Shown here: piece by piece, positions 1-45,171 of the stretch
Layout of the letters: the number at the start of each line of letters is the position of its first letter
How positions within the stretch are numbered: position 1 is the first letter of the stretch
Source: Escherichia phage TR2
Direction: 5' to 3' (one strand)
Sequence record: OP251154.1
DNA: 45,171 nucleotides
Notes under the pieces: generated by a model
Database searches by the model: none
Told to the model about the DNA's origin: nothing
What the model saw: only the letters and a program-made list of their open reading frames with translations
Made by a program: the position numbers and the translations under genes

Positions 1-46
1 TTGTGACCTCCTTTGTTGATGTAAGATTATACCATATTACAGACGT

Positions 47-69
47 AAAAAAGCCCTCAAGAAGAGGGC
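47..69 (-). terminator. rho-independent terminator (minus strand)
   Basis: Inverted repeat GCCCTC-aagaa-GAGGGC at 53-69 preceded on plus strand by an A-run, giving a T-run on the minus strand. Confidence 0.45.
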
Positions 70-122
70 GAATTATCGAACAACAACGAGAGAGATGAAA
101 CAACCAGAGAGTAGAACTTCTT

Positions 123-305
123 TTACTTTCGCTCACGAACGTAAGTTACTAGGAATTTGTGGTAATCCGGGTCGGCACCAGACATTACCTTTACTTTCGC
201 TACCGCTTCCTCTGAGGACTCAGCGGTAACCGACGCGATAAATTCTTGCTGACAATTCTTACAGCTTCGACCCATTAAGCGGATTGAAAGCTTAACATCC
301 CACAT
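123..305 (-). CDS. hypothetical protein (60 aa)
   Basis: ORF track only; no recognisable motif. Confidence 0.3.
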   Translation of the reverse strand: MWDVKLSIRLMGRSCKNCQQEFIASVTAESSEEAVAKVKVMSGADPDYHKFLVTYVRERK

Positions 306-321
306 AATGAATCTCCTTTAT

Positions 322-397
322 TGGTGTTCCGCGCTGGACTCGAACCAGCAACTAAGACTTAGGAGGTCTTTGCGTTATCCTGTTACGCCAGCAGAAC
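322..397 (-). tRNA. tRNA-Arg (anticodon CCU, reads AGG)
   Basis: Manual cloverleaf on minus strand: acceptor GTTCTGC/GCGGAAC (one G-U), D-stem GCGT/ACGC with GG in loop, anticodon stem AAGAC/GTCTT, loop CT-CCT-AA, T-arm GCTGG-TTCGAGT-CCAGC, 3' ACCA. Confidence 0.8.
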
Positions 398-596
398 AAA
401 TATTTAAGTAGCGATTGCGCTATTTAAAGATTGCTGGTTACGCCTCCAGCGTCGAGTTTCTCGACCGGTTATTGAGGTTTGCGCCTTATCCTCTTTGGCC
501 AACTTGCCATGTACGCTACTTAATTAGCAATGGACTTTGTGTTGCGCTCCGTGCGCCGTTCTAGCTTGGCTAGCTCGTATGCCTACGAGATAAATA

Positions 597-863
597 CTAA
601 TACTTTCCTGTCAGTGATGCAATCTCTTTTTCATACCTAACGAAATCCAGCGTGCTTTTACAAACCATTAGGTCAACATTTGAGTTAACAATCTTCCCGC
701 AAACTGTACAGATTAGCTTTGTCCTACACCCATCCTGATACGAATCCTCAAACCAACTTATGCGTCGGAATAATCTATATTTATGCTTATGTAGAATTCC
801 GACCTTAAACATTAGTGACTTGATCTTATTCATAAAGGCTATTCCCATTCTCATCGTGGTCAA
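597..863 (-). CDS. hypothetical protein with CxxC motif; start uncertain
   Basis: ORF track; overlaps upstream ORF by 38 nt so the true start may be an internal Met (around 833-848). Confidence 0.35.
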   Translation of the reverse strand: MTTMRMGIAFMNKIKSLMFKVGILHKHKYRLFRRISWFEDSYQDGCRTKLICTVCGKIVNSNVDLMVCKSTLDFVRYEKEIASLTGKY

Positions 864-1062
864 CGCGACCTTTTCTATACCCAGCTATCCACACAAATTT
901 ATCCCTCGCAATTAGCGTAGACACAGGACCCCAAACCTGAGTAATCAGTGCTGCGACAACTTTATCGTCTTTCTTCTTTGCGCCCAACTTTCCGTACTCG
1001 TCGTTCAGCTTGTCAGCCTGGTGCTTAACTGCGTTGAAGTATGCATCTTCTAATCCAAACAT
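826..1062 (-). CDS. hypothetical protein (78 aa)
   Basis: ORF track; lies directly downstream of a promoter cassette with leader CAAACAACGAGAGGG before the ATG. Confidence 0.45.
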   Translation of the reverse strand: MFGLEDAYFNAVKHQADKLNDEYGKLGAKKKDDKVVAALITQVWGPVSTLIARDKFVWIAGYRKGRVDHDENGNSLYE

Positions 1063-1091
1063 TTTCTGCCCTCTCGTTGTTTGATTGGTTG

Positions 1092-1134
1092 ATTATATGG
1101 CATCAATGCCTGTCACGTTTAGCTATTCGTGCTG
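1092..1134 (-). promoter_or_regulatory. operator/-10 promoter cassette (CAGCA-N5-AGCTA operator, 22-nt spacer, TATAAT)
   Basis: Gene-orientation read: CAGCAcgaatAGCTA, 22 nt, TATAAT (plus 1092-1097 attata). Operator doubles as the C-terminal codons STNS-stop of the upstream ORF. Confidence 0.55.
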
Positions 1135-1277
1135 TCTACATCTGGCCCTCTATCAAAAGTTGCTAATACTTCGTCTGTATCGCCATCGCACTCAAACGTG
1201 TCACCGTATTTCTCATTGAAGTAGATTAAATCCTCAACAAATTCATCACATTTCGGGAATAAACATGTGTTAAGCAT
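1119..1277 (-). CDS. small Cys-containing hypothetical protein (52 aa)
   Basis: Manually translated minus ORF MLNTCLFPKCDEF...DSTNS, below the 60-aa track cutoff; ATG overlaps stop of upstream ORF. Confidence 0.4.
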   Translation of the reverse strand: MLNTCLFPKCDEFVEDLIYFNEKYGDTFECDGDTDEVLATFDRGPDVDSTNS

Positions 1278-1428
1278 TTTTCTTATCCTCGCCCTTATTT
1301 AGACCACGCTTTTCCTCACGCTCTTTCCAGATATTCATTAACTCAAAGTACATCATGGCAATCTCGCCAGTCTCAGCATCATCCATCATTCTCTTAGCCC
1401 ACTGGCTTGGTTTTTCGTAGTTATCCAT
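1270..1428 (-). CDS. small hypothetical protein (52 aa)
   Basis: Manually translated minus ORF MDNYEKPSQWAKRMMDD..., packed between neighbours. Confidence 0.4.
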   Translation of the reverse strand: MDNYEKPSQWAKRMMDDAETGEIAMMYFELMNIWKEREEKRGLNKGEDKKNA

Positions 1429-1446
1429 CTAATCGCATGCCTTAAA

Positions 1447-1581
1447 TTATAGTTCGTTAGAATGCGTTTTAGCATCGTCTACGGCTGCCGAAATAATGTA
1501 AATAATCGCGAAGCCCAGAGACCACAACAACCATGGTAAAGCCTCAACTAAAACCTCGTCAATCATAAGTTCCGTGTGCAT
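1447..1581 (-). CDS. small predicted membrane protein (44 aa)
   Basis: Manually translated minus ORF MHTELMIDEVLVEALPWLLWSLGFAIIYIISAAV... with one hydrophobic helix. Confidence 0.4.
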   Translation of the reverse strand: MHTELMIDEVLVEALPWLLWSLGFAIIYIISAAVDDAKTHSNEL

Positions 1582-1591
1582 CTTGTTTTCC

Positions 1592-1771
1592 TTAAATCTT
1601 GTTCAATTGCTCAAGAATTTCGTAAGCCAGTTCTCTAGCTTGCTCTTCTGTTAAGTGGATGGTGTGAACTTGAGGTTCGTCACGCATTCCGCAAGCCTGA
1701 GCAATGATGAATGTTGCGTAGCCGTCGGAGTGGTTAGCCTGAAGTTTTGGTTCTGATTGTCGGAATCTCAT
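1592..1771 (-). CDS. small hypothetical protein (59 aa)
   Basis: Manually translated minus ORF MRFRQSEPKLQANHSDGYATF...; ATGA start/stop overlap with upstream gene (1768-1771). Confidence 0.45.
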   Translation of the reverse strand: MRFRQSEPKLQANHSDGYATFIIAQACGMRDEPQVHTIHLTEEQARELAYEILEQLNKI

Positions 1772-1977
1772 TCTTCAATTACCTCGTATTCGCCTTCTTG
1801 CAAACTAATCTCGTTGCCGATTGTTACTAAATCAGTATCACGAATCGCCTGAACTGATAAGCTACCATCTTTATACTTACCGGAAACATCAACAATATCA
1901 CCAACCTGGAAACCGCAATCAGCAAGGCTAAGTTCGTCACCATCAGCAATGTCAACTTCAATAATCTTTATTCTCAT
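1768..1977 (-). CDS. hypothetical protein (69 aa)
   Basis: ORF track; first gene after a promoter cassette. Confidence 0.5.
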   Translation of the reverse strand: MRIKIIEVDIADGDELSLADCGFQVGDIVDVSGKYKDGSLSVQAIRDTDLVTIGNEISLQEGEYEVIEE

Positions 1978-2008
1978 CTCTATACTCCATCGTGTTGTCG
2001 ATGTGGTA

Positions 2009-2051
2009 ATTATGCCGGATTTCTCCGGCGATTGTTTAGCAATTCGTGCTA
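2009..2051 (-). promoter_or_regulatory. operator/-10 promoter cassette (TAGCA-N5-TGCTA, 22-nt spacer, CATAAT)
   Basis: Plus 2037-2051 TAGCAattcgTGCTA; -10 at plus 2009-2014; leader CATCGACAACACGA then ATG at 1977. Confidence 0.55.
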
Positions 2052-2531
2052 TTGTCCATTCAGGAGTAATTTAGCTTCCCGATAAAACTCCATCGCCGCC
2101 TCAACCTCTTCCTCGCTGTACCGCAAGTGGTATGGTAGTCTACTAGGATGCTTACCTTCGTAGACCTTGAAGTTAGGCTCCCAACACTCATTGAGTATTG
2201 CGGGGTGAACATAAACCTTATCGCCAATTAGACATGTAACATTCATCTTGTCGAGCTCTGGGATTAGCTTGTCCTTGATGAGCAACATCACTCCATTACG
2301 CCCAACAAAAGGCTTAACCTTTCGAGCTCCTTCATATACAGACCTGACACCAACCACTCCTTTCCCGTTAACTCCCATCTTCCTGATGATTTTAATTAGC
2401 ACACCAAGCTCATCACCTGAGTACACATCTGACGTATCAATCGAACCCCAGAATGGCGTTGACTGACGATACCCATTTGCATTTATTACGATTCTGACTG
2501 GCGAAAGTCCATCTTGCCTGGCGATATTCAT
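2049..2531 (-). CDS. internally truncated paralog of the P-loop replication protein at 5132..6715
   Basis: N-terminus (RIVINANGYRQSTPFW) and C-terminal ~70 aa (NGKGVVGVRSVYEGARKVKPF...TCLIGDKVY) match the ends of the 527-aa protein; central Walker-A region absent. Confidence 0.6.
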   Translation of the reverse strand: MNIARQDGLSPVRIVINANGYRQSTPFWGSIDTSDVYSGDELGVLIKIIRKMGVNGKGVVGVRSVYEGARKVKPFVGRNGVMLLIKDKLIPELDKMNVTCLIGDKVYVHPAILNECWEPNFKVYEGKHPSRLPYHLRYSEEEVEAAMEFYREAKLLLNGQ

Positions 2532-2572
2532 TACCTGCTATGCTGTTAGTTTGTCATCGTTAAAGTTAAACA

Positions 2573-3061
2573 TTATTTAATCTCCTCAATAATCAAACGA
2601 TAATCTTTAATTGCTTTCATTGCTGCTGCGAGCGCTTCACCTTCATACTCCGATAGGTCTGGCATGACTTTCGATATCTTAGCCTTGAATTCAGTTATTG
2701 CCTCCACCTTGATTGCGTCATTGGTCTTCTTCCTGATACCAATGTTGGCAGTTCCAGGGATCAGTTTGATAACCAGCCTCTTGCCATCTGATAGCTCTGT
2801 CACGCCGAATTGGCTTTTGCCGCTATCTTCATCATAGTAGTGAGTCGCCTTCATACCTGCGTCTCTCAACTCAGGCATGCGAGCTGTTGTGTTGTAGATG
2901 TATGAGCTCTTAAGCTTCTTAATGGAACCATCTTCACTGCCAATAATGCTTTCAATTTTCCTTAGTGAAACGCTGAATTGCTTATCTTCAGATTTTAGAG
3001 CCTGTTTTACCATCTCGCGAATCACTTGACCCAATGTTGCTTTCTCATTCATGTTTATCAC
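2573..3061 (-). CDS. hypothetical protein (162 aa)
   Basis: ORF track; sigma70-like TTGATT-17-TATGAT upstream on minus strand (around plus 3080-3110). Confidence 0.55.
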   Translation of the reverse strand: MINMNEKATLGQVIREMVKQALKSEDKQFSVSLRKIESIIGSEDGSIKKLKSSYIYNTTARMPELRDAGMKATHYYDEDSGKSQFGVTELSDGKRLVIKLIPGTANIGIRKKTNDAIKVEAITEFKAKISKVMPDLSEYEGEALAAAMKAIKDYRLIIEEIK

Positions 3062-3322
3062 TCCTCTCGTTTAGGTTGAATCCATCATATATCGACTTAC
3101 ACACGTAATCAAGTGTAATTTTTGGTAACTTTTAGGTGTGGTTACGCGAAATGGCATCCTAGCCAAGCTATAGCTAAATGTAGTTTGTGGTAACGCCTGT
3201 AACGCATAAATTGGGTGGGGTTGCCCAATACTGGCTATTTCTTCCATAAAATTGCAGATATGTACTCTGATAGGAAAAAACATATATATAGCAGAAGAGC
3301 ACCAGTTACATGACTTACATAC

Positions 3323-3350
3323 AATAATAATAATAATAATAATAATAATA
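3323..3350. repeat. (AAT)9 microsatellite followed by (AT)7 at 3359-3372
   Basis: Perfect trinucleotide repeat read directly; produces the spurious poly-Ile ORF 3252..3509. Confidence 0.9.
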
Positions 3351-3396
3351 GAAAGAAGATATATATATATATTAAGTACTTATAGTGTAAGTCTAG

Positions 3397-3422
3397 GCGT
3401 AGCTTCGCGTAACTCGCGTAAC
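3397..3422. promoter_or_regulatory. three phased iterons GCGTAGC/GCGTAAC/GCGTAAC
   Basis: Starts at 3397, 3407, 3416 (10- and 9-bp spacing); more GTAACGC/GGTTACG sites at 3126-3210 and 3453-3463. Confidence 0.5.
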
Positions 3423-3542
3423 GATAGTGGTTGGCTTACATCGCGCTACGCCGGTTACGTGTATGCGGCAAAATGGCTCGGCCAGAATAAAAATCAACTT
3501 GTATGGTAGTCCATCCACCATTCATTCACCCTCACATCAATA

Positions 3543-3636
3543 ATTGCAAATTCTGCAACAATCAAAAAAATCATTGCATCAGATGCAATATTGCTATATG
3601 TGCAATAATGAGATGAATCATTGCAATAACTGCAAT
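3543..3636. promoter_or_regulatory. array of three ATTGCA-N5-TGCAAT palindromic operator-like sites
   Basis: Sites at 3543-3559 (ATTGCAaattcTGCAAC), 3573-3589 (ATTGCAtcagaTGCAAT), 3620-3636 (ATTGCAataacTGCAAT); same GCA-N5-TGC core as the promoter operator. Confidence 0.5.
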
Positions 3637-3655
3637 AATACATAAACCCAACGAA

Positions 3656-3699
3656 TAGCACTTTTTGCTAATGACAAACATTGGTAACGAGACCATAAT
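3656..3699 (+). promoter_or_regulatory. operator/-10 promoter cassette for the plus-strand early operon
   Basis: TAGCActtttTGCTA at 3656-3670, 23-nt spacer, CATAAT at 3694-3699, leader CATCAACAACGAGGAGAG, ATG at 3727. Confidence 0.55.
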
Positions 3700-3726
3700 G
3701 AATCCATCAACAACGAGGAGAGAGAT

Positions 3727-3924
3727 ATGAAACTTAAAGACGAAGCGTATGAGCAGCTAAAGCAGGAATGCGCTCTGATTGGGTTGAACGAGATGTACAG
3801 CGATATGGTTTTGCGCGGCAAGATTGATATTGACCTCGCTAAGCAATTCCAGTCAGATGATGAGTATCTATGTTGTGATGGCTTGGGCTGTGACGAATGT
3901 TTACCCTGGCAAGGAATGAGATGA
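3727..3924 (+). CDS. hypothetical protein (65 aa)
   Basis: ORF track; first gene of plus-strand operon. Confidence 0.5.
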   Translation: MKLKDEAYEQLKQECALIGLNEMYSDMVLRGKIDIDLAKQFQSDDEYLCCDGLGCDECLPWQGMR

Positions 3925-4115
3925 TGAAAGTTAAGTGCTTAAATAATCTTAATGATGGAACCTGGGAATTTAGAAACGGAAAGCATTACATTTATGATGA
4001 AATTTATGGTTACGTAGTTGGTGACAACTTCAAACCAGTTTACTGCTACATTGATGATGGACGTGTCATTGCAGCAATTAAAAATAGGCTTATTTTTGAA
4101 ACAGTAGAAGGTTAG
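3921..4115 (+). CDS. hypothetical protein (64 aa)
   Basis: ORF track frame; start moved to ATG 3921 (ATGATGA overlap with upstream stop, AAGGAA SD). Confidence 0.5.
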   Translation: MMKVKCLNNLNDGTWEFRNGKHYIYDEIYGYVVGDNFKPVYCYIDDGRVIAAIKNRLIFETVEG

Positions 4116-4116
4116 C

Positions 4117-4320
4117 ATGAAACTACTTTGCACCAATATCATTAAAGACTTTAACGACGCGTTCAATAAGGGCTCTGAATACAACGCTACCGATTTCAAA
4201 GATGACATGTGCCTTGTTACCGGAGAGCGTCCACATAAGCATCACGACACGTTTCAGGCTCTTAAATGCCTTGATTACGTCGTCATCCCAGGAATCGCAA
4301 CTTTTAAGGTGATTGAATAA
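4117..4320 (+). CDS. hypothetical protein (67 aa)
   Basis: ORF track; tightly packed in operon. Confidence 0.5.
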   Translation: MKLLCTNIIKDFNDAFNKGSEYNATDFKDDMCLVTGERPHKHHDTFQALKCLDYVVIPGIATFKVIE

Positions 4321-4481
4321 TGCTATTACCATCTGAGATTAACTATTTTGATCTGGAAGTTATTAGTTCTTACAGCGGCAAGGGCTGGCCTTGCGGGGAA
4401 TGGTTCAACGAGGACTTGCTTGAATCTCACGAGATTATGCTTAAGGCGATTGAGAAGGCGAGAAATAGCACGAATTGCTAA
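4320..4481 (+). CDS. small hypothetical protein (53 aa)
   Basis: Manually translated MLLPSEINYFDLEV...ARNSTNC; ATG overlaps upstream stop; last codons are the operator sequence. Confidence 0.45.
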   Translation: MLLPSEINYFDLEVISSYSGKGWPCGEWFNEDLLESHEIMLKAIEKARNSTNC

Positions 4482-4508
4482 AGCCCTTCGGGGCTTTTGT
4501 TGTATAGT
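4466..4508 (+). promoter_or_regulatory. operator/-10 promoter cassette
   Basis: TAGCAcgaatTGCTA at 4466-4480, 22-nt spacer holding hairpin GCCCttcgGGGC plus T-run, TATAGT at 4503-4508, then CATCGAAACGAAA. Confidence 0.55.
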
Positions 4509-4540
4509 TTCCTCATCGAAACGAAAGAGAACAAGTAATC

Positions 4541-4705
4541 ATGTTTGACAACTTTTACGACGCGATGGAAGAGGCAGTTTTCAGGGCCTCGCTTGATGGA
4601 AAGATTTACGGTTTAGTTCAGAAAGTTGATAAGATTGTTGTGCGTATCGTGCGCAAATCAGTACCAAACAAATTCATGTGGACTACAAAAGAGAGGGCTG
4701 AATAA
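4541..4705 (+). CDS. small hypothetical protein (54 aa)
   Basis: Manually translated MFDNFYDAMEEAVFRASLDGK...; TAATG overlap with next gene. Confidence 0.45.
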   Translation: MFDNFYDAMEEAVFRASLDGKIYGLVQKVDKIVVRIVRKSVPNKFMWTTKERAE

Positions 4706-5058
4706 TGACTACTACCATAACTAAAAATTTCATTAGCAAAGACAACCAACTGTTTAAAGCTCGCGTTAAAGATGGTGTCGAGCAAATCAAGAAAGATGGC
4801 AAATGGGTTAATCTGGAAGAACGTGGTAAATACATTAAGACCAGAACGCTTTACGTGACACATGTTAACCACAAATCTGGCGTTAAGAAGTATTTCAAAG
4901 AAGGAAAGAGATACCAGGTGCTAATGCATAGCGGGATGGGTCAGTCTGCTGGTTACATTTACGACGAAGATGGTAATGCATGGCAGCTATATCGAAGCGA
5001 AGATGTTGGTTTCTACACTCTTTGCCAGACTTACCTATTTGAATCATCTTACAAATAG
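4705..5058 (+). CDS. hypothetical protein (117 aa)
   Basis: ORF track. Confidence 0.55.
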   Translation: MTTTITKNFISKDNQLFKARVKDGVEQIKKDGKWVNLEERGKYIKTRTLYVTHVNHKSGVKKYFKEGKRYQVLMHSGMGQSAGYIYDEDGNAWQLYRSEDVGFYTLCQTYLFESSYK

Positions 5059-5101
5059 CAGCACGAATTGATAATGCATTATAAGCGGCTGTTGATATAA
5101 T
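5059..5101 (+). promoter_or_regulatory. operator/-10 promoter cassette
   Basis: CAGCAcgaatTGATA at 5059-5073, 22-nt spacer, TATAAT at 5096-5101, ATG at 5132. Confidence 0.55.
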
Positions 5102-5131
5102 GGCCGCTCAGAAACAATACGGAGAGAAGTA

Positions 5132-6715
5132 ATGTTTGATTTCAACGAAGATAAACTATCTGTTGAACAAGTTATGGCGATTGCCGCGACCGACAACCTC
5201 CCACCGCTTCGCGTTGCCATTAATGCAAATGGCTATCGGCAGTCTCAATCATTCTGGAAAACACCTGTGGAGATTGACGCAGGTAATGACAAGTACCCTG
5301 TAATATCTCTAGGCAATGACATTGATGTTGTTGGTAAGCTCTCGGCAAATATTGCTCGCTCAGTTCAGTTCCCAGAGTCATCAGCATACATGCACTTTTT
5401 GGGTTGTGTGTCCGCTGCGATGCTAGGGCGCTTTACTGTTGAGTATCACGGAACCCAGCAGCCAACATCGCTTTACGTGGTAACTAGCCAGCCGCCATCT
5501 ACTGGTAAGTCAGCCATTAACTCTCTGTCAATTGCGCCAATGATTGCTGAGACTGAGCGTTTGAACGAGGTGCGTAAACGTGACCGCAAAAAGATTATGG
5601 CTAAGCTGTCTGCGCTAGCAAAAGAAATGAAACAGGAGAAGTCACCATCTGAGATGGCTTCACTGTTTGAGGAGAAGGAAGATTTAGAGGAAAAGCTCGA
5701 GAAGCTGTGCGATATCGTATTCCCGGTCTCAGATACTACGCCAGAAGGTCTTGCACGAATCAACAACCGCCAGGGTAACTTTGCGGTCATCTCGGATGAG
5801 GCAACAAGCGTCAACTCATTATTGGGCATGACATACGGTGATGGTTCCAAGAAAACGAACAGCGAGCTTGTACTTAAAGCGTGGGATGCTGGTAACGTAT
5901 CTATTGCCCGCGCTAACGCAGAAAACAACATGAGTTTCGTGGCAATGGGGTGCATCTCTGTAATTGCTCAGGATGAAACAATCAATGCGATTATGAATGC
6001 TGGTGCGCGTGGTATTGGTGTTTCCGAGCGTTTCCTTCTGGTGCGTGAAAAGTCATTTCTTGGAGACCGCGTGTTTGTTGATGAGAATGGCGATTCAACA
6101 TACGAGGCTATTGATGATGGTCTTAAAGCAGACTATTTCCGTCTCGTTCATGAAATTATGAATGAAGTTGAAGTGAAACTGACAGTAAGTGCGTCATCCA
6201 TGCGCTACCTTAACCGAGCTCGCCAGGAAATGGAACCGCATCTTGGTGATGGCGGTAAATATTCCCACACGATGTTACGTGGTGCTCTTGGTAAATTTGA
6301 TAAGCAAGCAATCCGTATTGCCTCAGTATTGCACGTTATTCGCAACTGGTTCGCACCGGCAGGGTCGAGTCCGCAGAAATCAAGAGAGATTGAGCTTGAA
6401 ACAATGCAAGAAGCGGTTATGATTTTCCACGAGTTAAGCAAGACTTATTTGTCGTCCGCTAGTGCTGCTGGTCATGCTGGTGATAATGCTGAAATGAATA
6501 AGCTGGTTGATATCCTGATTAAGCAAGGTAAGAATGGGAAGGGTGTTGTTGGCGTTCGCTCACTGTATGAAGCAGCACGCAAAGTTAAACCTTTTGAAGG
6601 ACAGGCTGGCGTAATGACTCGCATCAAGGACCACTTGGTTCCTATGCTTGATGAGAAAAACTATACATGCCTGATTGGTGATAAGATTTACATTAATCCG
6701 CGATTGTTGGGGTGA
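5132..6715 (+). CDS. putative replication initiator/helicase-like P-loop NTPase (527 aa)
   Basis: Walker-A-like TSQPPSTGKSA; has its own promoter cassette; N- and C-terminal segments duplicated in 2049..2531. Confidence 0.6.
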   Translation: MFDFNEDKLSVEQVMAIAATDNLPPLRVAINANGYRQSQSFWKTPVEIDAGNDKYPVISLGNDIDVVGKLSANIARSVQFPESSAYMHFLGCVSAAMLGRFTVEYHGTQQPTSLYVVTSQPPSTGKSAINSLSIAPMIAETERLNEVRKRDRKKIMAKLSALAKEMKQEKSPSEMASLFEEKEDLEEKLEKLCDIVFPVSDTTPEGLARINNRQGNFAVISDEATSVNSLLGMTYGDGSKKTNSELVLKAWDAGNVSIARANAENNMSFVAMGCISVIAQDETINAIMNAGARGIGVSERFLLVREKSFLGDRVFVDENGDSTYEAIDDGLKADYFRLVHEIMNEVEVKLTVSASSMRYLNRARQEMEPHLGDGGKYSHTMLRGALGKFDKQAIRIASVLHVIRNWFAPAGSSPQKSREIELETMQEAVMIFHELSKTYLSSASAAGHAGDNAEMNKLVDILIKQGKNGKGVVGVRSLYEAARKVKPFEGQAGVMTRIKDHLVPMLDEKNYTCLIGDKIYINPRLLG

Positions 6716-6718
6716 TAG

Positions 6719-7054
6719 ATGTTTCTACTCGACGTATACAAGTTCTGCGAAGGATACAGGAACTTCAACCGCCAGCACCTGGCAAGATTCATCTACAAGC
6801 ACAAGGATTGTGCAAGGATGGCTAAGGCCGCTGGAGTTGATGAAAGGTATTTTGCATCTAGTTGCTCGAAGGAGTTTATGGCGAGAATGCTTACGGCTGG
6901 TTATCTTGATGGAGTTAATGGCGTGTACTGGTCAAAGGGTTCAGGCAAGAGGCCATTCCAGTTTGAGTTTATGAGCCTTGAAGGTAAGTCTAGTGCTTAT
7001 GTTAATGAGATGATGAATATAGCAACCATGAGTGACGAAGAATTGTTTGCATAA
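6719..7054 (+). CDS. hypothetical protein (111 aa)
   Basis: ORF track; last gene before bidirectional terminator. Confidence 0.5.
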   Translation: MFLLDVYKFCEGYRNFNRQHLARFIYKHKDCARMAKAAGVDERYFASSCSKEFMARMLTAGYLDGVNGVYWSKGSGKRPFQFEFMSLEGKSSAYVNEMMNIATMSDEELFA

Positions 7055-7082
7055 AAATAGCCCCATTACGGGGCTTTTTTGT
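7053..7082. terminator. bidirectional rho-independent terminator
   Basis: A-run, GCCCC-attac-GGGGC hairpin, T-run; between convergent genes. Confidence 0.7.
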
Positions 7083-7452
7083 TTTTCCTGAATATTACCA
7101 AAAGCAGAATGATGATGATGCACAACATAATTCCACTTCCAACCCACGGGATTGCAGAAGAATCATTGTTTGTGATTTCAATCTTCTCAGCTGTGATTGT
7201 TGACGCTTTGATTGAGTTATCAGAAGTCTTCTTACCGCTTGAGCTATCAAGAGTGTCAACATTAGAGTTCTTCAACTCAGCCTTTGCATTGGAACTTGAA
7301 TCAACCTTGTTTGTCAGACCTACGCCAACCTTATTGTTCTCCGCTCCAGCCTGGGCGCTAATCTCTGGCTTACTGCCAATCAATCCGGTCAGTGCTGATG
7401 TTGCCGAACAACCAGAAAGAAGAATTGCCGCAGCAATTAATACAGTCTTCAT
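7066..7452 (-). CDS. unimolecular spanin (T1 gp11-like)
   Basis: N-terminal lipoprotein signal with lipobox LSGC plus C-terminal transmembrane helix (IMLCIIIILLLVIF); sits downstream of the endolysin. Confidence 0.6.
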   Translation of the reverse strand: MKTVLIAAAILLSGCSATSALTGLIGSKPEISAQAGAENNKVGVGLTNKVDSSSNAKAELKNSNVDTLDSSSGKKTSDNSIKASTITAEKIEITNNDSSAIPWVGSGIMLCIIIILLLVIFRKNKKAP

Positions 7453-7934
7453 TTACCAACCCCGCTTAAGCACAATTTAATCTCCTCGTTACGCCTGTTT
7501 ACGAGACCCTTGACTACCTTCAGCTTGCCATTTATTCGAGCCTTGTTCCACATCCCGAGAGCCTTGCAACCCTGCTCAACTTTACCCTGGTTAATCAGCC
7601 GTACAGCCGTTGACTTCCTCATTGCAGAACCGCCAACGTTATAACTAAAGCTGATTAACGCCGCCCTTGTTTCTGGTGAAATTGGATAGGTAACTGCATC
7701 CTGCACATACTTACCATGAATCTTAATGTGCCTCTCCAGCAAGTTACGGCACTCCCTTGCGCTGTATACTTTACCAACAATAACATCTGGGCCAGTCACA
7801 CCAGAACAAACCGTAGGTATGCCAGCAATATCCATATATGGCCTGTACTCTACACCCTCAACAAGCTCAATAACCGGCGCTGCGATGTATATTGCCGCTG
7901 CCGTCGCTGCACTAATTATCAGCCTTTGCTTCAT
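7449..7934 (-). CDS. SAR endolysin (lysozyme-like)
   Basis: N-terminal signal-anchor MKQRLIISAATAAAIYIAAP followed by a lysozyme-like domain; position within the lysis cassette. Confidence 0.7.
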   Translation of the reverse strand: MKQRLIISAATAAAIYIAAPVIELVEGVEYRPYMDIAGIPTVCSGVTGPDVIVGKVYSARECRNLLERHIKIHGKYVQDAVTYPISPETRAALISFSYNVGGSAMRKSTAVRLINQGKVEQGCKALGMWNKARINGKLKVVKGLVNRRNEEIKLCLSGVGK

Positions 7935-8152
7935 TACTTACTCCTTATCTTGATTGCTGTTTTTAAGTCTCCTGATTCAAGTGCTCGTCGAATCGCCTGG
8001 CTATCCTTAAACTTCCAGTAAGACCCCCATAACCCAAAAACGATAAGAGCTACAAGGCTGATTATTGCGACTGTGATTTGACCAGTTGCGGCGCCAGTTA
8101 CAGCAGCCCCGCCAGTTGATGCCGTGGCGGCGTTAAGTACTTCCCTCATGTG
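7934..8152 (-). CDS. putative holin (72 aa)
   Basis: Start set at internal Met (MREVLN...) with AAAGGTGA SD; one TM helix plus charged C-terminus; overlaps endolysin start. Confidence 0.5.
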   Translation of the reverse strand, partial: HMREVLNAATASTGGAAVTGAATGQITVAIISLVALIVFGLWGSYWKFKDSQAIRRALESGDLKTAIKIRSK

Positions 8153-8222
8153 ATCACCTTTAAATCCTAATTTGTCAATAGATAGTGTAAATATAATACA
8201 GTAGGCCAGTTCGGATTGTAAG

Positions 8223-8250
8223 CACAAAAAAGGGGAGCCAAAAGGCCCCC
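8223..8250 (-). terminator. rho-independent terminator (minus strand)
   Basis: Minus-strand read GGGGGGCC-tttt-GGCTCCCC followed by T7. Confidence 0.55.
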
Positions 8251-8277
8251 CACTTGTAAAACTATGTTTTTGATGTG

Positions 8278-8451
8278 TTAATCTGCGATAATAAATTCCA
8301 CCAAAGAGCCATCAATCGGCGCAAGGATGTGAGTCATATCGTCGCCATAAATCTTGTAGTAACCGCTACCAAGATGCTCGCCGCTGTATGGCTGATTCTC
8401 AGTAAACGGAAGCGTCTTTGAGTTGTTTTTCACGCAGTATAGTTTAGTCAT
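8278..8451 (-). CDS. small hypothetical protein (57 aa)
   Basis: Manually translated MTKLYCVKNNSKTLPFTENQ...; sits between promoter cassette and terminator. Confidence 0.35.
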   Translation of the reverse strand: MTKLYCVKNNSKTLPFTENQPYSGEHLGSGYYKIYGDDMTHILAPIDGSLVEFIIAD

Positions 8452-8482
8452 TTTTGAATCCTCTGTTGTTTTCGATTTGGTG

Positions 8483-8525
8483 ATTATACCTAATTGCTGT
8501 GGCGATTGTTTAGCGATTCGTGCTA
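8483..8525 (-). promoter_or_regulatory. operator/-10 promoter cassette
   Basis: Gene-orientation TAGCAcgaatCGCTA (plus 8511-8525), 22-nt spacer, TATAAT (plus 8483-8488); operator encodes NSTNR-stop of upstream kinase. Confidence 0.55.
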
Positions 8526-9064
8526 TTTATTGCATCAATCACTTTTTCTGTAGTTATTTTAATATCACCTTCAATAACATCAATATCAATTTCCCTTGCG
8601 CAGAGGCCGCTAATGTATGACCTACTATCTCCTTCGAAAGTGTAACCAGGTCTATGAAGCCTAACCAATGTAACCTCAACACCACTTTCAATTAGTGGCT
8701 CAATTTCACTTGCAAATCCACCATCTGAACAGATGTGGCAACCATTGCCAAGAGACTGAGCTAGCCTTTTACCGAAAACTTCATCACCAAAAACTGGCTT
8801 CATCACTGATTCGCTAATCCAAATCATAAATTGACGAACAGTCATTCCACCAAGAAATTCATGTGGTGATTCTTTGTACTCTCGATCATCGTAATTCTTA
8901 ATAAATCCATCAAACTCATCGCTTGATAGCATGCTCTTAGCCACATTAAACATAGGTGATTTGAAAGAAACCTTATCCCTGCAAATTCCAAGTTTAACAA
9001 TGATATCTGCAACTGTATCTTTTCCAGCACCTGGGGGTCCATTAAGGATGATTAACTTTTTCAT
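8510..9064 (-). CDS. deoxynucleoside monophosphate kinase-like P-loop kinase
   Basis: N-terminus MKKLIILNGPPGAGKDT resembles T4 gp1 dNMP kinase; Walker A. Confidence 0.6.
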   Translation of the reverse strand: MKKLIILNGPPGAGKDTVADIIVKLGICRDKVSFKSPMFNVAKSMLSSDEFDGFIKNYDDREYKESPHEFLGGMTVRQFMIWISESVMKPVFGDEVFGKRLAQSLGNGCHICSDGGFASEIEPLIESGVEVTLVRLHRPGYTFEGDSRSYISGLCAREIDIDVIEGDIKITTEKVIDAINSTNR

Positions 9065-9113
9065 TTTATTTACTCAATTTTAATGGGGCCATTTAAAACC
9101 CCATTGATTTTAT

Positions 9114-9662
9114 TTATTTAGAATTCAGATTTTCTACACCATGAGATTTAAGGCCGCTGTGAACATTATAACCATAATCACAAACCTGATAAGTGGTTAT
9201 CCCTAGAGACCTAAAGTGATTTATTACATTCGGGCTATCATCCCAGGCCGCCGTAATTCTTTCAATCCCAATTGAATTTAAGAATTCCTCTTTAATTATC
9301 GTATCCTTCCTGTTGTCCGAAGCTGATCGCATTACCATTACGTTGTATTTGCATCCATTTTTAGTAAGCCAATCAAGTGACTCATCTAGAACATGATCAG
9401 ACCTTCCTGTTAAAATGATTATGTATGCGCCGCTATCATAAATCGAATTCATTACGCTTATCGTATCATTAAATGGAGAATCAAATCTGCTTAGTGAGTT
9501 AAACTCAATCCACGACTCGGTAAGGTGAGGGTCAGTTTTTGGGAGCTTATCAAGTCTGTGAGCCCCGTCAGAAAGCGTTCCGTCATAATCAAAAATATAA
9601 ACTGGCTTACCTTTGAAGTCATTGTTAATTGATTTTTTTATCATTGAATATAGTTGTTTCAT
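9114..9662 (-). CDS. HAD-superfamily phosphatase (nucleotidase or PNK 3'-phosphatase-like)
   Basis: HAD motif I FDYDGTL and downstream ILTGR; co-transcribed with the kinase. Confidence 0.5.
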   Translation of the reverse strand: MKQLYSMIKKSINNDFKGKPVYIFDYDGTLSDGAHRLDKLPKTDPHLTESWIEFNSLSRFDSPFNDTISVMNSIYDSGAYIIILTGRSDHVLDESLDWLTKNGCKYNVMVMRSASDNRKDTIIKEEFLNSIGIERITAAWDDSPNVINHFRSLGITTYQVCDYGYNVHSGLKSHGVENLNSK

Positions 9663-9692
9663 TTTTGTTTACCATCTCGTTTGTGTTTGATT

Positions 9693-9735
9693 AATATACC
9701 CAGATTTCTCTGGGATTTCTTAACAAAAAGTGCTA
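9693..9735 (-). promoter_or_regulatory. operator/-10 promoter cassette
   Basis: Gene-orientation TAGCActttttGTTA (plus 9721-9735), spacer with hairpin CCCAGAgaaaTCTGGG, TATATT (plus 9693-9698). Confidence 0.55.
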
Positions 9736-9739
9736 TTTA

Positions 9740-10879
9740 TTACATTCCAGGTCGATAGATATGACGACCAACCTCGCCAAACTCTTTGTGATAAACAATC
9801 GCGGCAGCCTGACGATATGAGCGCCACCCCCCTCGTGCTGCATACGCATCCTTGCTTGCTAGTGCTGGATGTACTTCGTCAATACCAAGAGTGCACTCTG
9901 TTACTGTTGCGTGGTGAAAATGCCCGGAATGGCAATAAACGAACTCGCATTCACCAAAGTCTTTCCTGTAATCAGTTGCCATAGCTGCAAGTCTACCTTC
10001 CGCTTTCTTCATTGTGTGACCATGAGTGTAGCCAAGTAGTGTTGAGCCAAATCTTGTCTTGTGCATAATCGCAGGGCTTACATCAACAAAGACACGACTC
10101 TCATTTTCATAAAATGCAGCCATCGCAGCCCGAAGCCAGATCATGCCGCTTTGGTCATGATTTCCCTCGATAATTTGAATGTCAACACTTTTATGCTTTT
10201 TAAGCATCTTTTCTACAGCGCCACGAATTGATCTAATTGCGATGTAGACTAACTTAGCGTAACGGCTATCTTGGTCAAGGCAGTGGCCACTAGCTGGAGT
10301 TACCGCCTCAAGACCATCTGAGTGGAGATAATCACCGCCAACAAGGATGACTGCCTTTTCTGAAGCTGGCGAAACTGATATTGCATGGTCAAAGTATGAG
10401 CCCATTAGTTTTTCTGCCGTTGCCGTGTCATAATTTTCACCAGACTCGTGGCGATGGGCCATCATTCCAATATGTATGTCGAAAATTGGATACAGTGTCA
10501 TTAGGTCAGGGTTTGTATCTTTGCCTGAATGCTTAACTTCCTCACACTTTGGCAACTCAGAACAGAAAGCCTCTCGCGCTTGCTCGAGCATAATTTCAAG
10601 GCGTTCATTATCAACGCTCGTCTTAACCCAGCGCAGCTTCTCATTCCCATCCGCATCAATCATGGTTGAAGTACCCTTGACTAAATAGCCGTCCGGCACT
10701 AACTTCTTGATACCATCATTGCCATGCCCAAACAAACCACTCTTAGCTAACTTACTGCGACGAAGTTCAACGTTGCGAATGTTCATGTCGTACTTCTCCG
10801 CAATCGCCTTGTTAGTCATGCCGTTTTTAAGTTCTTCGATTAGCTGATCGTTGGTAATCTTTGCTACTGTCATTTTCAA
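9740..10879 (-). CDS. calcineurin-like metallophosphoesterase with N-terminal HTH domain
   Basis: Full motif set FDIH, GDYLHSD, GNHD, GYTHGH, GHFHH; N-terminal ~60 aa look like a helix-turn-helix. Confidence 0.65.
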   Translation of the reverse strand: MKMTVAKITNDQLIEELKNGMTNKAIAEKYDMNIRNVELRRSKLAKSGLFGHGNDGIKKLVPDGYLVKGTSTMIDADGNEKLRWVKTSVDNERLEIMLEQAREAFCSELPKCEEVKHSGKDTNPDLMTLYPIFDIHIGMMAHRHESGENYDTATAEKLMGSYFDHAISVSPASEKAVILVGGDYLHSDGLEAVTPASGHCLDQDSRYAKLVYIAIRSIRGAVEKMLKKHKSVDIQIIEGNHDQSGMIWLRAAMAAFYENESRVFVDVSPAIMHKTRFGSTLLGYTHGHTMKKAEGRLAAMATDYRKDFGECEFVYCHSGHFHHATVTECTLGIDEVHPALASKDAYAARGGWRSYRQAAAIVYHKEFGEVGRHIYRPGM

Positions 10880-10954
10880 ATCCTTAGTTCATCACGATAA
10901 AATATAAGATAGTAAAGCTAAACAGTGGTACTAATACTACTAGGGCGGCGTACT

Positions 10955-11206
10955 TCATACAACCTCCTTCAGCCAGTAATCAATTAAATTCGCACTAATT
11001 GCTAATTTCTCGTCCAGGTCAGTCATGCAGAGATTGCCGCACGCTGGCGAGTAATAAATCTGAACCCACTTTCCATCCTTCGTCTTCGCATTAACATCCG
11101 CATAGTCAGGAGGAAACCAATCAGCAATAGGTATCGCCCTAAACTTAGCACCACTACTCCCACTCACCAAATCATAATGCTCAGGCTGAAAATCTAATCC
11201 AAACAT
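10955..11206 (-). CDS. hypothetical protein (83 aa)
   Basis: ORF track. Confidence 0.4.
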   Translation of the reverse strand: MFGLDFQPEHYDLVSGSSGAKFRAIPIADWFPPDYADVNAKTKDGKWVQIYYSPACGNLCMTDLDEKLAISANLIDYWLKEVV

Positions 11207-11208
11207 AA

Positions 11209-11451
11209 CTAACCCTTCGTTATCTTAAATTTGAATCCCTGCTCTTTCAGGAACTCATTTGTGTCTATCGTTACGCCAGGCTTAACCCTGACATACTTGC
11301 GCGGCCTTTCATCCATGTACGTAAATTTACCGTTGAAAATAACGCTGATATCTTTTATATCAAAATACTTAGATATCATCTTAATGTCATCCTGAAGCCC
11401 AGCCTCTGCGCAGTGGGTCCATACCGCGGCCCTTCCTGTTTCAACTATCAT
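11209..11451 (-). CDS. hypothetical protein (80 aa)
   Basis: ORF track. Confidence 0.4.
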   Translation of the reverse strand: MIVETGRAAVWTHCAEAGLQDDIKMISKYFDIKDISVIFNGKFTYMDERPRKYVRVKPGVTIDTNEFLKEQGFKFKITKG

Positions 11452-11572
11452 AAGCCGTATGCCATTTTCAGGTATTCACGAGCGCACATCCATGACCATT
11501 GTGAATTATTCTTAACAGCGTCAATCGCATAAACCTGTGCAATCTCGAACATCTCTTTATCTAAGATTTTCA

Positions 11573-11794
11573 TTATTTAAAATCCTCTGGGCAATCTTTC
11601 TTCATCTCTGCAATGTCTGCAACCATTCGGTCGCGCCACGTTTCGATATCAGTTCGCAAGTAATCTTCCTCAAAACTATAATCCAGGCAACGAGCCAAAT
11701 CCCAAACATCACCTTTATATCCAGCCTTGTGCAACTCCTGCGATGCCATTGCCTGAAATAACTCCCACTGCTTGTCAAAGGTTAAAATCGCCAT
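11573..11794 (-). CDS. hypothetical protein (73 aa)
   Basis: ORF track. Confidence 0.4.
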   Translation of the reverse strand: MAILTFDKQWELFQAMASQELHKAGYKGDVWDLARCLDYSFEEDYLRTDIETWRDRMVADIAEMKKDCPEDFK

Positions 11795-11994
11795 TACTCA
11801 GATACCTCATCAAATTTCTCGCCAAACGCGTTTTTAACAGTTTCTAAATCGTCTTTGTAAGTTGGGCTGACTTCAAATGCGTAGTTAACATCTTCAACAT
11901 CAATAAGAATATAACCATCATCTGTGATAGCAAGTGAGTATTGGTAACCGGTCTTGCGTGATTCGTAGAATTTTCCAGTATAGATAGTAGCCAT
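11794..11994 (-). CDS. hypothetical protein (66 aa)
   Basis: ORF track; first gene after a promoter cassette. Confidence 0.45.
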   Translation of the reverse strand: MATIYTGKFYESRKTGYQYSLAITDDGYILIDVEDVNYAFEVSPTYKDDLETVKNAFGEKFDEVSE

Positions 11995-12032
11995 TTTCTT
12001 TCTCTCTTCGTGTGTTTCGTTTCGATGAAGTG

Positions 12033-12075
12033 ATAATACACCACTTCATCAATTCGTCTTTAGCAATTCGTGCTA
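12033..12075 (-). promoter_or_regulatory. operator/-10 promoter cassette
   Basis: Plus 12061-12075 TAGCAattcgTGCTA; -10 TATTAT (plus 12033-12038) inside inverted repeat GATGAAGTG/CACTTCATC; leader CATCGAAACGAAA. Confidence 0.55.
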
Positions 12076-12492
12076 TTTTCTAATCATCTCTGCGAATGCA
12101 GCAAGAAAACCATCTCTGCCGTAGGCAACTCCTGCGAAACCGCCTGATTCCCTTACGCTTTTTAGGAATGACTTTTGCTCATCACTTACTGGGCTAGCCT
12201 GTGTTTTCCCAGCCCTCTTTAGCTCTATTGCGCCAAATGGATAACTTCCTCGTAATGACTCAGGTATTAGAAATAGGCAGTCTGATACGCCTTTAAGAAG
12301 TCCTTTAGCCTGGTCTTTCCTTGCCTGACCAATGCTCTTCATTGATTCATTAACTGTGTGCCAGTAAACAACCTGCGGATAGTTATACTTAACCCAATCA
12401 GAGCAAAAGATTTGTTCGTCGTCTTCCTTCGGGCATGACTTCACCGGGCCGCCATAGAACTCGAGGTAGTCAGTTTTGTCTGTAACTTTCAT
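12073..12492 (-). CDS. VRR-NUC domain nuclease
   Basis: PD-(D/E)XK-like motifs (GVSDCLFL, GAIELKRAGK, SPVSDEQKSFL); ATGA overlap with helicase stop. Confidence 0.6.
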   Translation of the reverse strand: MKVTDKTDYLEFYGGPVKSCPKEDDEQIFCSDWVKYNYPQVVYWHTVNESMKSIGQARKDQAKGLLKGVSDCLFLIPESLRGSYPFGAIELKRAGKTQASPVSDEQKSFLKSVRESGGFAGVAYGRDGFLAAFAEMIRK

Positions 12493-14483
12493 AACAATTC
12501 TCCAAAATTCTTAAAAGCGATTATATCTTTACCTTTGCCGTTTTTTCTATGTGTAACCTGCACTGGTGCGCGGAACTTATCTACGTTCGCCATAATCATT
12601 CTCGCATTGCGAAGTCTGCCAATTCTTGTGGCTTCAGCGCGATTCTCTATATGAGCAAGGCAGAAGTTCTTCCATAGCACGCTGCAAACTCGATGGTCAG
12701 ACTCGGGGTTGAAGAATTCCCATGCATTAAACCGATCTCCGTTATGAGCCATGATATTGTACTTAACAACAATTCCGGTTTGATTCTTACTTAAGCCAAC
12801 TTGAAAATCATAAACAAGAAGGTAATCACCACGACGATACATCTTACCTGTAAGGTTAGCATTGGGGTCTTTAAGCATCTCTCCGCACTCTCGACAGACC
12901 TTCGCTGCTATATCATTGCGAGTCCCGCACCCTTTTTTGATAATAGCCTTTGTCTGCAGGTCTGTAATATCTTCACAAACTGTAAAAGTAAAGAAGTGCT
13001 CACATCTCTTTCCGTCAATCTTATTTCCGCATCTACGAGCAAAAGGCGAATTCTCGTATGAGCAAATTGGGCACACTCGAACCTCTGAATCACCATTGCG
13101 TGATGACTTAAACTTCTCGGCCTGAATCTCTTCAATTATTGGATCAAAGTAAAGTTCAGCCATATCATCAAGTGCGCCAGCAAAGTCCAGGACTAAGTGG
13201 TCATCCTTTTTCATACCAATTTCAATATGTTTCTTCTTGAGAATTCGCATTCCACGACCAAGAAGCTGAATCATTAATGTCAGGCTTCCAATCTTGCGGA
13301 GTATGACACTTGTGTCCCACGGAGGCACCGAAACGCCTGTGGTTAAGCATCCAATCTGAAAAATAATCTTGTACTTTCCGGTCTGGCATTCATCTAGAAT
13401 TTCCCTTCTCTTCTTCTCACCAGTGGAATCAGTGATTATCGCGTAAGGATAACCATCGGGTAGAGCAGCAGCCGCTTCATCGCAGTGCATTTTACCAGCG
13501 CAAGTTACCAGTGCGGCGTTACGTGTTTCAAGTATTTTGATAACGAACCCCATTATCTTTTGTGTCATCGTCTGGTTTTCGTGAATCTTTGCAGCCATTG
13601 CATCCATTTCTTTTTTGCTGAAATCCTTAACGCCATCACTTCCATCAGGTGCAAACTCGCTAAGGTCATAACCCAAATCACCAACCTCACCGTAAACAGT
13701 TGGAACAACGAATCCCAAATCAACCAGGTAACTGGTCGGAACTTGCATTACCGTCTTGCGCCAGAAGCCACGAATATTTGGGTTACTAACTACAATGTGG
13801 TCGTTGTTACGATACGGGCTACCAGTCAAGCCGAATATACGGAGCTCGCGACCATACTTCTCTTTGCAGCGGCGCTTCATTTCAGTGATGATTAGTGTGT
13901 ACTGCGCACGACCAGTTCCAAGCAATCCGGTATTCACTCCATCCTTGAAAACCATTTCGCCTTTCTTGGTGCTCATTTGCTCAAATGTCTCTTCGTTCTC
14001 TTCAGCTTCTACGATATCCATGTGGTCCACCATGTGTGCCTCATCTATTGCGATAACCGCAGGAACATAGTCACCAAGACCCTTAAACAATCCATTGGCA
14101 GCCGTTCCTTCACTAGCCACTATGGTTGGGTAATAAACTGATTTAACGTTAAGGCCAGCGCAATATACGCTATTACGAATGCCAAAGCTGCGAAGTTCTT
14201 CAGCGTTCTGACTGATAATTTCAGACTGGCGAGAAAGTACCATATAAGGAAGGCCAAGTTGCTCCATGCGTTTACCAATCATGGCAATAATGATTGTCTT
14301 GCCAGCCGATACAGACAGGTCTGCGATGAACGGAGCTTCGTACTTAGCAATATTCTTGCCGATTTGGTCGAATGTCACGCACTGGAATGGATACGGCGTA
14401 ATATCTCCAAACTGATAGTCTCTCTGAATCTGCTTAATCTTTTCTTGGTCAAAGTTTGCCACTAAGCGTTCTACTGGAAGCAT
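12489..14483 (-). CDS. SF2 ATP-dependent helicase with Cys-rich zinc-ribbon insert
   Basis: Walker A SVSAGKT, DEAH box IDEAHM, Cys cluster CPICS...CGNK...CRECG. Confidence 0.8.
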   Translation of the reverse strand: MLPVERLVANFDQEKIKQIQRDYQFGDITPYPFQCVTFDQIGKNIAKYEAPFIADLSVSAGKTIIIAMIGKRMEQLGLPYMVLSRQSEIISQNAEELRSFGIRNSVYCAGLNVKSVYYPTIVASEGTAANGLFKGLGDYVPAVIAIDEAHMVDHMDIVEAEENEETFEQMSTKKGEMVFKDGVNTGLLGTGRAQYTLIITEMKRRCKEKYGRELRIFGLTGSPYRNNDHIVVSNPNIRGFWRKTVMQVPTSYLVDLGFVVPTVYGEVGDLGYDLSEFAPDGSDGVKDFSKKEMDAMAAKIHENQTMTQKIMGFVIKILETRNAALVTCAGKMHCDEAAAALPDGYPYAIITDSTGEKKRREILDECQTGKYKIIFQIGCLTTGVSVPPWDTSVILRKIGSLTLMIQLLGRGMRILKKKHIEIGMKKDDHLVLDFAGALDDMAELYFDPIIEEIQAEKFKSSRNGDSEVRVCPICSYENSPFARRCGNKIDGKRCEHFFTFTVCEDITDLQTKAIIKKGCGTRNDIAAKVCRECGEMLKDPNANLTGKMYRRGDYLLVYDFQVGLSKNQTGIVVKYNIMAHNGDRFNAWEFFNPESDHRVCSVLWKNFCLAHIENRAEATRIGRLRNARMIMANVDKFRAPVQVTHRKNGKGKDIIAFKNFGELL

Positions 14484-14524
14484 TTTAAATATCCTGATAG
14501 TTCTTTAGTTCGTTGCATTGATGT

Positions 14525-14566
14525 ATAATAACAGCCATCGAACCCATTGTTTAACAAAAAGTGCTA
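14525..14566 (-). promoter_or_regulatory. operator/-10 promoter cassette for helicase operon, inside a divergent region
   Basis: Plus 14552-14566 TAACAaaaagTGCTA; minus -10 TATTAT at plus 14525-14530 (21-nt spacer) overlaps a plus-strand TATAAT at 14524-14529. Confidence 0.5.
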
Positions 14567-14579
14567 TTGAGGTAATGAG

Positions 14580-15062
14580 ATGTGTGAAATCGACAAGCGA
14601 ACTATTAACGGCAATAACGGAACCGTGCGCACAAAAGACAAAAAGCAACGCAAACGACCATCAGGCTACTACGTATTGAAAGATGAGGTAAAGGCTGGGC
14701 TACGTGCTCGCCTGGAGATGGTTCTTGATTTCTACGGTACAAAGGCGAACATCGCAAAGCAGTTAAATGTGTCCAACCAAGCTGTATCGGAATGGTTTAA
14801 CCGCGGTATGATTTCGGCTCGAGGGGCTCAGCGAGCACATAATGCGTACAAGCGAAATAAGGAGGGATTTCGAGCTACATTCTGCCGACCAGACCTGCAA
14901 TTCGACGGAAACGGAAAACCGCTAACACTTCGATGCAAGAAGCGCCATATGCTTCGCGTAGTTACCGATGCAGAACTAGCAACAAAGCCACCCTGTCGAC
15001 CATGGCGAAAGAATAAGGCCGCTAACGAGGCAGCGCGAAAAGCTAAAGAGCAAGGGAAATAG
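14580..15062 (+). CDS. putative HTH DNA-binding protein (Cro/YdaS-like)
   Basis: HTH-like segment KANIAKQLNVSNQAVSEWFNRG; basic C-terminal half; first gene of plus operon. Confidence 0.5.
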   Translation: MCEIDKRTINGNNGTVRTKDKKQRKRPSGYYVLKDEVKAGLRARLEMVLDFYGTKANIAKQLNVSNQAVSEWFNRGMISARGAQRAHNAYKRNKEGFRATFCRPDLQFDGNGKPLTLRCKKRHMLRVVTDAELATKPPCRPWRKNKAANEAARKAKEQGK

Positions 15063-15102
15063 CACGAATTGATAAACAGTGGCGCTATACATTGTGTATA
15101 GT
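15060..15102 (+). promoter_or_regulatory. operator/-10 promoter cassette
   Basis: TAGCAcgaatTGATA at 15060-15074, 22-nt spacer, TATAGT at 15097-15102. Confidence 0.55.
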
Positions 15103-15128
15103 GCCTTTATTGTTTATGGAGGGTGTAT

Positions 15129-15653
15129 ATGAAAGTTAATGATTTCGTTTATGTTGACGATGAATTTAAATTAAGATGGAAGAGTCGAGGTGCCGAACTC
15201 TTTAAAACAGATAGGTCATCAAAGATCTGGAATAGTAGGTTTGCAGGCAAGAAATGTGGATACATTAGGGATGACGGTTATCTTTCTTTTGAGTTCAAAG
15301 GACGAGCATACAGAAATCACAGGGTGATATGGGAGATTGTAACTGGTAATGAAATAGGTGATAACATGGAGATCGATCATATAGATCATAATACAACAAA
15401 CAACAATATTGAAAACCTTAGAGTTGTTGACAGGAAAGAGAATTGCAAAAATCAACCCATGATGCCCCACAACTCAAGTGGATTCACAGGTGTTTACTGG
15501 TGGTCAACGAGAAACAAATGGAGAGCCCGCATTGAATGTGATGGCAAGGTGAAAACAAAATCATTTGAAGACTTTAATGATGCTGTCGAGTGGAGAAAAG
15601 AAATGAACATAAATCTTGGCTTTCACAAGAATCATGGGGATAAGAAAAAATGA
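15129..15653 (+). CDS. HNH homing endonuclease with AP2 domain
   Basis: HNH motif IDHIDHN...IENLRVV and AP2-like SGFTGVYW...W.A.I; start set at ATG 15129 after GGAGGG. Confidence 0.8.
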   Translation: MKVNDFVYVDDEFKLRWKSRGAELFKTDRSSKIWNSRFAGKKCGYIRDDGYLSFEFKGRAYRNHRVIWEIVTGNEIGDNMEIDHIDHNTTNNNIENLRVVDRKENCKNQPMMPHNSSGFTGVYWWSTRNKWRARIECDGKVKTKSFEDFNDAVEWRKEMNINLGFHKNHGDKKK

Positions 15654-16573
15654 AAACTTATGATAAGAAAGAAGTATTGCCAAGAATGCTGGGGATGTGG
15701 AAAGATGCTCTAATAAATATCTGTGATGCACCTGCGAACTTCTTTAATGGCAAGCACCATCCATGCCTATACTGTGGAGGTCGGGATAGAGCTAGATGGA
15801 CTGATAACCTATCTATAAAAGGTGATGGCGGAAATATATGCAATCAGTGTGGGAACGACACTGGGATAGGATTAATGATGAAGCTTACTGGAATGAACTA
15901 CAGTGAGGCTATAAATACGCTTGGTGACTGGTTAAACCTGGTTCCAGTTGAGGTTGTAGCTAAAGCAAACAAAAGAGCATCAAGAACATCACCATACAAA
16001 ATGGGCGCTCAGATTGACCACGAAAGATGCTTAGAGATAATGGAAAGGACGGAAAGAGTAGAATCAACTCCACTCAGTACATACGAGGGTATCTATAGCG
16101 AGTTCGGCTTTGATGTTGGCAGGACGAAATCAGGAGAACTAATACACGCAGTGCCGTGCTTTATGGCTTATAGTGACGGCGTGTCAGAAGAAATGTGCAA
16201 TGTGATGTTTATCAATGAGGAAGGGGATGTTAGTTATGCTGCAAAAGATTATACTCGCCAATCTGTGGCTGTTATTGGTTCCCTTAAGGATAGTGAGTAC
16301 GCTTATCTGGTCGATAATTGGATTGATGGTGTTCGCGTTCATCTTGCTACTGGCAGTCGCTGCGTTCTTGTTTGCCACTCCAGCTACAACATGGAAATGG
16401 TTGCTTATGCGCTTAGAAACTACAAGTTACGCGTCGCTTGCACTCGCCACTCTTTTGATTTACTCGCCGTTGCTGATGATCGCAATCTTGATGTTGTAAT
16501 GCCAAATGATGATAATTTTTTCAAGTCAGGAATAAGAAAGCGCATATACAAGGCAAGCGAATTACTAGACTAA
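15650..16573 (+). CDS. putative DNA primase (zinc-ribbon N-terminus)
   Basis: Cys4 zinc ribbon HPCLYCGG...CNQCG at N-terminus; replication-module context. Confidence 0.5.
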   Translation: MKTYDKKEVLPRMLGMWKDALINICDAPANFFNGKHHPCLYCGGRDRARWTDNLSIKGDGGNICNQCGNDTGIGLMMKLTGMNYSEAINTLGDWLNLVPVEVVAKANKRASRTSPYKMGAQIDHERCLEIMERTERVESTPLSTYEGIYSEFGFDVGRTKSGELIHAVPCFMAYSDGVSEEMCNVMFINEEGDVSYAAKDYTRQSVAVIGSLKDSEYAYLVDNWIDGVRVHLATGSRCVLVCHSSYNMEMVAYALRNYKLRVACTRHSFDLLAVADDRNLDVVMPNDDNFFKSGIRKRIYKASELLD

Positions 16574-16597
16574 CCTCCTTCTGGAGGTTTTTTTATG
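16571..16597 (+). terminator. rho-independent terminator
   Basis: CCTCC-ttctg-GAGGT hairpin followed by T7. Confidence 0.7.
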
Positions 16598-16621
16598 CCT
16601 GAAAGATGATACAATCCAACT

Positions 16622-16636
16622 TATCAATTAGTGCTA
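16622..16636. promoter_or_regulatory. orphan operator copy TATCA-N5-TGCTA
   Basis: Palindrome 22 nt upstream of the tail-fibre ATG with no -10 at the canonical spacing in either orientation. Confidence 0.4.
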
Positions 16637-16658
16637 TTTTACAAACGGAGACTTTACA

Positions 16659-18155
16659 ATGGCAATTTATGATTCTGGCACAGCAAGCCTGGCAGCCAAC
16701 GGTACCGTAACTGGTACTGGAACCAACTGGATGGCTCCGCTTACTCTCATTCGTGTAGGCGCCACTATTGTGTTCAAAACTGAACCAGTGAAGATTTACA
16801 CTATCTCTGAAATTATCAGCGATACGCAGATTAATGTATACAACCCAAATTCTGAAACTGTTCCTGCTGGTACTGGTTACGCGATTCTAGCTCATGATGG
16901 GATTACCGTTCAGGGATTGGCACAGGATGTTGCGGAAACTCTGCGCTTCTACCAATCGAGAGAATCTGAGGTTGCAACAGCGGTTGATGTTTTTAAGGAT
17001 TTTAATCAGGATAAATTTGCAAGTGATGTAAATCAAGTAAATACGCAATATGGTGAGATTGTTAATATTGGAGCGCAGGTATCAAATGATGCAAATCAGG
17101 TAGCTTCTGATAAAGACGCAGCAGCGGCATCAGCGCAAGAAGCGGCAGGTTACGCTGACAGCATTAACCCAGGTCTACTTCTGGCTAAAAGCCAGAACCT
17201 GGCAGATCTGGAGAATAAGAAAACAGCAAGGAATAACCTTATGGTTCCTTATCTCTCCTCGTCTCCAATTCCGTCAGGCGTTAACATTGACTCGATTAGT
17301 GGAGTCGAAAATACTGGCATTTATTACCAAAACAACACAGCTAATGCGACCGTTGCCAATGGATATCCTGAAGAAACTGCTGGCACTCTTTTTGTTTACA
17401 GCGCTATAGCGAATGGTGTCAGGCATACTACGCAAGATTATATTCCTTCCAACAAACAAGGCATAACATACAGAAGACAGTACAACTTGGATTCTGGCAC
17501 ATGGAAATGGAGCGCGTGGCAAAGGTTTTTAAGCGTTGAGTCATTCAAAACAATACAGCCTGAGTTTGGTTCTGTTATTAGCGCTACGCGAAATGTAAAG
17601 TCATTCTCGTTAGAAGTGCATGAGCCTAATAGAAATGCCACCATCATGGCTTGGGGCAATAACAACGGAAGACCTTCTGTAGTTGAGTGCAAGCTAGATA
17701 ATGGCTTTCTTTGGTACGCACAACAAAACGCTGATGGAGGAAGGTATTTCGAAGTGAATGGGCCTATTAATGCTACGGCATTTAACCAAACATCTGACAG
17801 AGAAAAGAAAGATAACATTGAAGTTATCTCTGACGCGACTGTAAAGTTACGCATGATGAACGGTTACACCTATACCTTGAAATCTAATGGAATGCCTTAT
17901 GCTGGCGTAATCGCACAGGAGGTTCAAGATGCTATACCGGAAGCGTTTAGTGGTACTTTTGAATACATAGATGCTCACGGTGTAAACCCTGATGGAACTC
18001 CACTGCAACTGGAGAATAGGAGCTACATGGTTGACTATTCCGGCATTACTGGATTGCTTGTTCAGGTTGGGCGAGAGACGGATGATAGGGTGACTAAACT
18101 TGAAAGGGAAGTGGAGGAACTTAAAGCTATTGTGTCAACATTGATTAGCAAATAA
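16659..18155 (+). CDS. tail fibre with C-terminal intramolecular chaperone (peptidase S74-like)
   Basis: C-terminal ~120 aa (DREKKDNIEVISD...YAGVIAQEVQDAIPEAF...) match the autoproteolytic chaperone domain of phage fibres. Confidence 0.75.
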   Translation: MAIYDSGTASLAANGTVTGTGTNWMAPLTLIRVGATIVFKTEPVKIYTISEIISDTQINVYNPNSETVPAGTGYAILAHDGITVQGLAQDVAETLRFYQSRESEVATAVDVFKDFNQDKFASDVNQVNTQYGEIVNIGAQVSNDANQVASDKDAAAASAQEAAGYADSINPGLLLAKSQNLADLENKKTARNNLMVPYLSSSPIPSGVNIDSISGVENTGIYYQNNTANATVANGYPEETAGTLFVYSAIANGVRHTTQDYIPSNKQGITYRRQYNLDSGTWKWSAWQRFLSVESFKTIQPEFGSVISATRNVKSFSLEVHEPNRNATIMAWGNNNGRPSVVECKLDNGFLWYAQQNADGGRYFEVNGPINATAFNQTSDREKKDNIEVISDATVKLRMMNGYTYTLKSNGMPYAGVIAQEVQDAIPEAFSGTFEYIDAHGVNPDGTPLQLENRSYMVDYSGITGLLVQVGRETDDRVTKLEREVEELKAIVSTLISK

Positions 18156-18185
18156 AAAAGCCCCGAAAGGGGCTTTATCTTTTAT
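18153..18185. terminator. bidirectional rho-independent terminator
   Basis: A-run, GCCCC-gaaa-GGGGC, T-rich run; between convergent genes. Confidence 0.7.
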
Positions 18186-18604
18186 CAGAAAGGAATATTG
18201 TCAGCTTCAAACTGCTGTTGTGGCTGCGGCTGTCGTTGTTGCTGCTGCTGCTGTTGTTTTTTCTGCTGCTGCTGCCCACCTTCACCGCGCTGACTAAACT
18301 CAAGTCGAGGATTGTTCATATTAATGGTTACATACGTCTTACCATCTTTATCACGAACATCTACAGCCAAAGTTTCGCAACTTACGCTAACAACCTTACC
18401 TTCCTGAAACGCTTCGTCATACCATGCAAGCATTGACTCTTTTGCGAAGAAGGCGGCTCGATAGTTACTGTAATGCGCCTGTTCATCCTTATCCTTGTAG
18501 CGCTCACTCAAATCAACCGCGTACATTTTCCAGGTGCCATTTGCATTCTGACCTTCTTTAGTAAACGGAGCGCGACGGATAACACCAGTAATTACGTGAC
18601 TCAT
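18185..18604 (-). CDS. single-stranded DNA-binding protein
   Basis: OB-fold-like N-terminus, Gln-rich linker, acidic tail ending DNIPF. Confidence 0.8.
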   Translation of the reverse strand: MSHVITGVIRRAPFTKEGQNANGTWKMYAVDLSERYKDKDEQAHYSNYRAAFFAKESMLAWYDEAFQEGKVVSVSCETLAVDVRDKDGKTYVTINMNNPRLEFSQRGEGGQQQQKKQQQQQQQRQPQPQQQFEADNIPF

Positions 18605-18644
18605 TTTCTTTCTCTCTTAATGTTGGGGCCTAAGCCCCGTTAAA

Positions 18645-19295
18645 TTAGAATGTATCGATTTCTTGAGATTGTACTTCAGCCTTTTCTTCTTGAACAGCTT
18701 TTTGTGCAACCTGCTTAGGTTTCGCTGGGTTGAAGCCCGTCATTGCACTAGCCTCAATCTCTGCTTTTCGCTCGATTATGTGAGGTTCGAAAACTTTCCA
18801 ACCCGCCGCATCAAGAGACTGTTTAGCCTCTTTCCAAACATTGCGGAGCTCATCAAGATTACTGCACTTATCAAGATCACGTTTAAAGTCTTTAACGCCC
18901 TTAGCCGCGAGATTACCATCGTCATCTGCCTGGCTAAGACCTAACGCTGCTGTGATTCCGTAACGACGCGCATATGTAAGGGAGGATCCATAACCCTGAG
19001 CGTCTTGCTTACTGATTGGTACAATCATTAAGAAGCTAACCCACTCCCCAGATTCTGCATGAAACAACTTGGTTTCAACCTTTAGGCGGCTTGTTGATTC
19101 ATCATCGATTACGCTCTGGAACATCACCAAACCACACTCATCTAAACCTGGCTCAACGGCCGCTAGTACGTCTTCAAGGGTAGCGTACTTGTTTTTTAGG
19201 TGAGAGTTCTGCTTTGACTTTTCAGCCTTCGCAAATAGTGATTTAGCGGTGTGTAGCGCGTTTAAAATTGATTTGCATGATTCTGAAATTTGCAT
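18645..19295 (-). CDS. ERF-family single-strand annealing protein
   Basis: KNKYATLEDVL and SSLTYARRYGITAALGL resemble conserved blocks of P22 Erf; adjacent to exonuclease and SSB. Confidence 0.7.
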   Translation of the reverse strand: MQISESCKSILNALHTAKSLFAKAEKSKQNSHLKNKYATLEDVLAAVEPGLDECGLVMFQSVIDDESTSRLKVETKLFHAESGEWVSFLMIVPISKQDAQGYGSSLTYARRYGITAALGLSQADDDGNLAAKGVKDFKRDLDKCSNLDELRNVWKEAKQSLDAAGWKVFEPHIIERKAEIEASAMTGFNPAKPKQVAQKAVQEEKAEVQSQEIDTF

Positions 19296-19324
19296 ATATT
19301 AACCTATATCGTTTCAATGGGGCA

Positions 19325-19367
19325 ATGATAACCCACCAGTTAATTTTGTCTTTAGCAATTAGTGCTA
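19325..19367 (-). promoter_or_regulatory. operator/-10 promoter cassette
   Basis: Plus 19353-19367 TAGCAattagTGCTA, 22-nt spacer, TATCAT (plus 19325-19330), leader CATTGAAACGA. Confidence 0.55.
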
Positions 19368-19844
19368 TTTACCATGATTTTCATGGAAGCCGTGCTCTAT
19401 TTCAGCCTTGATCCTTGCTGCTTTTGCGTCATCAATATCAGAAAAGCATCCCAGGTGATAATCGCGGCCGTTTACTCTAATATTTGATACGTACTTCGAT
19501 AACCTTTCAACCCATGAAACACCAATAACTCCAGTTTTGTTATTGAATCTAATTGATTGATTCATTGCATTCCCTTGTTTTGTGACAAGCCTTAGGTTTT
19601 CTATTCTGTTATCTGACCTGTCGTGATTTATGTGATCAATAAACATTGCATCATCAATATCACCATTAATCATCTCCCACACAATCCTATGCGACTTGTA
19701 ATACTTACCATCAAACCTAACGTTTATGTAACCATTTGATGAATTTACATGGCCTGCAACCATGCCTTTCCTTGCTCTAGATCCGAAGTTTTTCGCCCAA
19801 ACTAGGTTGCCTGAATCGTATATAAAAACATCATTCCATCCCAT
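19365..19844 (-). CDS. HNH homing endonuclease with AP2 domain
   Basis: IDHINHDRSDNRIENLRLV plus AP2-like NKTGVIGVSW. Confidence 0.8.
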   Translation of the reverse strand: MGWNDVFIYDSGNLVWAKNFGSRARKGMVAGHVNSSNGYINVRFDGKYYKSHRIVWEMINGDIDDAMFIDHINHDRSDNRIENLRLVTKQGNAMNQSIRFNNKTGVIGVSWVERLSKYVSNIRVNGRDYHLGCFSDIDDAKAARIKAEIEHGFHENHGK

Positions 19845-19878
19845 AAAATACTACCTATTTAATTAATTTGGTTTTTAA

Positions 19879-19921
19879 ATATTAACCCATCCTTTGTTTT
19901 TGTTTTTAACAAAAAGTGCTA
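19879..19921 (-). promoter_or_regulatory. operator/-10 promoter cassette
   Basis: Plus 19907-19921 TAACAaaaagTGCTA, 22-nt spacer, TAATAT (plus 19879-19884). Confidence 0.55.
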
Positions 19922-20890
19922 TTTTATTAGCTCCTGGTACTGTTTAGATACCCAATCAGGGATTATTAACTCTTGCTCCGCTATTCCACCAGAGTATCCA
20001 GGCCATTTGTCAGTTTGCTTGCAGTTCTTGTAAACAGATAGCGCTTCGCAATATTGGAGCCTACCAATCCTTAAGTGCTCATCACTCAATGTGTACATCA
20101 TTGGAAGGTATGGCTCCTCTTTTTCCTGAGCCAGCAATCTAACCTTAACTTTTCTTTTCTCATTGAATGCCCTTACAAACAAATCTCTTTGTAAACTCAT
20201 TTTCAGTAAGTACATATGTTTACAGGCTAATCTTCCAAACTCATCTGGAGATGCGCTTGAGGTTGTTTTAAAGTCGGTAATGTAAACAACGCCATCAACA
20301 ACATCCACATGGTCAAGTCGAACCTTAACGCCGCATCCGAGAATCTCACCAAAGATTGATAACTCTTTCTGCGCGGTTGGTGAATTAATAACCGCATCGT
20401 ATGCCGGAATGTTGGTAAGAACCTCGCGCATTGAGATTACCTTGTCGTAATCCTTTGCGCTAACCAGTTCCTTGCCACTAATTAACGCCCCAGCGCTCTC
20501 CTGCTGCTCAATTAGCCATTTAACAGGCCAATCCTCACCAGACTTATACATCATCTCTACTAGCTCGTTATAGTCCTTCCCTGAGGTGCCAGAAACTCCA
20601 ACTTTTTTAAGCGCCGCCGATAAAGCAGTTTGGCTAGTAATCAATCCTTCCACTTCATCAAAGTCTGTGGCTCGCATGCAAGTGGAATCGAACACTTCAC
20701 GCTCAAGCATCATGCAGTGACTGAGAGTGCCAAACTTTAGTGCTGCGCTTGAGTTATTGCGCTGCTTAAATTTCCATTTAGCTGGAGAGGTTGCCAGAAT
20801 CTCAGCCAGTGAAGATCCAGAGATGTGATCTTGTTCTTCGTGATAAGCCTCGTTGCTAAGTTCGTCATTTGTATATACGGTGAATGTCAT
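19919..20890 (-). CDS. PD-(D/E)XK exonuclease (RecE/Cas4-like)
   Basis: ITDFKT D..K motif and C-terminal Cys cluster; partnered with ERF and SSB. Confidence 0.6.
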   Translation of the reverse strand: MTFTVYTNDELSNEAYHEEQDHISGSSLAEILATSPAKWKFKQRNNSSAALKFGTLSHCMMLEREVFDSTCMRATDFDEVEGLITSQTALSAALKKVGVSGTSGKDYNELVEMMYKSGEDWPVKWLIEQQESAGALISGKELVSAKDYDKVISMREVLTNIPAYDAVINSPTAQKELSIFGEILGCGVKVRLDHVDVVDGVVYITDFKTTSSASPDEFGRLACKHMYLLKMSLQRDLFVRAFNEKRKVKVRLLAQEKEEPYLPMMYTLSDEHLRIGRLQYCEALSVYKNCKQTDKWPGYSGGIAEQELIIPDWVSKQYQELIK

Positions 20891-20931
20891 TTTCTCAATC
20901 TCGTTTAATGCCCATAACTAGGCCGTGGCAA

Positions 20932-21426
20932 TCAAAATAAACCAAGTTGGAATCGTGCACCAACTTCCTCAATTAGCTTCCTAGCTTCCTTCTTCTGCCG
21001 CTTTCTTTCGGTCATTAGCTTGCTGCCTACTTTTCCGATCTGTTCTGAGTCATTGCATAATTCCGAAACCGCTTTTGTTGCCGCATTGAAATCACCAGTT
21101 AGTGCAATGGCTTTCACTTTACTAATTACATCCAAATCCTTAACTGCTTCTTCTAGTTGTTCCCAACGCTTAATGATCGCATAACGCATTTGAGCATTGT
21201 ATCCAGAAACCAGCGTTATTGTCAGGTCTTTTGGTAGATTGTAAATCTTCAATTTCTTGCCGTTTGGTCCATCATTAACAAAACTCAAAAATGAGTTCTG
21301 CTCTAAATTCAATGACTTAAGCATATTCTCTAAATCCCTGATGACGTTATTATGTCTCTTCCCTGTTAGTTCAGCAATCTCTCGGCTGCTCATTGTTTCA
21401 ACTTTCAGTTCTGTAATCTCTTTCAT
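20932..21426 (-). CDS. Rha-family phage regulatory protein
   Basis: SSREIAELTGKRHNNVIRDLENM matches the Rha N-terminal signature; start set at second Met with AAGGTGA SD. Confidence 0.55.
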   Translation of the reverse strand: MKEITELKVETMSSREIAELTGKRHNNVIRDLENMLKSLNLEQNSFLSFVNDGPNGKKLKIYNLPKDLTITLVSGYNAQMRYAIIKRWEQLEEAVKDLDVISKVKAIALTGDFNAATKAVSELCNDSEQIGKVGSKLMTERKRQKKEARKLIEEVGARFQLGLF

Positions 21427-21427
21427 C

Positions 21428-21625
21428 TCAGTCACCTTTAACCTTAACAATCTTAATAGCTTTCAAATCTTCTTCAGTGAAGTACCCGGTCAGACGTTCC
21501 TTGGCTTCTTCCTTTGTTTCAAATCTGTCTGCTTCAGATTTATGGACTGTATATCCAGCGGGTCCGCCAAAGTAGCAATCTCCGAATAGTGCGTTGTTTT
21601 TCTCTTTAATAATGAAATATGGCAT
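21428..21625 (-). CDS. hypothetical protein (65 aa)
   Basis: ORF track. Confidence 0.4.
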   Translation of the reverse strand: MPYFIIKEKNNALFGDCYFGGPAGYTVHKSEADRFETKEEAKERLTGYFTEEDLKAIKIVKVKGD

Positions 21626-21629
21626 ACGT

Positions 21630-22037
21630 TTATCCTTTGATGATTTTCACGTGTTCTGATGTTGTCTTTTCTATCCTTGCGCCTGTTTGCTCCCATTGTT
21701 TACCGTATGATAATTCGCAAAACCTAACAGCCATATCATGTGTAAGGAATATAGCCACGGGTGAATACGTTGGTAGTATAACCGTATGAGCATTCAATTT
21801 ATCAAACTTCTTCATCTCTATCTCTCTATGGTTGCGTGCTTTCGATGTGGTAATGATGCCGCATGCTTGCCACTCAGTCCAATTGGTTTCGCCAATCGTT
21901 GAATCAAGTATACGCGTATAATTCTGTAACCACGTGTAGATATGTGCATTGGTTACGTTTTTCACCACTTCAGCCCAGCCATAGCTCAATGTAAAAGGTG
22001 CGTATATCGTGTATACCGATTTTAGCGGAGGGTGCAT
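21630..22037 (-). CDS. hypothetical protein (135 aa); start uncertain
   Basis: ORF track; no SD before the annotated ATG, so it may be shorter. Confidence 0.35.
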   Translation of the reverse strand: MHPPLKSVYTIYAPFTLSYGWAEVVKNVTNAHIYTWLQNYTRILDSTIGETNWTEWQACGIITTSKARNHREIEMKKFDKLNAHTVILPTYSPVAIFLTHDMAVRFCELSYGKQWEQTGARIEKTTSEHVKIIKG

Positions 22038-22110
22038 GGGTATGGGTGGCGATCAATACTGTATAAAATCACATGATATAAAAATTATAACCGGAACACT
22101 CCAAAACAGT

Positions 22111-22277
22111 AGTTACATGATATACACAGTAATATATATAATAATAATAATAAAAGTAAAAGGTTGATATATATAGATATTTTAATGTAACTATGGCGTA
22201 ACTTTGCGTAACTGGGCGTATACGATTTCCCGCGGATGCATATGGTATACATCGAGTTACATCGGTTACGTGTAACC
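22111..22277. repeat. noncoding module B (homolog of module A at 3305..3466)
   Basis: TTACATGA, (AT)4(ATA)4, GATATATATAGATATTTT, iterons, ACATCG, palindrome GGTTAC-GT-GTAACC at 22264-22277. Confidence 0.7.
22196..22222. promoter_or_regulatory. three phased iterons GCGTAAC/GCGTAAC/GCGTATA
   Basis: Starts at 22196, 22206, 22216 (exact 10-bp spacing). Confidence 0.5.
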
Positions 22278-22304
22278 ATGATTTATGGGTAGACTTGAGA
22301 TAAA

Positions 22305-22347
22305 TAGCACGATTTGCTAAAGACAAGCTGCAATATTTGGGCATATT
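22305..22347 (+). promoter_or_regulatory. operator/-10 promoter cassette (weak -10)
   Basis: TAGCAcgattTGCTA at 22305-22319, 22-nt spacer, CATATT at 22342-22347. Confidence 0.45.
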
Positions 22348-22445
22348 GTGCGCATGACGGCAATGGTGCTGCCATCCAACCTAAATTTCAGGCTGGGAAC
22401 CAAAGTGATGGCTCAGATTTGAGCCATGAAAAAACCAGAAGAGAG

Positions 22446-22589
22446 ATGAAAATGAACCTAACTCTACTAAATGAAGATGTAAAAATGAACAGTTATCAGT
22501 TTTTGAATGAAGTTATCAACCCAGCGAGGTTAGTTGCCGGTGAATCTGATGTTCGGCACAATGACTTTGTTGAGAGGATAGAGGATTAG
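22446..22589 (+). CDS. small hypothetical protein (47 aa)
   Basis: Internal Met of ORF 22314..22589 after purine-rich SD; the 5' part of that ORF overlaps the promoter. Confidence 0.3.
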   Translation: MKMNLTLLNEDVKMNSYQFLNEVINPARLVAGESDVRHNDFVERIED

Positions 22590-22673
22590 CTTGAGGGGTT
22601 TGAGTTTGACTACGAAAGTTTCGTAATCAAAAGTGAGGGGAGAGGGGGTTATAGAAAGTCAATCAACTCACCA

Positions 22674-23129
22674 GTGCTTAATATGGAACAGATGCTTCTT
22701 GTTGGAATGCGTGAGTCAAAGTCTGTTCGCCGTGCGGTTCTTAATAAGCTTAAAGAGATGCAGTCCACCATCAACAAACAAACGGAAGTAATCAGCCAGA
22801 TGGTGAGTATTGATGAGCTAAAAGAAGCGCGCGTGATGCTTGGTGTGGCTAATGCGCAGAACGCTCACCTTAGCCAGCGAATCGTTGCGGAGCAGCGAAT
22901 CAATGAAATCCTCCTTATGGATAAGAACATTGACGAGAAGCTTGACCTTCTCGCTTGTGAAGCTCGGCAGTCTTGGGTATCACGTTCCGATGAAATGGAA
23001 GCAAGGTTTAGGTATGAAGCACAATGTTTCGCTCTTAAAGAGAAGACTGACGCACTGGCAGGATTGATCGAGAATAAACTTGGTATCGACATTAAGCCGT
23101 TGCTGGAAAGAAGCAGCACGAATAGCTAA
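22674..23129 (+). CDS. hypothetical coiled-coil protein (151 aa); start uncertain
   Basis: ORF track (GTG 22674 or ATG 22683); C-terminal codons SSTNS-stop are the next operator. Confidence 0.5.
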   Translation: MLNMEQMLLVGMRESKSVRRAVLNKLKEMQSTINKQTEVISQMVSIDELKEARVMLGVANAQNAHLSQRIVAEQRINEILLMDKNIDEKLDLLACEARQSWVSRSDEMEARFRYEAQCFALKEKTDALAGLIENKLGIDIKPLLERSSTNS

Positions 23130-23156
23130 AGACAAATTTCATTGGTGATGTACTAT
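23114..23156 (+). promoter_or_regulatory. operator/-10 promoter cassette
   Basis: CAGCAcgaatAGCTA at 23114-23128, 22-nt spacer, TACTAT at 23151-23156. Confidence 0.5.
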
Positions 23157-23185
23157 TTACAGGCAAACTCAAAAGGAGCAACAAG

Positions 23186-23446
23186 ATGAATAAGTCAGAA
23201 TTTATAGATAAGGTTAAGTTGGCAGGTTTGAAATTCAAAGTTGTTAGCGTTAGAGTCAATAAAGACAGGAACTACGGCCTCGAACAACAGTACTTCTCAC
23301 TTTGGCTGACTGGTTCAAATAGCTGCGACGAATCCTTAACTATGAGTGTTGACTGCATGCCACTACTTTTAAGATTCAAGTCACTGGAAAAGGCAATCAA
23401 TGAGAAGGATAAATATAACAGGTGGTTGAATAGCATTAATTGCTAA
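23186..23446 (+). CDS. hypothetical protein (86 aa)
   Basis: ORF track; C-terminal NSINC-stop encoded by the next operator. Confidence 0.5.
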   Translation: MNKSEFIDKVKLAGLKFKVVSVRVNKDRNYGLEQQYFSLWLTGSNSCDESLTMSVDCMPLLLRFKSLEKAINEKDKYNRWLNSINC

Positions 23447-23473
23447 AGACAAAACTCACAGTTGAGGTATGAT
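23431..23473 (+). promoter_or_regulatory. operator/-10 promoter cassette
   Basis: TAGCAttaatTGCTA at 23431-23445, 22-nt spacer, TATGAT at 23468-23473, then CATCGAAACGAAA. Confidence 0.55.
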
Positions 23474-23514
23474 TACTCCATCGAAACGAAATGCACATTC
23501 TAAGGAATAAGAAA

Positions 23515-23757
23515 ATGACTAACTTAATCAAACTTTCAATCATCGCCGCAGCAGCAATCATGATGGTGGGTTGCTCTTCTGGTCCTCGTCCTGACGGTTG
23601 GTGTGCAACGCAAGCAAACGGAGTATGCGTGGCTAAATGGAAAGGTGGAGTGGTTCTACCGGCTGGTGAAGTTGATGTGCGCTACGACGGCATTAAGATG
23701 AATGGTGGCGGTTACAGCGGGTCTGTTGCTGACCACGGCTCTAAGGAGTGGAAATAA
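23515..23757 (+). CDS. small lipoprotein (Cor/Llp-like superinfection-exclusion candidate)
   Basis: Signal peptide with lipobox (IMMVGCSS); ~80 aa; start set at ATG 23515 after AAGGA; overlaps start of next gene. Confidence 0.55.
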
Positions 23758-24713
23758 TGGGTCAAGGTATCTACATAAACCTTAATGATGGAAGGCCGGC
23801 AATGGAGATAACATCAGGTTTGAGAATTCCAAATGTGACAGGTTCAGTTCCAACGTCAGGTTTCAACTCAGCAAATGGAGGTTTAACTTTCGGTCTTACA
23901 CAAACTAGTGGATCAACTGCATTCATGCTTCCAATTAAAGCGGTTGATGTAGTTGTTTTTGGCGTAGTGCCTGAGGTTTATTACCTAAATGGATTCCAGC
24001 GTGTATCAGACTCACAGGGAAGGATAAATGTTAGTAACTTCAACGGTGCTAGAGGAAGGTTGATAAACTTCTCAGGTAACTGCCTTGAGATAACGGGTGC
24101 TGCAAGTGGGCAGGGAATTTTGGTTGCAAACTCAACTGACTTTGTTTCCATAACAACAAACTCAAGGATACTTACCGCTCAATATGTAGGGACTGTTACA
24201 GTAAATGGTAGTTACAAACTTCCAGTTACTGGAGTTCCTTTTGGGAGGTGGAGTGACCCGAATGTAACTGTTGAATTTGATGGGGACAGCATACTTTGCA
24301 GAAGCAACTCATATACTGGAATTGATAATGTTGGCGCATCTGTAACTATAGATCTCGTTATATTCAATAATACAGCTCCAGTTGGCGGACCTGGAATAAC
24401 TATAGTAAACCCAGCTGGTCAGGTTGTTTTCTCGACAGTTAAGCGTCCATTTGTTCTTGGTGGATTTCTACAGTTAACAAATTCATTCCAGTCAATAGGT
24501 GGTGGGTACTTCCCAATACTTAGAACCGGAGCATACACTCGGGTAACTGGTGGCTATAACAACCTCCGGTATAAAGGTGTCGTTATGTCTGGTGGCTCAG
24601 TTAGGAGTGAGTTCGGAAGCGTTATTGGTAACTACTCAACGAAAACAGGAGCACGGTTCCCATTCAACACAAATATAGCAATGTCACTCCCATACCTTCC
24701 AAACATGTATTAA
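23757..24713 (+). CDS. candidate receptor-binding protein (beta-rich, 318 aa)
   Basis: G/S/T/N/V-rich composition typical of fibre or RBP domains; coupled to the lipoprotein, convergent with gpJ-like gene; start at ATG 23757 after AAGGAG. Confidence 0.45.
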   Translation: MGQGIYINLNDGRPAMEITSGLRIPNVTGSVPTSGFNSANGGLTFGLTQTSGSTAFMLPIKAVDVVVFGVVPEVYYLNGFQRVSDSQGRINVSNFNGARGRLINFSGNCLEITGAASGQGILVANSTDFVSITTNSRILTAQYVGTVTVNGSYKLPVTGVPFGRWSDPNVTVEFDGDSILCRSNSYTGIDNVGASVTIDLVIFNNTAPVGGPGITIVNPAGQVVFSTVKRPFVLGGFLQLTNSFQSIGGGYFPILRTGAYTRVTGGYNNLRYKGVVMSGGSVRSEFGSVIGNYSTKTGARFPFNTNIAMSLPYLPNMY

Positions 24714-24744
24714 AGATAAAGCCCCTTTCGGGGCTTTTATTTTA
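24714..24744. terminator. bidirectional rho-independent terminator
   Basis: A-run, GCCCC-tttc-GGGGC, T-run; between the candidate RBP and gpJ-like gene. Confidence 0.7.
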
Positions 24745-27700
24745 GAACGTACCTACAACAACCCTCCCCCCATTCGCCAGGTTAACAGTGATCCCGTTTC
24801 CGTTAATCTGAACCGTGTTATTAGTGCCGTTGAATGCAAAGTTACCACTGTTGGCGTACAGACTACCCCTTACGGTTGCGTTACTAAACTCGGCGCTACC
24901 TGACTTATCAATCGACCATCCCTGAGATCCAGCAACGTAATTGTTAGACTGAATCCGGTTTCCAATCTTCGCGTTAGTGATTGAACCATCCTGGATTACT
25001 GCGCTCTGGATGAACACCTGATTATTCTCAACCACGAAAGGCAGTGACCACTGACCGGAACCTGAGCTAATGCCGTTACTGATTGCGAACCTGTTAGCAT
25101 CAAAGATAACCTGACTGCGAACATTGCCACCAGAACCGGCTAGCTCCATGCTCATTCCAGAACTGTATTCAACACCATTGTATTTAAGTCCAAGTTTAAC
25201 CCCGTACTGCGCACCAATTGAATCAGCGGTAACGTAGGTGTCCAGCTTCTCATTTAGAGCGGCCTCATTATCACCAAGCCTTGCTGATAATGCAGTGTCA
25301 GCAGTGGTTCTTGCTTGAGTTTCTTCCGCAAGTGCAACGTCAATCCTTGTAAGAGATGCAACAACCTCATCGTCTATCTGTGCTTTAAGCTGCGTAAGAG
25401 CCTCTACACGAGCCTTTTTCTCATCGGCGATAAGATTCACTGCCTGAACAAATTCAGCCTTCCTCTTGCCGTTTTCCTTTGTCATTCTTCGAACGTCACC
25501 TTCATTCGCGAGGGCGTTCTCAATAATTGATTCAGCTTGCGCCTGTATAGCAGAGTTCTTTTCTATGGCATTCTGTTGGAGATACTTGAACCCCTCAGAG
25601 TTCTCTATATCAACCTTTATTTCGCCAATGATAGATTCCACATTATCACTTGCCATTCCACGCACAAAGTCAGTCCACGGAGAGGCGTTACCAATCTTGT
25701 CGATTAGTCGCGCCCTGTACCAGATGACCTTACCTGCAGGTAATGTAGTGTGCCAATACTCGTAGCTCGGGTAAGGAACTAGTGTTAACAAGCTGGCATT
25801 CTCTGGAGAGTAAGTGCCATCACCATTGTCGGCTACTTGCTGCAATTCAGTATATGACGTATCGGCCGAGTTCTCAGGGAAGCCCCACTTAACCCTAATA
25901 CCAAATACTTCATCATCTGAAGCCGTGATTACAGTTGGTGCAGACGGTGTTCCAATTTTACCTGTAAGGCTAGCCGAAGCAATGTCAGACCATGCAGAAA
26001 CGTTTTCAGTATCAGAAACAGCCCTTACGCGAACCTGATAAATTCCAGCATAGATACCTTCAATATCAATCTCTGTATTCGCTGTGCGCGGTACGTTAAT
26101 CCAGTTTCCATTCTCCTTTCTCCATTGGACTGTGTAGGTCTTAGCGTATTGAACCTTATCCCAGGTGATTATCATTGTTTCAACTGATAAACCCTGCACA
26201 ACCTTGCTGTAGCTGCTCACCTGAACATTCTCTGGCGCCAGTAATGTATCTGGTTCAACGATTGACGTTGGTCTGTCCTGAATGTTTACGCCGTAATCAA
26301 TCTCGTCGTATTTGTTCGGGTCGTACTCAACTGCCGTAATCGTGTAGCCAAAAGCATCATCTCCATCGCTATCAGCTTTTTGAATCCCGGTAACAACATA
26401 CTGCTGAAGCGCCAGATTTTCCTTATCAATCGCGAACACAGTATCCGGCTGAGGAGTAAAGCTAAAAGCTGTGTTAAGTTGCAGCGTCATTCCATCTTCA
26501 GATACAGATGCAATTGTCCTGTACTCAGGCATGCCGTCAGGCTTGTTAATTAGAATCCTGTCGCCAGCAGCAGCATCAATTTTAAACGGCACAAAAACCT
26601 GTAACCCACTCACTGACTCGATGCGACCAGAGAGGTTGAGGGTGTAGTTGCTAGACCAGGCCTGGTCATTAACCGCAATCACCTCACCAATCATAGGTAT
26701 CATCCCTTCCAGACCTGTAGTGAAGCTGACTGTCTCACTGCGGAGGTTTGTCTTTAACAGCCATCGACCACGGCGGTTTGCTTCACTCCTGCGAGTGCAC
26801 CCAATGGCTGTCAGGTCAACCGGGTTGTAACCGAAACGCCTTGTTGCCTCCAGTTCGAATACTGGCTCAACATCCTGTTGGTATGAGTTTTCAACGTCAT
26901 CAAACTGAACGTTAGCGACTGTGTACAGTGACTTGTCGCTACCAAACGTGCGGTTAAACAGACCATCAACAACGTTGTCGTTGGTAAAGACGTATGAAGG
27001 CTGGCGTGGCTTATCGACAACAATCCCTATCTGCTCGCCATCATAAAAGGTTAACCCACGGAAGATAGAGCAAATGTCACGGATTACCTGATACGCTTCA
27101 ACCTTCTGCTGAATAACAACGTCGCACAGGTATCTAGGCTCCATCCCACCCTTGCCATCTGGAACCATCTGGTCACAGAACTGCGCAGCTTCATACAGAC
27201 CCCACTTATCAATCGTGATACCAAGCTCACGCTGGTCCAGACCGTAACGCTGATTCGTTACCAGATCGTAAAGAACCCAGGCTGGGTTGTTGGAGTAAGC
27301 CATCTTAAATGTTCCGTTCCAGGTTCCGCTATAAGTCCTTGTCTCTGGGTTGTAGTTGGTCGGAACGCGAATCAACTTCCACCTCTTCTTGATTGAAATC
27401 GTCGGGATTCCGTTAGGGAAGAGGTCAGAACTAAACTCAACGTAAACCAGCGCTGTAAGTGGGTAGCGGAACTTGGCGTCGATTACTTCCTGATAGGTCG
27501 TAATTTGCATGTCGTTAACCAGCGTCGAACTTTCTGAATCTGCCGTGATCTTACGAACCCTCACCAACGCACTCGAGAACTCAGCAGGAAGATTAACCCT
27601 AATGCTCCTGTCGTATCCGCTGGTTGTCTTGCCATTAGCCACGCCTCGAGTGTATTCAGTGTATGTAGCGCCATCAACGGACAGGTCAATCGCATACTCG

Positions 27701-28128
27701 CAAGATGTTCCGTTCAGGTCGCCATTGTTCTCTTGTTTAATTAATCGAGGCCAGAACAGCTTAACCCTGATTGCTGATAGCTGAGTGTTGTTAACGGCAA
27801 TGATGTAAGGTGTTGAGTTGGATATTTCCCTGTTAACCTGCACCTCTGAGTTCGCGCCCTCTAGCCCGGCAATGTAGTCCTGACTCTGTGTGCCTGGGCG
27901 AAATTCTGCCGTTACACCCTCGTAGTTGTATGTTCCATTCTGATTCTGAACCGGAACGTCAGCGAGATACAGATCCTTTAGTGAGAACGAATTATCGACC
28001 TCGCCATCAGAAACGGCCAGTAAAACCTTAACCTTGTTTACAGATATTAGGTTGTCAGGTTGCTCTACAGGCTGGTGCTGCTTCGGTTGCCCGCCCTTAC
28101 TGCCGTAAATTTTAATGTCCTGCGCCAT
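24742..28128 (-). CDS. central tail fibre / host-specificity protein (lambda gpJ-like)
   Basis: 1128 aa; last gene of the gpM-L-K-I-J syntenic block. Confidence 0.8.
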   Translation of the reverse strand: MAQDIKIYGSKGGQPKQHQPVEQPDNLISVNKVKVLLAVSDGEVDNSFSLKDLYLADVPVQNQNGTYNYEGVTAEFRPGTQSQDYIAGLEGANSEVQVNREISNSTPYIIAVNNTQLSAIRVKLFWPRLIKQENNGDLNGTSCEYAIDLSVDGATYTEYTRGVANGKTTSGYDRSIRVNLPAEFSSALVRVRKITADSESSTLVNDMQITTYQEVIDAKFRYPLTALVYVEFSSDLFPNGIPTISIKKRWKLIRVPTNYNPETRTYSGTWNGTFKMAYSNNPAWVLYDLVTNQRYGLDQRELGITIDKWGLYEAAQFCDQMVPDGKGGMEPRYLCDVVIQQKVEAYQVIRDICSIFRGLTFYDGEQIGIVVDKPRQPSYVFTNDNVVDGLFNRTFGSDKSLYTVANVQFDDVENSYQQDVEPVFELEATRRFGYNPVDLTAIGCTRRSEANRRGRWLLKTNLRSETVSFTTGLEGMIPMIGEVIAVNDQAWSSNYTLNLSGRIESVSGLQVFVPFKIDAAAGDRILINKPDGMPEYRTIASVSEDGMTLQLNTAFSFTPQPDTVFAIDKENLALQQYVVTGIQKADSDGDDAFGYTITAVEYDPNKYDEIDYGVNIQDRPTSIVEPDTLLAPENVQVSSYSKVVQGLSVETMIITWDKVQYAKTYTVQWRKENGNWINVPRTANTEIDIEGIYAGIYQVRVRAVSDTENVSAWSDIASASLTGKIGTPSAPTVITASDDEVFGIRVKWGFPENSADTSYTELQQVADNGDGTYSPENASLLTLVPYPSYEYWHTTLPAGKVIWYRARLIDKIGNASPWTDFVRGMASDNVESIIGEIKVDIENSEGFKYLQQNAIEKNSAIQAQAESIIENALANEGDVRRMTKENGKRKAEFVQAVNLIADEKKARVEALTQLKAQIDDEVVASLTRIDVALAEETQARTTADTALSARLGDNEAALNEKLDTYVTADSIGAQYGVKLGLKYNGVEYSSGMSMELAGSGGNVRSQVIFDANRFAISNGISSGSGQWSLPFVVENNQVFIQSAVIQDGSITNAKIGNRIQSNNYVAGSQGWSIDKSGSAEFSNATVRGSLYANSGNFAFNGTNNTVQINGNGITVNLANGGRVVVGTF

Positions 28129-28176
28129 ATCACATTATCCTGTTTTGTTTTCGACTGTTTGTGCCATTCTACACTA

Positions 28177-28206
28177 AATAAAAAACCCGCACTAGGCGGG
28201 CTTTGA
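28177..28206 (-). terminator. rho-independent terminator (minus strand)
   Basis: Minus-strand read GCCCGCC-tagt-GCGGGC followed by T6. Confidence 0.55.
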
Positions 28207-28207
28207 T

Positions 28208-28783
28208 TTATGCAATATCTTGAGCGTAACTGCCGGCGCTAAATACAGAGCCGCCAACGCTTCGGTAGCCATAAGGTAGGCATACTGGATAACCAGCCGC
28301 GACGGTGTTAACCGCAGAGCCAAATGCATATGAAGCCCTGTTTTGTGCGGACTCCTGGTTTCTAAGTCCCGTTGCCTGCGGTGAAAGCAACTGAGCAATA
28401 CCGCCAGCAGCAAGTGAAATGCCAGCACCAAGAACAGCCGTTGCAATACCACCAGTAAAGAAGAAGCTAGCACCAATTAGTGCGGCCCCCAAAACAGTCT
28501 GGAACAGCCCACCACTCTTTCGGCCCTGAGGGATTGGCATGATGCGAATCTCCTTTACGGCCTTAAAGTCTTTAATGCGATGTTCGTTAAGGTTCTTGCC
28601 GTCCGCGAAGATTGCAAACCTGGTATTCTGCCCGACATGGCTCTGCATAAACTCTTTGAATGCTGGAATGTTCACAGATAATGCCCTTAACGCCTCAGGG
28701 ACTGACTCAACGCAAAGTTCATGAATCTTTCCGTACTTCCTGCCAAGAGATAAGCCCAATTTAATTTTAATCAGTCTCTGCAT
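28208..28783 (-). CDS. tail assembly protein (lambda gpI-like)
   Basis: Position after the gpK-like gene; Gly/Ala-rich hydrophobic C-terminus; start set at internal Met with AAGGAG SD. Confidence 0.55.
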   Translation of the reverse strand: MQRLIKIKLGLSLGRKYGKIHELCVESVPEALRALSVNIPAFKEFMQSHVGQNTRFAIFADGKNLNEHRIKDFKAVKEIRIMPIPQGRKSGGLFQTVLGAALIGASFFFTGGIATAVLGAGISLAAGGIAQLLSPQATGLRNQESAQNRASYAFGSAVNTVAAGYPVCLPYGYRSVGGSVFSAGSYAQDIA

Positions 28784-29513
28784 TGTAGTTTGCTCCTTCT
28801 GGTAAATCTTTGTGGCGAACAATGCGAACCGTACGCTCGCGCCAATAATCACTATAGGTATCAACTTTACTCATCTTCCCGTAAAGATGGTGCAAGAATT
28901 TGTTATCGCCAATATAGATTCCTGCGTGATTCGTGGTCTCACTTTGAATCTGCATCATAATCATGGAGCCAACAGGAATATCATCAGTTTCTAGTAGCTC
29001 AAATCCTTCCTTAATCCAATTGTCATCATATATATTTTCACCATACTCCTTGTTCCACCACGGGTAATTAACGCGGTAGTCAGCCAGTTTGACGCCGTGT
29101 TTTGCGTGGAATGCCATAATCAACCCCCAGCAATCAAAGCTACCCAAACCCCACGGCCTTCCTGCTAACGGCATGTCCTCTGGCTCAAGGATTCGCATAT
29201 CACCCTCAGGGTAACTAACAATTACATAAGGAATCTCGCACTCATTGCAACTGCATATATCTGCTGGACTAGGTCTGGTGGTGGCCCCATCCCCAGTGTG
29301 TGAGTGGACAATGTACACAACTCGCTCCTCATCGCTAATCTTCATGTACCCACTGGCATCAAGAATGAATTCATTCTCAGGGTCTTTAGATGTGTTAGTG
29401 ATTCGATGGTACTTCTGAGCCATACCTTTTTGGGTTACTACTCCGCAACATTCATTAGGGTAATCCTCTTTGGCGTGGCGCATGATTTCTAATTTAACTT
29501 TTGGTGTTAGCAT
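28767..29513 (-). CDS. tail tip assembly protein (lambda gpK-like, MPN/JAB plus NlpC/P60)
   Basis: HSHTGDGATTRPSPADICS JAMM-like motif and Cys/His peptidase-like C-terminus; start set at second ATG after ATTGGAG RBS. Confidence 0.7.
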   Translation of the reverse strand: MLTPKVKLEIMRHAKEDYPNECCGVVTQKGMAQKYHRITNTSKDPENEFILDASGYMKISDEERVVYIVHSHTGDGATTRPSPADICSCNECEIPYVIVSYPEGDMRILEPEDMPLAGRPWGLGSFDCWGLIMAFHAKHGVKLADYRVNYPWWNKEYGENIYDDNWIKEGFELLETDDIPVGSMIMMQIQSETTNHAGIYIGDNKFLHHLYGKMSKVDTYSDYWRERTVRIVRHKDLPEGANYNAETD

Positions 29514-29551
29514 TTTGTCTCCAATAAAAAAGGCCAATCTCTCGATTGACC
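29514..29551 (-). terminator. hairpin plus T6 fused to RBS (GGCC-T6-ATTGGAG) before the gpK-like gene
   Basis: Minus-strand read GGTCAATCgagaGATTGGCC, TTTTTT, ATTGGAGACAAA, ATG. Confidence 0.45.
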
Positions 29552-29577
29552 TAGTTTAACACTAATCTTGCTTTGTT

Positions 29578-29787
29578 TTAATCGATATGAGTAAAAATAC
29601 AATCATGGTCCGCAATTAAGCTTAGCATTGATGACTCAGGAAGGTATTCAAGGTGTAGCTTTGTTCCCATGTCATCTTTTATGAATAATTCTGACTCATC
29701 TCCATCGAGATTTAAAGTGTAGATATCACCAATAGTCAAATTCCAGTATTCGCTAGATCTTACGCATTCAATAAATTTACTTTTCAT
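29578..29787 (-). CDS. hypothetical protein (69 aa) inserted between gpL-like and gpK-like genes
   Basis: ORF track; own promoter cassette upstream. Confidence 0.4.
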   Translation of the reverse strand: MKSKFIECVRSSEYWNLTIGDIYTLNLDGDESELFIKDDMGTKLHLEYLPESSMLSLIADHDCIFTHID

Positions 29788-29817
29788 TTCTGTATCCTAT
29801 CGTTTGTGTAAAGTAAC

Positions 29818-29859
29818 TATATACCATCCCTGGCAGTTTGTATTTATCAAAAAATGCTA
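29818..29859 (-). promoter_or_regulatory. operator/-10 promoter cassette
   Basis: Plus 29845-29859 TATCAaaaaaTGCTA, 21-nt spacer, TATATA (plus 29818-29823), leader CACAAACGA. Confidence 0.5.
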
Positions 29860-30615
29860 TTAGTTCTGATTATTCTTAGCTTGTAAACTTGCGGAGGCAC
29901 ACCCCCCAAATGATAGCTGGTTGTTTTCACCAAACCTCAACTTACAGGCATCAACAGTTCCGGCGCAAAAATCTAACCCAGGGTCATCAACCGGATTATT
30001 GTCTTTGTCGAAGTAGCGATTCCCAGCATAATCGCAACCGTTGCCACTGCGATACCATCCACGAGAAGCAAAGTAACATACTGACTGGACTAGCCTCGCT
30101 GGAATATAGATACCATCCATATCAATTGGGCTAGATAACTCAAAAGAGGCAGTCTTGTAGTCAACCTGCTTTGGACGCTCAATAAAGTAAACCATCTTAC
30201 GATAATCGCCATCTGCAATGCTGCCATCATCATTGATATTATCCCTGATAGTAACCCAGATTGTTACCTTCGCCTGAACCATGCCATTGTACTGACGGAT
30301 TAGCGAGGAAACAGCCTGGTCAACGTTTGATAAAGTTAGCGTGAGCTTGTTTGCTTTTCCATCAGATGTAAGGTTGATGCCGCTAATGCCGAAAGGTCTG
30401 GCTCCATACTCTTCGCCACGAAATGTAATTGTCTTGGCTGGTAGTGGCTGACCAGATGCCTGGGCTTGCATGATTTCTTCAGGCGTGTATGAGATATTCT
30501 CCCCATGAAACCTGTAAACCCTTGCGCCGAACTTGCTGCCATCAACCTCAATAAGCGTAACCACTTCACCAGGGAAAAGTGATTGAAGTTGGTTTTCAAA
30601 CTTTACACTTGCCAT
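29860..30615 (-). CDS. minor tail protein (lambda gpL-like)
   Basis: Synteny TMP-M-L-K-I-J; size close to gpL; C-terminal Cys cluster. Confidence 0.65.
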   Translation of the reverse strand: MASVKFENQLQSLFPGEVVTLIEVDGSKFGARVYRFHGENISYTPEEIMQAQASGQPLPAKTITFRGEEYGARPFGISGINLTSDGKANKLTLTLSNVDQAVSSLIRQYNGMVQAKVTIWVTIRDNINDDGSIADGDYRKMVYFIERPKQVDYKTASFELSSPIDMDGIYIPARLVQSVCYFASRGWYRSGNGCDYAGNRYFDKDNNPVDDPGLDFCAGTVDACKLRFGENNQLSFGGCASASLQAKNNQN

Positions 30616-30650
30616 ACTCTCTCCAATAAAAAAGGCCCTCTATGGGCCTT
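30616..30650 (-). terminator. hairpin plus T6 fused to RBS before the gpL-like gene
   Basis: Minus-strand read GGCCCatagaGGGCC, TTTTTT, ATTGGAGAGAGT, ATG. Confidence 0.5.
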
Positions 30651-30653
30651 AGT

Positions 30654-31004
30654 TTAACTCATTGAGGTGAAAACTTCAGTAAATTGCATACTAACAGTCT
30701 GAACTTCTTTCGTGCTTGGCGAGACGCTAATGCTATCCTGCTGAATAACGAACAGTTTTAACTCACCCTGCGGCGTAGTCCACGCGAAAGGTTTTACGAT
30801 GTGATCGAAGCAGAAGTTCATTACTGCTTCCCACTCACGACCAACGTAGCTAACCGTATACGTCCTTTTATTCGTTCTGTAGCCTCCAGTACCACGCTGC
30901 TGAAATCCATTCCCAAATGAGACAACCCTAACATTGTTGGCGTTAGTAAATGAAGAGCCGCCATTGAGAACGTTCAAGCACCAGTTAAAAGTTTGCAATG
31001 CCAT
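30654..31004 (-). CDS. minor tail protein (lambda gpM-like)
   Basis: 116 aa directly downstream of the tape measure gene; synteny. Confidence 0.6.
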   Translation of the reverse strand: MALQTFNWCLNVLNGGSSFTNANNVRVVSFGNGFQQRGTGGYRTNKRTYTVSYVGREWEAVMNFCFDHIVKPFAWTTPQGELKLFVIQQDSISVSPSTKEVQTVSMQFTEVFTSMS

Positions 31005-31035
31005 TTAAAATCCTTAGTGGCCGAAGCCACATTAA

Positions 31036-34008
31036 TTAATTATAACCTCGCAAGAAAGCAAAGGCCCTGCCACCCTGCTGGAATGACTTGCTGATTTCCT
31101 CAGCCACGATAACCTTGACTCCAGATTCTATCGCCTTAGCATCATTACCGCCACCGATTCCAGAATTCACGTTAACAGTGATTCCGCTTACATTAACATT
31201 TGTACCGCCAACAACTCCACCATTAGCATAGCCAGAAGGCCCACCAACAGCGCCACCATTGGCATAACCTCGCATCAGCTTGTACAGGTTCTTAACGCCA
31301 ATCCTGTTGGTTGCTTCTTTGGTGAAAACAAATTCACCTTTGTGCACCGTTCCAGCAGGTTGATACTTCCCACCGTCACCAGTGTAGCCGCCGCCAGCAA
31401 ATCCAAGCGCACTACCAATTGAACCAATTGCGCCGCCAGTGCCACCAAAGCTACTCAAACTTGACTCAATAGCCTTAACAATCAGAAGCTGTGTCGCAAT
31501 CTTCGCAATCATTTTGAGGATGCTTACCGTGAACTCCCTGAAATTAGTCTCACCAGTGGTTACAAGGTTTGTAATCTGGTCGGTAATTCCATCAAAAGCT
31601 GCGACAGTCAAATCCTTAGCAATTTGGTTGAAGTCAGTGTACTTCTCAGTTAAGTCAGCAAGCGTTGAAGTTACACCAGCTTGCCAGTCTGACCTTAGGT
31701 TATCTTCCTGCCTGTAGTATTCTTTTCTTGCTTCCAGCAGATTCTGGAAATCAACATCATCTACAGATCCACCTTTGTTTAACTGATTGGACTCTAGCGC
31801 CTGAAGTTCTCTTGCCCTTTGCCGCTCCCTTTCGGATAGACCAGCAGCAAGTGAAACATTCTTCGCCTCATTGGTAATCTGTATTGTCTTCTTAAGGTTG
31901 TCATCAAGTAACTTGTTTGACCGCTCCTGAAGAACGATTCGGTCACCAAGTTCAGCCTTCTGTTTAGCTTGCTCAAGAATGATATCCTTCTGCGCTAGCA
32001 GTTTGGCTTGAGACTTAGTCAGGCTACCATCAGCATATCTTTGTTCAAGTATTGCAAACTTAGCTTCTTCCTGGAATAGCTGCTTTCGTTCGTTACTTAT
32101 TACATCATTTATCGTCCTATGCTCTTGCAAAGCCTTTAACTGAGCCTGAAGTGCAAGAACACCAGATTCATAAGATAAAGTTAAATCCATTTCTTCTTTT
32201 ACTGCCTTATTCCTCTCGCTCCTCGATTTCTTTATTGCATCAAGCTCGTCTGCTAGCGCTTTCTTCCTTGCTCCGAACTCCTTATCTGTTGATGCATTAT
32301 TCCCGCTCAGGTTAGTGTTATTGTTGCTCTCGACATAACCAAGTTCACCCTTCCTGATTCTCGCGTCTCGCTCAGCTATGCTTTTAGCTAACTCAATGTT
32401 TTGCTTCTTGGCAGCATCGACAATCTTTTGCTGCTCAGCGATTGCTTCATTGCCTAAATCGCCAAGTCCCGGGATTGACTGAAGCGTCTTGGTTGCAGCG
32501 ATAGCAAATTCACCAAGAAGAATGTCGCCTGAGTTTATGAACGACCTTATCTGCTCAATCGTCCCAGCAACAACGTCAGTTATTAAGTTAAGAGCACCAA
32601 GTGTCCTTTTGCCGATATCATCCCAAATATTACTTACAAACTTCCTGAAGCTATTCCATGCACTTTCTAGCGGATTGAGGCTTAGTGCAACATCTTCTAG
32701 CCTGTTTTCCATAACGTTAGCAAATAACTCAGTAGCTGCTGTTACAGCCTCAGTCTCTCCCGCTGTCTTCCTTAAGTTCTCTATGTGTTTTAACTGCCCA
32801 CTTTGAAGGAAGTTAAATTGCTTATCAAGCTCAGCAAGGCCTTTAACAGGGTCTTTTGTAATTTGGTCAAAGTACCCGAGAATGGTCTTTGAATCGGTTG
32901 ATGTTACTGCCGCCCACTGCGCTGTTGCCTTAGTTATCTTGTCTATCTGCGTAAGAGTTAGGTTTCCGTTTGCCACAAGGCTATTGGCTATTTCCTGAAT
33001 AAGTCCGCGAGTAGCTAGTGTTGATCTCTCAATTCCATCAACAACCTGATTTATCTGCGCTGTAGACGTGATAGTTGAGTTGCCAACCAACGTTATCGTA
33101 GATGCTAGTCCTCGAGCATTCTTATCGGCCTGATAAGCCGCAACACCCAAAGCGCCAAGAGCCAGGCCTAGAGTCCCAACAACTGCTGTTAATGGGTTAA
33201 TGGCTGCCAGTGCAAACCTTGCTGTATTTCCAATACCGCCAAAACTATCCTTAATCTGCCCACCCTGTTGGATTGCAACAAGCCAGACTGGCATGCCGCT
33301 AGCAAGGGAAGTTCCGATATCTGTAATCTGAGCGGGTAGCTGGCGAATCGCTTGCTTGTACTGACCGGCGCTTAAACCTGACTTAAGAAAAGCGGAACTC
33401 TGCTTCTGCAACTGAATAGCAGATGCCTCGGCAGCCTTACCAATCCTGTCGATAATAGGCGCAGCTTGGTCACTAACCCCTAGCTGAGCAGCCTTAAGCT
33501 GAAGCAGTTCAGTCCTTGTAAGGCTTGCTGCATTCGCCTCGTTCTCAAGAGATTGAATGAACTTTTGCGCCGCTGCTGTTGCCTTTTCTTTGTCTATTGA
33601 TGCCTGGAGTGCAGCCCGACCTTCCTCGCTAAGAGCAGCTTTAGACCTGTTGAGCTTATTGATTTGAGTTTCAATAACAGAGCCAAGCCTGAAGAATTCT
33701 TCATCAGGAACTATCCCAGATTCAAATGCTTTGTCTAATTCAGTTGCTGCCTTCTGCAACTTCTGGAATTTAGCGGCAGTTGGGTCTATGGCTTTCTGAA
33801 GTGATGCGAAAGATTTGCGCTGTTCCTCAAGCTGCCTTGCAGTGTCCCTTGCTTGAGTCTTGGCTACAAGCTCGGCGTTGATGAAGCTATTGATTCCCGT
33901 TGCAGCTTGCTCGTTTGCTTGCCTGAATTTCTGTAATGATTGCGTACCCTTATCGACCTGAGCGACGTCGACGGCTAGCGTGATACCAGCAATTTCGTTA
34001 GTTGCCAT
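31036..34008 (-). CDS. tail tape measure protein
   Basis: 990 aa, long coiled-coil segments and Gly-rich C-terminus; follows chaperones, precedes gpM-like gene. Confidence 0.85.
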   Translation of the reverse strand: MATNEIAGITLAVDVAQVDKGTQSLQKFRQANEQAATGINSFINAELVAKTQARDTARQLEEQRKSFASLQKAIDPTAAKFQKLQKAATELDKAFESGIVPDEEFFRLGSVIETQINKLNRSKAALSEEGRAALQASIDKEKATAAAQKFIQSLENEANAASLTRTELLQLKAAQLGVSDQAAPIIDRIGKAAEASAIQLQKQSSAFLKSGLSAGQYKQAIRQLPAQITDIGTSLASGMPVWLVAIQQGGQIKDSFGGIGNTARFALAAINPLTAVVGTLGLALGALGVAAYQADKNARGLASTITLVGNSTITSTAQINQVVDGIERSTLATRGLIQEIANSLVANGNLTLTQIDKITKATAQWAAVTSTDSKTILGYFDQITKDPVKGLAELDKQFNFLQSGQLKHIENLRKTAGETEAVTAATELFANVMENRLEDVALSLNPLESAWNSFRKFVSNIWDDIGKRTLGALNLITDVVAGTIEQIRSFINSGDILLGEFAIAATKTLQSIPGLGDLGNEAIAEQQKIVDAAKKQNIELAKSIAERDARIRKGELGYVESNNNTNLSGNNASTDKEFGARKKALADELDAIKKSRSERNKAVKEEMDLTLSYESGVLALQAQLKALQEHRTINDVISNERKQLFQEEAKFAILEQRYADGSLTKSQAKLLAQKDIILEQAKQKAELGDRIVLQERSNKLLDDNLKKTIQITNEAKNVSLAAGLSERERQRARELQALESNQLNKGGSVDDVDFQNLLEARKEYYRQEDNLRSDWQAGVTSTLADLTEKYTDFNQIAKDLTVAAFDGITDQITNLVTTGETNFREFTVSILKMIAKIATQLLIVKAIESSLSSFGGTGGAIGSIGSALGFAGGGYTGDGGKYQPAGTVHKGEFVFTKEATNRIGVKNLYKLMRGYANGGAVGGPSGYANGGVVGGTNVNVSGITVNVNSGIGGGNDAKAIESGVKVIVAEEISKSFQQGGRAFAFLRGYN

Positions 34009-34045
34009 ATTGTCTCCATAATAAAAAAGCCACCCCGAAGGATGG
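34009..34045 (-). terminator. hairpin (UUCG loop) plus T6 fused to RBS before the tape measure gene
   Basis: Minus-strand read AGCCATCC-ttcg-GGGTGGCT, TTTTTT, ATTATGGAGACAAT, ATG. Confidence 0.55.
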
Positions 34046-34297
34046 CTATTTCTTGGCGTTCATCATATCTAAGGCTTTAGCCTCAAGTATTCTGATATCG
34101 TTAAGTACCATTTCTTCATCATCTATTTTATAGACTTTGAACAAGAATGGAAGGCAATTATAATCAAGGCCTGTGGCACCGCAAGCACCTACTCGCCATT
34201 GTGTCGACATAGCACAGTACACATCCCAGCTTTGCATCATTGTTTCATCGAAGTGTAACTCTTCAGGCTCCTCACCTTCATAATCGGAACGTTTCAT
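34046..34297 (-). CDS. putative tail assembly chaperone (gpT-like position)
   Basis: Acidic 83-aa protein directly upstream of the tape measure gene. Confidence 0.4.
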   Translation of the reverse strand: MKRSDYEGEEPEELHFDETMMQSWDVYCAMSTQWRVGACGATGLDYNCLPFLFKVYKIDDEEMVLNDIRILEAKALDMMNAKK

Positions 34298-34359
34298 TCC
34301 GATAGCTTCGAGTTCGGCATCCGTTGGCGGTGACTGGTATTGTAAGTATACTGCGCGTT

Positions 34360-34674
34360 TTAGTTTTTTACTCGCTGCCCTGCAAGTGCTTTCATGTAGC
34401 TATCCATTAGCGATGGAACTGCACCAGGGAAAAGGTTTGCAAACTCATCGACGTTCTCATCGTTAAATGGTTCTTCTAAATCCCAGTCAGAGCAGATTTC
34501 GCTAATCAATTCCTTAGTGCTGAAGTTTTCACGATTAAGAATCTCCTGTAACTCAGATGATTTCTTGTGCTTAACTGTTAAGACTACTTCTGCGTCCTCT
34601 CCATTCGCAAGCTGAAACTTAACTGGAAGTTTAAAGTCAGGAAGCGCCTTAAGTGAAAGTTTGAATTTTGCCAT
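34360..34674 (-). CDS. putative tail assembly chaperone (gpG-like position)
   Basis: Acidic 104-aa protein between the major tail region and the tape measure gene. Confidence 0.4.
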   Translation of the reverse strand: MAKFKLSLKALPDFKLPVKFQLANGEDAEVVLTVKHKKSSELQEILNRENFSTKELISEICSDWDLEEPFNDENVDEFANLFPGAVPSLMDSYMKALAGQRVKN

Positions 34675-34709
34675 CTCGTTATCTCCTTTGTTTATGTTGA
34701 ATGATTATA

Positions 34710-34958
34710 TTACTTTGATTCGTTTTTTACAATGTTGTGAGCAACTTCGGTGCACACTTCGCGACCATAGTGCAGAATCTGGTTTGTCTTATCGCCAGCT
34801 ACTTTTTCACAATGCGAATATGCACTATTAAATTCATGTTCATACTTTATTGCATCAGAGTTTGCGGTTGCGCCACCAGTTGGGTTGACAATCTGAATTG
34901 CCAGGTAGAAAGCACCAAGAGCAGCAGTAAGTTTGATGATATTTTTAACGTTGTTCAT
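34710..34958 (-). CDS. small secreted protein with signal peptide (82 aa)
   Basis: N-terminal hydrophobic signal-like segment IIKLTAALGAFYLAIQIV; co-transcribed with membrane peptide from its own promoter. Confidence 0.45.
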   Translation of the reverse strand: MNNVKNIIKLTAALGAFYLAIQIVNPTGGATANSDAIKYEHEFNSAYSHCEKVAGDKTNQILHYGREVCTEVAHNIVKNESK

Positions 34959-34976
34959 TTTGTTTTCTCTCTCGTT

Positions 34977-35117
34977 TTAGCGATTACGCAGCGCTATCAC
35001 AATTAAAGCAAGCACAGCAGATACGAAGTAAGTGCCTATGGCTGCACCTAATGATACCCAAAAGGTTAGACCTGTAGCATAATAGAAAAAAGCGGTCAGC
35101 ATACCAATTAAAATCAT
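34977..35117 (-). CDS. small hydrophobic membrane protein (46 aa)
   Basis: Start set at internal Met MILIGMLTAFFYY...; two hydrophobic helices. Confidence 0.4.
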   Translation of the reverse strand: MILIGMLTAFFYYATGLTFWVSLGAAIGTYFVSAVLALIVIALRNR

Positions 35118-35156
35118 TTTGCTTACCTCTATAATCCATCTCGTTTCGATAAAGTA

Positions 35157-35199
35157 ATAATAGCAAATCCCTGCCACACGTCTTTAACAAAAAGTGCTA
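35157..35199 (-). promoter_or_regulatory. operator/-10 promoter cassette inside the tail module
   Basis: Plus 35185-35199 TAACAaaaagTGCTA, 22-nt spacer, TATTAT (plus 35157-35162), leader ATCGAAACGAG. Confidence 0.55.
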
Positions 35200-35203
35200 T
35201 CAA

Positions 35204-35225
35204 TAAAAAACCCTCCGAAGAGGGT
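35204..35225 (-). terminator. rho-independent terminator after the major tail gene
   Basis: Minus-strand read CCCTC-ttcg-GAGGG followed by T6. Confidence 0.6.
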
Positions 35226-35230
35226 TAATT

Positions 35231-35890
35231 TTATACTAGCTCAGAAGCCACAGAACTCAGCCTACCACGGATGGATACCGCGATGGATACCGTTTCGATT
35301 TCGTTAACACCAATGCTCGGGGTGTCGTTGAAAGAGATAGTGCCAGACTGAAGTCGCATCTCACTAGCGCGAGGCACGAACAGACGGATAGCAACAACCT
35401 GACCAGACTCATCATAGTTACGCAGAATCGGATATACCGGGTTGGTGTATTCGTGCGCGAACGTGTAGGTGTTAGTTACCGCAGACTTATAGGTTGGAAT
35501 CTTTTGCTCGCGGTCATCAGATAAACACTGGAAGTTAACGAACTGCTGTTCGCCGCCGTCAGTGGATACATCCTGAACACAAGGAACTTCAAACCAGCTA
35601 AGAATCTTAACTACTTCACCAGTTAAACCGGCTGGAAACTTAGTGTTGTTGGAGGTATCAATACCTTCAACAGTTACGTCCGAACCAGATACCGCAGTGA
35701 CACGAACTTGCTTATCAGCCAGAAGTGTTGAAGCTGAGCTGGTGAACAGCAGGTAATCCCCGCGCGCAATACCTGTGGCGTCGGACAAAGTTAAAACAGG
35801 AGCAACAGCATTGGTAATTGCTGTTACGTCGATAGTATTACCCCTAGTGCCCTCTACGAAGACCTGGGTGCCATTGCTGAGATGGGCCAT
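35231..35890 (-). CDS. putative major tail protein
   Basis: 219 aa, position between head-tail joining genes and chaperones; followed by strong terminator. Confidence 0.5.
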   Translation of the reverse strand: MAHLSNGTQVFVEGTRGNTIDVTAITNAVAPVLTLSDATGIARGDYLLFTSSASTLLADKQVRVTAVSGSDVTVEGIDTSNNTKFPAGLTGEVVKILSWFEVPCVQDVSTDGGEQQFVNFQCLSDDREQKIPTYKSAVTNTYTFAHEYTNPVYPILRNYDESGQVVAIRLFVPRASEMRLQSGTISFNDTPSIGVNEIETVSIAVSIRGRLSSVASELV

Positions 35891-35901
35891 ATATTTTCCT
35901 T

Positions 35902-36300
35902 TTAGTCAAGACGAACATAGAAACGAACTGGAATAAACCAGCCAGATTTTGACTTCACTACCGGGTGAACTACTCCGCCCTCATAAATGTAGCCTGTGTC
36001 AAGCATTGTACCATCAAGCATTGATTCTGCCAATTGATTCGCCAACCTCCTTGCGCTATCAACACCATCACCTGGTGAGAAAAATACAGAGACCTGAACC
36101 ATGCCGACATAGTATTTGCACTTGCGACTCAAGCTATAGGTTACGGTATCGGCCTCAGTGTAGTCGTACTTCAGCCACATACCGCCATTACTTGGAGGAG
36201 AGAATGCTACGTTTTCGTAGGAGATTGGATACCTGACTGGAAACGTTTTAACCAAATCAGTCACAAACCTCCTTGATGCTAAAGATAGCTCATACTGCAT
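35902..36300 (-). CDS. putative tail terminator / tail completion protein
   Basis: Position and size only. Confidence 0.4.
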   Translation of the reverse strand: MQYELSLASRRFVTDLVKTFPVRYPISYENVAFSPPSNGGMWLKYDYTEADTVTYSLSRKCKYYVGMVQVSVFFSPGDGVDSARRLANQLAESMLDGTMLDTGYIYEGGVVHPVVKSKSGWFIPVRFYVRLD

Positions 36301-36746
36301 TATCGTTTACTCCTCGCTTCAGCAACGGCTTCCTCAAAGTATCGACCAAGTCTGATATTAACTACACCAAGTACACCTGCTGGCGCTTGCTGCGATGCAC
36401 CGTATTCAAGATCTGACGCATAATCTAGCCTGTTGGTTATGTAGATAACCTTTGTTGCTGGTGAGTTAGCTACTGCTCTGGCTTGTCTTGCAAGGTACCT
36501 TTTTGTATCACCGCCAGTCTTGTCGTAATCATTTAACGACTGTACTGCTGGTGAGTTTGCTGTAATCTGCCAGTTAGCCTTAAACCTACCAGTATCAACA
36601 GGAGATAAATCAACAATGGCGTTAGCTGCTTTAATTACAGTGCCTGAAACAATTTCAGAAAAACCATCATCAGCTCTTGAAATCCAGTCATTGATAGAGT
36701 TCGTGAATGTAGCTAAGCCACCAACATTATTAGCCATAAGCAGCAA
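36300..36746 (-). CDS. putative neck / head-tail joining protein
   Basis: Position and size only. Confidence 0.4.
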   Translation of the reverse strand: MLLMANNVGGLATFTNSINDWISRADDGFSEIVSGTVIKAANAIVDLSPVDTGRFKANWQITANSPAVQSLNDYDKTGGDTKRYLARQARAVANSPATKVIYITNRLDYASDLEYGASQQAPAGVLGVVNIRLGRYFEEAVAEARSKR

Positions 36747-37113
36747 TCCTCCTCAGAATTGGCCTGTATGCGACTACAGTACCTGTTGGTTTCACTGGTC
36801 TCGGGTCGACTACAGTGTAAGTTTCATCGTCCACAATAATCCTGTAGCCCTGTAAGATTGGGACTTCGGAAGTGAAGATTCCACGCTTATCGCCAAACTG
36901 AATATACTCACCATCAATATCTCTGGTTTTAATCTCCCTCACCAGCCCCTTGATTAATGCAGTGCCGCCAGATACAGGAACCTCGACACCATCGACAATC
37001 TCCACCCCACCTTTACCAGTTTCCATGGTAAACGTACCATCGCCATCACTAAAGATATTGATTCCCGTTCGCATTAATGATTCGATTTGAGAGTAATTCA
37101 TCGGCAACCGCAC
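36730..37113 (-). CDS. putative head closure protein
   Basis: Position and size only. Confidence 0.4.
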   Translation of the reverse strand: MRLPMNYSQIESLMRTGINIFSDGDGTFTMETGKGGVEIVDGVEVPVSGGTALIKGLVREIKTRDIDGEYIQFGDKRGIFTSEVPILQGYRIIVDDETYTVVDPRPVKPTGTVVAYRPILRRIAAYG

Positions 37114-37508
37114 CCACGCCCACCGGACGTAACCAATCCAAAGCCACCACCTTTCTTACGCAGAAGGTTCCAGTACAGACGACCCCACGGGGTGGAAGTC
37201 AGTGCTGATTGTGATTGAGACGTTGATTCATAGCTGATAGAGAACTCACCACTCAGTGAGTAACTTGCCACCTTCTTACCGTAATCATCCAAAGACTCAT
37301 TCTGCTTAAGTGCACCATCAAGAAAGGCAATGTGCATAGTGTACAGTGCCAGTGCCTTGTAAGCATCATCACCAAACTTACTGGTACAGATGTAAAGCTT
37401 GGCTAGCTCAAGCCATACGTCAAGTGTTTCATCAGAAACATTCTTAAGGGCAGGAACTAATGACCTCATGAATGCTAATGCTTGTTCGTTCATATTACCT
37501 CCATACAA
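37098..37508 (-). CDS. putative head-tail adaptor
   Basis: Position and size only. Confidence 0.4.
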   Translation of the reverse strand: MYGGNMNEQALAFMRSLVPALKNVSDETLDVWLELAKLYICTSKFGDDAYKALALYTMHIAFLDGALKQNESLDDYGKKVASYSLSGEFSISYESTSQSQSALTSTPWGRLYWNLLRKKGGGFGLVTSGGRGCGCR

Positions 37509-37534
37509 AAACGGACGCCGAAGCGCCCATTTTG

Positions 37535-37780
37535 TTATTTGTACTCGTTGCCAGTCTCGGCTTCAGAGATGGTCTTTGGTTCTTTGCGTTTTTTCTGACT
37601 GTTGATTTCTTGCGCCACTTCTTTAGTTGCCTTGTAGTCACCTTCAATGGTGAGTTTACCTTCAGCAATCAGGCGTTTCAGTCCATCACAAAGCTCACTT
37701 GCTTCAATTGTGTCGCCAGGTAAGTATTTAGCACCTTTATAAACAATCATGCACGCGCCAGTGTGTTCTAACTTAATCAT
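37535..37780 (-). CDS. hypothetical protein (81 aa)
   Basis: ORF track; TATAAT directly abutting an operator half-site upstream (plus 37809-37828). Confidence 0.4.
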   Translation of the reverse strand: MIKLEHTGACMIVYKGAKYLPGDTIEASELCDGLKRLIAEGKLTIEGDYKATKEVAQEINSQKKRKEPKTISEAETGNEYK

Positions 37781-37810
37781 TACTTGCTCCTTTTATTAAT
37801 TGATGATTGA

Positions 37811-38419
37811 TTATAGCACTAAACAATCGCCTTCGTGAACCCCATTGGCGTTTCCGTACTCGCCGAATATTTCTTTACACCAACTGTCGTAACACTCCTT
37901 AGCCTCTTCAATTGTGTCAAACCTTTTAGCCATCCTTACATCTCCGCAATCCTTTTGTATCTGGGCTTTCCACTTCACCCTTGATTTATCGTAGCTAACA
38001 CCTTTAAATCCACTCTTGTTCCTTTTGTATAGGCTCGTATTCATCATGTTCTCACTTCGAGTAACAACCCTTAGGTTTTCCACCCTATTGTTTAATGAGT
38101 TACCATCAATGTGATCTATCTCACCTGTCGGCCAACTCCTGTGATGATAAAACCACTTTAACTTATGCATTGAAACGTGAAACTTCTTCCCGGAAACTTT
38201 AATACATAGCTTCCACATCTTACTTTCTGGGCATGTTGGGTTTGGAGTGAATTCACCTCCAGCAACCTTTCCGGCGTACCTTGAATTCCATACATTTGTA
38301 AACCTATCATTTCCCGGCTTTACTTTCCATGTCATAACGGGACTTTCAGAATCTGATTCAAGTCTTGATGTTAGCTCTTCGTGAGTTAGTAGTTCTTCAA
38401 TTTTCATTTTCGCCTCCAT
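37811..38419 (-). CDS. HNH homing endonuclease with AP2 domain
   Basis: IDHIDGNSLNNRVENLRVV plus AP2-like KSGFKGVSY...W.A.I. Confidence 0.8.
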   Translation of the reverse strand: MEAKMKIEELLTHEELTSRLESDSESPVMTWKVKPGNDRFTNVWNSRYAGKVAGGEFTPNPTCPESKMWKLCIKVSGKKFHVSMHKLKWFYHHRSWPTGEIDHIDGNSLNNRVENLRVVTRSENMMNTSLYKRNKSGFKGVSYDKSRVKWKAQIQKDCGDVRMAKRFDTIEEAKECYDSWCKEIFGEYGNANGVHEGDCLVL

Positions 38420-38435
38420 TGTTTTGATGGAAACA

Positions 38436-38478
38436 AAAATACCACCTTTCGGTGGTATTGTTTTGTCATTTAGTGCTA
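38436..38478 (-). promoter_or_regulatory. operator/-10 promoter cassette with embedded terminator hairpin (weak -10)
   Basis: Gene-orientation TAGCActaaaTGACA (plus 38464-38478), 22-nt spacer holding ATACCACCgaaaGGTGGTAT, TATTTT, leader CATCAAAACAA. Confidence 0.4.
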
Positions 38479-39423
38479 TTAGGCAAAGGTAATTCCTTTG
38501 ATAGCTGCCACTGTAAGAGGGCGATATAAAATCAAACCTGTCGCCTTAGAGGTTACAGGGAAGCGGAAGTGAAGATCACGAGGCTGACCAGGTAAAACGT
38601 TTGTAACTTCCGGAATCTCGATGCTCATGTTGAGCGGATCCTTTTCAAACGCCAGCGCAGCTTTACCGCCAGCACCATCGTAGTTATCCAGGACCTGCAT
38701 AAAGCGCAGGGTTACACCTGGGTTGTTACGAGTAAACAACTCGCCATAGCTCAGGGTTGTATTATCAACAAGGCGCTGCATTACACGGCGAGCGGAAGCT
38801 GGCAGCAGAATGTCAGTTACATGGTGGAAGCCCTGTGTGCTGGTTTCTACAGCATCAATCATTGCGGTAACGTCGTTAACCGCGTTAATTGGATTGCTCC
38901 AGTTTGGAGTTGCAACAACGTTGTTGATGTTCGGCTGGTTAAATACGCTTACGATGCCGTGAGGTGCAGAGCCAGACCATACCAGTTTATCAAGCAGGTT
39001 GTCGTGAGCTTCAAAAGCCAAAGCCTGTTTGCGAGCGGACAGTGACTGACCAGTAGCAGCGCCAACTTTAATCTCATCAACTGAGATCATAAACGCATTA
39101 CCGAAGCGGAATACTTTACCCTGCTTCTCGGTCATGAAAGCATCAACCATCGGCAGGTCGTCAGAGTAATCAGCGATGATCTGAGCAATACCAACACCAT
39201 CGAACTCATTGTATTCGAAGTATTTCGCGTGACCAGGGATTTCGTTGGTTACTGGGAAGATGTTGACAACTGAGTTGTCTGCGTATTCTTTTTCGTAAGC
39301 GCGATTCAGTGATGCGGTTAACTGCTTAACGGTCCAGATACCAGCAGCATCAGCCTTATCTACGCCCATTTGCTCTAGGTGAGCGGTGATTTTTGCTTGT
39401 TCTGCATCAAATTTAATGGCCAT
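38479..39423 (-). CDS. major capsid protein
   Basis: 314 aa in canonical position after portal, protease/scaffold and decoration candidates. Confidence 0.7.
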   Translation of the reverse strand: MAIKFDAEQAKITAHLEQMGVDKADAAGIWTVKQLTASLNRAYEKEYADNSVVNIFPVTNEIPGHAKYFEYNEFDGVGIAQIIADYSDDLPMVDAFMTEKQGKVFRFGNAFMISVDEIKVGAATGQSLSARKQALAFEAHDNLLDKLVWSGSAPHGIVSVFNQPNINNVVATPNWSNPINAVNDVTAMIDAVETSTQGFHHVTDILLPASARRVMQRLVDNTTLSYGELFTRNNPGVTLRFMQVLDNYDGAGGKAALAFEKDPLNMSIEIPEVTNVLPGQPRDLHFRFPVTSKATGLILYRPLTVAAIKGITFA

Positions 39424-39513
39424 TCTTGTTTATTCCTTTTCAGTTAGGTATGTACGAGTCAATTATACACTAGTTTGAGGACCGCGCAATGATTCTATCA
39501 TGACCAAGCGGAA

Positions 39514-39545
39514 GGTATAAAAAAACCTCCCGAAGGAGGTTGTTT
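39514..39545 (-). terminator. rho-independent terminator upstream of the capsid gene
   Basis: Minus-strand read CCTCC-ttcg-GGAGG followed by T7; candidate TTGCGC-16-TATAAT promoter at plus 39462-39489. Confidence 0.55.
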
Positions 39546-39565
39546 ATTTGTGCATTCAGATTTTG

Positions 39566-40060
39566 TTAAGCCACAGTTGAGTCTGCGGATTGAATCAGCT
39601 GAACTTCAACCAGTGCGCCATCAACGCTTTCACTAGCTGATACATAGCCACCAGCAAATGTGAAACCAGTTCCCCAGGTAGAACGTCCCACTTTAGCGGC
39701 AACAACGCCACTTTCATTTACGAAAACCTTGTCACCAAATGCCGGAGCAGCTGCAAGAGTAGTGCGAACCCAAATACGACCAGAAGTCATTACGTTAACT
39801 GCCTCAAGGCCGCGAGCCTGACCATCTGGAGTCTCATAATGAGATTTAACAACAACGCCGTAAGGTTTAATTGCAGTTCCTGATATAGCCGGAAGGGCAA
39901 CAACCTTGTGACCATCTACTGGCTGAGCGGTGCTAACACCTACGAATGTTCCAACCGGGATTCTAGTGGCAGCAGTACCACCAACCACACAAGCACCATC
40001 GATATTATACAGGGAAGTATCAGCTACCATACCTGCCAGAGCTACAGAACGAATTGCCAT
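39566..40060 (-). CDS. capsid-associated protein (possible decoration protein)
   Basis: 164 aa, Gly/Val/Ala-rich, between protease/scaffold and capsid genes. Confidence 0.4.
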   Translation of the reverse strand: MAIRSVALAGMVADTSLYNIDGACVVGGTAATRIPVGTFVGVSTAQPVDGHKVVALPAISGTAIKPYGVVVKSHYETPDGQARGLEAVNVMTSGRIWVRTTLAAAPAFGDKVFVNESGVVAAKVGRSTWGTGFTFAGGYVSASESVDGALVEVQLIQSADSTVA

Positions 40061-40071
40061 TATCTATCTCC

Positions 40072-41184
40072 TTACTTTTTAATTTTAGCCAGACGAGCAC
40101 GTGGGTCTAATTTCTTAGGTTCGTCAGCTTTGTCAGATTTGTCGGAAGCTACGGTAGCTTTACGAACTTCAGCCATTTTATCAGAATCCTTGGCAATGTC
40201 GAACGCTGCGTCGATGTATGCGTCGGATTTATCAGCAACATCAAGGCCGGAAACTTCTTTAACGTAAGCTACTTTGATGCCTTTAGCATCCAGACCATCA
40301 GTCTTAATTCCAACCTCTGCGGCTACAGTAACCAGAGCGGCAAGTGCTTCAGCGTCGGCTTTAGCAGCTTTAACGGCTTTCTCGATTTCAGCAGGCATCG
40401 CGTCTACTTTAGCCTTCAGCGCATCACGCTCAGCTTCAATGCAGTCGGCTTTGGTTTTAGCGTCAACTGCATCTTTTTTAATAGCTTCAATGTGTGCGGC
40501 AACTTCTGGAGCGATTTCGAACTCCTGGGCGCCATCCAGTTTAATCTTAACCATTTCTTTAACATCCTCTTTAATAGAATCAACGCTGTCAGTATACGGG
40601 TTTTCCTGTTCTGCGTCCATATTCAATTTTGCAACACCTGCGCGACCTTTGTATACCATTGCAACGTGATTAACAATAATGTTAGTTTGCAGTGCATCAA
40701 AACGAACCCAGTCAGGTGGAATTTCATCTTGGGACTCGTAATCACCATCCAACTTGTATTCACCAGTCTCATTACTCCCCCAACCTGGAGACTCAACATC
40801 AACAGTCGAGTAGCCTACAGATAACTCGGCGGCAATGCCAGATTTAGCTTTCTCGATTGATTCCTTGTCGTAAACGGTTAGTGGAACTACCACGTTCGAA
40901 TCCTGACGCATTGCTGAGCCAGACACTGAGCCTACAACTACCTGCTTGGCATTATCAACGTTAACAAACACGTGGCCTAAGGTAATCGGCTTGCCCTGAT
41001 AACTTGCAAGAGAATCAGCTTTAAAGACCTCTGAAGCTGGCCTAAATTCGCGTCGTTCCGAGCCATCTGGCAGGTAGTATGATTGCACGCCTACGCGAGC
41101 AACCACAGGTGTATCTACCAGGAATCCGTTTTCGTCAAATCGCGCTTTAACTTTTGCACTGTCATAACGAATTTTAGCTTTCAA
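40072..41184 (-). CDS. putative prohead protease / scaffold protein
   Basis: Globular N-terminal domain plus Ala/Lys/Glu/Asp-rich coiled-coil C-terminal half; follows portal. Confidence 0.5.
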   Translation of the reverse strand: MKAKIRYDSAKVKARFDENGFLVDTPVVARVGVQSYYLPDGSERREFRPASEVFKADSLASYQGKPITLGHVFVNVDNAKQVVVGSVSGSAMRQDSNVVVPLTVYDKESIEKAKSGIAAELSVGYSTVDVESPGWGSNETGEYKLDGDYESQDEIPPDWVRFDALQTNIIVNHVAMVYKGRAGVAKLNMDAEQENPYTDSVDSIKEDVKEMVKIKLDGAQEFEIAPEVAAHIEAIKKDAVDAKTKADCIEAERDALKAKVDAMPAEIEKAVKAAKADAEALAALVTVAAEVGIKTDGLDAKGIKVAYVKEVSGLDVADKSDAYIDAAFDIAKDSDKMAEVRKATVASDKSDKADEPKKLDPRARLAKIKK

Positions 41185-42448
41185 TTACAATCTCCTCTTT
41201 TGGTGATTCTTCTTGTGCGGGCTGCTCAGTTACAATCGAACCTTCACCAATCTTAACCTCAGGGGCTAATGCGCGCAAGGTATCTCGTGCTTCATCTGCG
41301 TCCATTACTCCGTTAGTGATGAGAGTGGCGATTGAATCAACGTTATTCTTCAGTATTTCAGCGCGGTCCTTCTTCGATTCCTGAGCTAGCGGATTAAACT
41401 CAACTGACCATTCCTGCTCGGTTGTGATGAACGGGATTAAAAAAACAAGAACAGGGAGTAATTCTTCATTTCTCTTGCGGTCGATTAGTTTATGGAATGT
41501 CTCCAATGCTGTGTTTTGGCTTGATGACAAACCACCAACGTTACGGCCTTTGAGGATGATTTCATGAATACCACTCAGAGCAACAATCCTGTCGAATTTC
41601 TTATCCAGGAATCCATCAATCCCACCAATATCCGAGTTCAGAACACTGTACTCTTCAGACTCTGCATCAATACCAATCGCGCGACCAACGCCGGAATTAT
41701 CATCAACCTGAGCCAGCCTTAACCTTGCCGCACCAAAACCTTCTGCGTCGTCACACAATTCAGCAAGCCCCTTCGCCTTCCATACCGCCTGTTGCTTACG
41801 GCGCAATAACTGGGTTGCCAGTTTCTCGCACGTCTGATAATCCTTGATTGCCTCCAGTAGGTCAGGAACCAGAACGCTAGCACCCCACCCATCATTGCCG
41901 AGACGCAATGAGCTAGGAATCTTCTCTCCATCCATAATGTGAACTCGAGAGTAATGCACATCATAAAACGTGGAGCTACCTTCAGGTGTTATGCGGTACG
42001 TTAGTGGTTTTCCAAATCGAACATTGCGAGGATTCTCCTCCTTCGCTTGCACCCTCACCTGACTGCGATCGTATACTCGAAGCGATTCAAGTTCAGCACC
42101 TTCACGTACCGGACTAGTTAGCGCACGATTATCCTTAACGATAGCCACAATAGCTGAGCCGCCGAACAACCTCGCCCATGACCATGCGTCAGAGATTGAC
42201 TCGTTGACCTTTAGGTAATCCCACCTTGACCAGAATTCACCCTCGTTATCAATGCCATCAATATGGAAACCTGCGGCGATTGCTGTCTCTGGGATGGTAT
42301 CGACGATGCGGCGAACCAGTGAGTTAGACACGTAAAGTGAATCGGCGAATGGTGGCGCAAGGTAAGTGTTGCCGAATTGCCCGTAAATCTCGCTACCATC
42401 ACTAGTTCCACCCAGGAACTGCGTGGCGTATGAATCTGCTTTTACCAT
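41174..42448 (-). CDS. portal protein
   Basis: Follows large terminase; size fits; start set at second ATG (MVKADSY) after ATTGGAG RBS. Confidence 0.75.
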   Translation of the reverse strand: MVKADSYATQFLGGTSDGSEIYGQFGNTYLAPPFADSLYVSNSLVRRIVDTIPETAIAAGFHIDGIDNEGEFWSRWDYLKVNESISDAWSWARLFGGSAIVAIVKDNRALTSPVREGAELESLRVYDRSQVRVQAKEENPRNVRFGKPLTYRITPEGSSTFYDVHYSRVHIMDGEKIPSSLRLGNDGWGASVLVPDLLEAIKDYQTCEKLATQLLRRKQQAVWKAKGLAELCDDAEGFGAARLRLAQVDDNSGVGRAIGIDAESEEYSVLNSDIGGIDGFLDKKFDRIVALSGIHEIILKGRNVGGLSSSQNTALETFHKLIDRKRNEELLPVLVFLIPFITTEQEWSVEFNPLAQESKKDRAEILKNNVDSIATLITNGVMDADEARDTLRALAPEVKIGEGSIVTEQPAQEESPKEEIVIES

Positions 42449-42497
42449 TTTCTTGCTCCAATAAAAAAGCCCCATTTAAGAGGCTAGTTTATCACGC
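42449..42497 (-). terminator. weak hairpin plus T6 fused to RBS before the portal gene
   Basis: Minus-strand read AGCCtcttaaatgGGGCT, TTTTTT, ATTGGAGCAAGAAA, ATG. Confidence 0.35.
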
Positions 42498-44069
42498 TTA
42501 TTTAATTCCTGCTAATCGCATCATTCTCGCTTTAGGGTCTTCTGCGATGTTCAGTACCAGGTTGACAGCCATCGTCAAACAGTCTATCTGGTCATCGTGC
42601 GAGTGAGAATCATCTGCCGTAAATGCTGCAATCTCTGTTAGCAATCCGTTAAGCCAATTTGCTGACTCCGGCAGGATAACGTTGCCAGCCTTAATCTGAG
42701 GAAGTGCACTCATTACGCGAGTCAGCTTGTCGTTATCTGGCACGTATGGCTCGATAGGCGTTCGCATAACCCTTCCTGCTGATTGAATCAGACCTATACC
42801 AGATGCTTTCTTCTCGATGATGATTTTACGAAGGATACCATCTGTCTGATTGGATGCCCTTGCCATCCTCTCGAAGTCTAATAGCTCTGCCTCTAGCTCT
42901 GGCGCCTCCCATTTACCACGTCGCTGGTCTAACAGGTAAATCTTGCCATCCTTATAGCCCCAGAGTTGCAGTACACTAAAGTCACTGTAGCTTTTAGTGG
43001 TCATCGCGGTATCAAGCGTCATGAACCTGTAATCGTACTTAGCTGGCGGTCGCAGGGTGTCACTAATGCGCTGGAGCCAGTCTACGTTAATCAGGTTGCC
43101 ACCTAGAGCTACAGGCTCCTGAGCATATTGACTAAGGAATGTGTAAGGATCAGCATCACGCATGGCTATCAAGTCTTCTATTGATTCCTTTGCTGGGAAG
43201 TAGCTGTAATACTTAACCCCATCGCGCTCTACAAATGGCGAAGAAAGAACGTCATCTATAAACTGCTGCCTAATCCATTCAGGAAGCGTGTCGGCGTATT
43301 CTTCCGTGACTATTGCTGGAATTTTAACTACGTCGAATTTTATCCCCATCTGCCCGGACTCCATGAAGTGACTAGTGTCAAGAACATGAAGCCTTTGCTG
43401 AACGGCTAATATTGGAGTCTCTTTTCCCTTAACTGAACTCGCCCTTCGTGAGCGAATTGTGTTCTTGAGAAGCATATTAACAGCCTCCCTCCTTACATTA
43501 CTAAGCGCATCATCTGGCTTCAGCGGGTCATCAAGCATTATGCATCCACTGTAATCATCGGTCATGTAACCACCACGCGAACCAGTCACCTGTCCAGCCA
43601 TTGCCTTAGATATCGATTCAAACCTCACCTTTCCATCTTCATCTAGAACCTGAATCTCATCATCCCTGCAAGTCCCAAATGAGCAAGGCCAAAGTTCCTG
43701 AAACTCCTTTGACTTAATCAGGTCGCGCACACGCTTTGAGTTACGCTTAACCAATGAGTCAGAGAACGACAAACTAAGATTTCTAACCTTCTTAATCTTG
43801 ATCATGCTATATACAGGGAAATGTATACTAAAGAGCTCGGTTTTGGCTGATCCAGGAGCTACGTTTATGATGGTATCCTTTCTCTTACCATCAAGAATCT
43901 CATCTATGACACGACAAAGGTATTTAGCATGCCAATTCATTTTGAATCTCTCGCCTTGCGTTATCTGAAAGAAGCACCGCAAGAACCCTTCGAAACTATG
44001 CTCAGAGATTGCCTTTATAGCCATCTTTTCAGCGTGAGTCAGTTCATCCCAGACTATTAATTCACTCAT
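42498..44069 (-). CDS. terminase large subunit
   Basis: N-terminal ATPase Walker-A-like NVAPGSAKT and C-terminal nuclease acidic motifs (DQIDCLTMA); followed by portal. Confidence 0.85.
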   Translation of the reverse strand: MSELIVWDELTHAEKMAIKAISEHSFEGFLRCFFQITQGERFKMNWHAKYLCRVIDEILDGKRKDTIINVAPGSAKTELFSIHFPVYSMIKIKKVRNLSLSFSDSLVKRNSKRVRDLIKSKEFQELWPCSFGTCRDDEIQVLDEDGKVRFESISKAMAGQVTGSRGGYMTDDYSGCIMLDDPLKPDDALSNVRREAVNMLLKNTIRSRRASSVKGKETPILAVQQRLHVLDTSHFMESGQMGIKFDVVKIPAIVTEEYADTLPEWIRQQFIDDVLSSPFVERDGVKYYSYFPAKESIEDLIAMRDADPYTFLSQYAQEPVALGGNLINVDWLQRISDTLRPPAKYDYRFMTLDTAMTTKSYSDFSVLQLWGYKDGKIYLLDQRRGKWEAPELEAELLDFERMARASNQTDGILRKIIIEKKASGIGLIQSAGRVMRTPIEPYVPDNDKLTRVMSALPQIKAGNVILPESANWLNGLLTEIAAFTADDSHSHDDQIDCLTMAVNLVLNIAEDPKARMMRLAGIK

Positions 44070-44071
44070 TG

Positions 44072-44578
44072 TTACGCTCTCGTATTTAGGTAGCCTTTAT
44101 TTTCAGAGCCATGATTTTCATGATATCCGTTCAATTTGTCATACTGCGACCTTGCCAATGCAGCCTCCTCTATAGTGTCCTTGTAGCATATGAAGACTGT
44201 TTTACCAAACTCTCTAGCCTGAACAAGCCATCTATTCTCTCTTTTGCACCAGCTTACACCGTTTATTCCGCTTTTATTTCTTGATGATAGTGATCTGTTA
44301 TTTGAGTTCTCTTTATTGCTTACTAACCTTAAGTTCTCTATTCTATTGTCACTTCTATTTTGGTTTATGTGATCTATGTGCATGCCTTTAGGGATTGCTC
44401 CATTGTGCATCTCCCACACCACCCTGTGACACCTGTATGCTTTTTGTCTATACTTTAGTATCACATAGCCAAATTTATCAACTCTTCCGGCCACCTCTCC
44501 AACCTTTGATACATTTGCTACTTTTACCTTTCTTATTAAAAGCCCGTCTCTATATTCAAAAATATCATGCCAATTCAT
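44072..44578 (-). CDS. HNH homing endonuclease with AP2 domain, between small and large terminase genes
   Basis: IDHINQNRSDNRIENLRLV plus AP2-like NKSGINGVSW. Confidence 0.8.
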   Translation of the reverse strand: MNWHDIFEYRDGLLIRKVKVANVSKVGEVAGRVDKFGYVILKYRQKAYRCHRVVWEMHNGAIPKGMHIDHINQNRSDNRIENLRLVSNKENSNNRSLSSRNKSGINGVSWCKRENRWLVQAREFGKTVFICYKDTIEEAALARSQYDKLNGYHENHGSENKGYLNTRA

Positions 44579-44606
44579 ATGATCACCTCGCTAGTTTGTT
44601 GGGCCC

Positions 44607-44649
44607 ATTATCTCATTGATTGGGCCTCTTCTTTTAACAAAAAGTGCTA
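44607..44649 (-). promoter_or_regulatory. operator/-10 promoter cassette
   Basis: Plus 44635-44649 TAACAaaaagTGCTA, 22-nt spacer with GGGCCCA/TGGGCC inverted repeat, GATAAT (plus 44607-44612). Confidence 0.5.
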
Positions 44650-45171
44650 CAGCTTACTAATCACAGACTCCAGCGCTTCCTTCATCGTGCCAACGTCGTT
44701 AGCTGAAGAGTTATTGCTTATAGTAATCTCCTGCGGCTTATCGATGCCAAGTTCTTTGGAAATCATGCCAGGGTTAACAATGCCAGACGCTGCCAGCTGA
44801 TACTTCTGCTCGCGAATCACGGAATCAATGAATGCAATTACCTCGTCATAACCCTCCGACTTCCTCCATTTCTCTATTGCGCTATGGGTAACACCGCAGT
44901 AAAGGCAGAATCCTGTTAGTGTGAAGACTCGTGGCTTGTGCACCAGATTCTCGGTTACGACACCCTGGAAGCTGGCTGTCTCAATTGCCTTGATTGCCTG
45001 GCTCTCAGCCCATGAGAAGTATTTCACGGCCAGGTCGAATAGCTGCTCTGGGGTCATTATTCGGTTTTTGGACAGAGTTGTAATGTCAGAATACTTTTTG
45101 TTGTACATGGCTTTGAAGTTGCCAGAGCGAATCTTTTCTTGCGCCTGGCTGGTGAAGTTTTCGTCTTTCAT
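44647..45171 (-). CDS. putative terminase small subunit
   Basis: 174-aa ORF directly upstream of HNH and large terminase; start codon sits at the window edge (45169-45171). Confidence 0.5.
   Translation of the reverse strand: MKDENFTSQAQEKIRSGNFKAMYNKKYSDITTLSKNRIMTPEQLFDLAVKYFSWAESQAIKAIETASFQGVVTENLVHKPRVFTLTGFCLYCGVTHSAIEKWRKSEGYDEVIAFIDSVIREQKYQLAASGIVNPGMISKELGIDKPQEITISNNSSANDVGTMKEALESVISKL

Follow-up and report, generated by a model that had tools for sequence, protein, structure and literature searches.

Introduction

In T1-like coliphages, the pairing of a receptor-binding protein (RBP) gene with a gene for a superinfection-exclusion lipoprotein is already well described, and such two-gene cassettes are an ordinary determinant of host range. 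A 2026 preprint covering 255 coliphages found four unrelated protein families at this locus, in one-to-one correspondence with the receptors FhuA, BtuB, LptD and YncD, with a family defined by >30% identity at >99% coverage. The closest described counterparts of the locus considered here are Rtp44/Rtp45 of phage Rtp and bas01_0028/0029 of AugustePiccard (Bas01), phages that Maffei 2021 (PMC8594841) showed or predicted to depend on LptD. For phage OzMSK, dependence is experimental, as two strains with loop deletions in lptD cannot be infected by it (Black 2025, PMC13035648). Structures are available for both halves of the system: the RBP of Oekolampad (Bas18, Dhillonvirus) has been solved on open-state LptDE (PDB 9RPT), and the Rtp45-LptDE(M) structure has Rtp45 located periplasmically, close to strands 5-8 (Dunbar 2025, PNAS, PMC12685063). 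In the latter, residues 30-35 of Rtp45 pair with LptD residues 318-323, a disulfide joins Cys30 and Cys38, and a hairpin reaching up the LptD lumen shifts extracellular loop EL4 by up to 20 Å, rendering LptD incompatible with RBP binding (PMC12685063). The exclusion lipoprotein of Oekolampad is only ~35% identical to Rtp45 (PMC12685063).

Two further systems offer functional parallels. In T5, which uses FhuA, the monomeric tail-tip RBP pb5 is likewise accompanied by a small periplasmic-face lipoprotein, Llp, that makes the receptor unbindable, but the effect of Llp on its TonB-dependent transporter is a long-range allosteric one, whereas Rtp45 physically moves a loop (PMC12685063). The Cor proteins of T1, N15 and phi80 are also small superinfection-excluding lipoproteins encoded beside tail-tip genes, but they target FhuA.

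Escherichia phage TR2 is a T1-like siphophage of the Drexlerviridae, subfamily Braunvirinae; the sequence analysed (OP251154.1, 45,171 nucleotides) is referred to below as the window. Among the records of the phage collection, CY1_Cui-2023 (Drexlerviridae, Braunvirinae) came closest, with 99.8% identity over this locus. LptD is nowhere mentioned in the paper describing TR2, which leaves the receptor unnamed. Here, we describe a lipoprotein gene and its neighbour, convergent with the gpJ-like gene, that very probably constitute an LptD-type 'bona fide RBP locus', encoding an RBP and an LptD-blocking lipoprotein.

Organisation of the locus

The features of the locus are collected in Table 1. An initial annotation from the letters alone had proposed an 80-aa lipoprotein adjoining a 318-aa protein rich in Gly, Ser, Thr and Asn, and this arrangement is confirmed: the lipoprotein stop codon TAA (23755-57) and the ATG of the larger gene (23757-59) overlap by one base within TAATG (23755-23759), the second gene has its own Shine-Dalgarno (SD) sequence, AAGGAG, 8 nt 5' of its ATG, and the four residues make up 40% of its product. 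The identical 1-nt overlap is annotated in OzMSK, Rtp, ACG-M12, ETEP102, CEB_EC3a and Bas01. With Rtp and AugustePiccard the locus also shares gene order, convergent position after gpJ, terminator position, promoter cassette and J tip. The exact TR2 protein records are UXQ90373.1 (80 aa) and UXQ90374.1 (318 aa).

Table 1. Features of the putative receptor-binding and exclusion locus of TR2, in window coordinates
Feature	Coordinates	Strand	Basis
21-bp box ATAGCATTAATTGCTAAAGAC, inverted repeat TAGCA-N5-TGCTA, upstream half of promoter cassette	23430..23450	+	repetition, conservation
Sigma-70-like promoter, -35-like AAGACA, 16-nt spacer, -10 TATGAT	23446..23473	+	9/12 match, conserved spacing
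Conserved block TACTCCATCGAAACGAAA, discriminator and leader start, directly after -10	23474..23491	+	repetition
Predicted Rtp45-type superinfection-exclusion lipoprotein, 80 aa	23515..23757	+	PF24052, identity to Rtp45 and OzMSK
Putative RBP, DUF6453 / Rtp44 / RBP-Oekolampad family, 318 aa, predicted LptD binder	23757..24713	+	PF20051, 9RPT_C, AF2/Foldseek
Bidirectional intrinsic terminator, 8-bp GC-rich stem, T runs on both sides	24718..24737	.	both-strand call, folding
3' end of gpJ-like gene, last ~60-67 codons, LptD-type tip, presumed RBP docking site	24742..24944	-	TR3 breakpoint, tip identity
gpJ-like central tail fibre / tail tip protein, 1128 aa, presumed RBP carrier	24742..28128	-	Pfam, PHROG 31

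At the 3' side, the bidirectional terminator that had been proposed as shared with the gpJ-like gene was recovered as a hairpin called on both strands. It lies 4 nt past the stop codon of the 318-aa gene and 4 nt past that of the convergent gpJ-like gene, folds with -14.9 and -14.4 kcal/mol (z = -3.1 and -4.2 against shuffled controls), and is annotated at the equivalent place in ETEP102 and CEB_EC3a.

A repeated promoter cassette

At the 5' side, the promoter cassette initially assigned to the pair is real as a conserved sequence element, a conclusion carried by its conservation and its 11 copies and not by a generic sigma-70 scan, which alone returned 4 sites against 4.2 expected and was thus not above chance. 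The cassette consists of the box ATAGCACGAATTGCTAAAGAC (TAGCA-N5-TGCTA), a 17-nt spacer, a TATNAT hexamer and, mostly, a (T)ACCnCATCGAAACGAAA-like block. Nine copies of the 21-bp box occur in the genome at <=3 mismatches, with none expected; at <=4 mismatches there are 11 in the window and 11 in Rtp. The distance from box to -10 is 17 nt in about 17 of these 22 cassette copies and within 1-2 nt of this in the rest, and every copy in the window is followed on the same strand, 60-105 nt 3', by an SD and an ATG. The block TACTCCATCGAAACGAAA recurs in 4 copies at <=3 mismatches against 0.04 expected.

At the locus itself, the ~90 nt 5' of the lipoprotein start, including the block 23430-23491, are kept in OzMSK, Rtp, ACG-M12, ETEP102 and CEB_EC3a, whilst the genes upstream of them are unrelated among the phages (a methylase, an anti-repressor, hypothetical genes or, in Rtp, no co-directional gene). 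It is this conservation despite unrelated upstream genes, together with the block being one of 11 copies in the genome, that makes the lipoprotein promoter cassette credible, and transcription would probably start near 23480. The TAA within the box (23444-23446) doubles as the stop codon of the upstream 86-aa ORF. Consecutive cassette copies at 22304, 23113 and 23430 precede a KilA-like gene, the 86-aa ORF and the lipoprotein gene, respectively, and read-through from upstream is therefore also possible.

The leader 20-mer also sits 3' of consensus TTGACx-17-TAxxAT promoters in unrelated viral contigs; in one prophage contig that shares it (L012), it is located near a CI-like repressor gene and not at a late promoter. 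A search of the window and of three contigs sharing the 20-mer against Rfam at the gathering threshold returned only a tRNA at 325-397, and a covarying hairpin in the promoter spacer was considered and rejected, its stems not being consistently compensated across six phages. Nothing relevant on the box or leader sequences was found in a literature search, and the papers on T1-like phages that were consulted mention only generic promoter predictions. As a side observation worth following, homology breakpoints fall on copies of the 21-bp palindromic box, which is present at 11 promoters in the genome.

The lipoprotein belongs to the Rtp45 family

Two candidate ATGs open the lipoprotein reading frame (23491/23515-23757). 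The downstream start, which yields 80 aa, is preceded by the SD AAGGA (23502-23506, 8 nt 5' of the ATG) and is kept in six related phages, among which the upstream start, yielding 88 aa, is not conserved. The lipobox noted initially is upheld: the product carries a signal peptide with a hydrophobic core at residues 7-19 and, at its end, the lipobox M-V-G-C20, which is followed by Ser at +2. As lipoproteins with a residue other than Asp at +2 are directed to the outer membrane by the Lol pathway, this would be the predicted destination of the TR2 protein.

Residues 1-79 match PF24052 (Phage_lipoprotein) at 6e-39, with 132.2 bits against a gathering cut-off of 27. The protein is 81% identical to its OzMSK homologue and 87% identical to Rtp45 of phage Rtp (PDB 9RPS chain D), with 57 of the first 60 residues the same and its three cysteines (Cys20, Cys30 and Cys38) all kept. 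The strand at residues 30-35, which in Rtp45 pairs with LptD, reads CATQAN in TR2 and CATQAS in Rtp45 (five of six residues the same); the main difference between the two is a four-residue insertion (MNGG) after Lys61, alongside a few changes at the C-terminus.

The initial annotation had likened this protein to Cor and Llp. As a functional analogy the comparison stands, but T5 Llp and pb5 are unrelated to the TR2 proteins in sequence or fold: when the PDB was searched with phmmer and with a profile at E values up to 10, 9RPS_D and 9RPT_C were the sole matches, and Foldseek of the 318-aa model against the PDB gave no pb5 match. T1 Cor reaches PF24052 only below threshold (E 0.005; 17.3 bits, cut-off 27), and its BLASTP alignment with the TR2 lipoprotein (31% identity over 81 columns, 25% gaps) lies mostly within the signal peptide, suggesting that the two are at best remotely related. 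The T1 locus also differs in layout, with two co-directional genes after gpJ and no DUF6453 gene there.

The 318-aa protein belongs to a structurally solved receptor-binding family

Residues 4-295 of the 318-aa protein match PF20051 (DUF6453) at 5e-131, with 436.8 bits against a gathering cut-off of 25. In sequence searches of the whole PDB, the only match was the 'tail fiber protein' of 9RPT/9RPW/9RQI, i.e. the Oekolampad RBP, which aligned with 9RPT_C over its full length (E 8e-65; 2e-127 with a family profile). End-to-end identity is 61% to the OzMSK RBP, 46% to Rtp44 and bas01_0028, and 43% to the Oekolampad RBP. The protein thus falls within the preprint's family definition, with >30% identity at >99% coverage to RBPs of LptD-dependent phages. 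Of these, the OzMSK / MSK protein (CPT_vB_ecoS_OzMSK_038) is the closest RBP with experimental LptD dependence, although that phage is of another genus and the upstream neighbour of its cassette is a DNA methylase, as opposed to the KilA and 86-aa ORFs of TR2.

The structure-based comparison with known RBPs that had been suggested at the outset points to the same family. An AF2 model built with 33 family members (pLDDT 84.8, pTM 0.84) is almost all beta and adopts the double beta-sandwich fold of the solved RBP; against the PDB, Foldseek gave 9RPT_C as the single match below 1e-3 (E 3.6e-21, TM 0.69/0.85, the latter on the target). Conservation across the family is uneven. Invariant or near-invariant residues cluster N-terminally (G4, I7, D11-G12, I18-T19, G21, R23), and the tip loops are the parts that vary most (segments 29-49, 63-107, 236-241 and 296-303). 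The tip loops of TR2 differ from those of Oekolampad, and at the position of Gln299, a contact residue of the Oekolampad RBP, TR2 has a different residue, within a hypervariable loop. Given this substitution, the mode of LptD binding may differ in detail.

The gpJ tip and the boundaries of the module

The gene convergent with the pair encodes a lambda gpJ-type protein (Pfam FNIII-A_GpJ, Phage-tail_3 and Phage_Tail_Tip; PHROG 31, central tail fiber J). TR3, the closest relative by backbone, is 100% identical in gpJ over residues ~50-700, but similarity to it is lost between 23096 and 24944 and TR3 has another type of locus, with different genes after gpJ. As the loss of similarity extends to 24944, the exchanged segment includes the last ~60-67 gpJ codons. 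The TR3 tip is unrelated to that of TR2, which is 85-95% identical in OzMSK, Rtp, ACG-M12, ETEP102, CEB_EC3a and Bas01, phages in which the RBPs are only 46-62% identical to that of TR2. The 318-aa gene sits directly downstream of, and converges with, a gpJ homologue bearing the LptD-associated type of tip.

Judged by these comparisons, the gpJ tip (~60 codons) is part of the module and changes together with the type of RBP. The shared synteny of the tip and the modular exchange relative to TR3 agree with the account given by Maffei 2021 (PMC8594841), in which RBP loci are transferred horizontally. The pattern of residue conservation in the RBP family would fit a division of labour in which the conserved base docks on the J tip and the variable loops meet LptD, in line with Black 2025 (PMC13035648) and with the remark on J-tip/RBP compatibility in the 2026 preprint.

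Receptor assignment

The initial annotation had described a candidate receptor-binding and receptor-blocking module beside gpJ and a likely host-range determinant, and both descriptions hold through the homologues (PMC8594841, PMC12685063, PMC13035648) and through membership of the LptD-type RBP and exclusion families. Its further statement that specificity was unknown can be replaced, as both proteins belong to LptD-specific families and not to those for FhuA, BtuB or YncD. Indirect support comes from TR2 itself, for which one adsorption-defective resistant mutant carries a point mutation in lptA, and from phage JNUWD, which is blocked by the lptD substitutions Y671D/D336Y/D352Y and rescued by wild-type lptD. 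JNUWD and CY1, to which TR2 is most closely related, share 99.6% identity in the large-terminase gene.

Counting against LptD, the TR2-resistant mutants sequenced to date map outside lptD. This observation would also be accommodated if the pair were an RBP/exclusion module for which LptD is insufficient, with gpJ itself recognising a second outer-membrane protein; indeed, Bas01, a member of the Braunvirinae with the same type of locus, requires both NupG and LptD (2026 preprint). We consider such a second receptor improbable for TR2, as the ~33-residue insertion that marks Bas01 gpJ is absent from TR2 gpJ, with which Rtp, OzMSK and TR3 align likewise without it, although the role of this insertion as the NupG determinant is itself inferred. 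It is less probable still, and would be quite surprising, that the pair is directed at a receptor other than LptD (FhuA, BtuB, YncD or another) owing to divergence of its tip loops. These loops are hypervariable and no LptD-verified RBP comes closer than 61% identity, but the FhuA, BtuB, YncD and LptD loci use four unrelated protein families with no exceptions reported (PMC8594841, 2026 preprint), and the TR2 exclusion lipoprotein, which has to block the receptor of its own phage, is 87% identical to the LptDE-bound Rtp45. Least credible of all is a non-virion membrane protein or moron paired with a lipoprotein that either blocks FhuA in the manner of Cor or acts in lysis as a spanin: the 'membrane protein / moron' label of PHROG 1265, the 'membrane protein' label of RefSeq homologues, a single 19-residue window with a Kyte-Doolittle value of 1.77 and the weak match of Cor to PF24052 all lean that way, but the label is outdated and was rejected on structural grounds (the homologue being a soluble beta-sandwich solved on LptDE), the likeness to Cor is the sub-threshold one noted above, and the holin, endolysin and spanin genes of Rtp lie elsewhere in its genome.

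Under the LptD reading, infection by TR2 would proceed as follows. Both genes would be read from one copy of the standard promoter cassette of the phage, with transcription stopping at the terminator shared with gpJ. The 318-aa beta-sandwich protein would serve as the terminal RBP, its conserved N-terminal base docking on the gpJ-like protein through non-covalent contacts at the C-terminal tip, and its variable tip loops would enter the LPS translocon LptDE from the extracellular side, touching EL3-5 and EL11, a contact that would commit the phage to DNA injection. After export and lipidation at Cys20, the co-transcribed 80-aa protein would be directed to the outer membrane, in whose inner leaflet it may bind the periplasmic or lumenal side of LptD and push EL4 outward. 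Displacement of this loop would leave incoming or released virions unable to bind infected cells or debris.

Implications

As a contribution to the family, the TR2 locus adds one more allele, with an RBP <=61% identical to any characterised one, to a group that has already been solved structurally. The assignment of LptD as the predicted receptor has more immediate value for TR2 and its near-twin CY1, both of which are contaminants of industrial fermentation, and in whose papers and records these genes are labelled only 'hypothetical', 'DUF6453' or 'lipoprotein'. It points to a ready countermeasure in the form of a published lptD EL11 loop deletion.

LptA bridges the periplasm and supplies LptDE with LPS. 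The adsorption-defective resistant mutant described in the TR2 paper, BL21(DE3)-N-2, combines an lptA point mutation with a frameshift in an LPS glucosyltransferase gene, and assignment of LptD might account for the lptA change, which otherwise lacks an explanation. It is conceivable, though doubtful, that the lptA mutation alone reduces TR2 adsorption and is an in-vivo sign that this RBP family needs an open, LPS-translocating LptDE, a requirement put forward as a hypothesis by Dunbar et al. (PMC12685063). Were this the case, adsorption would report active LPS export, and resistance would be possible without any change in the receptor.

A promoter box repeated across the genome

The window contains 11 copies (see table) of the 21-bp box ATAGCACGAATTGCTAAAGAC, which carries the inverted repeat TAGCA-N5-TGCTA; the genome of Rtp, a related phage with an LptD-type locus, also contains 11. 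In most copies a TATNAT-like hexamer follows 17 nt downstream (15-18 nt in the others), and in 11 of 11 window copies a Shine-Dalgarno sequence and ATG lie on the same strand, 60-105 nt beyond the box. Because the palindrome is centred at about -42 relative to the inferred transcription start and the canonical -35 positions are only weakly conserved, these promoters look like a family under the control of an activator or a repressor. Among viral contigs of 42-53 kb, at least 120 stretches carry an 18-mer of the box without mismatch; a literature search gave no match to the box sequence.

The 20-mer ATTACTCCATCGAAACGAAA, immediately 3' of the -10 hexamer ahead of the lipoprotein gene, is shared with unrelated viral or prophage contigs (L008, L009, L010-L015, L017 and L020), where it always stands directly 3' of a consensus TTGACx-17-TAxxAT promoter and where unrelated sequence follows it. 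No Rfam family matched it at the gathering threshold in the window or in three contigs containing the 20-mer.

Positions of the features described, in the window unless a phage is named
Feature	Position	Strand	Remark
21-bp box	3655-3675, 4465-4485, 15059-15079, 22304-22324, 23113-23133, 23430-23450	+
21-bp box	2032-2052, 8506-8526, 12056-12076, 19348-19368, 35180-35200	-
20-mer ATTACTCCATCGAAACGAAA	23472-23491
KilA / anti-repressor-like gene	22446-23129	+	compared with CY1
86-aa ORF	23186-23446	+	PHROG 4423; between KilA-like and lipoprotein genes
gpJ-like gene	24742-28128	-	compared with TR3 and Bas01
tRNA gene	325-397	-	Rfam RF00005, 59 bits
RCIP0026, the two genes ~10 kb apart (DUF6453 gene, lipoprotein homologue)	19247-20200 and 29839-30027		Webervirus example

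Modular exchange around the receptor-binding locus

Homology of the RBP/exclusion module (the lipoprotein gene, the gene for the DUF6453 protein predicted to bind LptD, and the last ~60 codons of the convergent gpJ-like gene) to other phages breaks, at 23096-23133 and 23429-23450, on copies of the box: similarity begins at 23115 in six records and at 23429 in thirteen, and that of the backbone relative TR3 ends at 23096. Module exchange may use the boxes as linkers for recombination, which recalls the PeSL cassettes of T4-type phages.

Upstream, the 86-aa ORF has its own promoter box and is common to the window and ACG-M12-type phages, being absent from OzMSK, Rtp and ETEP102. The KilA-like gene is broken by an in-frame TAG (22587-22589, Glu48 to stop) and differs at two further amino acids from its intact 227-aa counterpart in CY1, the nearest relative. 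Downstream, comparison of gpJ sequences shows a mosaic gradient within a single gene, with 100% identity to TR3 over residues ~50-700 and a stepwise departure from it beyond ~700 towards the C terminus; a ~33-residue insertion of Bas01 gpJ is missing. The genome also encodes one tRNA, and a single arginyl-tRNA has been reported for related T1-like phages.

A predicted exclusion lipoprotein and its distant homologues

The exclusion lipoprotein is much better conserved than the RBP, at 87% versus 46% identity to Rtp and 81% versus 61% to OzMSK. In Klebsiella Webervirus phages the lipoprotein homologue and the DUF6453 gene stand ~10 kb apart. The lambdoid phage mEp021 and phiEco32-like podophages (Kuravirus, Bas93), in which no DUF6453 match was found, likewise carry lipoprotein homologues, at 37-48% identity; this hints that these phages, too, may act on LptD.

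Follow-up and report, generated by a model that had tools for sequence, protein, structure and literature searches.

Terminator-like hairpins fused to ribosome-binding sites at late-gene junctions of Escherichia phage TR2

In the late region of Escherichia phage TR2, the genes for the portal protein, the tape-measure protein (TMP), a gpL-like protein (a minor tail protein by PHROG) and a gpK-like protein are each preceded directly by a hairpin, a run of six T residues and a ribosome-binding sequence. This raises the question of what the hairpins do to the transcripts that enter them and of how the genes immediately behind them are expressed. An earlier, sequence-only reading had taken them as partial terminators that set stepwise drops in transcript level along one late operon. 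Here, we analyse these cassettes in the window, i.e., the whole stretch of 45,171 nucleotides of sequence record OP251154.1, and in related phages, with Escherichia phage TR3 (Drexlerviridae, T1/Rtp-like) being a close relative. We consider it probable that the cassettes are leaky intrinsic terminators of the T1-like kind, with the U-tract running into the ribosome-binding site of the next gene. Overall, they are an ordinary kind of element plus a few new details.

Anatomy of the cassettes and layout of the late region

The hairpin-T6-GGAG arrangement is present at all four junctions on the minus strand, where the late genes of the window lie (Table 1). In all four, the stem is GC-rich with 6–9 bp, the loop has 4–6 nt, and T6 comes directly after the stem and is followed by ATT or ATTAT. 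The ATTGGAG that had been described as conserved at all of them is exact at three, the TMP cassette having an ATTAT linker and reading ATTATGGAG in place of TTTTTTATTGGAG. The 13-mer TTTTTTATTGGAG has three occurrences with no mismatch versus 0.01 expected, and ATTGGAG alone shows no enrichment in the window (8 observed versus 6.6 expected). All four cassettes are flagged by a terminator scan, with stem-loop folding energies from −8.6 to −12.9 kcal/mol and in-context fold z-scores of −1.1 at gpL and between −2.6 and −3.4 at the other three. With a GC stem and short loop, an abutting U-tract and a sense-strand intergenic position after a stop codon, they have the features by which intrinsic terminators are recognised. 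One or two A residues stand directly 5′ of the GC core, and a 2026 preprint finds that A residues at this place raise the termination efficiency. The gap from the upstream stop codon to the stem is −2 nt at TMP, where the stop TAG 34048..34046 shares 2 nt with the stem, 3 nt at gpL, 12 nt at portal and 25 nt at gpK. Note also that a 5′ flank (TG)nTAAACTA, absent from the sequence-only reading, is common to three of the four sites, the TMP cassette having no TAAACT.

Table 1. Coordinates of the cassettes and of neighbouring features in the window
Feature	Position	Strand	Details
Portal cassette	42446..42494	-	TGATAAACT 42494..42486, hairpin 42485..42468 (AGCCTC-TTAAAT-GGGGCT)
Portal cassette, 3′ half	T6 42468..42463; T6-ATT 42468..42460; GGAG 42459..42456; ATG 42448..42446	-	
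TerL stop	42500..42498	-	12 nt before portal stem
TMP cassette	34006..34048	-	hairpin 34047..34028, T6 34028..34023, ATTAT, GGAG 34017..34014, ATG 34008..34006
gpL-like cassette	30613..30659	-	TAAACT 30656..30651, hairpin 30650..30632, T6-ATT-GGAG 30633..30621, ATG 30615..30613
gpK-like cassette	29511..29561	-	TGTTAAACT 29561..29553, hairpin 29552..29531, T6-ATT-GGAG 29531..29519, ATG 29513..29511
DR-type promoter repeat	44633..44650	-	upstream of HNH/TerL genes
Terminator-like hairpin before major capsid gene	39524..39541	-	
Extended −10 TGaTAGAAT	about 39500..39492	-	downstream of pre-capsid hairpin
Terminator-like hairpin after major capsid gene	38438..38459	-	overlaps degenerate DR 38479..38462
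Terminator-like hairpin after major tail gene	35226..35209	-	DR-type promoter directly after (DR 35200..35183)
Terminator-like hairpin between gpI-like and gpJ-like genes	28182..28204	-	
Fifth hairpin fused to ribosome-binding site	37531..37510	-	TTTGTAT, GGAGG, ATG 37493; whole element 37491..37531
Sixth hairpin fused to SD	15082..15104	+	ATG 15129
Inserted module	29562..29860	-	putative DR-type promoter and 69-aa ORF; gpK cassette at its 3′ end
Module DR promoter	DR 29860..29843	-	begins at gpL stop; −10 TATAGT
Module ORF, 69 aa	29787..29578	-	

The choice of these four sites is arbitrary, as they are a subset of about ten sites with hairpin and T-run on the late strand. Past the one between the gpI-like and gpJ-like genes there is a −10-like TAGAAT, and 53 nt separate this hairpin from the ATG at 28128. 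Two further hairpins are fused to the SD. In the fifth, the join from hairpin to SD reads TTTGTATGGAGG, a fusion as in the four cassettes, with the stem beginning 3 nt after the upstream stop; the sixth is on the plus strand. The window has 54 ATG starts preceded by an SD, and a T-rich 9-mer immediately before that SD is confined to these six hairpin sites.

Promoters are found inside the late strand too: repeats of a conserved family, ATAGCAC…TTGnTAAA, and, ahead of the capsid gene, an extended −10. The DR-type promoters of the region are at 44650, 35200 and 29860. For the transcripts arriving at the portal cassette, the DR at 44633..44650 is the closest canonical promoter upstream. With promoters at 44650, 35200, 29860 and about 39500..39492 there is no single late operon, and the proposal of monotonic stepwise drops along one is too simple.

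Family-wide conservation of the hairpins and modular insertion at gpK

Upstream of portal, a hairpin with T-run is present in 52 of 53 related loci, with 10 distinct GC cores, and upstream of TMP in 31 of 32, with 4 distinct cores. For gpL it is present in 17 of 31 loci (7 distinct cores) and is missing from T1-like loci, while the gpK cassette is found in only 2 of 33. The same hairpin finder gives a background of 3.4% in random windows; as it was filtered for perfect pairing, the informative quantities are the presence rates and the counts of distinct stems, not the figure of 100% paired. Both G-C and C-G are seen at the same stem-pair positions among the portal, TMP and gpL orthologs. In all orthologs the stem passes directly into the T-run, of length 4–8, and ATT or ATTAT serves as a short linker to the SD; the TMP stop codon adjoins its stem in each of the four stem lineages. 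Hairpins at portal and TMP are kept down to about 40–45% identity of the neighbouring protein, as measured over its N-terminal 120 residues. Because the hairpins persist with changes on both sides of the stem pairs, the comparison indicates that the portal, TMP and gpL hairpins are selected RNA structures of terminator shape.

A selected structure could also serve RNA processing, stability or translation with no real termination taking place. Once an endonuclease had cut in the AU-rich flanks, the hairpin would protect the 3′ end upstream or the 5′ end downstream, and the U-rich linker would be an unstructured landing site for the ribosome (S1), raising the translation of the gene behind it. 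AU-rich leaders are known to enhance translation and terminal hairpins to stabilise mRNA. The conservation of the hairpin structure, the U-rich single-stranded stretch directly 5′ of the SD exactly at the hairpin-preceded genes, and an SD and start codon that are mostly unpaired in the predicted cassette folds are consistent with such a role. However, a stabilising hairpin needs no abutting T-run, yet the position of the T5–T8, the defining feature of a terminator, is invariant in all lineages. Moreover, hairpins of the same type close convergent gene blocks at 18157..18176 and 24718..24737, where only termination makes sense, and a search of Rfam 15 at the gathering threshold shows no match at the cassettes and hence no known processing motif there, the tRNA at 325..397 being all that it found. 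Processing without termination is thus an unlikely explanation.

As judged from the junctions in relatives, the gpK cassette is not ancestral to the tail operon: an inserted, putative promoter-ORF-terminator module ends with it on the 3′ side. The gpL-gpK junction is 9–13 nt in most relatives, while the insert measures 346 nt in the window and in TR3. That of L006 is 499 nt long and holds another ORF; L006 and TR3 differ in the ORF behind the DR promoter and have identical gpK cassettes. The 69-aa ORF of the window has no PHROG match. In phage ES, the TerL stop and the portal cassette are separated by an inserted DR promoter and ORF. Morons, a concept from lambdoid phages, are promoter-gene-terminator inserts between conserved phage genes, and the gpK cassette is the only one of the four that resembles them, with its own DR promoter, a small ORF and the terminator between genes mostly adjacent in relatives. 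It is unlike morons in that the terminator is fused to the new ribosome-binding site of an essential downstream gene and in that one 3′ cassette is common to inserts with different ORFs.

It might be asked whether the likeness among the cassettes just reflects recent duplication or recombination, the cassettes being module-boundary linkers copied with mobile ORFs and having no regulatory role. Besides the identity of the TR3 and L006 gpK cassettes behind different ORFs, GTTAAACTA(A)GG...GGCCTTTTTTATTGGAGA is common to the gpK and gpL cassettes, and the inserts open with a DR positioned exactly at a stop codon and close with a cassette. But the stems of the three ATTGGAG cassettes are wholly different from one another, so they are not simple copies, and the persistence of the portal and TMP hairpins to such low neighbour identity with two-sided pair changes calls for selection on the structure, which makes this origin very improbable as the whole explanation.

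A −10-like flank beside the hairpin

Terminator function alone does not account for the TGnTAAACT flank that is conserved at three sites. It is possible, though rather doubtful, that the elements are composite terminator-promoters, where TGnTAAACT is an extended −10 abutting the hairpin and transcription restarts inside the hairpin, in addition to termination. The complete hairpin would stop the incoming transcripts, while the local ones, having no 5′ arm, would escape into the U-rich leader, the SD and the gene, and the expression of portal, gpL and gpK would be reset at each cassette, not attenuated.

Several features are consistent with this possibility. At portal, TA[ACT]A[AC]T lies 0–4 nt 5′ of the GC core in 33 of 33 distinct orthologous sequences, with T1, A2, A4 and T6 of the hexamer invariant while the adjoining stem changed 10 times, and the flank is kept with either TerL or an inserted ORF upstream. 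If the flank only paired with the U-tract, the invariant last T would give a T-T mismatch, and the hexamer type shows no covariation with the ATT/ATTAT linker. TGn is in the correct register at portal (in the window's own subfamily) and gpK. Against the pattern of a sigma-70 extended −10 (TGn at −15/−14 + TAnnnT), TGaTAAACT of portal and TGtTAAACT of gpK fit, gpL has aGtTAAACT and TMP has none. The predicted +1, the 7th nt after the hexamer, is in the loop at portal and leaves 1–3 nt of the 5′ arm at gpL and gpK. As a control, the roomy hairpins (those preceding the major capsid gene and gpJ and that following the major tail gene) have variable A-rich 5′ flanks, with the −10 after the T-run in the form of TGnTAGAAT, TGnTAGACT, TGnTACAAT, TTATAAT or a DR; this promoter type is therefore used beside terminators in this phage family.

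By contrast, no −35 is conserved, with portal and gpK reaching 4/6 at best and gpL having a poor one, and TAAACT has only 4/6 agreement with the −10 consensus, so that any promoter would be weak. At gpL there is no TGn, and the TAA is the gpM-like stop codon (30656..30654). The TMP and 37531 cassettes have no hexamer, yet have the same need for downstream expression, and terminators are in any case expected to have A-rich sequence on their immediate 5′ side. A test for the phage's strong DR promoter architecture (ATAGCACnnnTTGnTAAA, a −35-like element, a 16–18 nt spacer and a −10, with the DR about 20 nt upstream of the −10) found no DR at any of the four cassettes; distant relatives do have a DR before the portal TATAAT, with a distance of 6–9 nt in place of the usual about 20. 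It is conceivable, if questionable, that the portal junction of Drexlerviridae, and in the window's lineage the gpL and gpK junctions as well, is a module of about 45 nt made of −10, terminator and U-rich leader with SD. If true, this module would provide conserved insulation and reset of neighbouring transcription units in almost no intergenic space.

Read-through at the cassettes and the start codons behind them

As leaky intrinsic terminators, which we prefer, the cassettes would be compact intergenic punctuation, where a rho-independent terminator with the U-tract UUUUUUAUU passes directly into the SD GGAG and the start codon, ending or attenuating the upstream transcription unit, and this would fit the 'transcripton' layout proposed for phage T1. 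Since the stretch from hairpin to ATG contains no canonical promoter at portal, TMP, gpL or gpK, these genes would be expressed largely by read-through, and since essential genes stand directly behind the hairpins, some read-through or re-initiation is required. The leak would be set mainly by the stop-to-stem geometry at TMP, gpL and portal, where the ribosome ending the upstream gene would cover the 5′ arm, blocking the folding of the hairpin under coupled transcription-translation. The gpK cassette would be the terminator of the inserted promoter-ORF module, supplying the ribosome-binding site now used by gpK. Termination in vivo, its partial efficiency and its gating by the ribosome are what we infer from these sequence features. 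The gpK cassette runs against this preferred explanation: by the rule of stop-to-stem distance, its 25-nt gap and strong U-tract should make it an efficient terminator, yet gpK, gpI and gpJ lie behind it.

The full intrinsic-terminator anatomy and the family-wide structural conservation bear out the terminator part of the earlier proposal, but nothing in the sequence marks the four as partial, their stems and U-tracts being within the range of operon-end terminators and not visibly weaker. The partial efficiency would instead follow from the need for the downstream genes and from ribosome occlusion as measured on another terminator. Internal partial terminators setting expression ratios in operons are known, such as the rplL-rpoB attenuator and T7 T-phi after the capsid gene, with the difference that T-phi acts on a phage RNA polymerase and T1-like phages encode none.

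The occlusion was measured with a lambda tR2 reporter in E. coli, where the efficiency is about 90% with the stop 28 bp upstream and falls to under 10% with it at 5 bp (Li et al., NAR 2016, PMC4824070) and termination is maximal only with the stop beyond about 27–30 nt (PMC4824070). The TMP, gpL and portal cassettes are like this system in having an intrinsic terminator a few nt after an ORF, the efficiency of tR2 being tuned by the stop-to-hairpin distance. The tR2 construct is, however, an engineered reporter in uninfected cells, whereas the phage geometry, known here from sequence, occurs naturally, is conserved and leads straight into the ribosome-binding site of the gene behind. By its abstract, the mccA-mccB study describes an internal terminator controlled by the ribosome, with ribosome binding promoting termination (PMC4231749). 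The cassettes are similar in that a terminator between co-directional genes, with the downstream genes still needed, would make a step in transcript abundance, and the ribosome effect that would operate here is opposite (repression).

For T1-like phages, the available parts of the papers give 18–21 putative rho-independent terminators per genome, all intergenic. The TLS phage paper lists a putative terminator T30 'ggctggaatattccggcctttttattat' and cites T1's "transcriptons flanked by terminators"; T30 is the portal-upstream hairpin of T1/TLS-like loci and an ortholog of the portal cassette hairpin. As those parts present them, the terminators of T1, TLS, Rtp and the AHP24 group are like the cassettes in phage family, in the gene junctions that they occupy and in hairpin and U-tract anatomy, their hairpins coming from prediction programs. 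The fusion of U-tract and SD, the −10-like flank, the abutment to stop codons and the link to inserts are not described there for T1-like terminators. Our literature search found no Term-seq or RNA-seq for Drexlerviridae.

Finally, for portal and gpK the start had been placed at the second in-frame start codon, a first ATG in the hairpin being passed over. The second start is supported for both genes: it matches the GenBank annotation and is in line with relatives in which an in-frame start further upstream is lacking or a stop in frame stands 3–12 nt upstream. The start passed over at portal is indeed an ATG (42475, in the hairpin loop), while that at gpK is not an ATG but TTG 29537, which sits in the stem.

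The four cassettes and their counterparts in related phages

All four sites that the sequence-only reading had placed before the portal, tape measure (TMP), gpL-like and gpK-like genes are present on the minus strand as described, and they are best explained, from their sequence and surroundings, as intergenic intrinsic terminators that are known at the level of prediction in T1-like phages and are compacted against the next ribosome-binding site (RBS). An independent terminator scan flagged each of them, and the folding energies of the four stem-loops range from -8.6 to -12.9 kcal/mol. The ATTGGAG said to be conserved throughout is found in three cassettes, where TTTTTTATTGGAG is exact (3 copies versus 0.01 expected), but not at the TMP site, which has ATTATGGAG. 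It is noted that ATTGGAG as a generally preferred RBS context was rejected: against 6.6 expected there are 8 occurrences, of which only those in the three cassettes are RBSs. UUAAACUA was also compared with the 'epsilon' translational enhancer of T7 gene 10, but the likeness was dropped, the sequences being out of register.

The ATGs proximal to the SD (GGAG), which had been preferred to upstream starts, are those annotated for TR3 in GenBank. Moreover, the upstream in-frame portal start is absent in 5 of 13 close relatives, and in six gpK relatives the ATG is preceded by an in-frame stop at a distance of 3-12 nt. The chosen starts are supported. The upstream gpK start that had been taken for an ATG in the hairpin is actually a TTG in the stem.

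These four sites are only a subset of about ten hairpins with a T-run on the late coding strand, named here by their first minus-strand coordinate. Hairpin 37531 has the same fusion to an SD (TTTGTATGGAGGTAATATG), and the plus strand holds a sixth such fusion; a T-rich 9-mer stands directly before the SD in 6 of the 54 SD-preceded ATG starts of the window, which are exactly the six fused sites. One hairpin of 20 nt (AAAGCCCCGAAAGGGGCTTT and its reverse complement) occurs twice in opposite orientations, resembling a bidirectional terminator, at two convergent gene-block boundaries.

Features of the window, with hairpins given by their first minus-strand coordinate where a single number stands
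Feature	Position	Strand	Composition or context
Portal cassette	42485	-	...gTGaTAAACT-AGCCTCttaaatGGGGCT-TTTTTATT-GGAG-caagaaa-ATG
TMP cassette	34047	-	...aagaaaT-AGCCATCCttcgGGGTGGCT-TTTTTATTAT-GGAG-acaat-ATG
gpL cassette	30650	-	...agtTAAACT-AAGGCCCatagaGGGCCTT-TTTTATT-GGAG-agagt-ATG
gpK cassette	29552	-	...gTGtTAAACT-AGGTCAATCgagaGATTGGCCT-TTTTTATT-GGAG-acaaa-ATG
Other late-strand hairpins with T-run (census)	39541, 38459, 37531, 35226, 28204, 24738	-	
Fifth SD-fused hairpin	37531..37510	-	
Sixth SD-fused hairpin	15082..15129	+	
AAAGCCCCGAAAGGGGCTTT hairpin	18157..18176, 24718..24737		opposite orientations
DR copies, examples	2052..2035, 8526..8509, 12076..12059, 14567..14550, 19368..19351, 19922..19905, 29860..29843, 35200..35183, 44650..44633	-	
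DR copies, examples	3655..3672, 4465..4482, 15059..15076, 22304..22321, 23430..23447	+	
Putative DR promoter	44650	-	before HNH/TerL
Putative DR promoter	35200	-	just past major-tail terminator
Putative DR promoter	29860	-	begins at gpL stop
Hairpins in or overlapping DR-promoter spacers	4480..4497, 15082..15104	+	
Hairpins in or overlapping DR-promoter spacers	2031..2012, 9714..9699, 44625..44600	-	
HNH ORF	44072..44578	-	between TerS and TerL; DR promoter precedes
HNH ORF	37811..38407	-	after capsid gene; preceded by degenerate DR overlapping post-capsid hairpin
69-aa ORF	29578..29787	-	gpL-gpK insert
498-aa ORF	16659..18155		central module not TR3-like
tRNA	325..397	-	tRNA-Arg (CCT) in TR3 and TR1 annotation

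For comparison, three annotated relatives were used together with 84 IMG/VR loci from the neighbourhood of the gpL-like and portal genes; orthologous starts were placed by tblastn, and a hairpin with T-run was sought within 80 nt upstream. It was found at the portal junction in 52/53 loci, with 10 distinct GC cores, and at the TMP junction in 31/32 loci, with 4 distinct GC cores; at the gpL junction it was present in 17 of 31 loci (7 distinct GC cores) and absent in the T1 group, and at the gpK junction it was present in 2 of 33 (1 GC core). The portal stems include GCCTC/GGGGC, GCCCCT/AGGGGC, GGCTGGA/TCCAGCC and GGGCCA/TGGCCC, the TMP stems are GCCATCC, CCCGC, CCTCC and GCCGCC, and the same stem pair positions alternate between G-C and C-G among the relatives. 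Pairs were counted from the stem base, a MAFFT alignment of the portal cassettes having left the stems out of register. As the finder accepts perfectly paired stems alone, what counts is how often a hairpin is present and how many different stems there are. It also hit 3.4% of random 88-nt windows and 31% of the stretches that precede large late-strand ORFs in the fetched loci. The presence rates, the distinct stems and the low random background together argue that the hairpins are under structural selection. In every case the T-run adjoins the stem, and the SD follows it after no more than a short linker, ATT or ATTAT. Judging from these loci, the punctuation of gene starts by hairpins is a habit of the whole phage family.

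The result mostly confirms knowledge at the annotation level and is modest, with two aspects of note: the abutment of stop codons, which bears on ribosome gating, and a -10-like flank. The TLS re-annotation (PMC11447400) lists 21 putative rho-independent terminators, every one intergenic, and entry T30 of its Table S1, 'ggctggaatattccggcctttttattat', is the portal-upstream hairpin recovered here in T1/TLS-like loci; the T1 'transcripton' statement of the 2004 T1 genome paper is taken second-hand from the same paper. A study of four T1-like O157 phages gives 18-21 terminators per genome. A literature search on Drexlerviridae or T1 transcriptomics returned nothing usable and no transcript-end data for any family member.

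As regards kinship, a 6-kb stretch around the cassettes matches Escherichia phage TR3 (PP069512.1; Drexlerviridae, Braunvirinae, T1/Rtp-like) at 100% identity, and over the late region 24944..45171 the identity is 98-100%. The structural genes are encoded by the minus strand. The segment at about 15054..24943 is not collinear with TR3 and is better matched by other relatives (e.g. 15818..19371, 91% to a different locus). With TR3-like arms and a differing central segment, the phage is therefore a mosaic relative of TR3. PHROGs confirmed the M-, L- and K-like minor tail proteins. Two ORFs within the packaging/head block are annotated as HNH endonucleases in TR3. An Rfam search of the window gave no match except one tRNA.

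Predicted promoters among the hairpins, and the gpL-gpK insert

A 21-nt direct repeat (DR) of T1-like phages, aaATAGCACnnnTTGnTAAAA, is left without an assigned function by the TLS authors (PMC11447400). In the window it is present, also in the form ATAGCACnnnTTGnTAAA, in about 18 copies on both strands (with ≤3 mismatches, 26 matches versus 6.65 expected), and the good copies are all oriented along their downstream genes. The 3' end of the DR overlaps a -35-like hexamer (AAGACA or TAAACA), which is followed by a spacer of 16-18 nt and a -10 (TATAAT, TATTAT, CATAAT, TATGAT or TATAGT), and then by the leader motif aTCGAAACGA, the SD and the ATG; several of these promoters were also found by a generic promoter scan. 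Since each copy has the -35-like overlap, the spacer and a good -10, the DR appears to form the upstream half of the main family of promoters in this phage, and it may be where a factor binds, at about -55 to -38.

Note also that most DR-promoter transcripts would carry the leader motif, (c/a)aTCGAAACGA(a/g), in their predicted 5' UTR, about 10-20 nt past the -10 and about 15-25 nt ahead of the SD (e.g. after 12076, 35200, 23430, 19368 and 4465). In several DR promoters the -35/-10 spacer holds a hairpin or is overlapped by one; one such hairpin is terminator-like (AAAGCCCTTCGGGGCTTT), and overlap of promoter and terminator elements occurs elsewhere in the genome as well.

The late region has three putative DR promoters, and the capsid gene has an extended -10 of its own (TGaTAGAAT) downstream of hairpin 39541, which makes the late region a series of alternating promoters and terminators. 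The picture of one late operon with monotonic decay is therefore not borne out. No DR promoter motif was found within the four cassettes.

The gpL-gpK spacing is 9-13 nt in most relatives, with a 10-nt overlap in the T1 group. The window and TR3 have here a 346-nt insert consisting of a DR promoter at the gpL stop, a 69-aa ORF and the cassette. This ORF has no PHROG match, and by tblastn among the 88 fetched loci only the TR3 record matched it. In another locus (L006) the insert measures 499 nt and joins a DR promoter and the identical gpK cassette to a different ORF. The same logic is seen at the portal junction of phage ES, where a DR promoter from the TerL stop would drive a 117-aa ORF and a TGcTAAACT-hairpin-T5-ATTGGAG cassette still adjoins the portal ATG. 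The gpL-gpK junction (29514..29860; L001-L033) is a hot spot for insertions, where at least six states are seen: the 10-nt overlap, the 9-13 nt gap, the two inserts of DR, ORF and cassette that differ in their ORF, inserts of some 545-563 nt starting with DR-like sequence, and one 618-nt insert, identified in Rao1 (L002) as a Rha-like gene on the reverse strand with its own hairpin.

Stop-codon distance and proposed read-through

The sequence of the four cassettes holds no direct sign of partial termination: 6-7 of the nine bases after the stem are U, and the stems and U-tracts are no weaker than those of the block-closing terminators (-10.9 to -16.7 kcal/mol). The distance from the upstream stop codon to the stem is -2 nt for TMP, where the stop overlaps the stem, 3 nt for gpL, 12 nt for the portal and 25 nt for gpK; it is 3-4 nt for hairpins 37531, 35226 and 28204, and at TMP the stop abuts the stem in every lineage. 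Li et al. (PMC4824070) found in E. coli that a terminator a few bp past a translated ORF is almost fully repressed, that moving the stop from 28 to 5 bp upstream lowers the efficiency from ~90% to <10%, that termination is maximal beyond ~27-30 nt and that the repression is abolished when translation is uncoupled. The conserved stop-to-stem geometry suggests partial termination. Because the stops adjoin the stems and because of this distance effect, we infer that termination at TMP, gpL and perhaps the portal would be ribosome-gated and conditionally leaky.

By the same distance effect the gpK cassette, with its gap of 25 nt, should be the most efficient terminator of the four, which fits a role as terminator of an inserted, promoter-bearing gene. 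If so, expression of gpK, gpI and gpJ would be left to residual read-through or another start. The stepwise attenuation proposed from the sequence is plausible for TMP, gpL and the portal, but is too simple for a region where promoters alternate with terminators.

Late-gene control is poorly understood in T1-like phages, which have no RNA polymerase or sigma factor of their own and in whose genomes prediction programs find few promoters. The conserved structure of the hairpins, the stops within a few nucleotides of several of them and their alternation with a recognisable promoter family provide testable rules by which the ratios of structural proteins may be set with the host polymerase. As compact natural parts joining a terminator and an RBS, the cassettes might also be used in synthetic operon design.

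The conserved flank 5' of the hairpins

Three cassettes share a 5' flank, (TG)nTAAACTA, which the sequence-only reading had missed. Termination is known, also from a 2026 preprint, to be enhanced by one or two A residues immediately 5' of the GC core, and the conserved portal flank extends beyond them: TA[ACT]A[AC]T is present in 33 of 33 distinct orthologous portal sequences, ending 0-4 nt before the GC core (TATAAT 14, TAAACT 8, TACAAT 6, TAAAAT 4, TACACT 1). RNA pairing between the flank and the U-tract was considered as the main cause of this conservation, as MFE folds pair UGAUAAA with UUUAUUG, yet it was rejected: the invariant last T would be mismatched, the UG/UG ends would only wobble, and the type of hexamer shows no covariation with the linker, ATT or ATTAT. 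TAAACT as a mere relic of a stop codon holds for gpL, where TAA is the gpM stop, but not for the portal and gpK, whose stops lie 12 and 25 nt upstream. A role of the flank in placing stop codons in all three frames was considered too, and holds at the gpL site only.

A further candidate, which we consider rather unlikely, is that the flank is a -10 promoter abutting the hairpin, the cassette being a terminator and a promoter at once. The start predicted 7 nt past the hexamer would fall in the loop at the portal, or would keep 1-3 nt of the 5' arm at gpL and gpK, and a transcript started within the hairpin, with the 5' arm mostly gone, would escape the terminator. In the window's subfamily TGn stands before the portal hexamer, in register for an extended -10, although TGn is missing at gpL and the hexamer itself is missing at TMP and 37531. 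The portal flank is retained with either TerL or an insert as the upstream gene; however, no -35 is conserved, and TAAACT is identical to TATAAT at only 4/6 positions, both of which speak against a promoter. As a control, the pre-capsid, post-major-tail and pre-gpJ hairpins, which have room downstream, show variable A-rich 5' flanks and have their -10 after the T-run (TGnTAGAAT, TGnTAGACT, TGnTACAAT, TTATAAT or DR).

In distant Drexlerviridae (L047-L066 etc.), the TerL stop lies within a full DR in the stretch 45-10 nt upstream of the portal hairpin. The DR is there followed after only 6-9 nt (usually ~20) by TATAAT and then by the hairpin, a non-canonical spacing.

Follow-up and report, generated by a model that had tools for sequence, protein, structure and literature searches.

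Organization of the locus in phage TR3

The window (the whole stretch of DNA analysed, 45,171 nucleotides) belongs to phage TR3, a T1-like coliphage of the subfamily Braunvirinae within the Drexlerviridae. All genes at the locus are carried on the minus strand, in the order major tail gene, strong terminator, promoter-like cassette, p46, p82, chaperones, second terminator, and tape measure gene. Here, p46 and p82 denote the open reading frames of 46 and 82 aa, respectively, and the slot is the gap between the major tail gene and chaperone gene G. The following features were identified:

35231..35890, minus strand: major tail (tube) protein gene, 219 aa, bordering the slot on its upstream side (PF08813, E 7.7e-67; phrog_584, E 1.6e-85)
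35203..35226, minus strand: intrinsic terminator after the major tail gene (terminator scan; 7-bp stem, UUCG loop, T6 run)
35157..35200, minus strand: promoter-type cassette with a dyad, a -35-like AAGACG, a 22-nt interval, and a -10-like TATTAT (35162..35157)
35118..35156, minus strand: 5' leader with the conserved box TTATCGAAACGAGATG (35152..35137) and the p46 Shine-Dalgarno GAGG (35129..35126), as read from the sequence
34977..35117, minus strand: p46, micro-protein of 46 aa (ORF list, hydropathy, phrog_16572)
34710..34958, minus strand: p82, 82 aa (ORF list; phrog_22925, E 2.4e-28)
34704..34732, minus strand: sigma-70-like promoter TTGTAA, 17 nt, TATAAT (promoter scan, 10/12 matches), within the last codons of p82 and facing the chaperone gene
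34360..34674, minus strand: tail assembly chaperone G, 104 aa, bordering the slot on its downstream side (PF08748, E 1.3e-32; phrog_569)
34046..34297, minus strand: T part of the chaperone, DUF1799, 83 aa (PF08809, E 3.8e-14; phrog_17368)
34028..34047, minus strand: intrinsic terminator after gene T and before the tape measure gene (terminator scan; -15.5 kcal/mol, z -4.1)
31036..34008, minus strand: tape measure protein, 990 aa (identity tables, sliding windows)
33147..32164, minus strand: central segment of the tape measure protein (c. residues 288-615), the domain type accompanying p82 within the Braunvirinae

Both small open reading frames were found where the sequence-only reading had placed them, between the major tail gene and the chaperones, and its strong terminator at the end of the major tail gene was confirmed, the hairpin AACCCTC-TTCG-GAGGGTT with its T-run at 35226..35209 revealing -17.7 kcal/mol (z -4.5 against shuffles) and an identical sequence in all six phages aligned. 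The major tail protein itself shares 88-91% identity with its counterparts in phages Rtp, TR1, Bas01, and Bas02. In base composition the slot is ordinary, with a GC content of 0.40 for p46 and p82, 0.41 for the chaperone genes, and 0.436 (sd 0.04) for the whole window. Since a search of 5,426 complete E. coli genomes at the DNA level left the region unmatched, these genomes contain no prophage or host copy. An Rfam scan of 33900-36000 gave no credible match (GibS, 27 bits vs. a threshold of 115).

The dyad of the cassette (TAGCAC-TTTT-TGTTA, 35199..35185 on the minus strand; TAGCACTTTTTGTTA) begins at 35199, which is the end coordinate that the sequence-only reading had given for the region. 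The 19-nt core ATAGCACTTTTTGTTAAAG occurs in nine copies in the window at ≤3 mismatches (0.05 expected) and the dyad TAGCA-N5-TGNTA at 16 sites (0.52 expected by chance), both far above expectation, so that the cassette is a real repeated element. At fourteen of the dyad sites, one of the two orientations displays a TATNAT-like hexamer 21-23 nt downstream and points at a start codon, and most promoter copies also show an AAACGA-type box behind the -10 hexamer. From its sequence, we infer that the cassette probably acts as a promoter. The earlier description of a canonical promoter thus held only for the presence of the element (a repeated cassette with 16 dyad sites in the window does lie upstream), but not for its type: TTGTTA and TATTAT are 22 nt apart vs. 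the usual 17, and a consensus scan of the minus strand from 35118 to 35208 found no canonical sigma-70 promoter, which was therefore ruled out upstream of p46. A second promoter-equipped orphan gene was noticed at 29787..29578, flanked by two minor tail genes.

Since the terminator scan revealed no terminator-like site between p82 and the chaperone gene, promoter, p46, p82, G/T, and terminator were taken as one unit, and chaperone G is predicted to share one transcription unit with p46 and p82. The records of phages T1, AHS24, and EC3a annotate terminators at the place equivalent to TR3 34047..34028; that of EC3a also annotates a promoter at the position equivalent to 34704..34732, the sequence of which is kept in CY1, ES, and IMM-001 and missing in Rtp. 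The cassette is kept at the slot in all six Braunvirinae aligned (CY1, ES, IMM-001, TR1, Rtp, and TR3), irrespective of p46. An independent transcription of the pair, as proposed from the sequence, was not supported, as the cassette is not private to the pair and no terminator precedes the chaperones.

Properties of p82 and p46

The p82 family comprises 81 phage records with amino acid identities of 51-100%, and p82 was found at the slot in all loci examined. It is a real, conserved gene with low dN/dS (pairwise 0-0.31). Its C-terminal domain revealed values of 0.05-0.29 vs. 0.01-0.07 for the chaperone, and p82 evolves faster than the adjoining genes. According to hydropathy, the N-terminus consists of the n-region MNNVKNIIK, a 15-residue h-region LTAALGAFYLAIQIV (residues 10-24), and the c-region NPTGGATA, followed by N, which corresponds to the layout of a Sec signal, i.e., a charged n-region, a hydrophobic h-region, and a site between ATA and N with small residues at -3 and -1. 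Thus, residues 1-32 are predicted to form a signal peptide or an N-terminal signal anchor, and the domain thereafter is predicted to be periplasmic. The first 28 residues are nearly invariant though synonymous changes occur, and since the N-terminal segment is more conserved than usual for a cleaved signal peptide, the topology of p82 is uncertain. An AlphaFold2 model (pLDDT of 68 overall, 75-82 in the hairpin) displayed a helix at residues 2-24 and a predicted helical hairpin of residues 30-54 and 57-81; Cys50 and Cys69 are invariant in the alignment, and the hairpin is probably stapled by a disulphide. No lipobox was found in p82, which has no cysteine before residue 50.

Database searches gave no relatives of p82 beyond the Braunvirinae, either in a word-indexed search of 5.8 billion proteins (8 clusters) or in a full HMMER search of 1.84 billion representatives, in which the one representative matched was the p82 family itself. 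There was no match in Pfam (E ≤ 0.1), NCBIfam, PADLOC, or PDB sequences, and PHROGs returned its own family only. A fold search with the AlphaFold2 model against BFVD and PDB gave no hit at E ≤ 0.001, only generic helical hairpins.

For p46, hydropathy indicated two hydrophobic helices (c. residues 1-21 and 25-43); the peptide contains no acidic residue, no cysteine, and no lipobox, and ends in RNR. The sequence-only reading of a hydrophobic peptide beside a signal-peptide protein was supported, as both products look envelope-targeted by hydropathy and n-h-c layout. At the slot, p46 was detected only in TR3, CY1, and Rao1, the records of the latter two leaving it unannotated, and at another site in phiA2-1. 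Frame, start codon, and Shine-Dalgarno are retained in these four phages at two genomic sites, and a hand count on the alignment of TR3 and phiA2-1 gave about seven synonymous and five non-synonymous codon differences. As judged from sequence comparison, p46 is a real gene. In phiA2-1, the p46 cassette is located behind another promoter copy three genes upstream of the holin, from which the p46 homologue is separated by two unrelated small genes. At the slot p46, as a predicted inner-membrane micro-protein with two helices and a likeness to T7 gp0.5, is a recent addition, which we infer to have been placed there by recombination between promoter copies.

Comparison of p46 with phrog_16572, the T7 gene 0.5 family, resulted in an E value of 1.2e-4 over residues 1-39 of 46, and the phiA2-1 copy gave 2.1e-4. 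In BLASTP, p46 shares 39% identity over 46 residues with ORF5 of Cedecea phage Yanou, an orthologue of T7 gene 0.5 (79% identity; phrog_16572, E 6.6e-26). Since the match of p46 itself is weak, its membership in the T7 gp0.5 family is provisional. The gene for T7 gp0.5 belongs to the early genes of class I and is preceded by the minor E. coli promoter B; the protein is uncharacterised (PMC11863960, PMC12798971). Both peptides are of nearly the same size (46 vs. 47 aa) and share two hydrophobic segments, the motifs IG-LTA and FW-S-G-A-G-YF, and a basic C-terminus; unlike the early T7 gene, p46 forms part of the tail operon in TR3 and precedes the lysis genes in phiA2-1, and the similarity is weak. 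Like p82, p46 gave no Pfam match at E ≤ 0.1. Neither p46 nor p82 matched holin or spanin families in PHROGs and Pfam, and TR3 harbors a complete lysis cassette elsewhere (c. 8227..7066), which together ruled out a role of p46 as holin, antiholin, spanin, or in lysis.

Slot occupancy and tape measure type among relatives

In T1, AHS24, vojen, and KL, the slot is without a gene and only about 75-115 nt separate the major tail gene from the chaperone; no gene was found at the slot in T1, Rogunavirinae, Tempevirinae, and Webervirus. Five phages, namely Rtp, TR1, AugustePiccard, RobRod40, and MM01, harbor a lipoprotein gene in place of p82, while ES, IMM-001, and AN_ECEAS possess p82 without p46. 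The replacing lipoproteins rtp34 and TR1 gp126 carry the lipobox LAGC or LTGC and are only 31% identical to each other; homology to p82 was ruled out by profile comparison (hhalign probability of 0.2%). A signal peptide or lipobox is thus present in all three alternative slot occupants. In the literature searched, we found no description of p82, rtp34, the slot, or the dyad motif.

Because a lipoprotein replaces p82 in five phages and other lineages carry no gene, p82 is regarded as accessory and not as a part of the tail: it is absent in four other Drexlerviridae lineages, is replaced, and bears an export signal, which does not fit a tail structural or assembly protein. The slot of TR3 holds two accessory genes with envelope-targeted products and no tail components, in agreement with the earlier view of the pair as accessory. 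The additional claim that the pair was inserted into the tail block applies to p46, the recent arrival, but not to p82, which is the majority state and standard slot occupant of the Braunvirinae and no recent insertion. In this subfamily, the slot accommodates cargo immediately behind a promoter-type cassette of phage-wide occurrence. Compared with a moron in the sense of Juhala and Hendrix (PMC3594210), the slot contains extra genes where relatives have none, and a putative promoter cassette lies directly upstream, but the latter is kept in all aligned relatives and presumably also serves the chaperones; the next terminator follows gene T, so the genes have none of their own, and their GC content does not deviate (0.40 vs. 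0.41 in the chaperone genes).

Within the Braunvirinae, the five phages with a lipoprotein are exactly the five with an Rtp-type tape measure, while a TR3-type central domain was present at all p82 loci examined, including two metagenomic contigs. The central segment of the TR3 tape measure showed no detectable similarity to that of TR1/Rtp. The TR1 lipoprotein is only 31% identical to rtp34 despite 95-97% identity of the tape measure centres. The chaperone genes between cargo and tape measure track the backbone and not the cargo (identities of 99% for G and 96% for T between TR3 and TR1, and of 98% and 92% between Bas01 and Bas02). Both types of central domain are common in Drexlerviridae without a cargo gene, and phage BEK12A combines a distant rtp34-like lipoprotein, located in the replication module, with a TR3-type tape measure, which ruled out a family-wide pairing of rtp34-like lipoproteins with Rtp-type tape measures. 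Since cargo type tracks the central domain only within the Braunvirinae, the support from the tape measure for exclusion is weak, and since the lipoprotein class consists of five phages, perhaps representing two lineages, physical linkage could explain the pattern. In a search for further phages with a lipoprotein or an Rtp-type tape measure, IMG/VR returned only Rtp, and metagenome and protein searches returned none.

In regard to receptors, p82 occurs in IME253 (receptor FepA) and in JeanPiccard (LptD), and AugustePiccard, with a lipoprotein, also uses LptD; the slot cargo is independent of the outer-membrane receptor. In TR3, p82 lies about 10 kb from gpJ and the receptor-binding region, and a separate lipoprotein gene adjoins the receptor-binding gene.

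Possible functions of the slot cargo

In our view, p82 and p46 most likely act at the envelope, e.g., by barring the entry of rival phages. For superinfection exclusion or anti-defence, the roles suggested by the sequence-only reading, the support obtained is circumstantial, and no result contradicted them. As the explanation of the slot cargo we favor, at a probability of roughly 35%, superinfection exclusion by p82 at the injection step with a separate inner-membrane target for p46. The cassette would drive joint transcription of p46 and p82 with the chaperone genes, ending at the terminator before the tape measure gene, and p82 would be exported to the inner membrane or periplasm during infection. 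There it would block the entry of secondary siphophages after adsorption, at tape-measure-driven conduit formation or at DNA injection, a mode of action already suggested for HK97 gp15 and TP-J34 Ltp. In Rtp-type phages, the lipoproteins found instead of p82 would be functional analogues, and p46 would have an inner-membrane target of its own as a host-modulating peptide of the early-gene type. In virulent phages, known exclusion genes are usually early genes; that p82 shares its predicted transcription unit with late tail chaperones counts against exclusion.

The closest parallel is HK97 gp15, an inner-membrane protein that blocks injection; its gene is flanked by those for the chaperone and the tape measure, is missing from close relatives, and is not needed for morphogenesis. 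Exclusion by gp15 takes effect after adsorption and depends on the invading phage's tail tube and tape measure (PMC3594210, PMC10883804). Like this YebO-like moron, p82 is small, membrane-targeted, and encoded in the tail operon near chaperone and tape measure genes. Unlike gp15, p82, known here from sequence, revealed no sequence kinship (no Pfam match at E ≤ 0.1, YebO included), and the TR3 slot is located upstream of the chaperones rather than between chaperone and tape measure. In addition, TR3 is virulent and lacks prophage expression, the slot genes are without a private terminator and would be read from a promoter common to them and the chaperones, and their GC content is not aberrant. 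TP-J34 Ltp, a lipoprotein that targets the tape measure protein according to its citation in PMC10883804, and the lactococcal Sie2009-type proteins are likewise small envelope-anchored injection blockers, comparable to the membrane-targeted or secreted p82 or the lipoprotein rtp34 in the slot, but stem from temperate phages of Gram-positive hosts and other genomic positions, and PDB profile searches with the p82 and rtp34 families found no homology to them. Cor (T1, phi80, N15) and Llp (T5) are receptor-masking outer-membrane lipoproteins encoded beside the receptor-binding gene (PMC8594841, PMC13164509). With these exported exclusion proteins of virulent or T1-like coliphages, p82 shares envelope targeting; unlike them, p82 and p46 lack a lipobox, and p82 occurs in phages with different receptors and away from the receptor-binding gene.

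Somewhat less probable than exclusion, though still plausible, is that the genes encode envelope-acting accessory factors for another purpose, such as countering membrane-associated defence, adjusting lysis timing or membrane energetics, or modifying the envelope to prevent the loss of progeny on debris, their position reflecting only a convenient promoter. Cargo does follow promoter copies in general, as seen for the p46 cassette upstream of the holin in phiA2-1 and the promoter-equipped orphan gene 29787..29578 between minor tail genes. The rtp34-like lipoprotein of BEK12A in the replication module and the failure of the tape measure association outside the Braunvirinae also fit, and the nearest relative of p46, T7 gp0.5, is an early host-directed gene (PMC12798971, PMC11863960). 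Neither defence nor lysis receives support from the database matches, however, since PADLOC gave no known defence or anti-defence family and p46 and p82 lack holin or spanin matches beside a lysis cassette that is complete elsewhere; moreover, the joint switch of cargo and tape measure across conserved chaperones in two backbones is left unexplained. A more specific proposal, which we consider rather unlikely, would place an exchangeable immunity gene directly after the tail-tube terminator and promoter of virulent T1-like phages, specific for the central domain of each phage's own tape measure; p82 would fit one domain type and the rtp34-type lipoproteins the other.

Improbable to us is that p82 and the lipoprotein replacing it assist the phage's own tape measure or tail, i.e., as an assembly or injection cofactor fitted to the central domain. 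Though p82 lies in the predicted transcription unit of the tape measure chaperones, is conserved in 81 records, and belongs to a cargo class that tracks the central domain class within the Braunvirinae, tails are assembled in the cytoplasm, yet all three cargo types bear export signals. Furthermore, T1, AHS24, KL, and vojen have homologous central domains of one or the other type and build tails without a slot gene, and a protein made after infection cannot aid the entry of its own genome unless packaged, which is unlikely for an exported protein. That one or both open reading frames are non-functional filler or miscalled between transcription signals might be suspected from their tiny size, the missing annotation of p46 in CY1 and Rao1, and the lack of informative database matches, but is very improbable: 81 records contain p82 at full length, its dN/dS stays within 0-0.31, and two of its cysteines are invariant, and p46 keeps its frame, start, and Shine-Dalgarno in four phages with more synonymous than non-synonymous changes and matches the T7 gp0.5 profile.

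T1-like phages are classic contaminants of E. coli fermentations and also serve as therapy and model phages; TR1, TR3, CY1, DTL, and Rtp were all isolated as fermentation contaminants. To our knowledge, very few examples exist of exclusion in Gram-negative hosts that acts below the outer-membrane receptor (HK97 gp15, P22 SieA, and T4 Imm). As a conserved yet optional envelope protein encoded in the tail operon, p82 is a candidate for such a phage-versus-phage exclusion factor. If p82 or the replacing lipoproteins cause a tape-measure-specific block, they would help to reveal how the tape measures of siphophages get across the periplasm and could be used in production strains for receptor-independent protection. 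If the slot holds an immunity gene matched to the tape measure, the two-state polymorphism would single out the central domain as the section of the conduit open to attack in the periplasm, and p82 would be the founding member of a new family of proteins blocking injection in the periplasm or at the inner membrane. Irrespective of function, the repeated promoter cassette serves small cargo genes as a portable landing pad in a virulent phage.

Gene content of the slot between the major tail and chaperone genes

The region was identical (100%) to that of Escherichia phage TR3 (PP069512; Drexlerviridae, Braunvirinae) and 99.7–99.8% identical to phages Rao1 and CY1. All genes of the locus are encoded on the minus strand, and are ordered here from high to low coordinates:

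35890..35231, minus strand: major tail protein gene (PF08813, phrog_584)
35226..35209, minus strand: hairpin terminator with T-run (-17.7 kcal/mol, z -4.5)
Between major tail gene and p46, in minus-strand order: intergenic region of 113 nt
35117..34977, minus strand: p46, 46-aa ORF with Shine-Dalgarno GAGG
34958..34710, minus strand: p82, 82-aa ORF
34732..34704, minus strand: canonical-looking promoter (TTGTAA, 17 nt, TATAAT) within the last p82 codons, directed toward the chaperone gene
34674..34360, minus strand: tail assembly chaperone G (PF08748)
34297..34046, minus strand: chaperone T part (DUF1799)
34047..34028, minus strand: second terminator, after T (-15.5 kcal/mol, z -4.1)
34008..31036, minus strand: tape measure gene (990 aa)

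ORFs, family assignments and folding confirmed the arrangement proposed in the sequence-only reading, namely a 46-aa and 82-aa pair between a terminator-ended major tail gene and the chaperones. p46 and p82 (GC content 0.40) resembled the chaperones in base composition, and no copy of the region was found among 5,426 complete E. coli genomes. The G and T ORFs are 62 nt apart (34297-34360) and annotated as two genes ("TfmS") in the records, while the T1 annotation gives a G/GT frameshift product. The major capsid gene region is separated from the head-tail connector genes by a 202-aa ORF (37811..38419, minus strand; HNH endonuclease in the TR3 record), which probably represents an inserted homing endonuclease gene.

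p82 belongs to phrog_22925 (E 2e-28), with 81 phage records at 51–100% identity, and lies directly between the major tail gene and the chaperone in every locus opened (CY1, ES, IMM-001, phiA2-1, EC3a, 26174I, BEK6, JeanPiccard, five more IMG/VR isolate copies, and two metagenomic contigs). It is an orphan, represented by 8 clusters in 5.8 billion proteins and by one representative when 1.84 billion were searched exhaustively with a profile, without a match in Pfam, NCBIfam, PADLOC, or PDB. Its N-terminus displays two lysines, a 15-residue hydrophobic stretch, NPTG, and ATA/N. The AlphaFold2 model shows a helix (2-24) and a helical hairpin (30-54 and 57-81; pLDDT 75-82, whole-protein mean 68), for which fold searches returned generic helical hairpins only; Cys50 and Cys69 are invariant in the family alignment. 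Residues 1-28 are almost invariant despite synonymous codon changes, while the C-terminal 54 codons approach saturation between clades (about 52% nucleotide identity). The C-terminal domain gave pairwise dN/dS values of 0.05-0.29, compared with 0.01-0.07 in the chaperone and 0.04-0.10 in the major tail protein. Based on this pattern of conservation and dN/dS, p82 is judged a real protein under purifying selection, with an exposed domain comparatively free to change and an unusually constrained membrane segment, a hint that this segment is an anchor and not a cleaved signal.

Neither p82 nor p46 is present in all relatives. In T1 (Tunavirinae), AHS24 (Rogunavirinae), vojen (Tempevirinae), and KL (Webervirus), the slot is without a gene and consists of a terminator followed by a short gap; a 128-aa lipoprotein, rtp34, occupies it in Rtp, AugustePiccard, RobRod40, and MM01, and a 126-aa lipoprotein with 31% identity to rtp34 does so in TR1. 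Every occupant is predicted from its sequence to be exported. Homology of p82 to the slot lipoproteins was rejected (hhalign probability 0.2%). A distant rtp34 relative (26% identity) was also identified in BEK12A (Tempevirinae; locus 1441-1875), where it belongs to the replication module and immediately precedes the Dam methylase gene, so that the lipoprotein family, too, is mobile cargo, as we call the accessory genes of such sites.

A repeated promoter-type element and its cargo

The canonical promoter proposed for the pair stood as a real, repeated promoter-type cassette, but a sigma-70 consensus scan of the minus strand from the terminator to p46 revealed no site. Position 35199, the end coordinate given in the sequence-only reading, is the first base of TAGCACTTTTTGTTA. 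A 19-nt core, ATAGCACTTTTTGTTAAAG, occurs in 9 copies in the window at ≤3 mismatches (0.05 expected), and the dyad TAGCA-N5-TGNTA at 16 sites versus 0.52 expected:

15-nt dyad starts: 1151, 2037, 3656, 4466, 9721, 12061, 14552, 15060, 16622, 19353, 19907, 22305, 23431, 29845, 35185, 44635

A degenerate copy lies near 8525, beyond these 16. Fourteen of the 16 share one layout in one orientation, in which an A-rich flank and TAGCAC-N4-TTGNTA precede a weak hexamer resembling AAGACA and, 22 nt past the dyad (21-23 nt across copies), a good -10 hexamer (TATTAT, TATAGT, TATGAT, or CATAAT); in most, a leader box (for example CATCGAAACGA) and then a same-strand start codon follow. The arms are kept, with TG(C/T/A)TA variants in the second, while the spacer varies (CTTTT, CGAAT, CTAAT, TTAAT). 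Judged by these features, the cassette is a directional, non-canonical promoter-type element and appears to be the phage's principal promoter class; arm conservation and a dyad centre at about -42, as placed from the -10 hexamer, suggest a dimeric factor in an activator-like position. Our literature search found no description of the motif. T1 (about 1765-1790 of its locus) and vojen (about 1770-1795) carry the same motif in opposite orientation, CTTTTAACAAAAAGTGCTAT, in the major tail-chaperone gap, facing the major tail gene and adjoining the chaperone ribosome-binding site.

Terminator and cassette were identical base for base in an alignment of CY1, ES, IMM-001, TR1, and Rtp, and no terminator was detected between p82 and the chaperone genes. 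Thus, the cassette is not private to p46 and p82, and the supposed independent transcription of the pair was not borne out. In the EC3a record, the position equivalent to 34732..34704 is labelled as a promoter. Of the proposed envelope-cargo moron, the optional exported occupants remain, but an own terminator is missing, the promoter is shared and the composition unremarkable; by classical criteria, the locus as read from sequence is only half a moron.

p46 comprises two hydrophobic segments, lacks acidic residues, ends in RNR, and was found at the tail slot only in TR3, Rao1, and CY1. It matched phrog_16572 over its full length (E 1.2e-4). This family is that of T7 gene 0.5, since ORF5 of Cedecea phage Yanou (39% identity to p46) matches it at 6.6e-26 and is 79% identical to T7 gene 0.5, an uncharacterized class I gene with putative membrane association (PMC12798971, PMC11863960).

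In phage phiA2-1, p46 is found elsewhere, with the holin three genes downstream. At the DNA level, homology of this copy to TR3 begins exactly at the promoter dyad, spans the -10 region, leader, and p46, and stops after ATGAACAACGTTAAA, 15 bases representing the invariant first five p82 codons (MNNVK). In phiA2-1, these codons are fused to a phrog_4788 gene, a paralogue of which starts MTKLYC. The product, GP46 (locus 2483-2840), is apparently chimeric, with MNNVK from an internal ATG, in DNA identical to the p82 start, and a phrog_4788 body; it looks like a scar left when recombination transferred the p46 cassette from one promoter copy to another. In the simplest reading, the tail-slot cassette would have been duplicated into another promoter copy by two crossovers, one inside the promoter and one where the next gene begins. 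Promoter copies would thus serve as landing pads for cargo.

There is another region of variable cargo between the dyad promoter 9721-9735 and the holin. In TR3, it holds two genes (9114-9662 and 8510-9064, minus strand) that, read from sequence, we take to be phosphatase-like and P-loop kinase-like, and in phiA2-1 (locus 2483-3031) p46 plus two small phrog_4788 genes. A further promoter-linked gene lies inside the tail module, between gpL-like (30615..29860) and gpK-like (29537..28767) minor tail genes:

29578-29787, minus strand: orphan gene for a 69-aa acidic protein (dyad 29845-29859)

It had no PHROG match, and no hydrophobic segment was evident in its sequence.

Tape measure association and possible function

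A partner search revealed one association, within Braunvirinae only. The lipoprotein phages and the phages with an Rtp-type tape measure (920-922 aa) are the same five, while all p82 loci examined encode one of 990-992 aa. What distinguishes the two classes is a central segment (about residues 288-615 in TR3) starting just past a hydrophobic stretch of the tape measure, without detectable sequence similarity between the two versions. The chaperone genes and tape-measure N-terminus, which lie between cargo and central segment, follow the backbone (G 99% and T 96% identity for TR3 versus TR1; G 98% and T 92% for AugustePiccard versus JeanPiccard); a table in the TR1 paper reveals the same mosaic (PMC10450929). 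The link of cargo class to central domain is suggestive only, since both types are common in Drexlerviridae without a cargo gene (TR3 type in T1, AHS24, and KL; Rtp type in vojen), BEK12A has a TR3-type tape measure despite its rtp34-like lipoprotein, the TR1 lipoprotein is very divergent, yet its tape-measure centre is 95–97% identical to those of Rtp and AugustePiccard, and the lipoprotein class comprises five phages; attempts to enlarge it yielded nothing. Drexlerviridae tape measures have one of two non-homologous central domains, of about 330 and 220 aa (window 32164-33147, minus strand; Rtp-type locus 1330-1992), exchanged by recombination independently of the N- and C-terminal flanks, each type occurring in several subfamilies.

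The pattern resembles two known systems, HK97 gp15, an inner-membrane superinfection exclusion protein from a tail operon (PMC3594210, PMC10883804), and TP-J34 Ltp, a lipoprotein whose target is the tape measure protein, as cited in PMC10883804. The presence of p82 does not follow the outer-membrane receptor, as both IME253 (FepA) and JeanPiccard (LptD) carry it, and AugustePiccard, also an LptD user, has a lipoprotein instead. Cor/Llp-type receptor-masking exclusion proteins have their canonical site beside the receptor-binding gene, where TR3 has a separate lipoprotein gene overlapping the start of the 321-aa gene adjoining gpJ:

23491-23757, plus strand: small lipoprotein gene, lipobox MVGC from an internal Met, own dyad promoter (dyad 23431-23445)

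By analogy, the slot genes may exclude superinfecting siphophages at the injection step, to which we assign a probability of about one in three; a differently directed envelope function of these exported proteins is nearly as likely. A tail-assembly role, as the position of p82 beside the chaperones could indicate, is unlikely, and a core one is excluded because the slot is empty in T1, AHS24, vojen, and KL, holds unrelated lipoproteins elsewhere, and has only exported occupants. Well supported is the anatomy of the slot, with accessory promoter-proximal cargo made up of an old orphan envelope protein and a gp0.5-like micro-protein that was transposed recently. Compared with known systems, the locus is a variation on the theme of morons or exclusion genes in tail operons, found in virulent phages and composed of new protein families.
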